DNA from: Fistulifera solaris
Lineage: Eukaryota
Direction: 5' to 3'
Assembly (NCBI GenBank): GCA_030295235.1
Contig: AP026148.1
Coordinates: 186,001-250,000, forward strand
Length of the DNA stretch: 64,000 bases
In this document: in pieces, positions 1 to 64,000 of the stretch
How positions within the stretch are numbered: position 1 is the first letter of the stretch
How the letters are laid out: each line of letters opens with the position of its first letter
The notes under the pieces: generated by a model
The model's input: the letters and a program-made list of their open reading frames with translations, nothing else
What the model was told of the DNA's origin: nothing
The model's database searches: none
Position numbers and translations under genes: made by a program

Positions 1-1235
1 CGCGGTACATGGGTTCCGTTTTCCCACCTTGCAACCACATTTTGAGCATATATTCGTAGACGGAATCTCCCATGGCCCCGAACGTGAGTTTGTCATTGGC
101 AAAGTGGGGCAACGGGCGTCCGTTGTGGCGAGATTTGACCGGCGTTTTTCCTGGATCACTGAAAAGTAGGGATACAGTCCATTGGGTGTCGACATTTCGT
201 GCAAGACTTCAAAGACATACTCGGTCTTGTCGGCAAATTCGCGTTCTCCGGACATTTTGGACAAGTATCGATTTTCAATTTGAATCGATCCAAATTCCGC
301 TAAAATGGTATTGCCACCCGACCATCCCACGTGTCCTCGTTGACCATTTTTGAGATTGACTTTTCCCGTCGGTAGACCCGTTTGACTTTGATCAAAGGCT
401 TTGATAAGTCGTTTGCCCAAATCAAGGGCATGCTCCAAAAGGTAGCATCCCCACTCCAATCGTAGGCCGACAACAATCCTCCCAAATCCCGAATCGTAGT
501 TTCAAACGTCGAAACACTACCGACATTGTCGTGTGACAAATGATCTCGCACCCAATCCCGTCCTTTCCAAAATTCGTCTTTCATATCCATCAACCACAAG
601 GTATCGAGTGCATCAATTAATGTAATCCCTTGTCCACCCCAATTGTTGGCCGGTTTTTTCGATTGGGGCATGATTTCATCGGCACCAAACGCGTATTGCG
701 TATATCCATTCCACGCGTGTTGCATCGTCTGGCGAATGTGAACCCGCCGCGATCGGGCGACGGCATCGGAAGCGGCCTTGATTTCGTCCGTTATGAGATA
801 GGGTGTCCCGCCCGTAGTATATTCGGTATAACGATGACCGCCGGGCGGCACAAATTGCGTGTGAGCATCGTAATCTTCGGCAACGGGAATCAACGGATAC
901 GGATACAATTGCGTGGGTGGTGTATCGTAGGGATTTGTATTAATCGAAAGAGGTTCCGGTGGAGGTCCATTGACGGCATTCAAATCGACACCCGGAATGG
1001 CTTCCGTCAATAACACTTGTTTAATGACATTGTTGGAAGAGGGCAAATGTCGTTCCCGGAAGACACTGTGTGTTGTAGGAGTTGGAGGAACTGTGAACAG
1101 AAGTAACAACAATCCGATCGACAAGACGACGGCAATGCTGAGCAACAATAGTAAACTCTTGCGCAACAAACTCGCATTGCTCGAGTTGCCGGTTCCGCGC
1201 CTCCGACGCAACGAAGGTGTTCCGGATCGTCTCAT
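1..1235 (-). CDS. Glycoside hydrolase family 47 alpha-1,2-mannosidase, type II membrane protein; 3' part runs off the window
   Basis: N-terminal TM anchor, then GH47 motifs 'MQHAWNGYTQYAFGADEIMP', 'TLIDALDTLWLM', 'STFETTIRDLGGLLSAYD'. Frameshift near 430-440; coding continues to the window edge. Confidence 0.9.
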
Positions 1236-1873
1236 TTTTAGTATAACAGAAAGAACTGTCAAAAGGAATGGTTGTGAATGACAACTCATGCAACTGTTTT
1301 ACTGTCATTTCATCAGCGAGACGTTTGGTTTCGTTGTTCGCGTGCTACCAGCTACCAGTATTATTTCGCTGCTTCGATGACTGCGATGGATCACGCTATT
1401 TCGTGAATCATCAAGTAGACGAGCCGTTATTGTGCAAATAATAGTACTACTAATAATTTTACTTAGAAGAAATCATCGCATTCCCAATTTTTTTTAATGC
1501 AAAACCTGTATAAGTGTCGTTCGGTGATCAAGTTACATCCAAACTAATAATGAACTTATATATTATTCCTAATTTCCTAACGTCAGAATGTAATCTTGAC
1601 ATTCGACTGCATTTTCCATTTTTCATCTCATTTTTTCACATACGGAGTCTTTCTACAACGGTCATGAGATTGTGCACCTTCGAGCAGATGCGACTGTGCA
1701 ATGAAATGTACCTTGGAATGCGAATCTGGTGCCCACGAAAACGATCTTGCCACACACGACAACCAACACTTTGGAACCTTTTTGTTGTTGACATCCAAGG
1801 AACACTATGGTACCAGTACCAGGTATATACCTTTTATCTCTTTTTGTTCTTTCACAACCCACAATCCCTCGTC

Positions 1874-3229
1874 ATGTTGTTTACCTTACGTCAATCCACT
1901 CTGGTAAGTCCGGTATATATGAGAAAAATACTCGTTGTTGCTTCTTTTGTCTGCAACCACACTGTCTCATCGTTTGATTTCGCAGCGCTACGCCCCGGCA
2001 CTTGCCGCTTCGTCTCTATGGCTTGCAAACGATGTTGCGTACGCCCGTGAAGCTGTGGATTTACAAAAAGTACGAGAAGCCATTGTCGATGTCATTGAAT
2101 CAGATGCCGAAAAACGTGGTGACGGCACGAGTTTATACGGAACCATGATTCGTTTGGCGTGGCACTGTTCGGGAACGTACAGCAAACACGACCATTCGGG
2201 TGGTTCCGCCGGAGGGCGCATGCGCTTTGCACCAGAAGCCACTTGGGAAGCGAATGCGGGCCTGAAAGCTGTCGCACAAAAAGCACTCGAACCCGTCAAG
2301 GCCAAGTTTCCCGAATTGTCCTATGCTGATTTGTATACCTATGCCGGTAAGTGAAGAGTGCTTGTCGTCTTTCCTATATTATTATATATACCTCTCCAGT
2401 CGCTCATCCAGTTTCACAGGCGTCGTGGCCGTCGAAGAAACGGGAGGACCTAAGATTCCCTTCCGGGTGGGACGTTCCGATGATACCGATGGATCAACAT
2501 CCCCTCCGGATGGAAGATTGCCCGATGCCGACAAAGGATCGCATGTAGCGACGAGACAACATATTCGGGATATTTTCTATCGCATGGGTGCGTCGTCAAA
2601 AAGTTCGATTTTGTCGTGAACGTCTCTGATACGATTCACATTTATGTCTCTCATCGCACTCGCTTGTCTCTACTACATAGGTTTCAATGATCAAGAAATT
2701 GTCGCGTTGAGCGGGGCCCACGCCATGGGTCGTTGTCACACGGATCGGTCGGGATATTGGGGACCGTGGACCAACGCTGAAAATACGTTTTCGAATGAAT
2801 ACTTTCGTCTCTTGGTGGAAGAACGTTGGAGTCCCAAGGTTACCCACAATGGGAAACCGTGGGAGGGACCGGATCAGTACGAGAATGCGGCGGGGAATCT
2901 CATGATGTTGCCTAGGTACGTTAGGGGGGAAAAGGAAAGTGCTCAAGTTGTGGATGCATCGATCAGGTACTGAATGGCTGCTTTCAACAGTGACATTGCT
3001 CTCATTGCGGATCCGGAATTCAAAAAGTGGGTGGAAGGTAAGTGACTATATGCGTTCGCGGATAAAGTTATTACTCCACGTGCAGAACCTTTTCTTATTT
3101 CAAAGTGTTTTTGCAGCCTATGCCAAGGACGAAAACCTCTTTTTCCGTCACTTTTCGAAAGCGTTTTCGAAATTGCTTGAACTTGGAGTCCCTTTCAAAT
3201 CGGCAGACCCGTGGTACAAGTTCTGGTAA
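1874..3229 (+). CDS. Class I heme peroxidase (cytochrome c peroxidase/ascorbate peroxidase family), multi-exon
   Basis: Motifs '[11 protein letters not shown]', 'SYADLYT', 'GRLPDA', '[15 protein letters not shown]', 'FSNEYF', 'FSKLLELGV' spread over exons with GT-AG introns (e.g. 1904-1985). Confidence 0.92.
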
Positions 3230-3351
3230 TACAAAGCAGAATCAGGCAACAACATTATTTAACATTAGGACGATACTAGGATATATACATATATAATAGG
3301 AAAATCAAATCAACATGATGTCACACTTATACATTCATAAAACTTTTTCAA

Positions 3352-6300
3352 TTAATCATCCATTGTGATGTCTGTTTCCTCCAACGCTGGAGCCCCCTTG
3401 TTCGCTGCTAAAGCTTCGCACTGGAGTTGCGCTGCTGTTACTTCCTCGACAAGGTCAGCGTCATCGCATTCTTCTTCAAGTTTGTTGATGATCTTTTCCA
3501 TGGCTTTCTCGTACAGGTGGCGGATTTTGGTTTCGGCTCGGAAGTAGGCAGCTCGGTTCTGCAGATCAGACTTGAGTTGTTGGTTTTGCGCTTGCCATTT
3601 CTTCAGGTTCTCGGCCATCTTGGTGTTGTGGGATGCCAAGTTGAGCTTTTGCTTCTCCATGGAATCCAAGGAGGCACCAGCCGACGCATTGGCTTCAATG
3701 AGACGTGAGTTCTGATCTTTCATTTCTTTCATTTCCTCTTTCATCTCATCGGTACGGTCACGGAGCTTCTTATTCTCCTTCTTGAGGTATGAAATGATCT
3801 TGTCTCCTTCTTCGGCCTTCTTTTGTTGGCCTCAATCTCGTCGACTCCAACCTCGGCACCTTGAGCAAGGAGGGCATCCAATCCCTTCTGGAGCTCGGCC
3901 TTTTCGCTCTCAAGTTCTTGCACTTCTTCCTCGGCATCTTGGATCTTTGACTCGTTCTCCTCCTTTGCCTCTTTGAGATGCTTCTCAAGTTTCTTGATCT
4001 TCTTCTCAAGTTTCCTTAGTGCAGCCTGAGCCTCTTCTTCTTCGCGTTGACGAGCTTCCTCGATTTCTCGTTCGCGCTTCTTGCGAGCCATTTCTTCGAG
4101 GCGTTCGCGTTCTTTTCGTTCCTCTTCCTTTCGTCGAGCTTCTTCCTCGGCCTTCCTCTTGGCCTCTTCGGCGCGACGCTTGCGGAGCTCGGCTTCGGCT
4201 TTCTCTATGGCAGCCTTCTTCTTGCGCGCTTCTTCCTCACGCTTCTTGCGCTCTTCCTCTTCTTTCTCTCGAATGCGATCGCCCTTCGACTTTCGGACAA
4301 TGTATCCACGAGCGACACGCTGAATGTGAATCGCTGGGGCATCCAATCCATTCTCAAGGCGGTTGGCTTCCAAAAATTCCAAAGCTCCGGCGCGGAAGTA
4401 AGTGCGAGTGCGTCCGACCACAAAAGCTTTCACCACCTTTCCATTCACGGTCTCTTCTTTCGACTTCAAAGCACAAGTCATAATGGCTTCAATATCGGCT
4501 CGTGCACCTTGATCAGGAGTCATGTCGGCGTTTCGCTTCGACGGGAAGGCCTTATTATCCCACATGTTGGAATATCGGAATCGGGTGACAGCATTGTCGA
4601 GACGGTTGGGGAACGCCGAACGCGATAGAGTCACAGCTGCCACGACACCCGCGCAACGAAGCTGTTCCACAGTGGCCAAATGATCCATCAATACCGGTTT
4701 CTTGACCATGTTGGGCTTGATGCAGCGAATGTAGCGCGAGTTGGTCTTTCGCAAGTTGGCCATGAGAGAATGGAGTTGGTTTTTGTATTTTCCCCAAGCG
4801 GTCTCTCCGACCAAGTTACTTTTTTGGCGCTTGACACCACCTTTGCCCCCCTACCGTGGTGGTCACAACGTCGACCTTCTCGGAGATGATCGAGTTGGTC
4901 GAAGATTTGCACAATTCTTCCAAGTCGGTCGGCAGTGTGTCGGTGTTGCTGTTCACAAACTGGTCGGCGTCGTACAACACCTTTCCGGCGTAGTGGTGAA
5001 TACCGAATGACATGCGGTTCAACTTGTTGACGATCAAGCACGGAGACTTTTCGTTGATTTTCAAGGCCTTTTGCACAAAGTCTTGGTCGTTACCTCCGGG
5101 ACGGACGCATTCTTCGTTCAACATGGCCAGGAGACCGGTGCGGCCTTCAATCAGATCGAGCACGTCGGTGTTGTCATCGTACATGATCTCGGCCAACTCA
5201 ATGCCCTCGGATTCGTATTCTTCCTGAACGGAGCGGAAAATGTCTTCGGTGAATTTCTGCTGCAATTTCTCGTTCGCGTAGTTAATGCAAAGCTGCTCGA
5301 AGCGATTGACGGGGAACGACTCGAAACCGAAAATATCGAGTAGACCAATGATACCAAAGTTCGCCATGGAACCACCCTTGTAGTTGTCTTCGGCGGCAGT
5401 GGCGGCGTTGATCTGTCGGACGAGCCACAAAAAGACGTTGCCGTACATTTCCTTGGCCAAAGCATCGGCGGCATCTTTCGAGGCAATCGGATTGAGCGGC
5501 ACCTTGTAGGTTTCGTTCTTGGTCTTCATCGTACGCTCCGTGAAGGCCTTGGAGCAGGTCGTCGCATCGATACCGATCAATCCCGCCAAGTCGTCGAGTT
5601 CCATTTTCGAGACGACTTCGGCCTTGTCCTTGTCACCGCCGAGCGGAGCAAAGGTGAGGTTACCGCACAACATGACGGCAATGATCGCGCGCATCATTTC
5701 TTTGAGCGTATCGCCTTTCACGTTGACCAATCCTAAAGTCTTGACGGTGTGTTCATAGTGTTGCGCATCCGTCAGGCCTTCAATCTTATCAATGCACGGC
5801 TTGCCAATGTATTTGAAGGAATCGGCCGTCATGTTGGACAATTTGCTCCAGAACTGTCCCTTTTCACTGCTGGACGCCGCCAATAGCTGATAGAAGATAT
5901 GGTAGGTACGTTCTTCGGGGTCGTGTCCGACAATGCGGGGTTTCTCGAGCAAGTAGACATCGCACTTGGAACCGGCGAGTTTGCATTTGGATTCGGTCTT
6001 GTTGCCGAGCGCCATAAGTTTGGCTTCGCTCGTGTCGAATTGCAACTGCAAGTATTTACCGAATCGCGACGAGTTGTCGTTGCGACGTGTCTTGGCATTA
6101 CCAAAAGCTTCGAGGAGAGGATTCGATTCGACGACACGCGCAACGACGGGGTCGAGTTCTTGTCCGGATCTGGCCGCAGGTCCCGCTTGCACACTGGCCA
6201 TGTGATTCATGGCAATCTTGACCGTTTCGGTTTTTCCGGCACCGGATTCTCCAGACACCAAAATGGACTGATCTTCACCACCAAAGGCGAGGCCTTTGTA

Positions 6301-6997
6301 GGAAAGAGCCGACACTTCGTAAACGTGCGGTTCGAGACCTTCTCGCGGATCTTTCTTGGTGTCCGCCCAAACAATCTTTTGCGAATAATAGACGCGCTTT
6401 TCTTCCGTGTAAAGATGATTGAACCACTGGAAGGGATTGACGGCAATAATGATATCTCCCGTGCGTGTGTAAGGTTGACCGTCTTTGTGACGTTCTTTCA
6501 AGTTGTACAAGATACCGGCCTGTTGGGAGGAGGAGTAGGAGAAGGAGGAGGAGGAGAGCGAGAAGAAGAAGTTGAGATGCCGAGTGTAACGTCCTATAAA
6601 GAGAAAAGCACTCTGTCGAGAGACGTACCTCGTGCAAATAAGAAAGCGAAATCATATCCGAGTAAAGGCACAGATTGCCATTTCCGTCAACATTCTGCAA
6701 GGGCAACACTTTGTGGGGATATTCCTTCAAGTTGACGACAACCGAGGTTGTTCCTTTGGCGGATCTTCCACCATCAGAAACAATGGATTGCTGATCTTTG
6801 TATTCAAAGACTTTGACGGTAGCTTTGTCTCCCTCTGAAGGATGGAAAAAAGAAAGGAAATGAGAAAGAGGGCGAACGAGTCATTAAGAGCACGCACGCT
6901 CATCTCAGCAGTTCGTACCTTGCTTTTCCAAAACACCAGGAACCCAAGCATATTCGGGATGTTTGATATAAACGAGCGATTCTTTCTTTTCCGCCAT
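3352..6997 (-). CDS. Myosin heavy chain (diatom-type: motor, 1 IQ, ER/K helix, coiled-coil tail), copy 1
   Basis: P-loop GESGAGKT, switch I NDNSSRFGK, switch II DIFGFE, 'YIRCIKPN', IQ 'IQRVARGY'. Two 5' introns; single-base frameshifts near 4850 and 3830. Confidence 0.95.
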
Positions 6998-8825
6998 GAT
7001 TGTTTGGTAGATAGATTAATAATGGAAGTCACTCTTGACAAATAATGAAGGAGTGACTGTCTGTTTGGAGAAGAAAATGAAATGTTATGATTATTTGTGT
7101 TTTTTTTTTGGGGTTTTCGTCGCTTGGTAGGATTTGTTTGTGCCAGAAAGACCCAAGATTGCCTCCCAAGATTCAACTGTTTGGGCAATACTTCTCGTAA
7201 AGTCCCATCGAAAGATCTTGCTCTCAGAATTAACATGTACCCCAAAGATTGGGTCATTGTGACTCTTTTCCTGAAATCCTTATCCTTTGTGATGATACAA
7301 GAGGATTTTGGCATCCAGCCAAAAAATAATGAGACCAAAAGTTGATGTGATTCGGACCGCACAGCCACAGCAGGGGCATCGCCCTTCAAAAAGACAATAT
7401 CAAGAAAGGTATTGTTAGTAAGAGCAAACCAAAACAGACCCTAAAGACATGTAAGTGTTGTCATGTAGCTCAGGAAGCAACCATGATACTAATCATTGAC
7501 TTTCTGTAGCAACCGCAACAACATCACAAAATTCATGCCGAGGCTATCTATAGAATCTACAACAATCACAGTGATTTCTGATTACAATCAACTACACCTA
7601 TGATAGCATTTGGCACAGTGGTGATTAATATCTTGCTCGATTCATTTCAAACCGTTCCTAAAGGCTAGAAAGTAGGGAGTTCGACAGCACTCGCTGTGCC
7701 GATCAAATCATCAAAGATCATCATTCCAATTTGTTGAGCCGCATCATAACATTTAAACCACGATCTGTCAAGCTTCGATTTCATGACACGTCGAACGGCT
7801 ATATATCCAGAGAGAATATCTTCCACCTCGAGTTTCGACGGTGCTCGACGGACTGTTGTTTGACTCCAAGTGTATTATCGACCAGTCACGACAATAAAAC
7901 GAATCAAAAGGTTGCCATGGAGTTTTACAGTGCTGAGGTAAAAAAAACTCTTATTCAAATCTCGAATCTTGCAACTAGTTTCTGGATGCCCCGACTGTCT
8001 CGTCAGCACAGTTACAAATGATTTTTTGCCTCATGGACGCCTTTTTAACAAATAACGCCGTATCAGGACACCTACCTCGTAGTCAGAAGATACGGCCATC
8101 TTGTCTGATTTGTGTAGTTACTACGATTGTCGGAGTTGCTGCAATTTCGCACTTCTCTCTTGACGTTGGTCGTCGTTTGAACGTCTGGTGGGAATCATCA
8201 TGGACGCCTTGGCCGAGCAAAACGGATCGATAGAAGATACCTGGCAAGATAGCTCGTTCACATCACGACCATTCCAATGTGACCCGAGGTGCGACACCCG
8301 TGCTTCGTCTTTTATCTTATAAACAGCTGGAATGAAATCATTGCCTGGCGGCTGGCGGAGATGATGCAACAAACCTCGGTCCGACGACAAGAAAAGCGTC
8401 GGTCAAAAAAAAAGATACCTTGTGCGTTTGGTCGCATCCAAGACAGACAGCCTGTCATAGAAACACTGTACGTCATAAGGCAGGTCTTGCGAAGGGCTCT
8501 AGTATCCTTGCCGATGTAGGAGAATGACTTTTTCTAGTCTTCATCCAAGTGTGAAATATCGTTCTTTGCGTCACAATTGTTAGCGCCCCCGCGCACCCGA
8601 CTTCACGTCAAAACTGTGGCGATCGGATTTTGTATCACACATAATGTAGAAGTCATTCCCGTCCTCATGCCATGCCAAAAGGGTCATTCTCAAAGCAAAG
8701 ATCTGCAACAAAAACATCGACAACAACAACAAGTCGGTGAATGGCATTGTGCAACAACAACAACATCCACCCATTCTTGTTCCGATTCACTTCAGAAAGA
8801 AACAAAGTTACAAACAATCGTTAAA

Positions 8826-11800
8826 ATGGGAGGAAAAGACGAGAATGCAACGTCCCATGTCTTTGTAATTGACCCGCAATATGGTTGGAGACCGGCCATT
8901 CAGGAGGGAGCGTAAGTTTTGTCTGCAGGATTTGGCTGGCTGAAAAAGCTCGGGGTATTCCCCCATGTGACCTATGTATTCACTGCAACACTCACACAAC
9001 GCTTGCTGGTTTGTCTTTGAACAGACCCAAAATGGCAAGGCACTCGTCTCCATTCCGGAATACAAAAGCGAAGACTCGATGGATTGTGACGGTGGCCGTG
9101 CTGCCAAGAAAGGAGAACAAATCTACATTAGCATGAAAGAGTATCCCTTCGGAGTGCTTCCTTTGGCGAATGTCGATGTGAACGGAAATTTGGTGGAGTT
9201 TGCGGATATGGTCAAACTCCCTTATCTTCATGAGGTTCGTTGAATTGTGCTTTGTTGGCTTATTCCTTTGCTTATTTTGTACTGACCAGCTTTATATAAC
9301 TTGACAGGCTGCTATTCTTTACAATCTTAAACGACGTCATCGTGAAGGCAAGCCGTACACTCGTACCGGTGACATTATCATTGCGGTCAACCCCTTCCAG
9401 TGGCTTACCCATCTCTACACGGAAAAGAAACGTTCGTACTACTCGAACCGTCTCGTTTGGGAACAAACGGACAAGGATCCTCGGGATGGCATGGAACCTC
9501 ACGTCTACGAGGTATCGGCACTCGCCTACAAAGGATTGGCCTTCGGCAACGTCGACCAGTCTATCTTGGTTTCGGGTGAATCCGGAGCTGGAAAGACCGA
9601 GACGGTTAAGATTGCCATGAACCACATGGCCTCGGTACAGCAAGGACCCAAATCGGAAGCCGATGCAGATATCGCCCAACTCGATCCGGTCGTCGATCGT
9701 GTCGTGCAGTCCAACCCTCTCTTGGAAGCATTCGGAAACGCCAAGACGCTCCGTAACGACAACTCCTCGCGTTTCGGAAAATACTTGCAGTTGCAGTTCG
9801 ACAACAGCTCCGCCGGAGCTGTTCCTTCTACACCCGTTCGACTTGCAAGTTGGTCGGCAGCAAGTGCGAGGTCTACCTTTTGGAAAAGAATCGCGTGACA
9901 CAGCACACGGAGATGGAGCGTACCTACCACGTCTTCTACCAGTTGTTGGCGGCTCCCGACAAACAAAAGTATTGGCCGAAACTCGCGGGCAAGCGAAATG
10001 AAGACTTCAAATACGTTGGCAAGTCGAGCACAACGAAGATTGAGGACATGACCGATGAAGAACACTATCACCACACGGTCAAGGTCCTCCGCATGGTAGG
10101 AGTGGACGATAACATGCTCAAGGAACTCTTTGTTGCCATTGCCATTGTTTTGCAATGCGGTAACCTCGTGTTTGGTGCCAAGGGAGGCGATCGTGACAAG
10201 TCCGAAGTCACTACGCGTACGGAAATCAAGGACCTCGCTGAGTTGCTTGGCGTGGATGATGCGGTGTGCGAGATGGCATTCACGGAACGTACCATGAAGA
10301 CACGCAGTGAAACGTACAAGGTGCCCTTGAAAACGGACGCGGCCAAAGAAGCAGCTGATTCCTTTGCCAAGGAGGTGTATGGCAAGATCTTCTTGTGGGT
10401 TGTGGACCAAGTCAACTCGGCCACCAATGCCGAAACAAACTATCAAGGCGGCGGACGCGACGATTTCGGAATTATTGGTCTTCTCGATATCTTTGGTTTC
10501 GAATCCTTCAAGGTCAACCGCTTCGAACAGCTTTGCATTAACTACGCGAACGAGAAATTGCAGCAGAAGTTCACCGAAGATGTATTCCGCGCTGTCCAAG
10601 AAGAGTACGAATCCGAGGGTATTGAGCTGGCTGAAATTACTTACGATGACAACACCGATGTGCTTGACCTCATTGAAGGCCGTGGAGGTCTTCTTGCCAT
10701 GCTTAACGAAGAATGTGTTCGTCCCGGAGGTAACGACCAGGACTTTGTTCAAAAGGCTTTGATGGCTAACAAGACTTCGCCCTGCCTAATCGTCAACAGG
10801 ACCGATCGCATGTCTTTCGGTGTTCACCACTACGCCGGAAAAGTCATGTACGACGCTGACAAGTTCGTTTCAAGCAATCAGGATACTCTTCCTACGGATT
10901 TGGAGGAGCTTGGCAAGGCCTCAGCGAACAGCATTGTTTCTAGAACGGAGGCGGCAGATACATCCGGCAAGCCGAAGCGCCAAAAGTCGAATATTGTTGG
11001 TCAAACTATCTGGGGCAAGTACAAGACTCAGTTGTCGTCCCTAATGACTAACTTGCGCACCACAAGCTCCCGCTACATTCGATGCATCAAACCCAACATG
11101 CGTAAGGTCCCCGTTGCCATGGAGCACGTCCCAACTATCGAGCAATTGCGGTGCGCTGGTGTTGTCGCCGCCGTTACTCTGGCCCGTTCTGCGTTCCCCA
11201 ACCGTTTGGACAACCAAGCTGTGAAATTCCGTTACAACTCTATGTGGGACAAGAATGCCTTCCCATCGAAGCAAACCAACAACATGACCAAGGAGCAGCA
11301 GGCGAAATGCATTGCTGAAGCTATCTTGACATGTGCTTTGAAAGAAAAGGAAACGAAGAACAAAGAAGGAAAGATTGTTCGACAGTTTGTCGTTGGTCAC
11401 ACAAAGAGTTACTTCCGTGCCGGTGCGTTGGAATACCTTGAATCCAATCGCTCGACTGGTCTGGATGCGCAGGCCACTACGATCCAAAAGTACATGCGTG
11501 GTGCCGTTACACGTATGAGACTCAGGGACATGGTAGAAGGCGCCGCTAAACGAGAACGTGAAGCGCGCTTGGCCAAGGAAAAAGCCCAACGCGAGGCTCA
11601 AGAGAAAGCGGAACGCGAGGCGCGCGAGGCTCGGGAGAAGTTTGAACGAGAAAAGGCCGAACGCGAGAAGGCCCGTGCGGAAGCCAATCAGAAGTACCTA
11701 GACCAAATTGCAAAACTTGAAAATGATTTGAAATTTGAAGAAAGCGAGGGAAAACGACGACTGAAGAATGCGGCCGACAGAAAGACGGAGATACAAAACC

Positions 11801-12345
11801 AGATTGCATCGCTGAAAGAGCAGACAAGCGAAGACGCTAAACGAAAAATATTGGAACCGAAAAAGATTGTCGCTCAGCAAAAGAAAAAGGTGGCAGAACA
11901 AGCCAAAATGATTGATTTCCTGAAGAAGGAGAACAAGAAGATTCGTAAGGAACACGACAAGGTCCAGCAGAAGTACGATGTCGTGGCCGAAAACAACGAA
12001 AAGTTGTTGAAAGCTAGTGATATTGCCGGTGATGACTTTGACAAGAAGGAAGAGCAGATGAGCAAGGTTGATAGCAAGAACAAAACGCTCTCGGATACTT
12101 TGAATGAGGCAAAGTCGTTGAACGCTCAATTGAAGGACGAGTGCATGGCTAAACAAGATGCGTACATGTCTCAAGCAGAAACGCGTCTCGAGTATCAGAA
12201 GACCATGGCACGAATCTTGAATATGATCCAGGACTCCAGTGTCGAAGCCCAGCTTATCGAGGAGACCGTGTGTTGGGCTTTGGAAGCCGAGTCAGAATCC
12301 AAAACGATCATGGCAGCACTTGAAGCTGAAACAGCCATGATGTAG
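8826..12345 (+). CDS. Myosin heavy chain (diatom-type), copy 2
   Basis: GESGAGKT, NDNSSRFGK, DIFGFE, YIRCIKPN, IQ 'IQKYMRG', coiled-coil tail. Introns after exon 1 (~8912) and at LHE|AAIL; frameshift near 9830. Confidence 0.95.
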
Positions 12346-12756
12346 AACTTTTGTGTCGCACTTAGTAGTTTAAACAGAAATATGAAATAAGAAAAGAATC
12401 TTTGCAATCAGCGTTAAGTCGTTCACTTTCCATTAAGGTACCGGGAGCTCTAGGTTAATCCTTGCTTTGTCTTTGCCAGGGCAATGAAGTTTTTTACCTG
12501 AAGCACCAACAATGACAACCATTCGCTAGCACGTCTTTCGCAATCCATTGAGGATTGGGTGCGAGTGAGAAACCATATGTTCGATGCTTAATAGTCTGTT
12601 TAATCATCAATTGTCGGAAAGCACATTGGCACCTGAACACAAGAGCTACTGTCATGGCTCTTCTAGCCTATTTACCTAGTTCTAAGTTTCATATTCCAAA
12701 TTCCAAGTTCCGTATCCCAATTTCCAAAATCATAACCCTAACTCTACTATTCATTC

Positions 12757-13593
12757 TTATTGATTCAAAACACTATGGGACCGTATGTGTTGAATACGTT
12801 GTGGATGTCGTTCGCAATGATGTCGAACCGCTTGTTGAGCGGCTTCAAAAAACCCTCCAATCCCATCATTGCGGTTCCAATGCCATTGTTGCATGCCTTC
12901 CATAATACAATCTACGTTAAAAGGCTCTTGTGGATCCCAACCATCCAGCGTAGGCCAGCGAGCAAGCGACAACTCCATCTTTTCAGCCCGCAATCGACTT
13001 CTGTTTGGTTGAACGCGGCGATCAATGAGCATACCGACAATCATTACACGAGGTGGAGGCTTGAGAGGATCTAAAGCGCGGGGTGCATCCGGAGATAAAT
13101 AAACTGCTTGATTGTTGACGAAAGTGTCTAAGGACCGCTCGGAAACTGAGACACGATCTGGTAAAGCGTCATGGGGCCAAATTTCGAGAAGACGAGAGAG
13201 GAGCGCATCAGGGTCAGGGCATGCGACAACTTTGACAAATACTTTGGGAGCATTCTGTGAGGAATCTTGCCACTGCAGAAAATTAACAAGCTGCTTGGCA
13301 ATAGCATTAAGCCGCTCTTTACGAGGACGCTCTTCACGGGGCAATCCGTAACCCATATCACACAAAAATAAAGGAGCATCTTCTTCTTTGGAAATATGAA
13401 GGCTTCGCGTTAGTGTGCCCGTTAAGTCATCCAGATCATTGTTGGCAACTTCGTGCATTTCCCTTGTAACGATCAAATTGCTCTCTACTTCGTGCCGTGA
13501 TGTTTGAGATGCGTACGAAGAGGGTGAATGTCGGCCGCATAAGTCATCCCCTTCTTGAGATGAGCAACCACTATCATTATCAACATTCTCCAT
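12757..13593 (-). CDS. SPOUT-family (Trm10-like) RNA methyltransferase
   Basis: 'VYLSPDA..L...' followed by 'VMIVGMLIDR' and 'ARWP' resembles the Trm10 SAM-binding motifs (YLT/SxD...IGGxxD...AxLP). Confidence 0.7.
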   Translation of the reverse strand: MENVDNDSGCSSQEGDDLCGRHSPSSYASQTSRHEVESNLIVTREMHEVANNDLDDLTGTLTRSLHISKEEDAPLFLCDMGYGLPREERPRKERLNAIAKQLVNFLQWQDSSQNAPKVFVKVVACPDPDALLSRLLEIWPHDALPDRVSVSERSLDTFVNNQAVYLSPDAPRALDPLKPPPRVMIVGMLIDRRVQPNRSRLRAEKMELSLARWPTLDGWDPQEPFNVDCIMEGMQQWHWNRNDGIGGFFEAAQQAVRHHCERHPQRIQHIRSHSVLNQ

Positions 13594-13993
13594 TAACTCT
13601 TTGCATGTAAAGTCTATAAATGAAACGACAGAAAAGTGTTGTCTTCGAATTAATAACGAAGTTCGCGTCGCGGACGCTGCTGCGCAATAAGAATGGCATG
13701 ACGCACGACGCTTGACTAAAAATCAGTCGTGGGCCAGAGGATGATGATGCTTCATGTACCGTACCTGGTATTGTAAGTCCAAAACACAAAACATTGTTCA
13801 TGACTCCTCATGACTCACCACCTCATCGAAACGTCCGATGGTTCCAATGTCCCACCACCACATTAGACAATGTACTTGAAACAGTACCTGGTTGGCCTGG
13901 ACCCATTATGAACCCTTCGCTGGACCCATCATATCACAAACAAATACAAACATTACAATTCAAAAAAGAACATTATTGATTCAGCAGAAAACC

Positions 13994-16900
13994 ATGTCGC
14001 ATTACGGAGGAAACAATTCGGGCTCCGGATCGTCTCGTGGCGGTAAGTTGCGCAACTCGGCGAGCTGTACGAACAAGCCACAATCACGTTCACTCCTGTA
14101 TCTTTTCGGAAAGGCGGACACGCAGGATTTCACGGAGGCCACCAAGAGCATTACGATGGATACGGTCCAGGTGGTAAGTCATTGAGTTCGAAGTAGGGAA
14201 AATGCATCAGCGGAATCGAAAACTGATTTTTGTTGCAAAAGGAGGTAATCACTTTCAGCCGGGCCGAGGAAGAGGCCCGGGAAGAGAGAACAACAGGAGA
14301 CGCAATGGTAAGTCGTTAATTTACTTACTTGTTTGAGTTCCTACTTATCTCGATCAAAATCCTTGAATGTACAGACGGAGACTCCGGACTCGGACGAGGC
14401 CCGAATAAGAGACACCAAGGTACGTATCATTTTAAACGATGAATTCCTGCACAGCTGTGTTTGCCCTCGATTTGTCGCTTGATGTCCAATTGATCGTCTT
14501 TCAATTACGGACTTGTTCACTTTATTCTTCACTTCAAATAAAAATACAGGAGATCCGGAGGAGCGCCGAAGGTGGGAGACGAATGGCATTCAAGTCGTCA
14601 CGAATCTCTTCCCGCTGGTGCCAGTATCCAGCGGCCGCGTAGAATTGAATATATATCAGTTCGATATTGAAATCGACTTCTTTCGAAAGAAGAAGAGAGT
14701 TGAAGCAGCTCCGCAGCCTGAGTCGGAAAAGGAAGTTCCTGACGATGCTCAGCCCGCGACACAACCCCAGCCGGAGCGCCGTCCTAAACGTCAGATCAAT
14801 GAGAGATCATCTCCTTTGAGCCGACGTATCTTGCTGGAATGTCAAAAGCAGATCGCCGCTGATTGGTTCTTTCTTACGGATGGAGCAAATATTGCTTATT
14901 CGGTCCAAAACATCCCGGAGAAGTATGATGTGACTAAATTTGACGACAAAGAGGGCGCTGGCATTGTCGTCGAAGTCAGAGATGGCTCCGAGGAAGAATG
15001 TACGTATGCTAAATATGCCGCCACCAAAAAGTACGTCGTCTACTTCAAGCCGGTGGGCGAGTCTTTCCGCATTGTTTTTCACAACGGTAGAATTGACTCG
15101 AGCTGTCAAGAAAGTCTACCCAAGTTCTTCAATTTCATGAATCAAGTATTGAATAATGCCTGCATGAAGGCGGGGATGATTTCTACCAGAAAGAACCCGG
15201 AGCGATACTATTTTCCGCGAGGCATCAGTGCAAATGTTTTGGGCGGGAACTTCCAAAGGCAGAACGAAAGCCATCCTCTTCTAGGTTTGTCGCAGTCGGT
15301 CAGCATAGCGGTAAATGGTTCGATGCAAATCCAGTCGGATTTTGCTTTGGGGTGGTTTGAGCCGGATGTAGAGGAGAAACCGCTGCTGGACCCAGTGACG
15401 AAGAAGCTGGCCGGCGAGAATATAAGCGACCTGCATCGGCCGATCACGGACCCAACTGTTCAAGACAGAGTCAGGAATGCGCTAAAGCCGCTTTTGTTTC
15501 ACACTCGTTACGAACGCGGGCGTGATTGGGAAGCATGTGAAACGAGATTCTTGAGACGCAAGTTAGAAGGCAAAGAGAATTTAGAAGACTTCATTGCCAA
15601 GCAAATTTCGAAGAAGAGGGAACATCGATTCAATGTCCAATTGAACAGGAGACTGTCAAACCCGGATAAGGCCGAGGGAGCTGATATCATTTTTATTCCA
15701 AGCAACTTCACCTTTTCGTTTTTGGGTGAAGAAATGACAGTTGAACAATATTATAGGGCACGGTACGATGTGAACTTGTTGTATCCGCACATGCCCCTGA
15801 TTTGTATTCATTCAAAACGACAAGATTACATGCCAGCGGAATTTTTATATCATGGTGCGTTCAAAACTTGTTGGGGCTTCGTCCTTGATCAACAAACTCA
15901 CTCTTGAACAAAAGCTTTCACACAGAAGAAAAATGCTAATCACGATGATCAGAAACGGATTGCGTTGGCTTTATGCGACCAACATAGTGGATTGAGGCGG
16001 GTCAACTTCATAGAAACCTTGAATACAAATGTCCATGAACCGACCCTCAGAGAAATGTTGGAAAAACTCCAAATCCGAAAGGATTCAAGGCTCACGGTGG
16101 CCGCAGGTGGTATGTGATTCATGAACGCATTGTGACTTTACAGAAATGTGTCATTTCGTTCTCTCACTATCTTCTAGTTTTACAAGAGCCGGATATCAAC
16201 ACAGGCAGCGGAAAGCAACCGCATCCTTATAATGGCTCATGGTCTTGCGACACAGTCGAAACAGGTGGCGTGCTCCATACACTTGCAGTTATCGATTTGA
16301 CTCGACGAAACGAAAGTAATTTTCACGATGTAAAGTCTCTTTTAGAGAAGTGCAGACAGGAACGCATCGACTGTTTACGGTTCCAGCGAGATGATATTGA
16401 TAGGTTGACGGTGTCTTTACCATCGAATTTCCCCCCTGGAGCGAGAGTCGACCTTTCACTAGCTCGGGTAATGGCCAAAAGGTTAGGGAAACAGCATATC
16501 AGTTTTTCCTCTATGGCGGCTATAATCGCCCTTTCAAGACGACCGTTCGCTGCTCTGGAAAGCTCAAAGAATGCGTTGTCGTTCCTTTTAAGGGACTTCC
16601 TGTGTTTTACTTTGAGGAGGACCGATACACGCATCAAGTCCGCGGACACCCACGCAATACGGCAGAACAACTCTATGCAAAGCTTTGCTTCTCGACCTCA
16701 TCCGAAGCAGAAAATTTACTTGACCCGTTTAAACAATTTGACGAAGTTTCTGATCGTTTTGATCAACTGTATATGTTTTATCATGTTGAAACTGGGGACA
16801 TCATACGTGAAATTCAGGGTTTAGACCCGTTCATGCTAGCTGTAGATGGGCTTAGCATTAATCCCGATGATGGGATGATTGACTGCCCCAGCATTGTTAT

Positions 16901-18373
16901 CGTTCGCCTGAAGGATAAGGACGCCATGCAATACTCTTTGCTCAAGTATGCTCTTTATGAAGCGGGTTTACAGGTATGTCTTTATTATTCGCAACAAAAT
17001 CATATTTTACTTATTCTAACACTATCGATCCAGACGCAATGCTTTGTTAATCCGACGAAGCACAATGGCTTCGGAGTTTTGTAAGTTTTATTTTTCGTAA
17101 TTCGATATTTCCTGTTGGCGTGACATTCTAACACTTGACCTAAAGGACTAAAAACCTTGCTATCAAAATTAACGCGAAGCTTGCCAGCCCAATGAACAAG
17201 TCGAACTCGTGGATCGTAAGCGGCCCGGCGAGCCAATGGCTGCGCAACAATGACACCCTGGTTATTGGATACGCTTTTGCCGGTGGTAAGTCATTTGTGA
17301 CTTGTGGTAATAGAATGGTCTTCTTTTAATCTCACATCTTTATGATTTGCAGCTCAGGGCAAATCTGGAAAAATGGTAGTTGCTGCTTCAAGTTGTGTCG
17401 ACGATGAAGGTCTTAGAATGCGACACGCAAACATTGTTCTCCCAAAGCGTCGTACCTGACGCCAGTTGCCGTGGATAGATTGATTTCGGTGAGTGCACCG
17501 ATGCTGGTAAAACTGCCGTGTCTAAAGCGCTCAAAGTGATTATTCTCTCTTGAAGTCCCTCTACGAACAATACGTAAACGACAGGGAAAAGCGCCCCAAA
17601 CATCTCATTGTCTACCGATGCAACGGTCAGGATACTGAGCTAGAAGGTTCGTCCAACAAGTAGTCTTACATTTCGAATGCTTTCTCACTTTTATTTTGTT
17701 CGCAGGCATCAAAGAGAACGAGCTCAAAACATTTGAGACAATCTTTCGAGCGAAGAGCTCGTGCCGGAACGATGACAACCCCGAACTTCCTCCTGTCAGA
17801 AATCCGGTAGTTACTTTTCTGGTCGCACAAACCCTCTCCAGTCCCAAACTTGCTCCTGTTCAGAAATTGGATAGAGGAAACAATGTCCCATCAGGAACTT
17901 GTGTCACAGACCCTCGTGCTATCAGCCAAATCATCACCGGAAGCGACGGGAGCAACGAGTCGTCGACCTTGAAAAGAGCTGAAAGGAACTATGACTTCAT
18001 ACTGGTTCCTCAGCAGGGACTGAAGGGGACATCCAAGCCTGTCTATTATCGAGTCTTGAAACTTGGAATAAGTGGGAGCCAGCAGGCTATTAAAGATGTC
18101 ACGTATTCGTTGAGCTTCCGCTACGCAACTGCTACAAAAGTGCCCCGATTGCCCGCTGTATTGCTTTATAGCCAGCGCATTGCTGGAGTAATTCTGGCAT
18201 GTCTACCGGAATTGAAGGATCCGTTTGAGGGCAGAGCGATGTTCGACGGAGGAAATGATTACGATTACTTCCGGCGTTTCCCAAACCAAGACCCAGACCG
18301 AGGTATTGCAGACCACATGGTTTTCACTGACATTGAGGGCCCCACACCCTTCCACCCCCACCTGTTGGCATAG
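13994..18373 (+). CDS. AGO: Divergent Argonaute/PIWI-family protein (Gly/Arg-rich N-terminus, N, PAZ, L2, MID, PIWI), predicted slicer-inactive
   Basis: Manual splicing gives introns 14043-14113, 14174-14241, 14308-14374, 14420-14549, 15855-15914, 16110-16177, 16974-17033, 17081-17145, 17286-17352, 17489-17555, 17647-17705. Motifs: 'IQVVTNLFPL' (N), 'MTVEQYYRARYDVNLLYPHMPLI...YMPAEFL' (PAZ), 'GVLQEP...NGSW' (L2), 'QYSLLK...GLQTQC...NLAIKINAKL' (MID), 'NVPSGTCV...YDFILVPQQGLKGTSKPVYYRVL...TYSLSFRY...LPAVLLYSQRIA' (PIWI). Two 1-nt shifts are needed (~16435, ~17442). Confidence 0.92.
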
Positions 18374-19619
18374 GATTGATATAGGACTTTACATATTGCA
18401 TTTCGATCTGTTTCATAGTCTTTCGAGAATAGGTGGTTCTTTTCATCGCACATACTCTATTTAATGGCTTCGTCTACGCATGGACTATGGTTGGCAGCGG
18501 TCTCCGTGTATGCATGTGTCTTTAGCGATGAGTTCTGTCGTTCCATGAGGATGTTGAGAGTGATCGGGTGGCGCCACACGATAATGCCAGCCGCAACGAC
18601 CCTTCGCGAAAGAAGATGACACGTGATATAATAGGAAAGCTTGAAGCTCGACCCCCACTGATCAAAACGAGACGCCTCCGTCCGAGAGTCTTGCTCGAAC
18701 ATTCTTGCTAGGCACGGTGAAAATATTGACAGCCCGCTTTTGTTTAGTAGCGAACACGACCGACGAAATCACCATAGCTCGTATAAAACAATTCCACTGA
18801 ATCAAACCGAATGGCATTCACACCAGCGAACGCGTGCTCTTTGGTGGAGTCCCAGTAAGCCGTTACACAAGCAAATCTTTCGATATCTGATGAAGGCCAC
18901 CCATCCGAAAATGAATCGGATGGATTTCATGACAATTCAAAAAATGACGGGCATGACCTGTCGCATTATAAATAACCTTTACGTAGCATCGAGAACATTG
19001 GATTGCTGCCGAGAGGGAATTTAGGAAGTACGCGAACATGTCCCGAAGAACGATGAATCATCGACGTAATGTTTTGACAGCAGCGGCGTGAACCAAATAC
19101 CAGTTCTTATCACAACACCGAAGAATAGCATGGTACCTGGTAGGAATGAATTAGGATGGTCGTTGACACGACAAAAATGCAGGCGTCGTCGTCGTCGTCG
19201 TCTGTAAGTGCCGATAAGCCGACGACAAGGTGCCGCAAAACCTGAAATTTTGAAATCGTGTTGGTTCTGTGTCCTTTAGAATGACCAATGACCCAAAAGT
19301 ACAGATTATCGTACAGCCTATACCAACATAGACCTACCGCACGTAAACACGCATCTTGCTGGGACTCCGTTCTCGTTTTCTTTCTAAGATAAATAGCAAC
19401 AGAGCTTATGTGTATGTAGTATTGCCCAATGACCAGTGAATGAAAGTGCCAATAAAATAGATCCAAGACGTGCGTTTTTCGCCGCCAAGACCGACCGGGA
19501 CGAAAGTGTAAACAAGAAAACGAAAAACAAACACACCCGATTATCTGGTATTCTCATTTCATTATTTATATCTTCTGCTTTTGTCAAAAGTCAAAATACT
19601 CCTCTCAATTTCCAAGACC

Positions 19620-22600
19620 ATGACAGACTCGATTGATACCGAGACACCCGTCTACTTGAAATCCGCCGCACACGGCTGGATTCCTGCTGTGCTATTGAAA
19701 CAAGTCGCCGGCGGGAAAATGGCTCGCGTCGCTGTCCCCAAATTCAAACACGAAAATGATTTGTTGACCTGCGGCAAAATGTCGAAAGCCCAACTCATGG
19801 ATACGATCGATATTCCCCTTTCTGAATACGACAACAACGTCTTGCCGGTGCAGAATGTCGACGCGAATGGGAATTTGGAAGATTACAAAGATATGGTCGA
19901 ATTGCCGTTCATGCACGAGGTACGTCACGACCAAAAAGTTTGTTTACTCGTTCGTTTCTAACATTGCAGCTAAAATACTTGTTTTTCTTGTTTTTTTCTT
20001 CCAGGCCGCCATTCTGTACAATCTCAAATTACGACACAAGAATCAGAAACCATACACTCGTACGGCCGATATTGTCATTGCGATCAACCCGTATCACTGG
20101 TTGAATCATCTTTATACACACGAAAAGCAAACCTACTATTCGAATCGTTTGGTATGGGACAACAACGAAGAAGATCCCCGTGCGACACTCGAACCGCATG
20201 TTTACGAAATATCCGCCTTGGCCTACAAAGGACTCATTCGAGAAGGAGAAGGCAAAGATCAATCCATCCTCGTGTCGGGAGAATCCGGAGCCGGGAAAAC
20301 GGAAACGGTCAAGATTTGTTTGAATCATATTGCGAGTACACAAGCCAAAGAGGATTATTATTACGAAGACCAGATTGTCAAACGCGTCGTCGAATCGAAT
20401 CCTCTACTCGAGGCTTTTGGTAATGCCAAGACACGTCGCAACGACAACTCGTCGCGGTTCGGCAAGTACTTGCAATTGCAGTTTGACAAGTCGCACAATC
20501 GTACCGAATCGTACGGGACACGACGAGGTCAAGTTCCCTTGGTGGGTAGCAAGTGTGATGTGTATTTGCTCGAGAAGAATCGTGTCGTGCAGCACGATGA
20601 TCAAGAACGTAGTTTTCACATCTTTTATCAATTACTGGCATCGCCCGACAAGACCCAATACTGGTCGGAACTCCAAGGCAAAACTCCGGAATCTTACTCG
20701 TACTTGGGTCGTTGTACTACTACCAGTATTGAAGGTGTCAGTGATGCCGATCACTTCCGTCACACGGTTGAAGCACTCCAGCTCGTGGGTGTTCAAGGAC
20801 GTGACCTGCACATGCTCATGCAGGCCATTTGTGCCGTGTTGCAATTGGGAAATCTGCGATTCGGGGCGTTGCACGGAGATTCCGACAAGTCGACCGTCGT
20901 TTCGCTCGAGGAATTGCGTGTGTTGGGAGATTTGATTGGCATTGCGCCCCAGAATCTTTCGATGTGCATGACCGAACGTACGTTCACGACCAGTGGAGAG
21001 ACGCACAAGGTTCCGCTCAATCCCATCATGGCCAAGGATGGTTGTGATGCGTTGGCGAAAGAGATTTACCAAAAAGTCTTTTTATGGGTCACGAAAAGAT
21101 CAACGACGCCACCAGTGTCGACGAGACCGCCATGAAACTCGGTTACATTGGATTGCTTGATATCTTTGGTTTCGAAACGTTCGAGGTCAACCGGTTCGAA
21201 CAGCTCTGCATCAACTACGCCAACGAGAAATTGCAGCAAAAGTTCACTCAAGATGTCTTTACCAATGTTGAGAAAGAGTACATTGCCGAAGGAATCGATC
21301 TTGCGGAAATCAAGTACGAAGACAATGGAGAGGTTCTCGAATTGATTGAACACCGCTCCGGTTTGATCGCTCTTTTGAATGAAGAATGCGTCCGTCCCAA
21401 GGGCAATGACTTCGAATATGTCCAGAAAGCGCTCGCGATCAACAAGGATGCCAGCAAGCTCATGATCCATCGCACTGACCGCTTGTCCTTCGGTATCAAG
21501 CACTACGCCGGAGACGTGATGTACAGCGCCGAATATTTCGTGACGCGCAACTTGGATACTCTCCCCACGGACTTGCAAGAATGCATGGAAAAGTCCTCCA
21601 ACGAGATCCTCAGCATCTTCCAAGCCGACGACGTGCATGCACAGAAGCCTCATCCTCACAACGCACCACGCCAGAAGAGTAACATTGTCGCGGCCACCGT
21701 GTGGACGAAGTACCGCGGCCAGTTGGAGAACTTGATGAAGAATTTGCGCCAGACGGAATCGCGCTACATTCGATGCATCAAGCCCAATACCGAAAAGAAA
21801 GAATTGTTGATGGAACACAATCTCGTGGTGGATCAACTTCGCTGTGCCGGTGTCGTGGCAGGTATTACAATCGCCCGCAGCGTCTTCCCCAACCGTTTGC
21901 CCAACAGTCTGGTGTTGACGCGCTACTCCAACATGTGCGACGCACGATCCTCCACTGCCGGACAAAAGAGTGCAGAGAAGTGCAAGCTCCTCTTGAACTG
22001 GCTTCTCAAGGACATGGACGCCGTGAACGAGAATGGTGACAAGGTTAAGGCGTTTGTGGTAGGAAAAACCAAGACCTTCTTCCGCGCGGGTGCCCTCGAG
22101 TGGTTGGAGTCGCACCGCATTCGCAGTGTGGACTTGCAGGCAATCATCATTCAAAAGGTCGCACGCAGTTGGCTCGTTCGTAACAAAGGCAAACGCTTGA
22201 ATCACCGACGTCGCATGGAAGAAGAGGCCAGGCGACGCGAAGAACAGGCGAGATTGGCCCATGAAGCACGCTTGAGAGAAGAAGAACAGCAGCGTAAGGC
22301 AGAGCACCAGAAGAAGATCCGGGAAATGGAAGCCACGATCCAGCGTCTAGAAGCTCAAGCCGAAGCAGAAAGCCGCATGCAGCAAGAAAGGCTCAAAGCC
22401 GCACGCGAACGTGCCGAATTGTTGCGAGAGGAGAAGGAGATGTTGGCGGAACGCATCGAGGAAAGGAAGGCCAAGGATGTTCGTCAGCGAATCGCCACAA
22501 AGGAGTTGCAGAAGAAGCAGTTGGATGAGATCAAACGAGCCATCATGTTCTTGCAGCAGCAGAATAAGCTATTGCAGAAGGAACATATGAAACTCGAGTT

Positions 22601-23036
22601 GAAACTGGAACAAGAGATGCTCCGCTTGAACAATGCCAGCAGCAATTGCAACATGCTCGAGGACAGTTTAAGCAACATGTATGCTTCAGCGGACAAGGTC
22701 AGTCGCAATCATGACAGCTTATCGAGAGGAATCGATTCGGCCAAACAGGAGAACGAAAAGATGTCGGCTCGGGTGGACGATGCACAGAGTCGTTACATGG
22801 CCCAAGCCGAAACGCGATTACATTTGCAGAGAAACATGGCACGCATTCTCAATCTCGCTCAAGACAAATGCCGCGACCATTCGTTGTTAGAGTTCATCCA
22901 GTCGACTGCCTACGAGTGCGAGAACGATTCCAAGGTGATCATGGCCGGATTGGAAGCTGAATTGGATGATAGTGGTCGGCCCAGTTTGACGCCTCTCTCG
23001 GATCATTCGTCCTCTGGCACGGACCGTAGTCAATAA
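19620..23036 (+). CDS. Myosin heavy chain (diatom-type), copy 3
   Basis: GESGAGKT, NDNSSRFGK, DIFGFE, YIRCIKPN, IQ 'IQKVARSW', coiled-coil tail. One intron at MHE|AAIL; frameshift near 21095. Confidence 0.95.
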
Positions 23037-23636
23037 GTGATTGATTGATTACTAAATGTGTACTTGTATATGAGAAGTAAAACGAACGCCGTGAGACCAT
23101 CGCTGCGAATCGTGCATCTTAGCTTTAACATTGGCGTTGTCCTTGCTCTTAGCTCCAAATCGCTTCGTGCTTGGTCGTGGTCACTTCCATCGTGAATCTC
23201 TCGGTAATGAAATTCTTTGTTATGGTCATCGAAACTGTCGAACGTTATTGACTGGAAACGGCGTTACAATTCTGCTGTGTCGTGGACTCTACGTAGAGTT
23301 CTTGTTTCATGAGTGGACTGCATCCCGAAAATGAACGAAGTAAGACGATTTTCAACGTCCGATAACGAGTTATGACTCCTAATGATACCTGACATGCCAT
23401 CCAGTATTGTGGATAGCATTACGTTTGTTTGCTGCTAACATTATGGGATCGCGCGGATATTAGAGATACAAGATTGTTCCAGAAACTACCGCCTTTGCTG
23501 GTATTGGATTTTCCCATTCGAAAATGGAATAAATGATACAAAACTCGTCATTTAAAGGTTGTAGAAAGTCACCATCTATATTTAAACGCTGAAAAATGAA
23601 GCACTATTGTATCCGCCTTTTGAAGCACAACAGCTT

Positions 23637-24021
23637 CTATTTCTGCGATGGTTGAGCAACTTGAGCAGTTGCGGCAATGCGTTGCGGATCATGCTTCAAC
23701 AAATAATTGGCAAGATATTCGATAGGATTCGCCGGACGCTCTTTCACTAATTCCGACATACCTATTTTTATTATTTTAATTCAATGAGGAAAGAGGTCAG
23801 TTGATACAAAGAAGGAATGAAGGAGGCGATCATTGGTGAAGAGTAAACGTACCATCGAGCAAAAGCGGAACGACTGTTTGATCCAAATAAGCACGAATGG
23901 GCAAGCGCTGCATATCGTTGCCTTGTTGAGTCTGTTGATGTTGCTGCTGCTGCATCATCATTTGCTGGAAATGCTGCTGCTGTTGTTGCATCATCATTTG
24001 CTGAGGATTGGAGGCGTCCAT
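23637..24021 (-). CDS. DPY30: Dpy-30-like subunit (COMPASS/SET1 complex) with poly-Q/M N-terminus
   Basis: 'LPIRAYLDQTVVPLLLDG' spliced across one intron to 'MSELVKERPANPIEYLANYLLKH'. Confidence 0.9.
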
Positions 24022-24722
24022 GGTAGAAGAAGGATGCGGTAAACGAAAAGAAAAGCGATCTTGTTTGTTATTTTGATGAAAATAGCGTTACAACGGCTAT
24101 TATAAATATAGGAAAGGGAAACGGGAGAAAGCGATGAAAAGACGTGCAACCAGATGTTGCTGCAATCGAAGACGGCGCGAAATGATAAACACGATGAGAA
24201 TGAAGGACGCCTGGAAACGGCGGTAAATTGATAGGGTTGGGATTCGAGTTAATGACTCAAGTTCTGTCTTGGGGGAAAACGGACAACACTTTGGGGTCAT
24301 AGTAAGTTTTGAATTGGTACAAGTCTCGACGATTTTAGAATATCGGCGGTGCTCTGATACAAACAAACTCTTTTACAAGTCATGAAAATGCCTACCTTTG
24401 TGGAAAAGTCAAACACAAATAATAAGATCTTTGGTAGTTAAAACTAAAATTGCGATTGATTTTGTATACCTAGTCCGGAGCGGGAGCGCACCTCTCACAC
24501 TCTATGCTCTACTACGCTCTACGCTGTTTCTCCTACACTTTGCTACGAAGCAAGTTGAAGTGGGAACGACGCGTTTCACACACTTCATTATTTTTCATTT
24601 TCTGCCGATCAACATCCAACAACAATTTTCTCACATTTCCTTCAGCAAATCTCACACAAACCAAACAAACATTCATTTCACGATAAAAAAGAATTAGCAA
24701 ACATAAACAAGAACCCGTTAAT

Positions 24723-25841
24723 ATGTCTACTTCACAATGGATAACACTACAAGACGCACGCGATGCATCCTTTGGAAAGGTCGCTTGGTGGAATCTCCCA
24801 ACACCGGACGGAGAACACATCACAATTTCCTCCGAACAGCAACAACCCGTTTGGAAAGGCGTCACCGGCACCATGTACTTGGGCGGATGGAAATCGGGTA
24901 AATGGGATGGTCCAGGAGTCTTTTATTTCCCGGATGGATGTGTTCTTTCGGGACATTGGGAAGAAGGTCGCTTGTTGGGAAAGGCGATGCATGTCTTGTT
25001 GCCGGAATCGCCTTGCTGGATGGAGAATCACTGGCCTCGTTCTTGTTTACTGGATGCGACGACACAACGACCACTTCCGTTTGTGTATATTGGGTGTTAT
25101 ACCCACTTTCGGATGAACGACGATGACGCCATTGTCATTCTCAAGGACGGAACAGCACGTCGCGGGCCTTGGCAAGACAATCGACCGGTCGGAAATTGGT
25201 GGAAGGATCATGCAACGATCGAAGATATTAGTTGGGAGCAAATGTCGCAACTGTTATCCTTTGCCGAAGAACCCATCGTATCAAGTCTTTCGCCGGATGC
25301 GTGCCCTCCGGCAATGTCGACCTGTGTGTCCGATCAAAGTATTCTGACATCCTCGTCTACGATTCTAAAACCCGACGATTCGTCGTCATGGCCCGAAGAA
25401 TGGGAAGGCCAACGCGATGCCGAACGTGAGATTGGTCAATGGGTGACACAATTGCTTTCTCCCGACGCGAATCCGCACGAAATGCAATATTACGCTTCAC
25501 GATTCTATCATGATGGATTCCATTCTGTCACCTGGATTCAACAACACTGCAGTACGGCCGATGTGCGTTCCTGGATGAAAAAGGCCCACGTCCGCCGCCT
25601 CGTGCCGCATTTAGTATCGGAGCAACGCGTTCATACGATTGCCTTGTGGTTGCACAAGATTGTGTTGGGATCGAACGCACACGAATGGGAAGTTTACGAA
25701 TATGCGATGCAATTGGTAGACGAAGGATTGTTGTGCATTGGTGATATTCGTGAATTTTGTACTCCCGACGATGTACAAACATTTGATTGGATGAAAACCT
25801 TTCACAAACGTCGATTGACGGCGCATTTGGAACATTGTTAA
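24723..25841 (+). CDS. MORN-repeat protein with two C-terminal SAM-like repeats
   Basis: MORN-like 'YLGGWKSGKWDGPGVFYFPDG..SGHWEEG'. Two ~60-aa internal repeats of the form W...Y...F/L..DG/EG...C...DV...WMKxxHxRRL. Confidence 0.65.
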   Translation: MSTSQWITLQDARDASFGKVAWWNLPTPDGEHITISSEQQQPVWKGVTGTMYLGGWKSGKWDGPGVFYFPDGCVLSGHWEEGRLLGKAMHVLLPESPCWMENHWPRSCLLDATTQRPLPFVYIGCYTHFRMNDDDAIVILKDGTARRGPWQDNRPVGNWWKDHATIEDISWEQMSQLLSFAEEPIVSSLSPDACPPAMSTCVSDQSILTSSSTILKPDDSSSWPEEWEGQRDAEREIGQWVTQLLSPDANPHEMQYYASRFYHDGFHSVTWIQQHCSTADVRSWMKKAHVRRLVPHLVSEQRVHTIALWLHKIVLGSNAHEWEVYEYAMQLVDEGLLCIGDIREFCTPDDVQTFDWMKTFHKRRLTAHLEHC

Positions 25842-25994
25842 AACGAGATTCGATCGCAGCGGATAATATTCCTTGTAGCAAGACACGATACGAATGATGT
25901 TTCTTTTTTCCTTCTAAAATAATTACACAATCCGTTCTTCTTTTATTCTTGGTTGGTAGGTAGGTTGGTTGGTTGGTTGAATACGTTTGTTTTG

Positions 25995-26614
25995 TTACGC
26001 CTGATTGGCTTGTCGTACATCACTCGTATCCTTCGCTTGCCATCCCCTCTGACCTCCTTCGACAAACGGCACGACGCGGCATACCAAATCTCGTCGTTGC
26101 AATTGTCGTCCCAGTGTCAAGCATTCTTCCCTTGGCCATGTTCCTGTGATGATGCAAGTGTCAGTGAAATACAGTAGAATCCTTCCTTTCACATACAATC
26201 GAACGCACCCAAACACGACATGCCCTGTTCACGCGCAAATTTCGATAACTCGTTCGCTTCTTCTCCCGGCATATCGAGTACATAAGTAAGACTTCCCGAT
26301 ACATACGAAACGGTGATTTTGGGTTTCTCAAACGTCGATCCCATGAGGAGAATATGAAATGGATCTTCCATTTCGCGGTTTTCGTTCGAATCAATTAGAT
26401 ATTCCAAATCACCGTAATCATTGTCGTCATTATCATTAACATCATCCAATCCCATCATTTCTCCCTGTTTCGACTTCGTTTCTGTCGGAGGCTCCATCGT
26501 CGTCGCGCCTTGCAGGAACGACGAAGATCGCGATACAACCCGCGGCGGAGCAAAGGCAGTTGTCAACGACAACGAGGTCAACAGATAGAAGCCGAGTTTC
26601 CCTAATTGAATCAT
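25995..26614 (-). CDS. Plastid-targeted ClpS-like N-degron adaptor
   Basis: Signal peptide ending TTA|FAP. 'PFHILL...YVSGSLTYVL.M...A.EL...AREQG.SCLG|TWPREEC...LQRRDL.CRVVP' fits the ClpS pattern; one intron. Confidence 0.7.
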
Positions 26615-26981
26615 ACTGATTGAAATAATGAAATGATGGATACGAATAAGCAATAGGAAAGCGAAAAGTTGTAGTCGTAAATGCAAACAAAAGATGAGCG
26701 TTACCTCGATCATAGAATGACAACGTACAAAGCTGCGTTGGTGCGATAATTTCTCGAGGAAGAAAAAAAGGTTCGGAGACGACGAGTGTGTTCGCAGAAC
26801 TCGAACGCAGCCCCGCACCTTGTTGGGACTTAATAAGTATAGTGAAAATAGTATCGGTACCGAATAGCAGCTGGCCTGCTGATGTCCAGAGAAAGATCGG
26901 TAGCCGCGTGGCAAAACGAGCTCTTTAGGTACCGGTACCGGAACGATAATTACTATTTTCCAAAGTGTTCTTCGTTTTTCG

Positions 26982-27006
26982 CCAGGACTGGATTCCAGTC
27001 ATGAAT
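26982..27006. promoter_or_regulatory. Recurrent intergenic motif CCAGGACTGGATT..GTCATGAAT, copy 1
   Basis: Near-identical copy at 50888-50914 and a diverged copy at 38691-38716. Contains the palindrome GACTGGA-T-TCCAGTC. Confidence 0.45.
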
Positions 27007-27174
27007 TCAATGTTGGTTCTACCGTCAAATAATGAAATCCCCCGTTCACCAGACCAATCCTTTCAATCCTTTCTGCCAACAGAAGAGATTACGTAGTAAC
27101 AAAGACCTATTTATTTGGCTTGTCATCATCCAAAGCGTTCATAATGAAAGTTATTCAATAGAGGATACAAAAGA

Positions 27175-27927
27175 ATGAATGAAGAGCAGCGACAACACGA
27201 AGCCCGTCATCGGAGACGAAAAGAAGAATTTATTTTGGGAAAACAATTTGTGGACACGGTCATGTTAGCCGGAAAAAGTCTAGATTCACAACGCAGCAAC
27301 AAATCCGCAACAGCTAAAGGTTTGACGAAATTAGAAGAACCCGTCTTTCGGAAACACACGTATTACAATTGGACGTACGGAATGATAGCGGGTGTCAGTA
27401 TAGCCGCCGCACTTGTGGGAGTGACACGTTGGCGGGGTCGCTCCAAGATACGTCTCCCCACGGCCACCGTATCGGATGATGCCATTTTACGTGCTACAGC
27501 AACAACCACTAGTGCACCCATCAAACAACGATCACTCACGGACGAAATTATCACGGAAGTACAAATGATCACCTTTGGTGCTATTGCCGCGGTCACGACG
27601 GTCGTCACCGCGTCGCTCTCGTCCGATTACCGTCGTTTGTTTCGTGAATTGGCCGTCGTGCCGTTGCAACCGGGCAAATCGTACCTGTGTGCACACATGT
27701 GTCCGCAGTTAATACAGCAAGCGAAGTCGTTGACTCCGGAACAGAAAAGGGTGTGGGACGATCCGGAAACAGAAGAATTGGAGAGCATACGTAAAATGGT
27801 GTATAATTGTGAACAGCGCATGCTATTCGAGCAAGATCAACGCTCTCGTTTAAATTTGGATCGAGAAGACCAAAACGTAGTCGTCGAGGTTCCCGAGCCG
27901 GGTGTTCCCATTCGCTATCAGTATTGA
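27175..27927 (+). CDS. Hypothetical 2-TM protein, unknown family, paralog A
   Basis: Intact 250-aa ORF with two hydrophobic segments. Shares 'PLxxGxS...CP...CEQR..F/YE...PxPGVP' with 33414-34337. Confidence 0.75.
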   Translation: MNEEQRQHEARHRRRKEEFILGKQFVDTVMLAGKSLDSQRSNKSATAKGLTKLEEPVFRKHTYYNWTYGMIAGVSIAAALVGVTRWRGRSKIRLPTATVSDDAILRATATTTSAPIKQRSLTDEIITEVQMITFGAIAAVTTVVTASLSSDYRRLFRELAVVPLQPGKSYLCAHMCPQLIQQAKSLTPEQKRVWDDPETEELESIRKMVYNCEQRMLFEQDQRSRLNLDREDQNVVVEVPEPGVPIRYQY

Positions 27928-28855
27928 ATGAATTTATAAGAAAGTAAAGAAGATACGCCTACTACATTCTAAGCATCCCTTTAGACAACACTAAGGGTCG
28001 TGAGTTCAAGTAATTTTCGTAGTTAGAGGAAACATCGTAAACATTAAATGCAATGCAGCAAAGTGAGCTAAAGATCAATAGGATACCGATGAATTTAATG
28101 AAAGGGCAAAGGTCTCTAGAATTTAACGCCGTAGAAGCCTAGGTATTCTAGAGGTTCTAGTCTTTGCTTGGAAAGCATTGAAGTTGATGACGTAGCAGTG
28201 AGTAGAAAGATCGCTAAACGCTAACTTGCAAAGATTGCTCTTTGATAACGTCTAAAAACGTGCTTGGCAAAAAGCCAAGTTGGACCGAAGGGAAGATGTG
28301 ACGACGTCAACAGTCATCGACGGCCCTTGTCGACGACGACTTATGAGCATTGAGCAAGCCTTAAATTTAAAAAATTATACTCGGAATAATCGAACATCTC
28401 TAAAAATCTAGACTAGCTAACATCTAACATCTCTCTCACAATCTCCTACCCTTGTATCTTCTAACCAACACCAACTGGCTTCACCCATCTTCAACTATCT
28501 TTTTGTGGTTTTTGTATCTTTACAATTTAATGGAGTATACAGAAGTAAAACGTGAAGAGGGGTGATGCTGAAGTTCAATTACCTGGTAAAGAACGAATAC
28601 TAGAGATGATAAGTTCGACCGTGGACGTGGCACGTTCTCATAAGATGTATAAGATATAATTGAGACATAAGAGTGTATGCCTGGAAGATGGCAGATGACA
28701 GCTTGGCTTGAAAAATTGTATACAGCAAATAATTAAACTGCATGGAGCATAGCTCACGGATGTTTTTTCACCCAGGAAATGCGAATCTTCCAAAGCAGAG
28801 CCAAGCAGAGAACAGCTCTCCATAAACTCACAATTCAGGGTGGAAAATATTTGCC

Positions 28856-30178
28856 ATGATGGTATCGAAGTACTTCGTCTTTGGCTTGCTGCTCAAAGAA
28901 GCTGCGGCTTTCACAGCCGTTACGCACTCTTCCTCGGCCTTAACTCATCGAAGCCATACTGCAGCAGATTCCTCCAGCAGCGCTCTTCAAGCAATTTCTG
29001 TGGAGAAGACGAAACACACTCTTTACTACGTTGAGTCCATTAATCAGATAAAAGACGGGAAGCCACAATGGTCTGAAGAGATCGATGCCTACACGTTGAC
29101 GAACAACAAGGGAATGAAGGTTACAGGTATGCCACGCGGTGCAAATCTTTGTGATCTCACTCTCGGAGACACGAATTATGTCTGGGAGAACAAGGCAGGA
29201 GGGGCATATTATGGCCCATTCAGCAACTCATTTCCTCTTTCTCGCGGTCTCATTTTGAACGGTGGTGTCCGCTTTGCGGCGGTAACCGCCGAGCATGGTT
29301 TGTACTATGACACCGATTGGGAGATGTCTACTGATGTTTCAGGGGAAGGCGAGGCCAGTATCATCTTTCGGATCCAGGACACCATGGAACAGCGTTTCAA
29401 GGTTAAGGATCCCTTTTCCGTCGGCCAGTTCAATCGTGCAGATGGCGCACAATCAACGACTGCTACTGGACGAATGACCAAGTATCCTGTCACGAACATG
29501 ATTTTCACATTCAAAATTACTCTCAAGGACGATGAGGACTTTGTTCGGCTATCCATGACTATTGAGAATCCCACGAGCAAATCATGCAATGCCGAGGCGT
29601 GGGTCCCGATGACTTTCCCCATCGACAAAAATTCGCAAATCCTTTCTCGTCAAAAAACTCGATGGAACAAACGTAATCAATTGGGCCGACATCAACACTT
29701 TCAGCGATGATCCGAAAGTTGATTTCAACAAGCCGCTCAGTTGGCCGAAGTCCGGAATCTTTTACGACTTTCCACACAAGCAAGGCTTGTACCACGGCTG
29801 CACCATCGACAAATCTGGCAAGGGGATTGTTTACTATGCTCCGGAGGGAAAGCCGCATTACACAAAGATGTGGGGGTGGGGTAATCCCGACAATTTCGTC
29901 AGGGAAGAAGCGGAAAAGAACGATCCCCTCGCGGCAGGACGACCGGCAACGGAGTACTACGAGCCATGGAGCAGTGGATTTAACTTTGCCTTTTCCAAAC
30001 GGCCGAGTTCAAGTCTATGACAAGGTATAACTGGGAGATCGCATTAGTGCCCATTCCTGATGGTCTCGAAAATTCAAAAACGCTCGAAGAAAAGCTTGAG
30101 GTTGTTGACAACTACATTGAGGCTCGCATCGACAGCCTCTCCACCGTGGCTGACGTGACGGAAACACCCATTGAATAG
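28856..30178 (+). CDS. Galactose-mutarotase-like / DUF5107-like protein with signal peptide
   Basis: Signal peptide ending AAA|F. 'YTLTNNKGMKV...GANL' (aldose-epimerase-like start), 'GGVRF...EH', 'KMWGWG', 'YYEPWS'. Frameshifts near 29665 and 29995; no introns seen. Confidence 0.6.
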
Positions 30179-30615
30179 GGAAGAATGATAGATACTGTTA
30201 ACAGTCAGTTTGAAATTTTGGCAAAGATGAGCCATTAAAACTCCATTCGTTTTCATCGTCATTCCCTTGATGGATCATTTACACTCCGGTAATACTGAAA
30301 CTGATACTGGAATGAGATTAGGCACGCAAGCGAGAGGAATTCTTTCTCGTCACTATAGTTTGCATCTAACATTTTCTCTCGGCTACAAAGATTAGACAAC
30401 ACACCGCAAAAAAAACGATCGTATCACTTTCGGGCATCCGAATTGCGAAAAGTGAAAACAAGGCCACAATCAACCTGCGCGAAGAAGCTTATATTCGTAG
30501 CCAGCTTCATTTATTGGGCCTTTTCCCTCGTCACTACCACCATAATGATGATAAAGGTGATCATGATCATGCCTTGACAATTAATAACATTGAAACACTT
30601 TAAGAATTAAAATAC

Positions 30616-31266
30616 TCAAATAAATTCCATGTTCTTGGCTTCACAATGATCCGCAAACTGCAAATAACAACGCAAGTATTCATCCTGCACTTGATCTTGA
30701 CGATACAATTCCACCAAATTGGAGGTCGACAACACCTTGTCTTGTTGTAAATTTCGTTGCCATCGCACGAGTTCTTTCATAAGAACCTGACATAATTGCC
30801 GTGCTAGAGCCGAAGAAGGATGGGCAGCTGGAAAGTGGGCGATTTGTTCCAATGTTTGCACACGTCTCCACAAATAAACCGTCATCCCCAAACAAGTACA
30901 GGAAGCGAAATCCAAAACGAGATCGAACCGTTTCCATTTTGTTGATTCTCGCTTCAAATCGGCTTGGAACGGAGTAAAGAAAATAGGGCTTTGTTTCCGG
31001 CGCCATGCCGATGGTTGAAAAAGGACTGTGTGGTACGACAGATGATGCCGAGCGTGGCGATATGAGACGTGGCAGTAAACGAGCTCGCACACTTCTCAAT
31101 GCGATAAAAGACAAGATACCAGCACCAATGCCACAGAGAGTATCCCCAGGACCGAAGAGACGGTCAAAAGAAAGCGATGTTCCTTAGGAAAAGATGATTT
31201 CTGAAAAGTATGAATCGATTCCTGCCAAACTCTTTGCAAGGCTGAGGAAATTTGCTTTTCTTCCAT
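30616..31266 (-). CDS. Hypothetical 2-TM protein, paralog B (frameshifted)
   Basis: Joining frames gives 'GILSFIALRSVR...HSPF...LVLDF...IAHFP...LCQVLMKEL...VQDEYL..YLQFADHCE', colinear with paralog C. Confidence 0.6.
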
Positions 31267-31697
31267 GGGAGTGAGACGTTGGCGTCGTGATTGTTTCTCG
31301 GTATTGCTTCTCGCAGGTGGATTCATGTTGCATACACGAGCCGCAAAGGTTTTCTCGTTTGGGTTCACAGAGCTTGTGAACATGAGCATGACGAGAGCGT
31401 TTGTCGTCAAAAAAGAAACATTATTACTGGTACCAGGTACCGGTACCGATACCATGGTACTGTACCTGGCAAACGAAAATGTCATCGGAACAACGGAAAC
31501 GCGTCGAAGAAACACCACACTCCCAGATTTTCTGTGCACGTGTCGTTAAGATACCACATACACAGATTTTCTACGTCGTAACTAGGTACTGAAGCCGCAC
31601 ATCATGCATGGCATTCAAATACTAACGTCACGTTTTTATCATTATTTATATGTTTCGCTTGTAGTGCACTAACCACTTTTAAGTTATCCATGAATCA

Positions 31698-32318
31698 TCA
31701 GCGTGCCGGAACAAGAGGCATCACCTTCTTGGGCTTCAGTTTGGCGGCACAAGCGAAGCACTGCGGATAAAATTTTTCCACCATTTCTCCTCCGAAATAC
31801 TTTACGATTTTGATACTCCAACGGCTGTGAATACAACTACGGTCGGGATTGTAATTGGTCTTTTGAATTCTCCATATAAGAAATGATGAATCCGTTGTTG
31901 AAAGGGACGACCAGTGCCGCATTTGTGGCAACCGTAGTCTTCACCTAGCTCTTGAATTTTGGCTTCAATCTTGTTACGGTTTGCTTTCGAAACAAAAGAC
32001 TCCGTCAAAGAGGCGCGCACGCCTTTTACAGCATATCGACCCCGACGACTTGGCGCTGTGGTACGGAAGCTGTAGCAAACGAGATTATTTCCCGGAAGCG
32101 TCCTTCGAACGGAACAAGTCACTGTTTACGAAGAAGGGCCACTTGAGGCTTCCAACCTCATTACGGGTATGCTTATTCTTTGAAATTCGACTCTCTTCCA
32201 TTTGGTCGACAATTCCTTGTGATTGAAGGAGGAGGCGGCTGAGAAAGTTCGTGGCCGGTGCTGTTCTACCAGATTCTTCTTTTACCATGCGTGGTGAATT
32301 TGAGGGGACATTTCCCAT
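31698..32318 (-). CDS. Degenerate HNH-like zinc-finger protein, paralog of 53752-54686 (frameshifted)
   Basis: 'KIQELGEDYGCHKCG' and 'KFYPQCFACAAK' match 'LIQEMGKKDGCHTCG' and 'QFFPHCQACSSKQ' of the 54-kb gene. Confidence 0.55.
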
Positions 32319-33413
32319 TTTTCTTCGCTTCTAAGACAGTGCAGCTTTCTCACGAACCGCTTTTTATGTGAGATTTATTAGAAATGGAAAGAAGATAAAT
32401 ACAGATGGAAACCGGCCGATAATGTGCGACAGCACAGTAACAACAATGGGCGGATGAAAACTGCTCACATACACGATCAAAAAAAAGTGACGCGTCTCCG
32501 TTCCTTGTACTTGTATCGAGTAGTTTGTCGAAAACGGTCTTGGCTGCGCAGAATGATATGATAGCTAAGTGGAGAAACCCAAGATGGGTGCTATGTTACT
32601 GCTTCACAATACAACAATGTTTAGTGCGTTCTTCATCATGATTCCCTCTACTTTGAATTCACAGAAAAAGACTTCCGCAATTTCTCTATAGGGCAACTCG
32701 GTTACAAAATTTACTCTGTTCCATGGCACAATGAGGGCGCTGCGGATAAAACTGCTGCTTCACTTCTTCTCCGACTTGCTTCACTTTCTTTACAAAACTG
32801 TTGGGGGAATGTGAGCCGCACGGAACGAAATTGTTTTGGATTCCCCACGCAACACACGGTGAAGCAGGTTATGTAGCCAAGAGCCAGCACCGCACGTGTG
32901 GCAACCATACTGATGTCAAATCTCCTGGATCATCTTTTCTCTCCCTTCCGCGTCGCGTACTTGTTCGTGGCAGGCAGACTCTTTGCCGCAAACGGGCCAG
33001 GCTTTGCATAACTCAAAGCACGCTGGGTCGGGATCCGACAACTGGAGGAGGAGGATCAGATTTCACTTAATGGAGGAGGGATTTTTTATTTACGGGACCA
33101 CTTACGCTCGTTCGATGAACGTACTAAGAGCAACAAACATAGTTCGATATCGTTTGAATATCGATTGAATTTGTGAGAGGAACGAAAGAACACGAAACCG
33201 ATGATGTAGTTTGATCGTGGGAAAATTCCGATGGAAAGTGACTGAAACGTTGGATGGAAACGGACCACTAGAAACGGCTTTTGCAAAACGCATGATTCGA
33301 CTTAAACGGACCTAATCATTCTGAATGGGTATAAGTCGATTCCCAAAGTAATAAGAAACCTTCGTTGTATTTTCGTGTGTTCGTGTACTTACATGTACTT
33401 CATTATAAAATAA

Positions 33414-34337
33414 TTATTTATCGTCTCCTTGATCGCGTGTCAGATCATCCGCCCAACTCGTATCTTCATTCATCCATTCCGTACTACTACCTGTCAAAGT
33501 GCTATTGTTGTCTTCCCAATCGTCGTGCGGAACTCCCGGCGCCGGTATGGACATGTGAAACGGCTTTTCCGGATCCAATCCTTGTTCTTGTTGCAACCGA
33601 TTCTCGTACACGCGCCGCTGTTCACAATGTTTTCCAAAGTCCACAATGGCTTTCAAATAAACACTTTGGACGTCCTTCTTCCAATCCGACGAATTCATAT
33701 CACGATCCAATCGTTGCAATTCTTCCAACACCACCGGACAAAATTCTTCTGCCACGACGGAATGTCCCTGCAACAAAGGGATCCGCGAGAACTCTTGCAA
33801 AATCATTTTCATGTCCGTGAATTGAACGGAGGCCATGACCGCAACTGCGAAGCTGACGGTTCCGTCCAAAATGAGTCCTAATACTTTGAGTACCAGGGGT
33901 TCTTGTAGCTGCTGAGGCCCGTTCGAAATGGGAGGCGGAAAGGGGGACAGTGCCGTTGGCGCTTGAAAGGGACTGTTTTGTACATGCGTATTGCCATTTG
34001 CTCCGGGAATATTATTCGACGGAGGCTTCAAAGAGGCTTGAAATCGACGTTGTAACACAATTCTACGTACGCGACGGAGCAACACAAAGGAAAGAATCCC
34101 AGTCGCCGCTCCGGGCAACAACCCCGAATTGTTCAATTTGAGCAATATTTCCTTTTCGGCAGCTTCCAGTTTGACTGACGAGGCTCCGCGCGTCATTCGA
34201 ATGGTATCTAGTTTCTTTTGTAGCGAAGTGAGAACAGATTCCACGATGAGACCTTCTTGACGAAGCTTTTCTTTTTGGCTTTTGGCCATGCGAGCTTCTT
34301 CGCGTCGCTGACTATTGTTATCTTGGGGTGCTGACAT
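33414..34337 (-). CDS. Hypothetical 2-TM protein, paralog C
   Basis: Long open ORF: 'GILSFVLLRRVR...IPLLQGHSVVAEEFCP...HCEQRRVYE...IPAPGVP'. Confidence 0.75.
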   Translation of the reverse strand: MSAPQDNNSQRREEARMAKSQKEKLRQEGLIVESVLTSLQKKLDTIRMTRGASSVKLEAAEKEILLKLNNSGLLPGAATGILSFVLLRRVRRIVLQRRFQASLKPPSNNIPGANGNTHVQNSPFQAPTALSPFPPPISNGPQQLQEPLVLKVLGLILDGTVSFAVAVMASVQFTDMKMILQEFSRIPLLQGHSVVAEEFCPVVLEELQRLDRDMNSSDWKKDVQSVYLKAIVDFGKHCEQRRVYENRLQQEQGLDPEKPFHMSIPAPGVPHDDWEDNNSTLTGSSTEWMNEDTSWADDLTRDQGDDK

Positions 34338-34700
34338 TCTCAAACAACGATTTTGTAACGCGGAATCAACTATTCTACGAAATAAAAGCAGTTCATGAAT
34401 CAACTAGCATGGGAAACAGTCACAAAGGGAGCGAACTGCATCATCATCATCATCGTAAAAATAATGTAGCTGCGTCGCATTTCGATGCGTTTCTTTCATT
34501 CTCATTTCTTATCCCGAGTACAACGTCAGCGAAGGTTTCTTGACGGGTGCGGACGAGGAACAGACAGACGGACGCGCCATCGTTGTTCATGTCGCGATCG
34601 GCACGCTCATGATGATTCGCATGATGTTTCGCTTCCGCCTCTTGTCCTTCACTGAAGTATTAGCTCCCTTCCGTCCTTATCAATACCAAGAGGCTTTAAC

Positions 34701-35924
34701 ATGAAGCTGCTTTCAAGTATCTACATGGTCGGCTCCTCCATCGCAATGGCGGAAGCATTTACGATACGATCCGTTTCATCACGACGGAAAATGGCCTCCA
34801 TCCAGGCAACAATGGATGGCTTCTCGTACAGCATCGCCTCCAAATGTTTATCCGACTCCTGGATAAATCTGGTTCAAAATGGAAAGGTTTCGGCTACAAT
34901 AAATGTGGATGGAGAGACGGCACGATATGGAGTCACTTGGAAGGACGACAGGTGTTGCGAATTCGTCGAGGGCACATCACCACAAATCCAAGAACTTCAA
35001 GCGCTATTAGAGTCGCGCAGAGCGCAACAAGTTATCACCACTGACGATGGATACACCGTACAACTTCCTTTGTTGCGTACATTACGGCCACCTCCATCGC
35101 CCGGATTCTCAGGTGCGACTTCGTCCACACCACCACCATATGACGCTTTGACCGATTCTTTTGTGACGGGTCTTTTGGCATTGCAGCTCCGTCCTGTCGT
35201 CGCGACATTATCTCTTCCGCAACTCAACACACCGTGGCAAGTCTTTCATAATGTCAGTCCGGCCGATGTACGGGGCCATTTTCTGCTGATTCCGACGTTG
35301 GACGTACCGGATACCAACTGGCGAGCACAGGCACTCACGCCGGCCGATTGTCATGATTTGGTCCACTTGGCGTCTTCCATCGCGCCCGTGGGTAGTATGC
35401 TGATTGGATTTAATAGTGTGGGAGCGGCGGCGAGTCAAAATCATATTCACGCTCACGCTTGGCCTTCGTGGGATTATGCGGTATCAAATGTGACGAGCAT
35501 TTTTGATTATTTTGACTTGGAGAATAGAGTGGAAGTAACGTGGCTGGAATATCCTGTCTTTTGTATTGAAATGTCTTCGTCGAATGGCGACGCACTGGGA
35601 AGCGCTGTGGCGGATGTGTTACGTTGTCTCGGTGACGCGCCCTACAATGTGGGGTTTATCAATCGTCAAGATGAGGATGACGACAAAGTTATCTACACGG
35701 ATGTCTACATATTTGCACGGTCAAAAGAACGTTCGTACTCCATTCCGGAATTGAAACTGGGAATCAGTGAAATGATGGGAGTATTTCACGCACAGAGTCA
35801 ACAAGAATTCGAGCTGCTAAGCACGAAAGAAGTAATGTCAAAGGCGCTTAGTGATGTCACCAATTACGACGAGACTGCGCTTTGGAAGAAAATTCAAGAA
35901 GCGTTCACCGGTGTAGTGCAATAG
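34701..35924 (+). CDS. HIT-superfamily GDP-hexose phosphorylase-like protein (GDPGP1/VTC2-like), probably plastid-targeted
   Basis: 'NVSP...GHFLLIP', 'IGFNSVGAAASQNHIHAH' (HxHxH), 'PYNV', 'GISEMMG'. Signal peptide ending AEA|F. Confidence 0.75.
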   Translation: MKLLSSIYMVGSSIAMAEAFTIRSVSSRRKMASIQATMDGFSYSIASKCLSDSWINLVQNGKVSATINVDGETARYGVTWKDDRCCEFVEGTSPQIQELQALLESRRAQQVITTDDGYTVQLPLLRTLRPPPSPGFSGATSSTPPPYDALTDSFVTGLLALQLRPVVATLSLPQLNTPWQVFHNVSPADVRGHFLLIPTLDVPDTNWRAQALTPADCHDLVHLASSIAPVGSMLIGFNSVGAAASQNHIHAHAWPSWDYAVSNVTSIFDYFDLENRVEVTWLEYPVFCIEMSSSNGDALGSAVADVLRCLGDAPYNVGFINRQDEDDDKVIYTDVYIFARSKERSYSIPELKLGISEMMGVFHAQSQQEFELLSTKEVMSKALSDVTNYDETALWKKIQEAFTGVVQ

Positions 35925-36261
35925 TTTCAAGATTGGCTTTCAGAGGATCATAGAGTACGGCTACTTTTGATTATTCCCTTTCATTTTTACAGACACCAAT
36001 GTCTATCTTGTACGTCTTCAAAAGGCAGTGCGAATGGCTCTGATAATTCAAATCATTCATTCACTATAATACCCTTTACCAAACACGTGGATGCTTCTTG
36101 CAAGGCTTTCACTTATGCTGGCCTACAATCAAAGTAGGTTTTAAGTCGTATGTCCATAATTTAATTGAAGCGCTAACGTTTTGTACAATATGTGAATGCT
36201 GCCGAGTTTACATAGAAGGCAGTATTGTTGCGCTGAGGAAGCAATGTCTATGATAGCCGTT

Positions 36262-36951
36262 CTAAGCGACGACTTGCGCAGGTGTCATATCGTTCGAAAC
36301 AAACAAGTCCAAAAGAAAATGGCTCAAAGCCTGATCTTCATCTCCACGAACTTGTCGCACTCGGACGATCTGTTCACCAAAATTGGCCTCCAAGAAGCCA
36401 CTCAAATGCTGGTGCGGCTCCGAAAGCTCAATGTCCGGTACTTGAAACTGCGCGCGGTAAGCAGCATTCGCGTGCACTACCCGGTACGGACTGTGAGCTT
36501 CAATCAAGAGAACAGGCGCTCCGCAAAAACCGAGCGCTTCCTCAATGGAAACGATTCTTTTATCAATGTTCCATCGTTTTCCATTAGGGCAGGACGGTAA
36601 GTCCTCCTCTCGCAGATTTCCAGACTTGAGTTTAGCACTGTTGGAGAGCTGAGAAATCATGTCGCACAAAGACGTCATGCGCTTGTCTTTCATCCTGTTC
36701 AGCCTCTCCTGTCGCTTATCAAAGTGCGTAGCGCGTACCGTTCGTACCGAATTGAATCTCACGCGAACGGGCCGTTCTTTGCATCGTGGTGCCGTTGTGA
36801 GCGATTGACGGTATTCGTTGGTTTGTTCCTGTCCCTTACCGTCATTTCCGTCGCCGCCTTCACTGCTCTCTGATGATCTATCGGCAACATAGCCACTGTC
36901 TGCAGTGAAGCTCATGGTGCTGTTTTTACTTGTCTTGGACCTGATTGTCAT
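36262..36951 (-). CDS. Hypothetical protein with a possible degenerate PAS-like C-terminal domain
   Basis: 229-aa ORF. 'PVLLIEAHSPYRVVHANAAY' resembles the start of a PAS fold (hhh...I..vNxAf). Confidence 0.5.
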   Translation of the reverse strand: MTIRSKTSKNSTMSFTADSGYVADRSSESSEGGDGNDGKGQEQTNEYRQSLTTAPRCKERPVRVRFNSVRTVRATHFDKRQERLNRMKDKRMTSLCDMISQLSNSAKLKSGNLREEDLPSCPNGKRWNIDKRIVSIEEALGFCGAPVLLIEAHSPYRVVHANAAYRAQFQVPDIELSEPHQHLSGFLEANFGEQIVRVRQVRGDEDQALSHFLLDLFVSNDMTPAQVVA

Positions 36952-37591
36952 TTGTCATTTGTTACTTCGTTTTTATGAGCAGACCGACGTGATGAAACCG
37001 AAATCCGAACCAAAACATGATGCGATTGCCAAGTGCCAGAGTTTGTGGTCCTCCGAACAGCCCACGTGGCTTGTAAAATTGGGTCTTTCTGAAATAATGT
37101 ACCCTTGTATCAAAAAACGCACCCTATTTCAGAAAGCTATTGAGGACTTGACGCGACGCAGCAGTAGTAGTGTTTCTGAGATGAAACTGAATCTGAAACG
37201 ACGTCATCCATTTTTCAGAAAGCTCAACATTGTCTGTTGGTAACGTCATTCATGTCTTCAACTTCAAAACGACTGCTCTCCGATAGTTCAGAACCTAAAA
37301 CCAACTAAGGAATAGCGTCGCAGGTCGCAGTGCTACATGGCCAATGCTTTAGCATTCAAAGCAGTTTCTCTTAGCTAAGATGTCGATTAATGATGTACGC
37401 TGCTTCGCGGATCGCATTAAGGTCTTTTGCTTAGTTATTTTGTAGTGTTACCAGCAAATTTCACAATACGATAAGCCCCCCACTTAAGGGAAAAGTTGAA
37501 ACTAAGACTATTAATATCGTTTTACGTTGAGTATCAGTTGGGCGGAACGATCAGTGCTTATATCTTTGAAGTTATTGTGCTTCACTTTTCG

Positions 37592-38329
37592 TTAAGAGCC
37601 CTTTTCCTTTTTGGCTTTTGGCAGCCGGACTGCCTTTACGATATCATTGGAAAGTTTCTTCATGCGGCCTTTGATGTTAATGATTGTGTTCTCATCGTTT
37701 CGTTCCACTAGCCGGCCATCGAGAAACACAATCTTGTCTTTCTTTGCATCAAAATATTCGACAATGACATCAAATCCTTTGTAACTCTGAAACATGATAC
37801 CCGATAGCTCATCCGGTGCACCTGGGGTTGTGACTTCAATCTCAAACTTTTCCCCAATTTCGACGCCAACCGCAGTATCGGATTCCAAGGCGGATCGGAT
37901 AGCGCGAGACAGCTCCACAATATTAGTTCCGTCATGCGGTACTTCAGCTTCGACTATTTCGTCTAGATCAGGATCAAAGAATGCTTCGCTTTCTATTAAA
38001 ACCTCCTCTATTTCATCATCACTATTGTCGTCTTGGAGATAAGTCATACCTTTGATCGTAATGATAATCTTTTCTGGTTTCCAGTCAATTTGAAACTGAT
38101 CGTCGCTACAGCCTTGGTTTATTAACACGCTTCGTATTAGTTTCTCGCCCTCTTCTTTTAAACTGAAAGTAACACCGCCGGGGCCCTGAAGCACTTCGTG
38201 CAACCGTGTCGGCGTAGCATAAGGACGAATTCGAGGTTGCGCTGCTTGCGAGATCCACGCCGTAGAAGAAGAACCCGAAAGTATGACAAGAAACAGGCTC
38301 CCTAGAAGCGAAGCAGAGAAAGGACGCAT
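37592..38329 (-). CDS. rimP: Ribosome maturation factor RimP-like, plastid-targeted
   Basis: 'ELSRAI...FEIEVTTPGAPDEL...FQSYKGFDV.V...GRLVE'. Signal peptide ending STA|W. Confidence 0.8.
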   Translation of the reverse strand: MRPFSASLLGSLFLVILSGSSSTAWISQAAQPRIRPYATPTRLHEVLQGPGGVTFSLKEEGEKLIRSVLINQGCSDDQFQIDWKPEKIIITIKGMTYLQDDNSDDEIEEVLIESEAFFDPDLDEIVEAEVPHDGTNIVELSRAIRSALESDTAVGVEIGEKFEIEVTTPGAPDELSGIMFQSYKGFDVIVEYFDAKKDKIVFLDGRLVERNDENTIINIKGRMKKLSNDIVKAVRLPKAKKEKGS

Positions 38330-38690
38330 TTCTTTTAATCCTTTAATATGAATAGATCACACTGATTGCCTGGTGTTTGATAACTAAAGGAAATCGATTT
38401 CTTTATCGTCATGCATAAACACATCATCATCCGTCGCCATTTTATTTGCCATGAGCCATAAGCATCAGCCATTACCAGGTATCCCATAAGCACTATTTCT
38501 CCAGTAAGGTTAGTGTGTATGAGCCTGTTAGCCATTGTAGCAATGCGGTCGCACAGCTTTGGACCTCGTACCAGTTACAAAAATGAAAAGGGCAAATCAT
38601 AGTCAACAACAAGCCGAAATCTCTTCTTACTGGTCTGAAACAGAGCCCGCGGGTAGAGGATTTTGTTTTGACAATAGCTGTAAGAAATAT

Positions 38691-38716
38691 CCGGGACTAA
38701 AATCCAGTCGCGAGTC
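38691..38716. promoter_or_regulatory. Recurrent intergenic motif, copy 2 (CCGGGACTAAAATCCAGTCGCGAGTC)
   Basis: Aligns without gaps to 26982-27007; lies between the divergent rimP and nucleolin genes. Confidence 0.35.
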
Positions 38717-38952
38717 AAAAATAGTGAACGACGCTCTGCACTAAATAATGAGATAGTGTGACAACATCGACCAACCGTCAACCGGATTGATGTGACAGCC
38801 AACGAAAAAAGAGAGATCTAAAAAATCTGAAAACATTCTTGCATCCGCTCTCACCCTTTTCTTATATTTCACACAGAACGAAACAAACGTTTGTGAGGAC
38901 GCCTTCCCCACAATTCAAACAAATGAACCTCGTCAAACAAGTAACATCTACC

Positions 38953-40462
38953 ATGGGAGCCGATAAGAAAGAAATCCTTCGTCAAAAGACCGAAGCAGCC
39001 GAAGCCGCTGCCAAAGAAGCTCAAGAAGCCACCGCACGCGCCGAACGTTTGGCCAAGGAAGTCAAGGAGCTTGCCGAGCAACTGAAGAGTTCTGGCAAGA
39101 AGACGAAAGCTACGAAATCTGTTGTCAGTGACGACGAGCAGAAGAAAGCCGAAGAGTCAGACTCGGACAGTAGCAGCAGTAGCAGAGACTCGGACTCTGA
39201 CAGCGATGATCCGAAGAAGACGGCCGTGAAACCAAAGGTGGCTGCCAAAAAGAAGAAAGCGACGATTCTTCCAGCGATGACTCAACATCTGATGACGAGG
39301 ACGACAAAGCGGCTGATAAGATGGAGGTAGAAAAGACCGAAAAATCTGCCAAGAAAGAAGAATCGTCGGACTCGTCGTCGAGCGACTCGGACAGCTCTAG
39401 TAGCGAATCAGAAGACGAAGAAGAAGAAGCCCCGAAAGTGGCTTCCAAGAAAGCAGAAATTAAGAAGAAACCCGATGACTCATCTTCTTCCTCCTCTTCT
39501 GACAGTGACTCGGACGAAGAGGAAGAAAAAGTAGCTCCGAAAGCGAAGGCTGCGGCAAAGAAGGAGGAATCGGACGACTCGTCTTCTTCATCTTCGGATA
39601 GTGACTCAGATAACGACGACGACGACGACGACGAAGCTGAAAAGGCTCCAGAAAAATCAAGTGGCAAGCGCAAGGCTGAAGATATCGAAGCAGCTGCCCC
39701 CACCCCCAAGAAGGCTGCCGTGAGCGACGAAGCCACCGAAGGCAACAAGGTGTACGTTCGAGGCCTTCCGTGGAAAGCGGAGGAACACGAAGTACAAGAG
39801 TTCTTTGCTGCCTGTGGTCCGATCAAATCGTGCGAGATGCCACTCATGGACGACGGAAGAAGCTCCGGAACTGCCATTATTGAATTTGAGACCAATGAAG
39901 GCGCCGCCGCCGCGATCGAGCTCAATGGGGGAGACTTTCAAGGCCGGTGGTTGAGCATCAAGTATTCAACTCCAAAACCTATTCTTTCTGCCCGAGAGCC
40001 TACACAGAAGCAAGACGGTTGCGTGACTGTCTTTGTGGGAAATCTGGCGTGGGACGTGGACGAAGATACGCTTCGTCAAGCATTTGGTGAATGCGGTGAA
40101 ATAACTTCGGTTCGGTTTGCGACGGACCGAGAAACTGGCGAATTCAAAGGATTCGGCCACATTGAATTCACCGATACTGAAGCCACCGACAAGGCGATTG
40201 CTATGGCTGGCACTGACATTTTGGGTCGACAAGTCCGAGTCGACTATGCCAATGACAAGAAAGCAGGCGGAGGCGGCGGAGGATTCGGAGGCGGCGGTGG
40301 CCGAAGCAACGACCGTGGCGGTCGCGGAGGAGGACGTGGCCGGGGTCGCGGTGGTGACAGTGGAGGCCGTGGCGGTCGAGGACGCGGAGGAGGAAATTCT
40401 TTTAACGCGAAAAAGACGGGTGGAATTACTGCTTTTGCCGGCAAAAGATTTCGTTTGATTAA
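38953..40462 (+). CDS. Nucleolin/Nsr1/Gar2-like protein (acidic-serine tracts, 2 RRMs, RGG tail)
   Basis: S/D/E-rich blocks; RRMs 'KVYVRGLPW' and 'TVFVGNLAW...KGFGHIEF'; RGG repeats; C-terminal GKKISFD after a 1-nt shift. Another shift near 39255. Confidence 0.9.
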
Positions 40463-40501
40463 CGGATTAACTAAAAAAAGTCTGTAACAAAATACAATGA
40501 A

Positions 40502-41098
40502 TCATCGAAAAATGCGCATCCTCAGTAGCCTAGCCTCTATTCTGTTTTTCTTCTCCGCTTCTTCTGGTTTGTGCGGTCGTAATGTATTGTACAGAAACAA
40601 AACAGTCAACAGCATCAAACCTGAGACATAAAGTATCCACTTGAGTTGATTCCCCACCGAAGCCAATTCCACGTAATGATCCGGTAGTTTTTCCTTCGGA
40701 TAATGCTTACAACCGTAGACTACGATATAAGTTTCCAGCAAATCACACACCATCGCAACAGTCATCATCATGGCTGCATTCGGACTCATACCGGCGGCGG
40801 CTAATTGACCGTAGAGATACGTCCCTATCAAGATCGGAGTAATGACCATGAATGGACAAAAATCCCAAGCCGCCATCTGCAAGTAAGCTTGTTGTCCTTG
40901 TTCTCCCATATCATCGTACCATTGATTTAATTCATCGGATGTAAATCCCATGCGAAGATCCGGAGCCGCCCCGGCTCCGAACGAATTGACTTGTTCATTG
41001 AGTGCTTTCATTTCTTGCATGGCGTACAATGCGATCACTATGACCAGTGTCGTCATGAAATTGGATTGAGAGATCTTGTCGAGTAAGAGAAGAAACAT
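40502..41098 (-). CDS. Hypothetical multi-pass membrane protein
   Basis: ORF with about four hydrophobic helices; 'PDLRMGFT..EL..W...MGEQG..AY'. Confidence 0.65.
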   Translation of the reverse strand: MFLLLLDKISQSNFMTTLVIVIALYAMQEMKALNEQVNSFGAGAAPDLRMGFTSDELNQWYDDMGEQGQQAYLQMAAWDFCPFMVITPILIGTYLYGQLAAAGMSPNAAMMMTVAMVCDLLETYIVVYGCKHYPKEKLPDHYVELASVGNQLKWILYVSGLMLLTVLFLYNTLRPHKPEEAEKKNRIEARLLRMRIFR

Positions 41099-41481
41099 TT
41101 CGTTTACTTGAATGAATACTGCTGAAAGACTTAACACAGAAAAGAAGGAATGCCAATTAATTAGAAATGCTTTTCACAATTGAGTTAGTATTGCGTTAAA
41201 GCTTGCAAAATTTAGTTTTGGCGTCTGATAAGGTTAGCGTTCATCATCGCATGACTGAAATAACGGAGTCGTGAAAAGAGGTGCGAAAGCAATTGAAAAA
41301 AAAAAATTGTTGCTGTTGCAGATCCTTTAATTTAATACCTTGTATACCCAAATCAACTTATTGTCTATTCATCTTCCTTAGCTTTTTCACCGTACAGGAC
41401 TAACAGCATCAATAAAAGACGTCCTCTGTCGCGCATTTACTACTGCTGATTTGGTACCCGTAAAACGTCCAAATTGGAAAC

Positions 41482-42418
41482 ATGGCCAACGTCACCGACG
41501 CTTTCATCAATGCTCTATCGGGCTCCGACCCGCAAAATTTAATGGAATACATTACACGACAAAAAAATATACGACAGTCGATTCTGGAAAGAAGAATGCT
41601 TTGGATTATCCGTCGCCGATGTCTTGGAAAAAGCCGCACACAAATTACAGTGTATCGGAGGATTGCCGACAAAATTTCTCGCGCTGGCCCTTAAATTACT
41701 TCAAGTGCACCCGGAAACCGAACTGGTGATTGAATCGTTCATTCAACAAGAGGAATTCAAATATGTGCGAGCGCTGGGATGTTTTTATGTTCGCATGACG
41801 GGGAGTCCACCCGATATTTATGAAGCACTCGAGCCGTTGTATCGGGATCGACGAAAACTGCGTGTATGGTCTGCGGCTTCCCAAGAATGGTCCATTTTAC
41901 ACATGGATGAATACATCCATCAGCTACTTGATCCAAAAAATAACATTCTGGGTTTAGCGTTGCCGCGATTGCCGCACCGTCGTGCTTTGCAGGAAGCGGG
42001 CTATCTAGCGGAAGGACCTAGGCCCACTGCACTAGTTGATAAGCTGGAGGCGCACGGCAATGACCCGATCGCTTATTTAAAATACAAAGCAACAATCCAA
42101 AAAAACTGCGGCGGCCCGGGAAGCATGGGAAAACCGACAAGCGCGATTAGGATTGAGTACGGGAAACGATGAAAAAGTGACAACTCCGAGGAAAGAGATC
42201 CGAAGGAGAAACGAAAGCAACACGACAGTCTTGTGGATAAGAAAGAACGTAAGAAACAAAAAGTGTATGATAGCTTATTCAAAAAGTCCAGCGGCCAAAC
42301 GAAGAAAACAGAGAAACTTGAGAACAACAATACTTCTGCGGAAAAGACAGTCGAATTCTCTGAAGAGCAATGGAACGCGGAACGTGCCAAGCTTGGTCTC
42401 AAACCACTCAAAAAATAA
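41482..42418 (+). CDS. PRP38: Pre-mRNA splicing factor 38 (PRP38A)
   Basis: 'MANVTD...GSDPQNLMEYITRQK', 'LALKLLQ.HP', 'FKYVRALGCFYVRM', 'HMDEYIHQLL', 'LPRLP'. Frameshifts at A-runs. Confidence 0.9.
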
Positions 42419-42431
42419 TTTTCAGTTACAC

Positions 42432-43096
42432 CTATTTAAAAATTTTACTTTTACATTGCCGCACTCCATCATTATTGGCATTCTTTTGATGATTTTCATG
42501 CCGAAGTCTCCTTTTTCGTTTCTTCTTTTTGTCTTTTCGTTCCTTGTCAACCTTTTTCTTTCTTCCTCTTTTGGATTCTTTCTTATTGCTAGTAGTATCT
42601 TCCACAGCCTTGAAAACAGGAAAATCAAGACTTCCACCAAAAATGCATTTCATATCGTGTTCCGATTTCTCTACAAATTTGGCCTGTCGTATTTTATGAT
42701 GCGTCGACTTGTTGGTTGGTAACGTTAATGGCGAAGTCGTTTTCTTGTTACTACTGCTCTTCTTTTTCTTTTTACTATCAACTCCGTGATGCTTTTGTAA
42801 TTCCGTCAACAGATTCGAAAAATGCCCGACGTGATGATGCTGATCGGTCTCGTACAGGCTTGACGATTTGGCTCCCAATCCTAATCCATCTTTTCGTTTA
42901 ACGACACGAATTCCCTCGGAAGATACTTTGTCACTAGTTTCACTTTCGGCGAAGCTGCTGTCGAGACTGCGCTGTCGCTTTCCTACGGCTTGACCATCTT
43001 TCCAGCCCATGCGCTGCAGAGTTTCGAGCCAACGTTGTCGGCTCTCCAAGCTAGATTTCGGGTGTCTTCTCGTTTGGCTACCGCAACCACGGACAT
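42432..43096 (-). CDS. G-patch domain protein (PinX1/Gno1-like), lysine-rich
   Basis: 'LQRMGWKDGQAVGK...IRVVKRKDGLGLGA', 'FSNLLTEL', K-rich C-terminus. Ends are uncertain because of frameshifts. Confidence 0.75.
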
Positions 43097-43602
43097 GATT
43101 TTCTTTTCGATGTGTTCTAGTTGAAAAAGAATATAGACACAGGAAATGCAAGAACGAAAGAAACACTGTCAATAGAAACGAGGCTTTTGAGACGAAAAAG
43201 AACTTTTGTTGTTGAGGTCGTTCGCGTCTTGTGTCGTGTTGCAGAATTTTTTTTCTCTTGAATGGTTGTCTCGAAGCGCAGGGAATGACGGACGGACGAT
43301 GATGATTCAAGATTCAGGATTGATTGGCGTTGAGTTGCCCTACAAGCCTACAAGTACCGTACTTGGTTTCACCTTAAATAAATAATCTCGACATGACCTA
43401 CAGCGACTCAAATTTTAGCCACCTTCATCCACGTGGAATGGCCCTACGTGACAGGTTGACCTCATTCCCTCGATCGATTGCGTTTTTATTATAATACTCC
43501 GTATTTGGTTGCTGTTATTGTTTGATGGACGGCATCATCCCTTGAAAAGAAGAGAGGATCTCCAGAAGCATCTTTTTGTAAAAGAACAGAAATTAATTGA
43601 AA

Positions 43603-44506
43603 ATGTTTCAAAAGAAAGTGATTTTATCATGGTTGGCCTGTATGTTGCTGGCTTCGACGGAAGCTTTCGTCATCCGATCTCCATCCTACTCTCTATCATC
43701 CATGACATCGTCGTCCTTGATTCCCATGTCGGCAGATGATCATGGTGAACCCGTCAATACAGATGATCAAGTGGAGGAGGACTTCGTAGCGAAAGAACAA
43801 ATCGACGAAGAGGAGGAGGAGGAAGAAGAACCGCAACCCGAGGATCCGGAATTGGTGGCTTTGAAAGAAGAGATTGCCAAGTTAGAAGCGGAAGTAAAGG
43901 AAAAGAGACGACAAGTAGAGTATACATCCGAACAGGCAGATGAATATTCACAAGCAGGATATGCTCGGAAAGTGGCGGAGATGGAGAACATGAGAAGAGC
44001 CAGGAGTGTAAGTGTCAAATCATTCTTTCCCTGCCATGGCTGTTTTCTTTTTAATTCGTTCGTGCGCTCACGTTGTCACTTTACGCCTATTGCAGATGCT
44101 CAACACATCCAATCGATCTACTTCTACTGCAGCATTACTTACCAAATTCTTGCCAACGATGGACAAACTGAATGAATTACGGGAAAAGTACGGAGAAGAT
44201 AGTTTTGGAAAGCAGTACAATGCCCTTCCCGGAACTTTGATGGCCGGCTTTTCGGCCATGGGTGTAGCGGATTTCTCCGTTACTGTGGGTGAAAAGATGG
44301 ATGCGGAGCGCATGGTGGCGGTGGCGGAAGAACATTCGGTGGAATTACCCGCCGGAACAGTCATCCGAGAGGTCAGTTCCGGTTTGCAACTGGAGGGCAA
44401 TGTGATTCGAATGGCGGAGTGTGTCGTCAGTTTGGGACCCGAAAGTAACAGTGATGAACCAGCAGCTTCGGCGGAGACGACCGAAGACGATGCTGGAGAG
44501 GCATAA
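43603..44506 (+). CDS. grpE: GrpE nucleotide exchange factor, plastid-targeted
   Basis: Signal peptide ending TEA|F, coiled coil, 'AEMENMRR', 'FLPTMDKL', 'GTVIREVSSG...VIRMAECVVS'. Intron ~44008-44095. Confidence 0.85.
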
Positions 44507-45030
44507 GTGTACGTCGTGGTCGGTACATGTGGCAGCTTCATTTGGTTTGAGACACAACTATTTACTGCGTGAACACAACAACAAGACAAGAAAACGGATG
44601 AATAAAGCACTTAGAGCAACGGCAAAAGCAAATTTAGGCAATCATAAGAAAACCTTATCTGTAGGATGACTTCGTTGTGTCAGATGCTTTAGTCGCGAGC
44701 ATTCGGATTCTTTCCGTTGATAGCTAAGTTTGCAGTAGGATTATCACACAAGGGACGTCTCTGTAAATCGTGTTTGAATGATTATGATGTTTAAGAGTGA
44801 CAGCTCGGAGATATCCGAACAGCAGGCACAGTATGCGGATCCAGAAAACAGCGTATCACCTTGCCATTCGGCCAGAAAGAGGCAATCGACAAGAGATGAG
44901 TGAGATTGTGATTGAGTACTGCATCGGTTTGAGAAGTAAAGATGCTGGGAACTTCGGACGGTGTGTGTTTGTGGGATGCACCAAAAATGGAGATCAAACT
45001 TCTTCAAAGTAAAATCAGCAAACCTTCTCA

Positions 45031-46125
45031 TCAAATTGAAAGATCTATTCCATTTCGTGGAGCGTGTTGAACAGATATTGCCGCGGAAGTAGGCTGGGGA
45101 TCCATACTGTAGGCAGACACATCATCTTCCGGTTCCTGGTGACTCAAAGTGGGAGAAACAATGGGGGATCGTGACGGGGTTACAATCTGCGACGTGGGTG
45201 CCATCCCCGAAACCGAAACACGAGCTAAGGTTTCTCGTATCGTTTGAATGTCCATTTCCAGGTCTTCCACTGTTTTCTCGAGAACCGAAATGAAGCATTT
45301 CTTTCGGTCCCGGGTCAACTTGGCATGCATTCGATTTCGCTCACGTCTGAATTTACAGTTGACGTAGAACCAAGGTAAGTTAGAGCAAGAGGTATAGCTT
45401 TGGTAGTCTCAATATTGGTCTCGGGAGGACACGTACCGCAATTTCTGTAGCTGCTCGTTCGTCAACGTTTTGTGAAATCCTTTGTTGTCGCTGTAGACAC
45501 CAGTTTTCCAATTGACATGACAGCCTCCACCTAAGATCGTCAATTCACCGTCGATGGACACCTTCATAGATTTTGATGAAAACTGATAATCATTACTTTC
45601 GACGAAAAATCGCTTTCGTTTGCCTTCTGTCAAGACGGTCACGTGTGTCTCATTCTTTCGTTCCTTTTTCGAACGGAACATGTCCACATCCACGTCGTTG
45701 TGTGGTTCTTCTTCATTTGATGACATTCCCAGTAGAATGGAAGCAATGTTACATTCTTCCATCTTTTGCTTCAGATTCTTGCGTTCCGCTTCGAGTTCTC
45801 TGACTTTAGATTGCAAGGCTTCCAAATGCTCCTTCTTTCGAATGCGAGTCCGACGTGCGTGTTCGCGGTTTCGTTCTCTACTTTTCGCAAGTCGTTGCTC
45901 CCATCCCTCTTTCGGCCGTCGGGAGATTGCTTGCTCCTGTCCAGTTGGTACGGTCGGAGAAGCGTGAGAAGATGTCTCCAAGATTTCTGTGTGCGTCATT
46001 GTGTGGCGTTGTTCTTCGAAAATAGATTGCGGAATATTCGACCCGGGAAACGACGATTCTCCGTGTTGCAGTGCTGCCACAGCGAATGCCAAGGCAATAG
46101 ATTGGTTATCATGAGACGTATTCAT
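45031..46125 (-). CDS. Transcription factor with two bZIP domains
   Basis: 'KSRERNREHARRTRIRKK...L...V..L' and, across intron 45347-45436, 'RRERNRMHAKLTRDRKK...LE..V..L'. Confidence 0.85.
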
Positions 46126-46714
46126 GGTTCTCGATTGAATTGATGTGTAATGTCTTCGATCATCAGAAATGAAAGACGTACTACTCCTTCTCCGACGACA
46201 ACAGCTGTGAGAATCATCTCCAAACGAACAGTGAGAAAGCAAAACCAAAAAGAGCAGATTGCCATTGGTATCCTGTTCCTTGGTATGCGAACCGTAAGAT
46301 GCATACGTCACTCCCTACGTGACCGTCGTAGAATTCTACGAACGGCCGATCGGCCAATGACCGCAAAGAACGACTCAATATCCGGTCGCGTCGATGTGGG
46401 GGCACGGCGGGCGTACTCGAAACCTCAGAGTGATTCCAGTGCCTCTGTTCGGCGACAGCTGTTGAAACGCGCAACGAATGCCTTTCGTACTTTGTGAAAA
46501 ACAGTGTTGAATTTGAAAATTGGCGCGAAAAAACAGAACCTGCGTCGTCGATGGAAGAAAGAAGAAGATCTTTTCTGTCTGTACGCCGTACGTCACTAAA
46601 AGCAGTCCTGCTCGTGATTCACAACAAAAAATAATGACCAAGGTCGACAAAAATTACAACAATCAAACCATCAAAAGCCGTTATCATTCGACAAACAACA
46701 ATGATGATAAAAGA

Positions 46715-47785
46715 ATGACAAGATTCACTATGTTCCAACAGCTTGCTCATCGAAAAAGACAGAATCTGGAAGTGCAAGGCGAAGTATCGCCGCTAACATC
46801 ACAGCGAAAACGTCGTAGACAACGGACGTGGACGAAGGCACAAGTTATTGCATCGTGTTTATTATTGTTGCTGGTGATAAGCACGGCTGCTCTTATGCTA
46901 CTGATATTTCTTGGCTTTGTACTACGTACACCCCGAAAACAACCCATCATTCCTGGTCAAATTTACATTCCTCACGAACCGAATCTGCACCAAATACCAC
47001 AGCGTCTCGTATTTACGCATCGCTACAATTTACTTTTGGATGATTGGAAAGACGATCCCCAGAATGATATCACAACGGAAGAATTAGACGAACTGATGGT
47101 TTTACAAAAGAATGTACGCGATATTGTCAACAAGCATCCTTCGGCGAGTGTGGAGTTTTATACAGACGAAGATTGCATAGAGGCCCTGACACACGTCGCG
47201 CCTTCTACACAACAAGACGAATGGGTTCACTATTTTCGTTCCGAATCCAAAGGTATGTTCAAAGCGGATTGGTGCCGTGGTGTCGCTTTGCTAGAACAGG
47301 GTGGCGTCTATTTTGATGTGGATTTGGGTGTACGACAGAATGTATTTGAAGTATTGCAAAGGAACACCACCCTGGCGACGGTGAAAGTACACCGCCAATC
47401 ACAACATCCGGGGGCCTTCTTTCAAGCCTTTATTGCCGTTGCACCGAAACATCCTGTCATGCAACGATACGTTGACTTGTTTGCGGAATACTATGCGGGT
47501 AAAAACCCCGCGAAAGGTCCGTTGGGCGTTTTGTTTTTGCGACAAGCCTTTGATGAATTGGTGGCGGAACAGCCGGCCATTAACGCCACTACCGAATTGT
47601 GGCAAGAAGTACTCTATCAGAAATCTATGAAACCATATTTGAGCGACGATTTTGAACCACCGGTGTGGGGCACACGGCGGGCGTGTCATTTCCTCGTCGT
47701 CGCGCGTTTGGAAGTTCCTTTGGTGGTGCCCTTTTACAGCCGTATTGCGGGTTCGCGCATGTGCCCTCTGCAACACCATAGATGA
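46715..47785 (+). CDS. DXD glycosyltransferase (GT32/Och1-like), type II membrane protein
   Basis: TM anchor, 'IPQRLVFT', 'KADWCR..ALL..GGVYFDVD', 'FIAVAPKHP'. Confidence 0.8.
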   Translation: MTRFTMFQQLAHRKRQNLEVQGEVSPLTSQRKRRRQRTWTKAQVIASCLLLLLVISTAALMLLIFLGFVLRTPRKQPIIPGQIYIPHEPNLHQIPQRLVFTHRYNLLLDDWKDDPQNDITTEELDELMVLQKNVRDIVNKHPSASVEFYTDEDCIEALTHVAPSTQQDEWVHYFRSESKGMFKADWCRGVALLEQGGVYFDVDLGVRQNVFEVLQRNTTLATVKVHRQSQHPGAFFQAFIAVAPKHPVMQRYVDLFAEYYAGKNPAKGPLGVLFLRQAFDELVAEQPAINATTELWQEVLYQKSMKPYLSDDFEPPVWGTRRACHFLVVARLEVPLVVPFYSRIAGSRMCPLQHHR

Positions 47786-48039
47786 GACACTATAATACAA
47801 ATGTCGATGAAAGGCAATGGCGCTTTGACGGCCCAATAAAGAGACGACATGTTGCTCAAGGTGAACGCCGAACCTTCACACTAGATTCAACAAAACACAT
47901 TAATTTGATCGGAACAAGTAACTTGGGCGCAACAATAAGAGTGATCTAAAAGAACTAGATGTTAGACTTTTAAACAGATGTAAGATCGACGTTTTAGTAC
48001 GTGCGTCTTTTCACGAAGCCTACACAAACACAAAGGCAA

Positions 48040-48438
48040 TCAGTGCTTGGACTTTTTCACAGGAGATAAGCAAGAGCCTACCGGCAATCGTTGTGGCAGT
48101 CGAGGATTGGCATCATTCGTCCGCTCGGACGTTGATGATGGAAGGGTCGAACCTTGAGTTGCCTTCTCGGAAAGTTCCGTCGCGTCCTCTTGTAACATCG
48201 TCGCACCACGAATAGGAGACTGGTCAGGCTCGGCAGCATTCTCCGTCGAGGACTGTTCCACCCATCGACAAGCTGGTGGTGTCAATGTGCGAGTCACACC
48301 TCTACGGTTGGAGCTTTCGGGTTTCGATTTGCCGGCTTGCGAAGCAAAAGTAGCCGAGTGTGCGGGAGGCACAGCACGATCATAAACGATCGTCCATTCT
48401 TGTTTCTTTTCTTCATTCTGTAATTGACTAGGATTCAT
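48040..48438 (-). CDS. Hypothetical low-complexity protein
   Basis: Open ~130-aa frame from an ATG; no recognisable domain. Confidence 0.35.
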   Translation of the reverse strand: MNPSQLQNEEKKQEWTIVYDRAVPPAHSATFASQAGKSKPESSNRRGVTRTLTPPACRWVEQSSTENAAEPDQSPIRGATMLQEDATELSEKATQGSTLPSSTSERTNDANPRLPQRLPVGSCLSPVKKSKH

Positions 48439-49543
48439 GCTAGTTGTAGATTGAGGTGGTAAAGTACTGTCTTGTCGAGTTGCGTTGGTGCAAAAAGAAG
48501 AGTAAGGATGATGAACTGATGAGACCTGGAGGAGAGTTGTTATTGCGGCAAACAAATGTCGACACAACGATCTCATAGACAGTGCACGATTCGATGCGTT
48601 TTGAAACGAATGGTGTCCCTTGTTCACGGAATCCTCTGGGTTCAGTGATGAATCGTTGACCTTTGATTCGATTAATAATGTTGATTCTTGAACAAAGTCC
48701 AGGGTCACGAAGAGATGGGCTTAAAGGCAAATTTGAGCTCTCGCGTTGACTATTGAGTGGCTGTGAGAAGACTTGAATAACGTTGTTATTAATGGTCAAA
48801 TTTTGCAAAGCAGCGTGGGATTGGAGACTTGAGACTTGAGAGAGGCAAATATAAAAAGGCAATGGACTTGCACCATGGACAACAACGTTGTTGCTTTCAT
48901 AATACTGTTCCGCACGTTTTTAAAATTTCCTTCGGATTGCATGCCGTTAAGTCCAAACGGGAGAATGTATCTTGCATTGAAAATTGAAACGTATTACCCC
49001 GGAGTATCAGTTATGAGTTCAGAGTTTTCATTCAGTACTCAGTCAGCTTACACTTTAAATCCATCTCAACAAGTAACTTACCGTCTTCCTTCTCGTGTGT
49101 CGCAGTCGCAGGTCGCAATGCAGTACCGTCCCGGTTTTGGATGTGGTATTTAGCGCTTCTTTGATGATAGTCAGTGTACAAAGTAGACCAAGATTGTGAC
49201 AAGTGCGAAGTGCGAAGTCATTTCGGTACGGTACCGGTACCGTTACGATGTAGATGTAGTGACGCCGTTGAGATCGACGAGGCACAATAAACATGCACAA
49301 AACATACCACGAAAAAATAAGAAAAACAATCAACTCCGCAAAACCATGATCGCAAGTTCCCTTTGCGAAACAGAAATTACTTTTATAGAAAGCACTCCAT
49401 TCAACAAGAGTACTATTGAGGTGGAAGAAATTCTGCCGCTGCAATCGATCAAAACAAAGGTACCCAATTCACGAAAGTTCGGAAGGGAAATTGTGACCGA
49501 TTGTGTCGTTTCCTCATCCATCAAGGTGGACTGGACTAACGTT

Positions 49544-50405
49544 TTAGATCATGTGGCATTCGGAACGATGGTTAAAGCAGTGATTCGCCTCGCCAGCATA
49601 TTCCATCAATAGCTGAACGCAGCCAGAGAATTGATAATTCTCCAAGTTCTCTCTCAAGTGTGCTTTCAGCCGGAGATACGGATCACGAACGATCTTCATA
49701 CAAGTCTCCATTGTATACAAGACAGTCAGAACTTGGAATTGATCGTCACCTTGCAGCAAGGCTTTTTGCATGTCAATCTTGTCTTTGACTTGAACTCCGA
49801 CGTACTTGGGTAGGCTTCCACTATGAAGATGTAGGTCAAACACCCTCCAATGGATGGCATCTCCGAGTCGTCGTCGTCGTTATCGTCCTGCGTCGATTGA
49901 TGAGACAGTCCGTCTTTGTCATCCGTGCAGTAGGAAGCAACTCAATTTGCCCAATGCAGTACGCTTTGACAATAGCGTAACACGTCCATAATGTACTGAT
50001 GCTCGAGATCGACTCGATGTGCCAGAAATGTCTCGCGCAAGTAAATGATGGTGGTCAAGCTTTTAAGAATCGCCGGAGGGGCCATCATGAAATGCTTCGA
50101 CGGCGCGGTCGCTTTTCGATTTCCACATTCTCATATTTGGAGCCATAATACGATCCACTCCTTTTTGATAATCGTCGATGGAAGAGATAGACTCGATCCC
50201 ATCTCGTGTGTCATCCAATGGAGAAAACGCCAGGCCGCTTTTTTTGTATAGTTTGATGTATCCCCCACTTTCAAGAAACAAATCATCATCTAGTTTGTCG
50301 GTGATGCCGAAAACTTGCTATTCATCCCCTGCAACAAGGACTACTGCTGTTGCTTGCCTCGAGAGGGGAAGAAGGAGTTTGCGGGACCGGTAGCTGGTTC
50401 TTCAT
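49544..50405 (-). pseudogene. Fragmented hypothetical ORF (pseudogene or error-ridden gene)
   Basis: Successive short minus-strand ORFs (50322-50573, 50063-50281, 49544-49843) read as protein-like pieces in different frames. No family recognised. Confidence 0.3.
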
Positions 50406-50887
50406 TTTGCCTTTCTGGTAGCCTTTGTTCTTGGGCATTTTTGAATTGTCAAAAGATATGTTTAGATGTACACACAAAGAAAGAATACTCGAAACGTGAA
50501 GGACTGCGAGAAAAGAGATCAACAAATGCGTCTTCGAGAATAATGAAACAGGCGGAATCAATAGGTCGATCACAGAATCATTTCTTTCGTTATTATTATA
50601 CTACGTGGCAGGAGACGCTTGCTCGACAAGGAGAAAACATAATCATACAGTCGGAACGGTTCATGTCACCGCCGGGCCGCGATGCCAATCTCCGATACAT
50701 CGTACACCGTCGAGTGAACAAATAAGTGTATTGTAGTAGAATTGCTTGAATTACAGACCATAGTAGTAGCCAAAGGCCAATTTATTTTTCATTCGATTGA
50801 TCACACTTTGTCGTCACGGCGGGAAATATAAGGCTGCGATGCGGGACCGCGAGATGTTCTCGCGGATCACTGTAGGTTTTGTGTTTA

Positions 50888-50914
50888 CCAGGACTGGATT
50901 TTTCGGTCATGAAT
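50888..50914. promoter_or_regulatory. Recurrent intergenic motif, copy 3 (CCAGGACTGGATTTTTCGGTCATGAAT)
   Basis: Exact 13-nt and 9-nt blocks shared with 26982-27006; about 140-160 bp upstream of the DUF1350 ATG. Confidence 0.45.
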
Positions 50915-51048
50915 CCGGAGCGCCTCAAAAAAATTGAAAACCTTTAATTATTATCGCATGATACGCTAAAAAAGCCATTGGCAATAAATACACTTTCCGT
51001 CAAGAAATACTATTTGCATTGTGCATTCACTGCTCTCTGACAGCCAAG

Positions 51049-52405
51049 ATGACGATGATGATGATGACATGGATTGTGATATCGTTTCTTGCTCACTGTC
51101 ATGGATGGATCACATCGACGACACATCGCCCAACATTAACGTATCAGCTCGCTCGTCGCGACGCTGCCTTCAATGCAGCAAAACGATCGTCGACGAGTTC
51201 TGGTGCTTATTGGGAAGAAGAAGAAGAAGAAGATGATGATGATGATGATTATGAGGATTATGATGAAGAAAGAGACGCGTGGCAAGACGAAACGGAACCG
51301 GTGTTGCAACGCGACATTTTAGAATGGGAAAATTTTGAAACCGACGAAGGCACTGCGCAACTCTTGCTGCCGCCGCCTTTGGTTGCGTTACCTACCACAG
51401 TCATTCATTTCACCGGCGGTACGTTTTTTCGGCAGTGCACCCGCTCTGTGGTACCGGCGACTGTTGGAGGATATGGTCCGAAACACGCAGTGTGCCGTGG
51501 TGGCTACACCGATCCCCGTCACGTTGTTGCAATCGCCCCTTGAACACGTCTCGTTGGCCAAACGCGTACATAGACAATTTCAACTGGCTTGGAGAGATGT
51601 TTTATTGGATGAATATGGATCCGATATTGCACAGGTACCGGTCTGTGCTATGGGGCATTCTTTAGGGGCGAGATTGATGATCGTTTTGGAAACCTTGCAA
51701 CGACCTCCACCGAAATGGGCTCCGCCTAAATACAAAGCAATGGTATTGCTAAGCTTTACGAACTATGGTGCATCTGCGGGTATTCCTGGGATTAATCAAT
51801 TGCGCAAATCCAGTAAAAAGATTGAACAAGAACAACAATCAACTCAATCTTCTTCTCGGCAGTCGAATCGAAACTCAAGTCGTAGAAAATACGACTACTA
51901 TGAAGACGAGGACGACTATGAAGAAGACGAGGACGAGGAATGGGGAGAAATTTTACAAGAATTCAAAGACAATGTAGCGCAACAGACCCTGAAAGTTCGA
52001 CAAGCTCTTACTCCGGCTCTTCGCGATCTCGAGTTTTATCCATCACCGACACAACTCTGGGAGGCTTTAGCATCGCCAGGTCGTTATACGATACCCCAAA
52101 CACTACTTGTGCAATTTGATCAAGATGTCATCGATCAAAGTGCGAAATTGACGGCAGCCATTCAAAATTGTACTGATATCAAGTTTGCTAGACTTCGGGG
52201 AACGCATCTCACTCCGGTTTCATCGCAAGGCGATCCGTCCCGAGAAAGTGGCCTACTAGATGTGTTGAATTCCCGAGCTACCAAGACGATTGGAAAATTG
52301 CTCCGCGGGAGACGCAACGATCAAGACAATGAAGTTGCCTTTCTTGAGTTGCGGCAAAGCCTAGTTCGATACGTGACCGAAGTAGTCACGAAAGAACTTT
52401 CGTGA
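51049..52405 (+). CDS. DUF1350-like alpha/beta hydrolase, probably plastid-targeted
   Basis: 'VIHFTGGTFFG.AP..WY..LLE', nucleophile elbow 'GHSLG', 'EFYPSP', 'LLVQF..D.IDQ', 'GTHLTP'. Frameshift at a T-run near 51428. Confidence 0.8.
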
Positions 52406-52585
52406 GTCGTCGTCCAGTCGTCTCACATGCGTCACATTCCTTAGGCCGTTGACCGCATCGCATCATGCTCAAAACGAAATAAGGTCGAACACGACCAATC
52501 CATCACCGTCCATTTCCGTTCAGTCATTCGCCGAGACATTCTTTATTGCTGCTATTATCTTTCGTTAGAACAAAAAACACGCTTT

Positions 52586-53452
52586 ATGTGGTTTCAAAGG
52601 ACTCTTTATTGTGAAGTGCGGACACTCACCGCAGCGTCTCTCGCTTTGCCTGTTGCGTGGTCATTTGTAGACAGCCTCCCAAGTACGGCAGCTTGCGACG
52701 AAGAAACGATGCAAAAACGACGCGAAACGTTATTGAAAGCCAACGCCCGATCCATTCAACGACTCAATACGGTCGGGGAGTTGGCGAAAATCCGAAAGAA
52801 TCAAGAGGAAATGTTGCGACGGTGGGAATTGGATGAAGATGGCTGGCGAGAGCTGCCCGCTCGTGCATGGCCGGAATATCAGCCTCCGCCCGATCATTTA
52901 CCAGTGATTCGAGAGAAAATGGTAAAAGAAGGCTGCAACAAGAAACGAAAGTCTACGACAGACGCTTGTAAGTCGCTACTGTTTCAAGAGGCTACTTCTT
53001 TGGTGTTTTATACCGTCGACCCACCAGCCGGCTTTCAACAGTATCAGGAGATGGCTTTTGCTGATCATGTGGACTCTATGGTTGCTTGCGGCATTATTTT
53101 AATAGAAGGACTTGGTGGAATAACGCATCGAGAAGCGGAGGGTGTCCGGTGGCTGCAAAAGGCAATAAACCTGGGATCGACACAAGCATTGTATGAGCTT
53201 GGTATTGTCTATTTTACCGGCATTGATGGTGTCGTGGAAGAAGATTCTCGTACAGCCTTTCAATGTTTTGAAGAAGCGGCGAGTCGAGGTCATGTGGGAG
53301 CTCTGTACATGACAGCCGATTGCTTAATGGAAGGTGAAGGGACCGAGAAAAATGTTGCTCGAGCGATTCCGATGCTCTATCAAGCCGCCGATCAAGGTCA
53401 TCGATATGCTCGGCAGCGCGTTCGCGAATTATTGAAAGCATATCCGCTTTGA
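52586..53452 (+). CDS. Sel1-like repeat protein
   Basis: Repeats of 'A.Y.LG..Y..G.GV..D...A...F..AA..GH..A'. Confidence 0.85.
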   Translation: MWFQRTLYCEVRTLTAASLALPVAWSFVDSLPSTAACDEETMQKRRETLLKANARSIQRLNTVGELAKIRKNQEEMLRRWELDEDGWRELPARAWPEYQPPPDHLPVIREKMVKEGCNKKRKSTTDACKSLLFQEATSLVFYTVDPPAGFQQYQEMAFADHVDSMVACGIILIEGLGGITHREAEGVRWLQKAINLGSTQALYELGIVYFTGIDGVVEEDSRTAFQCFEEAASRGHVGALYMTADCLMEGEGTEKNVARAIPMLYQAADQGHRYARQRVRELLKAYPL

Positions 53453-53751
53453 CGGAATGCGTGTTTTTGTGGTAACGGAGTTGAGCAGCACGGGCGAGTA
53501 CCATTTGAGATTGTGAGTTTTCAGGGAAACGTTGCGTTTTTTGATCACGGAAAAAACTTTTTCTTGACATTTGATTCGAAAATTTAGTGGGGCGTACCGT
53601 TCTTTTAAAAAACTCTTGTCTGTTTCAATCAACCGGATCGTGTCGTTGTTATCGTTACCGGTCGTTTTCCGTCTGCACCCCTGCTTGAAATATATGCTGA
53701 TGTCTGGCTCAATGTCATACATTTCCTTTCCTTCGGCAATTTACATTCGAG

Positions 53752-54686
53752 ATGGAAGCAATCGCAGGAATTGTTACAGGGTCAACTTCGTACGGTGGAT
53801 TTTTGGATTCTTTTACGATACTGGATGCTTTGCGTAACAAGAAAGGTATCATGAAGAACTTTCCCAAGCCAGTCTTGATAGCAGCCGCGCTTTGCGGCGC
53901 TTCTCTCGTATGCACATCGGTCAGTGATAGAGTCACACACTTTCTGTGTCAGTCAACAAAACGTTCTGAGGAGAAACAGAAGCGAAATTCTTCTAGTGAC
54001 GACAAAGCATTCGATTATCTTGACCGCAGCTTCTCGGCTTTTGAAAACTACTTTAAGATAAAGACGGTCCCAATGACGCGTCAAGGTTTGAATGGAATAT
54101 GAACTCGTTTTTCAAGAACGCTGCAATGTAAGTGACGAAGTAACGTTGATATTCGTTGTATGCATCAGTTGATTGTTTCTTACTAAGCTGTTTCGACCTT
54201 GAAAAGATGCGCCGGTGGGATGTTTGCCTTCCGTTGCTTTGGTCCTTTTCAAGTAATATTCGCTGCCAATTTGACTCGGGCCGGTCCGTATGCTGAAGTG
54301 GGTTTGCCCGCAACAGAAAAATATGCGACATCGACCCAGAAGAAGTTGATCCAGGAGATGGGAAAGAAAGATGGTTGCCACACATGCGGAATTGGTTCTC
54401 CGTTTAAACCGTTTCGCAACGTGCCCGCGGAAAAAAGAAATTTTTTTGCGGATCATATCCCACCTAAAAGTGTTGTGAAGCAATTGAAAAAGTCAGGGAT
54501 AAGCGTGACGCAGCAGTTTTTTCCGCATTGTCAAGCATGTTCAAGCAAGCAGAGAGTCCTATTCCGTCATTATCTTTCAGATCCAGCGAAGACTACTGTT
54601 AGTCACTCCTTTTTTCACGCCCACAATATTACCTAGCTGGAGGGCTGTTTGCCGGAGCCAAGATGCTTCTCGCGCCCATAGACTAA
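53752..54686 (+). CDS. Protein with an HNH-like zinc-finger nuclease motif (GCHTCG...DHIPP...PHCxxCS); exon structure uncertain
   Basis: ORF 54199-54636 has CxxC, DH and CxxC. Upstream ORF 53752-54102 and a probable intron 54128-54187; frameshift near 54615 into 'YLAGGLFAG'. Confidence 0.6.
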
Positions 54687-54949
54687 CAGTGCAGCTATAT
54701 AACGTGACTAAAAACTATGATGAACAAGCTGCGGTTTGATTCCGTTCCAAATTTATTCACGAACCGTCGTTACATACCCTGACTCGTGACAAATAAGTGA
54801 CCAGTCGCGTTATTACTGGTACTCCGTATTGTATAATACCTACGCATTCAATTCATCCACGTCGAACGCAACAAGGTAACGATAAATTATACTCTATTTA
54901 TAATCTCTTCTTTTTATTTTCGTGGAGAAAAGGAGCAATTGTGAACAAA

Positions 54950-55924
54950 ATGATGCGCAGAAGTCTTCAGAGTCTGACCGCTCTCTGTATAACAACATGT
55001 CATCTGCTGGGAATTTATTCGTTTGTTCATCCGACCCCACAACACCGTCCATGCGCTATTGAGAATCGACTGAGAACATCCGTCAACCAACAAACAACAG
55101 ATATAATAGAGAATGTGAATCATCGACTCACAGCAGCAACGTTCCGTACTCCCCCGATGCATGTTTATATTGAATATACCGACGCCTTTGGCGTCGTCTA
55201 CAATGGCAACTATCTCAAATTCTTTGATCGAGCCCTACATAGGACCGACCAGCTACGACTTGATGGCTGGTCAATTGTCCGTGTCGGCGAGCAAAAGTTC
55301 AAACAATCACCGACACTCGGAGGAACGTTCGTGATAGAAGGTGTACGGAAAGAAGTTCACGACGCGTATGAAATTTGGGACATGGACATGAAGAGTTTTG
55401 ACAATTCAATAGTGTTCAACTCCGTGACCGACGTCCGTATCGCTAAGGCTGTCAAAGGAGATATTGCGCTACCGACCGATCCGCCTTTTGATATTCCAAA
55501 AGATGGAGTCCTTGCAACCGACCAGTTTTACGCTTATCGTGATGAGTTCGAGCCGCATCTCCAGGGCGCAATGCCCTTACGGAATGTCTTGAACTTATTT
55601 GAACGAAGTCGGTCGAATTACTTGGGTGGTCCGGATGTGTTACGAGAAATGCAAACCAAAGAAGGTATTATCTTTGTTGTGACGAATATCGAAGATGCGT
55701 GTCTGATCGACGACGGAACTACGTGTTGTGCTGGAGATGAAGTGGTAGTAGAGACAGCGTTTGTGGCGAAGCGTAAAGGCATGGTGCTGGATTGTTTGCA
55801 AACATTAAAGCACGGAACGGCCCGATTGGCACAAGCCAAAGTTCGCGTCATGGTTTTGAATGCGAGTACGATGCGACCAACTAACCAATTACCGGAATCG
55901 CTGAAAAGGACACTGAACCTTTAA
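54950..55924 (+). CDS. Double hotdog-fold acyl-thioesterase (4HBT-like)
   Basis: 'VYIEYTDAFGVVYNGNYLKFFDRA' 4HBT motif; second hotdog 'LNLFERSRSNYLGG'. N-terminal signal peptide. Confidence 0.8.
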   Translation: MMRRSLQSLTALCITTCHLLGIYSFVHPTPQHRPCAIENRLRTSVNQQTTDIIENVNHRLTAATFRTPPMHVYIEYTDAFGVVYNGNYLKFFDRALHRTDQLRLDGWSIVRVGEQKFKQSPTLGGTFVIEGVRKEVHDAYEIWDMDMKSFDNSIVFNSVTDVRIAKAVKGDIALPTDPPFDIPKDGVLATDQFYAYRDEFEPHLQGAMPLRNVLNLFERSRSNYLGGPDVLREMQTKEGIIFVVTNIEDACLIDDGTTCCAGDEVVVETAFVAKRKGMVLDCLQTLKHGTARLAQAKVRVMVLNASTMRPTNQLPESLKRTLNL

Positions 55925-56010
55925 CTTGAATCGCTACAAAATCCATGAATACTATTGCGTCAAACAATAGCGCCTCGCAGTGTCGTGATCACATTTCATC
56001 GTTGAAAATT

Positions 56011-56634
56011 CTACTTCTTTACATCAATGTTTGCGAATGACTCCTCTGGTGACTGGGTGTCGAGTATGTACTCGAGATCACCGAAGAACAACTGAGGAGT
56101 CGATGGAATAGCCACGGTGTCTTTCTGTCCCCAAAATCCTGTCCGCTTGAGAATTTCTACATCACTTTTGATTTGAATTTGACAAGCGAGCCGCAATTTG
56201 GTATTGTTGTGAAAATTGTGGGGCGGAATCGCAAACCGCAACTGCTCTTTCGTATTTCGTTCCGACGGTAAGACTTGACCTTGGATAATTTCTACAGCAC
56301 AGGTTCCACAAGTCCCCAAACCTCGACAATTGATCAGATTGGCTCGTCCATTGTGCGGGCTGGCCTGGTGATTCCGCAATGTGGCCGTCCGCAATATTTC
56401 GCCGTCATATGCCTCGAACGTTATTTTCTGTGTCGTGTTTTCTGAAGATGATGGTTCCTCCGTGAGCCATGTAACAGTATGCGTCGTGACTGAATCTATT
56501 TCTTTCTTTGATGGGAGTGCTGCGAAACACGGCGTCGTGGGATGGAGTAGTGTAGGACGTATTACGAAAGATGACGATGATTTCCACAGCCCAACGTGTA
56601 ACCCTGCCGATAAGAGCCTCTTAAATACAAGCAT
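56011..56634 (-). CDS. 2Fe-2S ferredoxin-like protein
   Basis: 'NCRGLGTCGTCAV' and 'RLACQ'. Confidence 0.9.
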   Translation of the reverse strand: MLVFKRLLSAGLHVGLWKSSSSFVIRPTLLHPTTPCFAALPSKKEIDSVTTHTVTWLTEEPSSSENTTQKITFEAYDGEILRTATLRNHQASPHNGRANLINCRGLGTCGTCAVEIIQGQVLPSERNTKEQLRFAIPPHNFHNNTKLRLACQIQIKSDVEILKRTGFWGQKDTVAIPSTPQLFFGDLEYILDTQSPEESFANIDVKK

Positions 56635-57471
56635 TATTGTTGTCGATGTTGTAGTATTGCCTCATTCATCTTCTCCTATTGATATACTTTTTATGTTGTG
56701 CCGACGAGACGCTGATGTGTTTTTCTGTTTTTCGATGAGAAAAAACAGCTCGTGACTAATTCGCTTCAGTCTTGGCACTTTTGCCAGAAAGTACAGTTCA
56801 TCCCACAGCGAACAAGCCCAGATCATGTTCGACATGGAAATGATCGAGCTGTTACTAAACGTCACTTTTAGCAGCCTTCATAGCAATGGATTCATTTACA
56901 TAGTAGTAACTAGCGCAAAGAAGACAAGAACGAGCATCTGGGAGTTTTGTCTCACGACTGTAGTCTCAATTATACTGAACACTAGTTTTGGCCATTTTGC
57001 AGCCTATGCACTTGCAACCAGCGACCTAGCCGGAATAGCTTCGAGCTGCCTTGATAGCTAGGCATTCACTTAGCTTTTGATTGCGGTTTTGGTGGGAGGT
57101 GTTTTGTGAATAAAAATGCATGACGTTTTCGATGCCGGGTGACCGTGGGAGAACAAGATCCATTTCAATGCAGCTCGGAAGGAAGTTTTGGATTACACTG
57201 TATAATGCTGTACAAGCCAGTACCGCATTTCGAAAGTGTTCATCGCGACATGAAACGTGCGACAGACGAGGATCAGTCACTGTGAAGAAAAGAGTGAGAA
57301 TTCGGAAGGGTTCGTCGTTCTCGCAAAAGGTTGCATGCGGCATTATCGACCGCTGACCTCGAATGCAGAAAACCAACAACTCACCACTCATTTCGGGTCA
57401 TCCCTCTCATGTCATAAAATTGACAGGATCATCCATTTTGTCTTGAACTATCATTTAAATCGAATAACAAG

Positions 57472-58916
57472 ATGACACTAACCGTCGTGGTAGGATCATC
57501 GGGATCCGGAAAGACTACCTTCTTGAACGATGTGCACAAATCACACAAATGCATTTACATTCGTCAGTATCACAACATTCGACCGTACGTTACGGTCAGT
57601 AAGATCCCAAACTTCGATCCGACCCGTCTTCCGTACTGGGATATTTATGAACGCGAAGGAACAGCTTCATCGATCAAGGTCGGAGGAACCATGGCGGGTG
57701 AATTCACGGCCGGTCTTTCGGGAGGTCAACGCAAGTTGTTGTTGTTTGAATTGGTCGCCCAGCGCATCGCTTCGCAAAACAATCTGTTGATTGTTCTCGA
57801 TGAACCCTTGCCGGAGTCACCGACGACTTTGTACCTTTCATTGTTAAGCGTTTGAATGAAATGAGAGAGAACCACGAAATTCTCTTGGTCACCAACGATC
57901 ACGTCGACACACTCAAGGAAATGGCCGATAACACCATCACTGTCAGTGCGATTGACCGCACGAAAGTTCAAGTCAACAAGATTGAAGGTGTTAGTCGCGA
58001 AAAAGCCATTCTCGCCTTGGCGATTGGTGACGCCTACGACTACAAAGGCTCGTGGGCGGATCTGCGCTTCTTTCTCCAAGTCGAAGTCTTGGGGAATGGT
58101 GCGCTCATTGGTGTCGCCATTTTCACCATCTTTGCCTTTACGTTGTTTCTCGCGACATTTTGGGATTCCAGTGAAGAAAGTGCGGCACTCGTTCTAGTGG
58201 CGGGTGGTATCATTGCGTTCTTTTGCCTCAATCCCTACTTGTTGTCGTTGGCCGACTGGCGAAATTTTATGGGGGAAGAAGCCGAGGCTTTGTTGCACGC
58301 GTCCAAGGACATGAACAATTTTCTCAAGACATGTTTGACATTATTTTTGATTCTCATTGTTTCGGTGGTGCAGTTCGGTATTACCAATGCGGTGACTTCG
58401 GGACTCGAGAGTGTTTCATTCTGGGTGGCCATGTTGATGGATAGTTCCAGTTTGACCTTTCCCTTCATCTGCTTTGGTCTTTACACCAAATTACCGTTCC
58501 AAGCCGTACAGATTCTTTCCAGCTTGCCTTTCTTGTTCATGATTTTTTTTTCGACGACATTTTCGCCGGGTTCGGGTGTCGCAGGTTTGAAGGAACTTCG
58601 CTATCTGTTTGCCCGATTTTACTTTTGGTGCATGATTCCCGGTATTCGCGATCAGATGGAGAACTGTCCCGCGGATGATGGAAAAAACATGTTGTACATG
58701 ATCTTGTCGGCGTTGATTGGTGTGGTTTTGTTCTTGGTGGTCATGGCGGTCAGTGCGTTCATGCGCTCGCACAAGACCAAAAAGGAAAGCTCCAAAAAGA
58801 ATGCGCTGAAGGATGACGAATTCCGTGATCTACAGCTCGAATTGTATGGAGAAAAGGCGATGGATATTCAGAGCACCAATCATTCCACCAATTCCAAGAA
58901 GAAAGAAAGCGCCTAA
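57472..58916 (+). CDS. Compact ABCG-like half transporter (NBD-TMD)
   Basis: Walker A GSSGSGKT, signature LSGGQ, Walker B IVLDEP, then about six TM helices. Frameshift near 57808. Confidence 0.8.
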
Positions 58917-59060
58917 AGCGATTCAGGAATGTCGTGCCATTCATATTAATTCATTCTTAGATGTTAGTATGTGTTGGTGTCAAGTCTCATTTATAAATGT
59001 CTTTATTTGATGCAAAGCGCCAGTATTTGCAAATAGATTACTTGATAAGTTTTTCTAAAT

Positions 59061-61125
59061 TTACAAAGCAGCGGCGCGAATGCTGCCATAGCCTGTCGGT
59101 CGAGTGTAACCACCCCGTCCATGTTTACCAGCGTTTACGATTACCCCGATCGAAGCTTGGTCGTGGGCGATAGTCTCATCAATTGTCGTGTGACAACCAT
59201 ACGGATCCTTGTTGCGAAGCTTACGACCTTTCTTGCCCCACTTTTTCGTCGTAGGCCGTTTGCTTTTATTCGCAGACGGCTTCGAACCACCGTCGACAGA
59301 TCCTTCGAGTAACTCAAGAATGTCATCATCAAAATCGTTTTCAAGCTCATTGCCTTCTTCCTGATCGGGCTCTTCAGCTTCTTTTTTCTTCTTGTCGACG
59401 TTGTTGTTTCTCCAACTTCAAACGCAGTTTTGCTGTGTTGGCCAAAGCCGTGTCAATCGTTTCGCGATAGAACGCCAACAAGTCACTGCCACGTACTTCA
59501 GGAGGTGCATGACAAAACAAGAGTTTACCAGATGCATAGTCCTGTATCACATACCGAGCGGCTCGGGCATAGTCCGGGATTCCGCTAGCCGCTGCCAGCA
59601 TTCCTCGTGCAATGCAAAATGTACCCAAAAATTCGTCTGGCTTCGGTGGCGGTAGCTTCGTCCACCCATTCTCGGCCATTTCTTGCGCCGTAGGTTTGGG
59701 AAGATTGATTCCGTAATGCGCGTTAATAATTTCTCGAGGAATGCGCTCACATATTAAGCGAGTAACCGGCCAGTGATCACGCATTTGGGCAATCGGGTAC
59801 ACACCAGCAGCAATCAAATCGGCCGTGTTCGATACAAACGAAGGGAAAACTAAACCAGGACAATCGCATAGCATCATTTTATCCTCCATTCCTGTGTCGG
59901 CAGGTAGGTAAAGAGTCTGAAAATGTTTCGTTTTGCCGGGTTGACTGGCTACGCCTACACGAACCACTCCATGAGTGTGTCGACTGCTTCCGACGAGCAC
60001 ATTGATGACACTACTTTTTCCAACATTCGGAAAACCAACCATACCGAACTGAAAGCGGTCTCCGTATCGCTCATCGCGCTCGCATCCGTGTTTCTCCGCA
60101 AAAGCCAGCATGGTTTCAAGTAATTGTTCGCGTGTGAGAGGGACATCGATGCCAATACCATCTTCCGATTCTTTTTTGGGGATAACTTCGTCATCGCTTT
60201 CACTCTCGCTGTCACTTCCTTCCTCTGATTCCTCACCCATGCCCAAAGGATCATCTTCTTTTTCTTCCTTGCGTGGATCTACACCTCGTTCTTCTCTTCG
60301 TCGGCGCTGCGCTTCGGCGTCTAATTTCTGTTGTTCCTTGACAGCCGAAAAGAAAATTGGTTCCCAATTTCGCTCTACAAGGTAATCATACCACATTTGT
60401 CTCTGATCGCGACTCAAATAATCGCTCTTATTCATAAGTACCATCATGGGCTTCCCCAAGGATGCAGCATACTCTTTGAGATCGTCCGACAGATAAAAGA
60501 GAGGATTGCGGGCATCGACGAGCTGCAAAAGACAACTCGAACGCTCCAACACACGCCACAATTGCCTCCAGACTTCTAAATTCTTTTCAAAAGGCGTAAC
60601 CGAAGTCGATGATTCGGTCCTCGCGATTTCTTCCTCGCGTACCGCAATCGCGCGTCGCCACTCCAAAAAGGCCTTTTCCTCCTGACGGTGCAATTCCTCG
60701 GGCGTCGTAGATTCATCCCAGGCCGGGCGTCGGGGAACCGACAATTCTTGAAACACAAAGCTCGGTCTTTCATCGTCTTCCCATTGTACTTTGGATGGAC
60801 GAAAGGCGTGTCCGGTGGGATCGAGAACAACTACGCCTTCTTTTTCGGAAGTAAATTCTCGATGTGCCAAATCGGCTTGCAACAAAAAGTCGTCCAGATT
60901 ACTCATTTCCAGCACCGATCTCGTCTTGAGTTCTGGTTCTTCTTCAATGCCCACGGAAGTGACACCCGCTTGCATGGCCATGCCTCCTTCTCCGCGTCGA
61001 TTCTTCCCGTTTTCACGAGGACGGTATCGTTGACCTTGCGCTTTCTGCAACGCTTTGCCCATGCCTGATTCACGATCGAGTCGACCCGGTTTTCCTTTGC
61101 GACTGGTTCCTTTGTTTCGCGGCAT
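59061..61125 (-). CDS. LSG1: Large subunit GTPase 1 (circularly permuted GTPase, 60S export)
   Basis: 'PFEKNLEVWRQLWRVLERS', 'VDARNP', NKSD, GFPNVGKSS, 'PGKTKHFQT', 'DCPGLVFP'. C-terminal frameshifts. Confidence 0.93.
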
Positions 61126-61578
61126 ATTGTTTGAAATGGTTTTTAATGCTTATTGCTGTTTGATTCGTTGCGTAGTAAGGAAAGAATGGCAAGGAAAGGC
61201 TCGTTTTCTTTCATGTTTCTTTACGGGGGATTTCATTCTTTGGTTGGATGCCATCGTGACGGACGACGGATAGGTTTTCACAGCGCGCAATGTGCGTGCG
61301 CGGTGCGCGGAGCAACATTCGTTTGGGCAGAACGACCAGTAACCTTATTGTACAGAAAACGCACCATAAAGCGAATGAAATCTACAAGAATGCCAAGTAA
61401 AAAAGTACGGTACACATTCCGTATAATTGGTTAGCTCAGGAGACAAGAGATATGAATGCTGAATCTATTTTGTTAGAATTAAGTCTTAGATAACTATCCG
61501 ACAAGGATGCTTTCCTTCTCTACTTTGTAGCAAAGTCGAAAGGCGTCGCGAGTGTTTCGCTCTCTCATATTTCAGTTT

Positions 61579-62142
61579 TTACATGAGCAACATGGTTACT
61601 CCCAACACAACTAAAGCAAACTTGGATCCATCCCAGTGAGTGTTACCGAAACTCGAGTGCTCTTCCTCCGAATGGGTTGCAGCGGTGCATTGCTCACTAG
61701 CCGTCGTATCAACAGTGCAAGGGGGTACCACCGAATCCGTACCCGTCACGAGAGGATAACCGGCTGCCGTCCATTGCGTGACACCACCACCATTGTACAA
61801 GACATGAAAGCCAGCTTCTACCAAGTGAGTCGCTGCCACCGCCGCACGGGCGCCTGTACTACAGTATACGGCCACACGACAATTTTCGCAGCCGGCCAAA
61901 TCGTCCGGTGTGGCACTGGGAAATCCTTCGACAGCGAGATCGGCCATGAGGGTGGCATTGGCAATATGTCCCGTTGCGTATTCTTCGGCACTGCGGACAT
62001 CGACAAGTACATCGAAGTCACCGTGTTCGAGACCTTCAAAGAGCTCCGCGGCGGTCAAATTGGTAATTACGATGGTACTTTCCTCGTGGGCCTGAGCGGC
62101 GCACGCGAATACTGCAAGAAAGAGAAGAAAGCCAAATTTCAT
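61579..62142 (-). CDS. Secreted/membrane-anchored rhodanese domain protein
   Basis: Signal peptide, 'LVDVRSAEEYATGHI..A', active loop 'YCSTGAR', 'GGVTQW..AG.P', hydrophobic C-terminus. Confidence 0.85.
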   Translation of the reverse strand: MKFGFLLFLAVFACAAQAHEESTIVITNLTAAELFEGLEHGDFDVLVDVRSAEEYATGHIANATLMADLAVEGFPSATPDDLAGCENCRVAVYCSTGARAAVAATHLVEAGFHVLYNGGGVTQWTAAGYPLVTGTDSVVPPCTVDTTASEQCTAATHSEEEHSSFGNTHWDGSKFALVVLGVTMLLM

Positions 62143-62589
62143 GATGTTGGATCAAAAGTTTTTGTAAGTTGCAATGGCAGTGAAACCGTGGCAAATTCGT
62201 CGGATTGAAATAGTAGAATGTGTCGATGTTTGTTTGCCTGTAGTGGCCTGTGCAGGATTTAAAATTGAACCGAAGTCGATTGCGGGTCGATCTTTGGATC
62301 ATCGTTCGCTTTGGACCTCGGGAGTCTCACGATAATTGTACGGACAATCGTGAGTCTTGGGTCTTGAGTTGGATCCGAGCCGGTCGGACTAGGGACAGAC
62401 GTTCTTGTCCGATTCGGCTACTATGGACGCAAAGTGTTGTCTTGATCTTGACGACATGACTGGATATTTCGTATTGAGTCACGATCGTGATGTTCTTTTA
62501 TGGTATTGTTTTGCAATAACGTTTTCGTCACTGCATCTTTACTGCGGGCCCATTATGTTTTGACTCTTGTCTCCTCTTTCATTACATAC

Positions 62590-63752
62590 ATGAAATCAAT
62601 CGCTCGTTTTCTTATGAAAGGCACCGCTCTCGTCGCACATGCGTATACACCGCCGTCATGGTGTTCTCTCCCACCTCCACCGCACGGTCGATTGTCACTC
62701 GCGCACCTTCCGACGCCCCTCAACCCTCTGACATTGCACGGCGAAATCGGAAAACCACTCACGGAGCACAATATTTCCTTCTGGATCAAACGCGATGACA
62801 TGACGGGAGGCATCGAATGGGGTGGGAACAAGATTCGGAAACTAGAATTTTTGTTGGCGGATGCGCAACAGGGTGATTGCACAGCCGTCTTGACCATCGG
62901 CGGTGCCCAAAGCAATCATTGTCGTGCGACGGCTGCGGCCGCACGGCGACTCGGACTGGAGCCTCATCTCATTTTGCGCACAAGCAGTAGTGATATCGGG
63001 ACGGTGGGGAATTTGTTGATGGTTTGGGTTCCGAAGTACTGGTGCAGCGTGTGGCGGAAGCGATCGAACGAGATACACAACACAAAGTGTATCGCATTCC
63101 GGTGGGTGGTAGTAACGCGATTGGGACGTGGGGGTATTTGCAAGCTGTTGATGAAGTTATTCAACAACAGCCATCGGCTTCCCTTGATCACATTGTATTC
63201 GCTTGTGGGAGTGGCGGAACGGCGGCGGGGATTGTATTGGGATTTGCGATGGCATATGAGAAGGATGCATTGGAACACATGCCGCAACTCCACGCCGTCG
63301 GAGTCTGTGATGACCCGGATTACTTCTTTGCTTACATGGCCCGAATTGCCGTGGATATGGGATTTTCTATCGATCACTACAACAACGACAAGTATGAGTC
63401 CGTGGAAGATTATTTGCGTCAGCACGTGACTTTGCATCAAGGGAAAGGAAGGGGTTACGCCGCAAGTACACCGGAGGAACTCCAGTTCGGTGTCGATTTT
63501 GCGCATGCGACAGGAATTGTGTTAGACCCAGTCTATTCGGGAAAGGCGCTCTATCATTTTTGGACACGTGTTTTGCAAGATAACATTAATTCATTTGCAA
63601 ATCAATCGATTCTATTTTGGCATACGGGTGGTGCTTTGGGTCTTTATAACAAATGTGGGGAACTTACCGAGTCCACTTCGATATTGGCCGGCTCGCCTTG
63701 TCAGAAGTTAGATGTGTACGGCAAAGGAAATGGTTTAAATATTAATGGATGA
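62590..63752 (+). CDS. PLP-dependent D-cysteine desulfhydrase / ACC deaminase family protein
   Basis: 'PTPL', 'WIKRDD.TG...GGNKIRKLEF', 'GGAQSNHCR', 'IPVGGS', 'GSGGTAAG', 'LDPVYSGKA', 'FWHTGG'. Frame break with an apparent deletion near 63021. Confidence 0.9.
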
Positions 63753-64000
63753 GTGACCCCAAGTAGAGACAAGTGCGATCAGGTGGATATGTGCATCATG
63801 AGATGTTTATGTTGATGATTATTTTCGTTAAGGACTGACAACAACGTCGAAGGTCTCATCTTCCTAATCATTGCAATTGGAGGTCAATGTGGCCTGTGCG
63901 TGCTCGTGTTACGTATAAATAGTTACGGTGCATGCTTCACTAGAACATCCAACTAGCTAGTGCAATATGTAACTGGATCGGCTAAAATGAAGCAAAAGAT

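Follow-up and report, generated by a model that had tools for sequence, protein, structure and literature searches.

The locus at positions 13994 to 18373 (+) of the window, the 64,000-nucleotide stretch of Fistulifera solaris DNA that was analysed, is a 1,199-aa Argonaute gene of 12 exons and 11 GT-AG introns. The encoded protein is the public entry "hypothetical protein FisN_9Lh322 [Fistulifera solaris]". With a probability of about 0.8, we read the locus as an intact, expressed gene of this raphid pennate diatom, whose product would anchor a guide but not slice and belongs to a divergent diatom clade.

Gene structure, frame breaks, and transcript evidence

A preliminary description of this DNA, made from the letters alone, had reported only open reading frame fragments joined by 11 GT-AG introns. 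This was borne out by the ORF track, which holds fragments only from 13994 to 18373, and by the splice model that connects them (Table 1). However, splicing the 11 introns does not by itself give the full protein, as had been supposed. The CDS joined from the letters of the window is 3,598 nt long and changes frame twice, in the exons at 16178-16973 and 17353-17488. At each break, the window sequence is 1 nt short within a homopolymer run when compared with read contigs. An unspliced contig from X1 with a depth of 16.4 restores both, and the second is also restored in all three spliced contigs covering position 17440. The repair of the first break (16476) comes from one DNA-like contig alone, possibly the assembly's own source data, and lies outside RNA cover. 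With the A and the C added, the CDS of 3,600 nt translates into a protein identical at every residue to FisN_9Lh322 (1,199 aa). Because two contig-supplied bases suffice for this exact match, the frame breaks are errors of the window assembly and not features of the gene. Extra introns of 35 to 38 nt were also considered as their cause and dropped, as the read contigs show single-base insertions. The neighbouring myosin gene likewise has a frame change at a homopolymer without a candidate intron, a hint that such assembly errors are systematic. As a practical warning, homopolymer errors of 1 nt in this assembly disrupt real genes.

The gene is transcribed, spliced, and polyadenylated. Runs X2 to X4, none of which is recorded as RNA, were taken as cDNA-like from the splicing of their contigs and one poly(A) tail. 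A check of the splice model against RNA had been proposed in advance; the spliced contigs support eight of the 11 introns and place the poly(A) end at position 18404, but introns 14308-14374, 14420-14549, and 15855-15914 lie outside RNA contig cover. An untranscribed locus or real frameshifts, which the preliminary description had named as grounds against its own reading, are contradicted by the spliced and polyadenylated contigs and by the repair of both breaks in read contigs. One X2 contig reads unspliced through intron 17489-17555.

Table 1. Features of the Argonaute locus, in window coordinates
Feature	Position	Strand	Evidence or remark
Exon 1	13994..14042	+	Begins at ATG; Gly/Arg-rich disordered N-terminus starts; donor 14043 seen in spliced contig
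Intron 1	14043-14113	+	
Exon 2	14114..14173	+	Both flanking introns seen as GT..AG joints in one X2 contig
Intron 2	14174-14241	+	
Exon 3, GRGRGPGR motif	14242..14307	+	Acceptor contig-confirmed; donor 14308 without spliced-contig cover
Intron 3	14308-14374	+	
Exon 4	14375..14419	+	Both flanking introns inferred from GT-AG signals, reading frame, and identity with FisN_9Lh322
Intron 4	14420-14549	+	
Exon 5, N domain, L1, most of PAZ	14550..15854	+	Pfam PAZ E = 6.1e-08 and ArgoN E = 0.0015 on ORF
Intron 5	15855-15914	+	Without RNA cover
Exon 6, PAZ end and L2	15915..16109	+	Donor 16110 confirmed by X4 contig
Intron 6	16110-16177	+	
Exon 7, MID with ~150-aa insertion	16178..16973	+	Both flanking introns contig-confirmed
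Intron 7	16974-17033	+	
Exon 8	17034..17080	+	Both flanking introns contig-confirmed
Intron 8	17081-17145	+	
Exon 9	17146..17285	+	Flanking introns contig-confirmed
Intron 9	17286-17352	+	
Exon 10, Glu-finger region LPKASYLTPVAV at 17439-17473	17353..17488	+	Alignments
Intron 10	17489-17555	+	
Exon 11	17556..17646	+	Both flanking introns confirmed by X3 and X4
Intron 11	17647-17705	+	
Exon 12, C-terminal PIWI	17706..18373	+	Pfam Piwi E = 5.4e-16; stop codon 18371-18373
Poly(A) addition site	18404	+	X3 contig with 24 loose A residues behind 18404
First frame break, A4 run lacking one A	16477..16480	+	X1 contig inserts A behind 16476
Second frame break, C3 run lacking one C	17441..17443	+	C behind 17440 in X1, X2, X3, and X4, one contig each
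Beta-rich MID insertion, residues ~655-812	16420..16892	+	Common to diatom-type clade
Pocket codon Y826	16932-16934	+	Exon 7
Pocket codon K830	16944-16946	+	Exon 7
Pocket codon Q841	17037-17039	+	Exon 8
Pocket codon K862	17165-17167	+	Exon 9
Pocket codon K866	17177-17179	+	Exon 9
A898, first Asp position (GYAFAG; GxDVxH strand)	17273-17275	+	GCT, exon 9
S935, Glu-finger position	17450-17452	+	By MAFFT, exon 10
C969, second Asp position (YRCNG; YRDG motif)	17619-17621	+	TGC, exon 11
Q1134, His position (LLYSQRIAG; YYAH motif)	18173-18175	+	CAG, exon 12

Domains, catalytic centre, and guide pocket

On the evidence of profiles and a predicted model, FisN_9Lh322 is a full N-PAZ-MID-PIWI Argonaute, as had been proposed. 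Pfam finds Piwi (E = 1.1e-30, residues 814-1140) and PAZ (E = 9.2e-08); the PAZ domain covers residues 461-522, corresponding to window positions 15710-15955. The AF2 model has a mean pLDDT of 77.6 and a pTM of 0.74, with residues 1-72 below a pLDDT of 50. It aligns by VIA with human AGO2 at Z 31.9 and an rmsd of 3.5 Å, with model residues 83-1199 covering 761 of the 803 AGO2 residues, and by Foldseek with human AGO1 (PDB 4krf) at E = 1.4e-40 and a target-normalised TM of 0.74. The hhalign probability against the canonical-only profile is 99.94% over 763 columns. AGO structures (Z 29-32) and PIWI structures (Z 27-28) lie little apart among the VIA matches in the PDB. By sequence, the best PDB match reaches an E value of only 4.6e-08 (HMMER), and the N and MID domains contain large insertions.

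None of the four catalytic residues of the slicer tetrad is present, the positions reading A898, S935 (or L937), C969, and Q1134. The codons first named for three of them are exact (GCT at 17273 for A898, TGC at 17619 for C969, and CAG at 18173 for Q1134). The assignments of the two Asp positions and the His position agree across a 67-row MAFFT alignment, a 44-row MAFFT alignment, and the canonical-only HMM. All 17 canonical rows have Asp at the first position, against A898 here, and all 17 have Asp at the second, against C969. Pairwise HMMER alignment with human AGO2 pairs ysQ with yaH, confirming Q1134 at the His position. The Glu-finger position varies with the alignment, falling on S935 by MAFFT and on L937 by the canonical-only HMM. 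Consistent with the initial observation of no glutamate at the finger, residues 931-942 (LPKASYLTPVAV) contain no Asp or Glu. The acidic residue D943, which is Glu in the fragments of relatives, lies 6 to 8 residues downstream of the finger position. The residues beside the tetrad are changed as well, namely, the His of DVxH and the Gly and Ser of RDGVS. It had been allowed that a structural alignment might place acidic residues at the tetrad positions; the sequence alignments place A, S/L, C, and Q there.

Fragments of relatives with 50-64% identity keep GYAFAG, YRCNG, and LLYSQRIAG, and their finger is non-acidic (LPKSP[YCL]L). The gene is not decaying, because these relatives retain identical degenerate motifs. 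Slicing requires a DEDH/D tetrad, as cited in the available text of PMC6284064. FisN_9Lh322 should not slice its targets, since slicing is not expected of an RNase-H-like centre that lacks all four catalytic residues.

The MID pocket for the guide 5' phosphate is complete, confirming the residues first noticed there: Y826 and K830 (QYSLLK), Q841 (TQC), and K862 and K866 (KINAKL). Every one of the 21 diatom-type rows and of the 17 canonical rows has the same five residues, and Cys842 and Asn864 beside the pocket are likewise invariant, as in canonical Argonautes. By our own count, FisN_9Lh322 retains 28 of the 40 columns that are invariant among the 17 canonical Argonautes, including all seven in MID. 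At the sequence level, the canonical PAZ invariants F293, Y311, and P340 (P0144 numbering) correspond to F462, Y474, and P502, and the near-invariants Y316 and E342 (same numbering) to Y479 and E504.

The diatom-type clade and its MID insertion

FisN_9Lh322 falls in a 28-row diatom-type clade that separates from 39 canonical rows with an SH-aLRT of 100, in a quick LG+G4 search with midpoint rooting in which the canonical rows are unnamed representatives. Its own branch, with a length of 1.7, is flagged for long-branch attraction. The named members of the clade are all diatoms (Thalassionema, Thalassiothrix, Nitzschia, Entomoneis, Ditylum, and Odontella). The first Asp is found in 1 of the 28 diatom-type rows and the His in none, while 13 of 21 rows retain the second Asp. 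Across this single divergent clade of diatom Argonautes, absence of the first Asp and of the His is the rule; in FisN_9Lh322, one of its fast-evolving members, the Glu and the second Asp have gone as well.

That diatom Argonautes form a separate clade with a poorly conserved catalytic site already stands in the available text of De Riso et al. 2009 (PMC2724275). As Argonautes that do not slice are also common, the advance here is incremental. FisN_9Lh322 stands out little within a group that is unusual but already known. The preliminary description had called it a specialised, non-cleaving Argonaute; the lost tetrad and the kept pocket agree with this, but a missing first Asp and His are general in the clade, and the poor catalytic site was in print in 2009 (PMC2724275). 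The finding comes close to the case that the same description had set against itself, that of an ordinary diatom AGO ortholog whose substitutions are already described. In the open literature, no paper was found on FisN_9Lh322 or on a MID insertion of diatom Argonautes (subscription papers were outside the scope), and "Fistulifera solaris" and "Argonaute" occurred together only as co-mentioned terms.

The spacing from G593 to Y826 is 234 residues in FisN_9Lh322 and 216-296 in all 21 diatom-type rows, compared to 92-116 in the 17 canonical rows. The insertion of about 150 aa in MID is thus clade-wide in the diatom-type rows and missing from all 17 canonical rows, and it adjoins the guide 5'-phosphate pocket. 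Foldseek of the insertion against the PDB gave no match at E <= 0.001 (best 0.46), and VIA-align against 48,161 chains gave none at Z >= 5. The best VIA-align matches are SH3/Tudor-like barrels with Z <= 3.9, led by a Tudor domain (Z 3.9, rmsd 3.2 Å, 47 residues), which is noise level. The ESM Atlas gave ArgoMid/ArgoL2-context clusters only, at 0.90. We offer as a speculation, more doubtful than probable, that the diatom Argonaute lineage dropped slicing and gained the domain of about 150 residues as an effector-recruiting or chromatin-reading module, FisN_9Lh322 being the extreme case of a pure RNA-guided adaptor. If this were true, diatom RNA silencing, including laboratory knock-down, would be wholly slicer-independent and would rely on a domain unseen in any studied Argonaute.

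Proposed mode of action, alternatives, and known systems

The mode of action of FisN_9Lh322, including guide binding, the absence of slicing, and all downstream steps, is our inference. The 5' phosphate of a guide RNA would most likely be held in the canonical MID pocket and its 3' end gripped by PAZ, and silencing would proceed through target binding and the recruitment of partners, without cleavage. Further downstream, our guess is the silencing of transposons or repeats, either in chromatin or in translation, and its mediator may be the Gly/Arg-rich N-terminus or the MID insertion of the clade. F. solaris, an oil producer of biotechnological interest, belongs to the diatoms, a group of major primary producers. 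Antisense and hairpin knock-down are in use in diatoms without their effector mechanism being understood. If FisN_9Lh322, and apparently the whole diatom clade, has no slicer centre but retains the guide pocket, silencing there is probably a matter of recruitment and not cleavage, which bears on the design and interpretation of knock-down constructs.

A pseudogene, that is, a decaying relic with real frame breaks and drifted catalytic residues, would account for the two frame changes needed by the 3,598-nt spliced CDS of the window and for the replacement of all four catalytic residues. It is hardly credible, however, as the read contigs supply the missing A and C (the C in all four runs, three of them spliced and cDNA-like), the transcript is spliced and polyadenylated, 28 of 40 canonical invariant columns are retained, and the same degenerate motifs are conserved in relatives at 50-64% identity; the homopolymer frame change of the myosin neighbour, which suggests a systematic assembly error, points the same way. 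We also regard it as very improbable that cleavage persists, whether through non-canonical residues such as D943 with other carboxylates or through an active site contributed by a partner nuclease. Position 943 is acidic in FisN_9Lh322 and in the fragments of relatives, and antisense or hairpin knock-down works in P. tricornutum despite a poor AGO catalytic site, according to the available text of PMC2724275. Nevertheless, the Ala, Cys (YRCN), and Gln at the strand and helix positions, placed there by three alignment methods, could not bind metal in the manner of RNase H, the adjoining His of DVxH and Gly and Ser of RDGVS are replaced too, and the DEDH/D requirement cited in PMC6284064 stands against it. 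Guide RNA binding might instead have been wholly lost, leaving an Argonaute-fold scaffold. The strong divergence (best PDB E value 4.6e-08, branch length 1.7) and the large N and MID insertions would fit this, but it is improbable, since the five pocket residues, Cys842, and Asn864 show no variation, just as in canonical Argonautes, the PAZ domain retains its invariant positions, and relatives preserve the C-terminal ...PFHPHLLA end. Such conservation is difficult to account for unless the ligand is a nucleic-acid 5' end.

A guide-anchoring, non-slicing FisN_9Lh322 could also be a second, specialised paralogue, serving the separate, lineage-specific small-RNA pathway that the preliminary description had suggested, in a cell that also has a less degenerate diatom Argonaute. 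This seems somewhat unlikely. Some members of the diatom-type clade keep the Glu and the second Asp, the latter in 13 of 21 rows, and others, including FisN_9Lh322, do not; extra copies would be plausible in F. solaris, which we take to be allodiploid. On the other hand, homologue searches with the C-terminal exon, with residues 560-1199, and with a 15-row PIWI alignment listed 2, 7, and 3 matches, among which there was no other F. solaris protein, a weak point given that the searches were word-limited and the representatives unnamed. The named members of the 15-row subgroup of FisN_9Lh322 are all pennate (Thalassionema, Thalassiothrix, Nitzschia, and Entomoneis), and those outside it are centric (Odontella and Ditylum). 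This split looks like the species phylogeny of one gene and not like two old paralogues, with only 7 named taxa to judge from. One AGO apiece is reported for P. tricornutum and T. pseudonana.

The proteins of these two species, Pt2_47611 (Phaeodactylum tricornutum) and Tp3_1029 (Thalassiosira pseudonana), resemble FisN_9Lh322 in diatom origin and PAZ-MID-PIWI architecture, a likeness drawn from the available text of PMC2724275; in F. solaris, all four catalytic positions are lost. Neither protein occurs by name among the search matches. A degenerate tetrad with a mostly kept pocket also occurs in other stramenopiles. According to Bollmann et al. 2018 (PMC6284064), the Phytophthora AGO5, AGO8, and AGO9 groups mostly retain the Y-K-Q-K pocket, while their tetrads read, for example, S-D-G-_, N-D-G-R, and C-D-D-R. 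In contrast to the diatom homologues, which are placed outside the AGO-like and PIWI-like groups, these oomycete paralogues are AGO-like, and no MID insertion is reported for them in the available text of PMC6284064. FisN_9Lh322 shares the four-domain fold and the intact 5'-phosphate pocket with human AGO1 and AGO4 (PDB 4krf and 6oon) and Drosophila Piwi (6kr6), with VIA Z values of 29-32. These slicer-inactive eukaryotic Argonautes act without target cleavage. In human AGO1 and AGO4, most of the tetrad is still present and the inactivity has subtler causes, whereas in FisN_9Lh322 all four tetrad residues are gone; sequence identity is only 14-19%.

Gene structure, frame breaks and transcript support

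The stop-to-stop ORFs at the Argonaute locus were only fragmentary, and Pfam searches of these ORFs returned PAZ (E = 6.1e-08), Piwi (E = 5.4e-16), and ArgoN at E = 0.0015, which is under its cut-off. We therefore derived a splice model by pairing strong donors (GTAAGT, GTACGT, GTATGT, GTGAGT, GTGCGT, and GTTCGT) with the nearest frame-keeping AG. The resulting gene has 12 exons and 11 introns, each of 59 to 130 nt, and this pairing reproduced the 11 GT-AG introns counted in the preliminary description. However, the open frame expected there after splicing was not obtained from the window, as the spliced coding sequence is 3,598 nt long with two frame switches, one within exon 16178-16973 and one within exon 17353-17488. 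Frameshifts had been named in that description solely as a circumstance that, if real, would make the locus a pseudogene.

The gene region (13900-18500) was compared with contigs from four public sequencing runs (X1 to X4), all from one study. An unspliced X1 contig with 16x coverage spanned the whole region with zero base differences, but with two insertions relative to the window, an A behind 16476 and a C behind 17440; X1 is possibly the source data of the assembly itself. The additional C was also found in X2, X3, and X4 (one contig each). Site 16476 lies outside the X2-X4 contigs, and the extra A is known from X1 alone. The first site is an AAAA homopolymer (16477-16480) and the second a CCC homopolymer (17441-17443). 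With the two bases restored, the coding sequence is 3,600 nt, and its translation is identical, letter for letter, to P0001, a public 1,199-aa hypothetical protein of F. solaris (FisN_9Lh322), with which the C-terminal exon shows 100% identity. Because the contigs include the missing A and C and the corrected coding sequence yields P0001, the two frame breaks are assembly errors and not the lesions of a pseudogene. The codon coordinates that had been assigned to the substituted tetrad residues are exact against the corrected coding sequence.

Contigs of X2 to X4 splice out 8 of the 11 introns exactly, with GT..AG ends (see the table). One contig carries 24 terminal A's after 18404, 31 nt beyond the stop codon. 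No run is recorded as RNA; we term X2 to X4 cDNA-like solely on the grounds of spliced contigs and a poly(A) tail. The proposed RNA check of the splice model was thus positive for eight introns in cDNA-like contigs, and the three outside the spliced cover are based on splice signals, frame, and identity with P0001. This Argonaute gene is intact, and it is expressed. The intron at 17489-17555 was unspliced in one X2 contig and removed in X3 and X4 contigs, indicating that the library contains some retained introns or pre-mRNA.

Features of the Argonaute gene and its surroundings, in window positions
Feature	Position	Strand	Evidence
Myosin-head gene	3744-6651	-	Pfam Myosin_head, E = 8e-149
Myosin-head gene	9757-12342	+	Pfam Myosin_head, E = 5e-123
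Argonaute gene	13994-18373	+	
N-terminus (residues 1-75)	13994-14554	+	
Introns seen spliced, first four	14043-14113, 14174-14241, 16110-16177, 16974-17033	+	X2-X4 contigs
MID insertion (residues about 655-812)	16420-16892	+	
Introns seen spliced, last four	17081-17145, 17286-17352, 17489-17555, 17647-17705	+	X2-X4 contigs
D943 codon	17474-17476	+	
Myosin-head gene	19768-23033	+	Pfam Myosin_head, E = 7.7e-93 / 4.8e-83
Two-RRM protein	39210-40484	+	Pfam, E = 5.9e-37
bZIP factor	45412-46314	-	Pfam, E = 4.5e-06
GTPase, MMR_HSR1 type	59377-61149	-	Pfam, E = 2.6e-12

Argonaute fold, guide pocket and catalytic centre

P0001 is a full Argonaute that is very distant by sequence from those with solved structures (best phmmer E-value, 4.6e-08; 14 to 19% identity in structural alignments). 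Pfam identified Piwi at residues 814 to 1140 (E = 1.1e-30) and PAZ at residues 461 to 522 (E = 9.2e-08). An AlphaFold2 model built from a 44-row alignment had a mean pLDDT of 77.6 and a pTM of 0.74, with pLDDT below 50 only at residues 1-72, 122-154, 1057-1060, and 1150-1188. Its top Foldseek match was human AGO1 (4krf; E = 1.4e-40; target-normalised TM, 0.74), and VIA-align superimposed it on human AGO2 (4w5q) with a Z of 31.9 and an rmsd of 3.5 A over 761 aligned residues, spanning model residues 83 to 1199.

The 5'-phosphate pocket is canonical as read from the alignments, and the catalytic residues have all been lost. In the 44-row alignment, the pocket residues Y826, K830, Q841, K862, and K866 are unchanged in 17 of 17 canonical AGO/PIWI rows and in 21 of 21 rows of the divergent diatom-type clade, five pairs of which come from the same 90% clusters. 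The first Asp of the slicer tetrad is replaced by A898 (GYAFAG), the second by C969 (YRCNG), and the His by Q1134 (LLYSQRIAG). These assignments were concordant among a MAFFT alignment with 67 rows of PIWI parts, the 44-row alignment, and an HMM made from the 17 canonical rows only; pairwise HMMER against human AGO2 likewise placed Q1134 at the His position. The Glu finger position falls on S935 (MAFFT) or L937 (canonical-only HMM), and no acidic residue was found across residues 931 to 942. By hand count, 28 of the 40 columns invariant across the canonical rows are kept in P0001, including 7/7 in MID and 3/3 in PAZ; the 12 changed columns include Asp1 and His of DVxH and the Asp2, Gly, and Ser of RDGVS. 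The sequence and the model thus give good support to the earlier reading of a slicer-dead, guide-binding protein, which is a prediction. D943 is acidic and lies 6 to 8 residues past the expected finger; the corresponding residue is Glu in four relatives' fragments (VAAEKLIS).

Relatives and placement within the diatoms

An exhaustive HMMER search returned 433 proteins with an E-value of 0.001 or lower, 71 at 1e-10 or lower, and 19 at 1e-30 or lower. The nearest are exon-sized fragments with 44 to 64% identity, three of them from one 6,612-nt contig. Where these fragments cover the tetrad sites, they read GYAFAG (1/1), YRCNG (1/1), and LLYSQRIAG (1/1), and the finger region reads LPKSP[YCL]L, non-acidic, in 4/4. 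Because the same motifs occur wherever the sites are covered, the degenerate catalytic centre is, on this sequence evidence, itself conserved, and the gene is not decaying.

Full-length relatives share at most 31% identity with P0001, and every one that is named comes from a diatom (Thalassionema, Thalassiothrix, Nitzschia sp. Nitz4, Entomoneis, Ditylum, and Odontella). A quick maximum-likelihood tree of 67 PIWI parts separated 28 diatom-type from 39 canonical rows (SH-aLRT, 100). Within the diatom-type clade, P0001 has a long branch (1.7) and groups in a five-row set (SH-aLRT, 96) with the protein P0030 and an Entomoneis-type trio, where long-branch attraction was flagged. Asp1 is present in only 1 of the 28 diatom-type rows (the protein P0002) and His in none, with Asp or Glu at the fourth tetrad position in two. 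Asp2 is retained in 13 of the 21 diatom-type rows of the 44-row alignment, and the finger position is Glu or Asp in several of them. In the 15-row subgroup containing P0001, the named members are all pennate, and those named outside it are centric; a single gene that tracked the species tree would give this pattern, with only seven taxa named.

A slicer-dead, guide-binding diatom Argonaute is not new in kind and is largely as published for diatom Argonautes. One PAZ-MID-PIWI protein was identified in Phaeodactylum tricornutum and one in Thalassiosira pseudonana, with a poorly conserved catalytic site and a separate diatom position (De Riso et al. 2009; PMC2724275). Maumus et al. 2011 (PMC3145265) give one AGO for each published diatom genome and a "diversified complement" for Fragilariopsis. 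The diatom homologues again fall outside the AGO-like and PIWI-like groups in Bollmann et al. 2018 (PMC6284064), where numerous degenerate tetrads are described among oomycete paralogues. Our literature search did not turn up any publication dealing with the F. solaris protein.

All 21 diatom-type rows contain about 150 extra residues in MID that are absent from the 17 canonical rows; the spacing between two invariant residues, G593 and Y826, is 234 residues in P0001 and 216 to 296 in the diatom-type rows versus 92 to 116 in the canonical rows. This insertion was modelled confidently as one helix and a series of beta strands (pLDDT of 80.2 when folded alone), and motifs within it are common to the diatom-type clade. 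It gave no fold match above noise against solved structures and no family match, and we found no description of it in the published texts consulted.

Putative role and neighbouring genes

P0001 would load a small RNA and pair with targets that it could not cut, and it may silence them by bringing in other factors. We favour chromatin-level repeat silencing as the role, with translational repression as the alternative, because P. tricornutum small RNAs are reported to have links with transposons and with DNA methylation (PMC4247016). Candidate recruitment surfaces for such factors are the MID insertion and the Gly/Arg-rich disordered N-terminus, in which the first 82 residues include 24 Gly, 12 Arg, and 8 RG/GR dipeptides. 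This N-terminus is reminiscent of the RG/RGG tails borne by other Argonautes. Residues 1 to 75 are disordered (pLDDT below 50) and also rich in His, with GRGRGPGR and GLGRGP motifs.

The Argonaute gene is flanked by three myosin-head genes, which form a local cluster and have no obvious connection with RNA silencing. In the third of these, ORFs 19768-21132 and 21048-23033 are in different frames and continue one Pfam profile (to position 350, then from 350). No GT-AG intron candidate was found between them (about 21075-21105, + strand), and the junction contains A5, T5, and A4 runs. Judged from the sequence, this frame change is probably another 1-nt homopolymer assembly error, and together with the breaks in the Argonaute gene it suggests that the error is systematic. 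On the minus strand, ORFs overlap in a similar way at 4819-4850.
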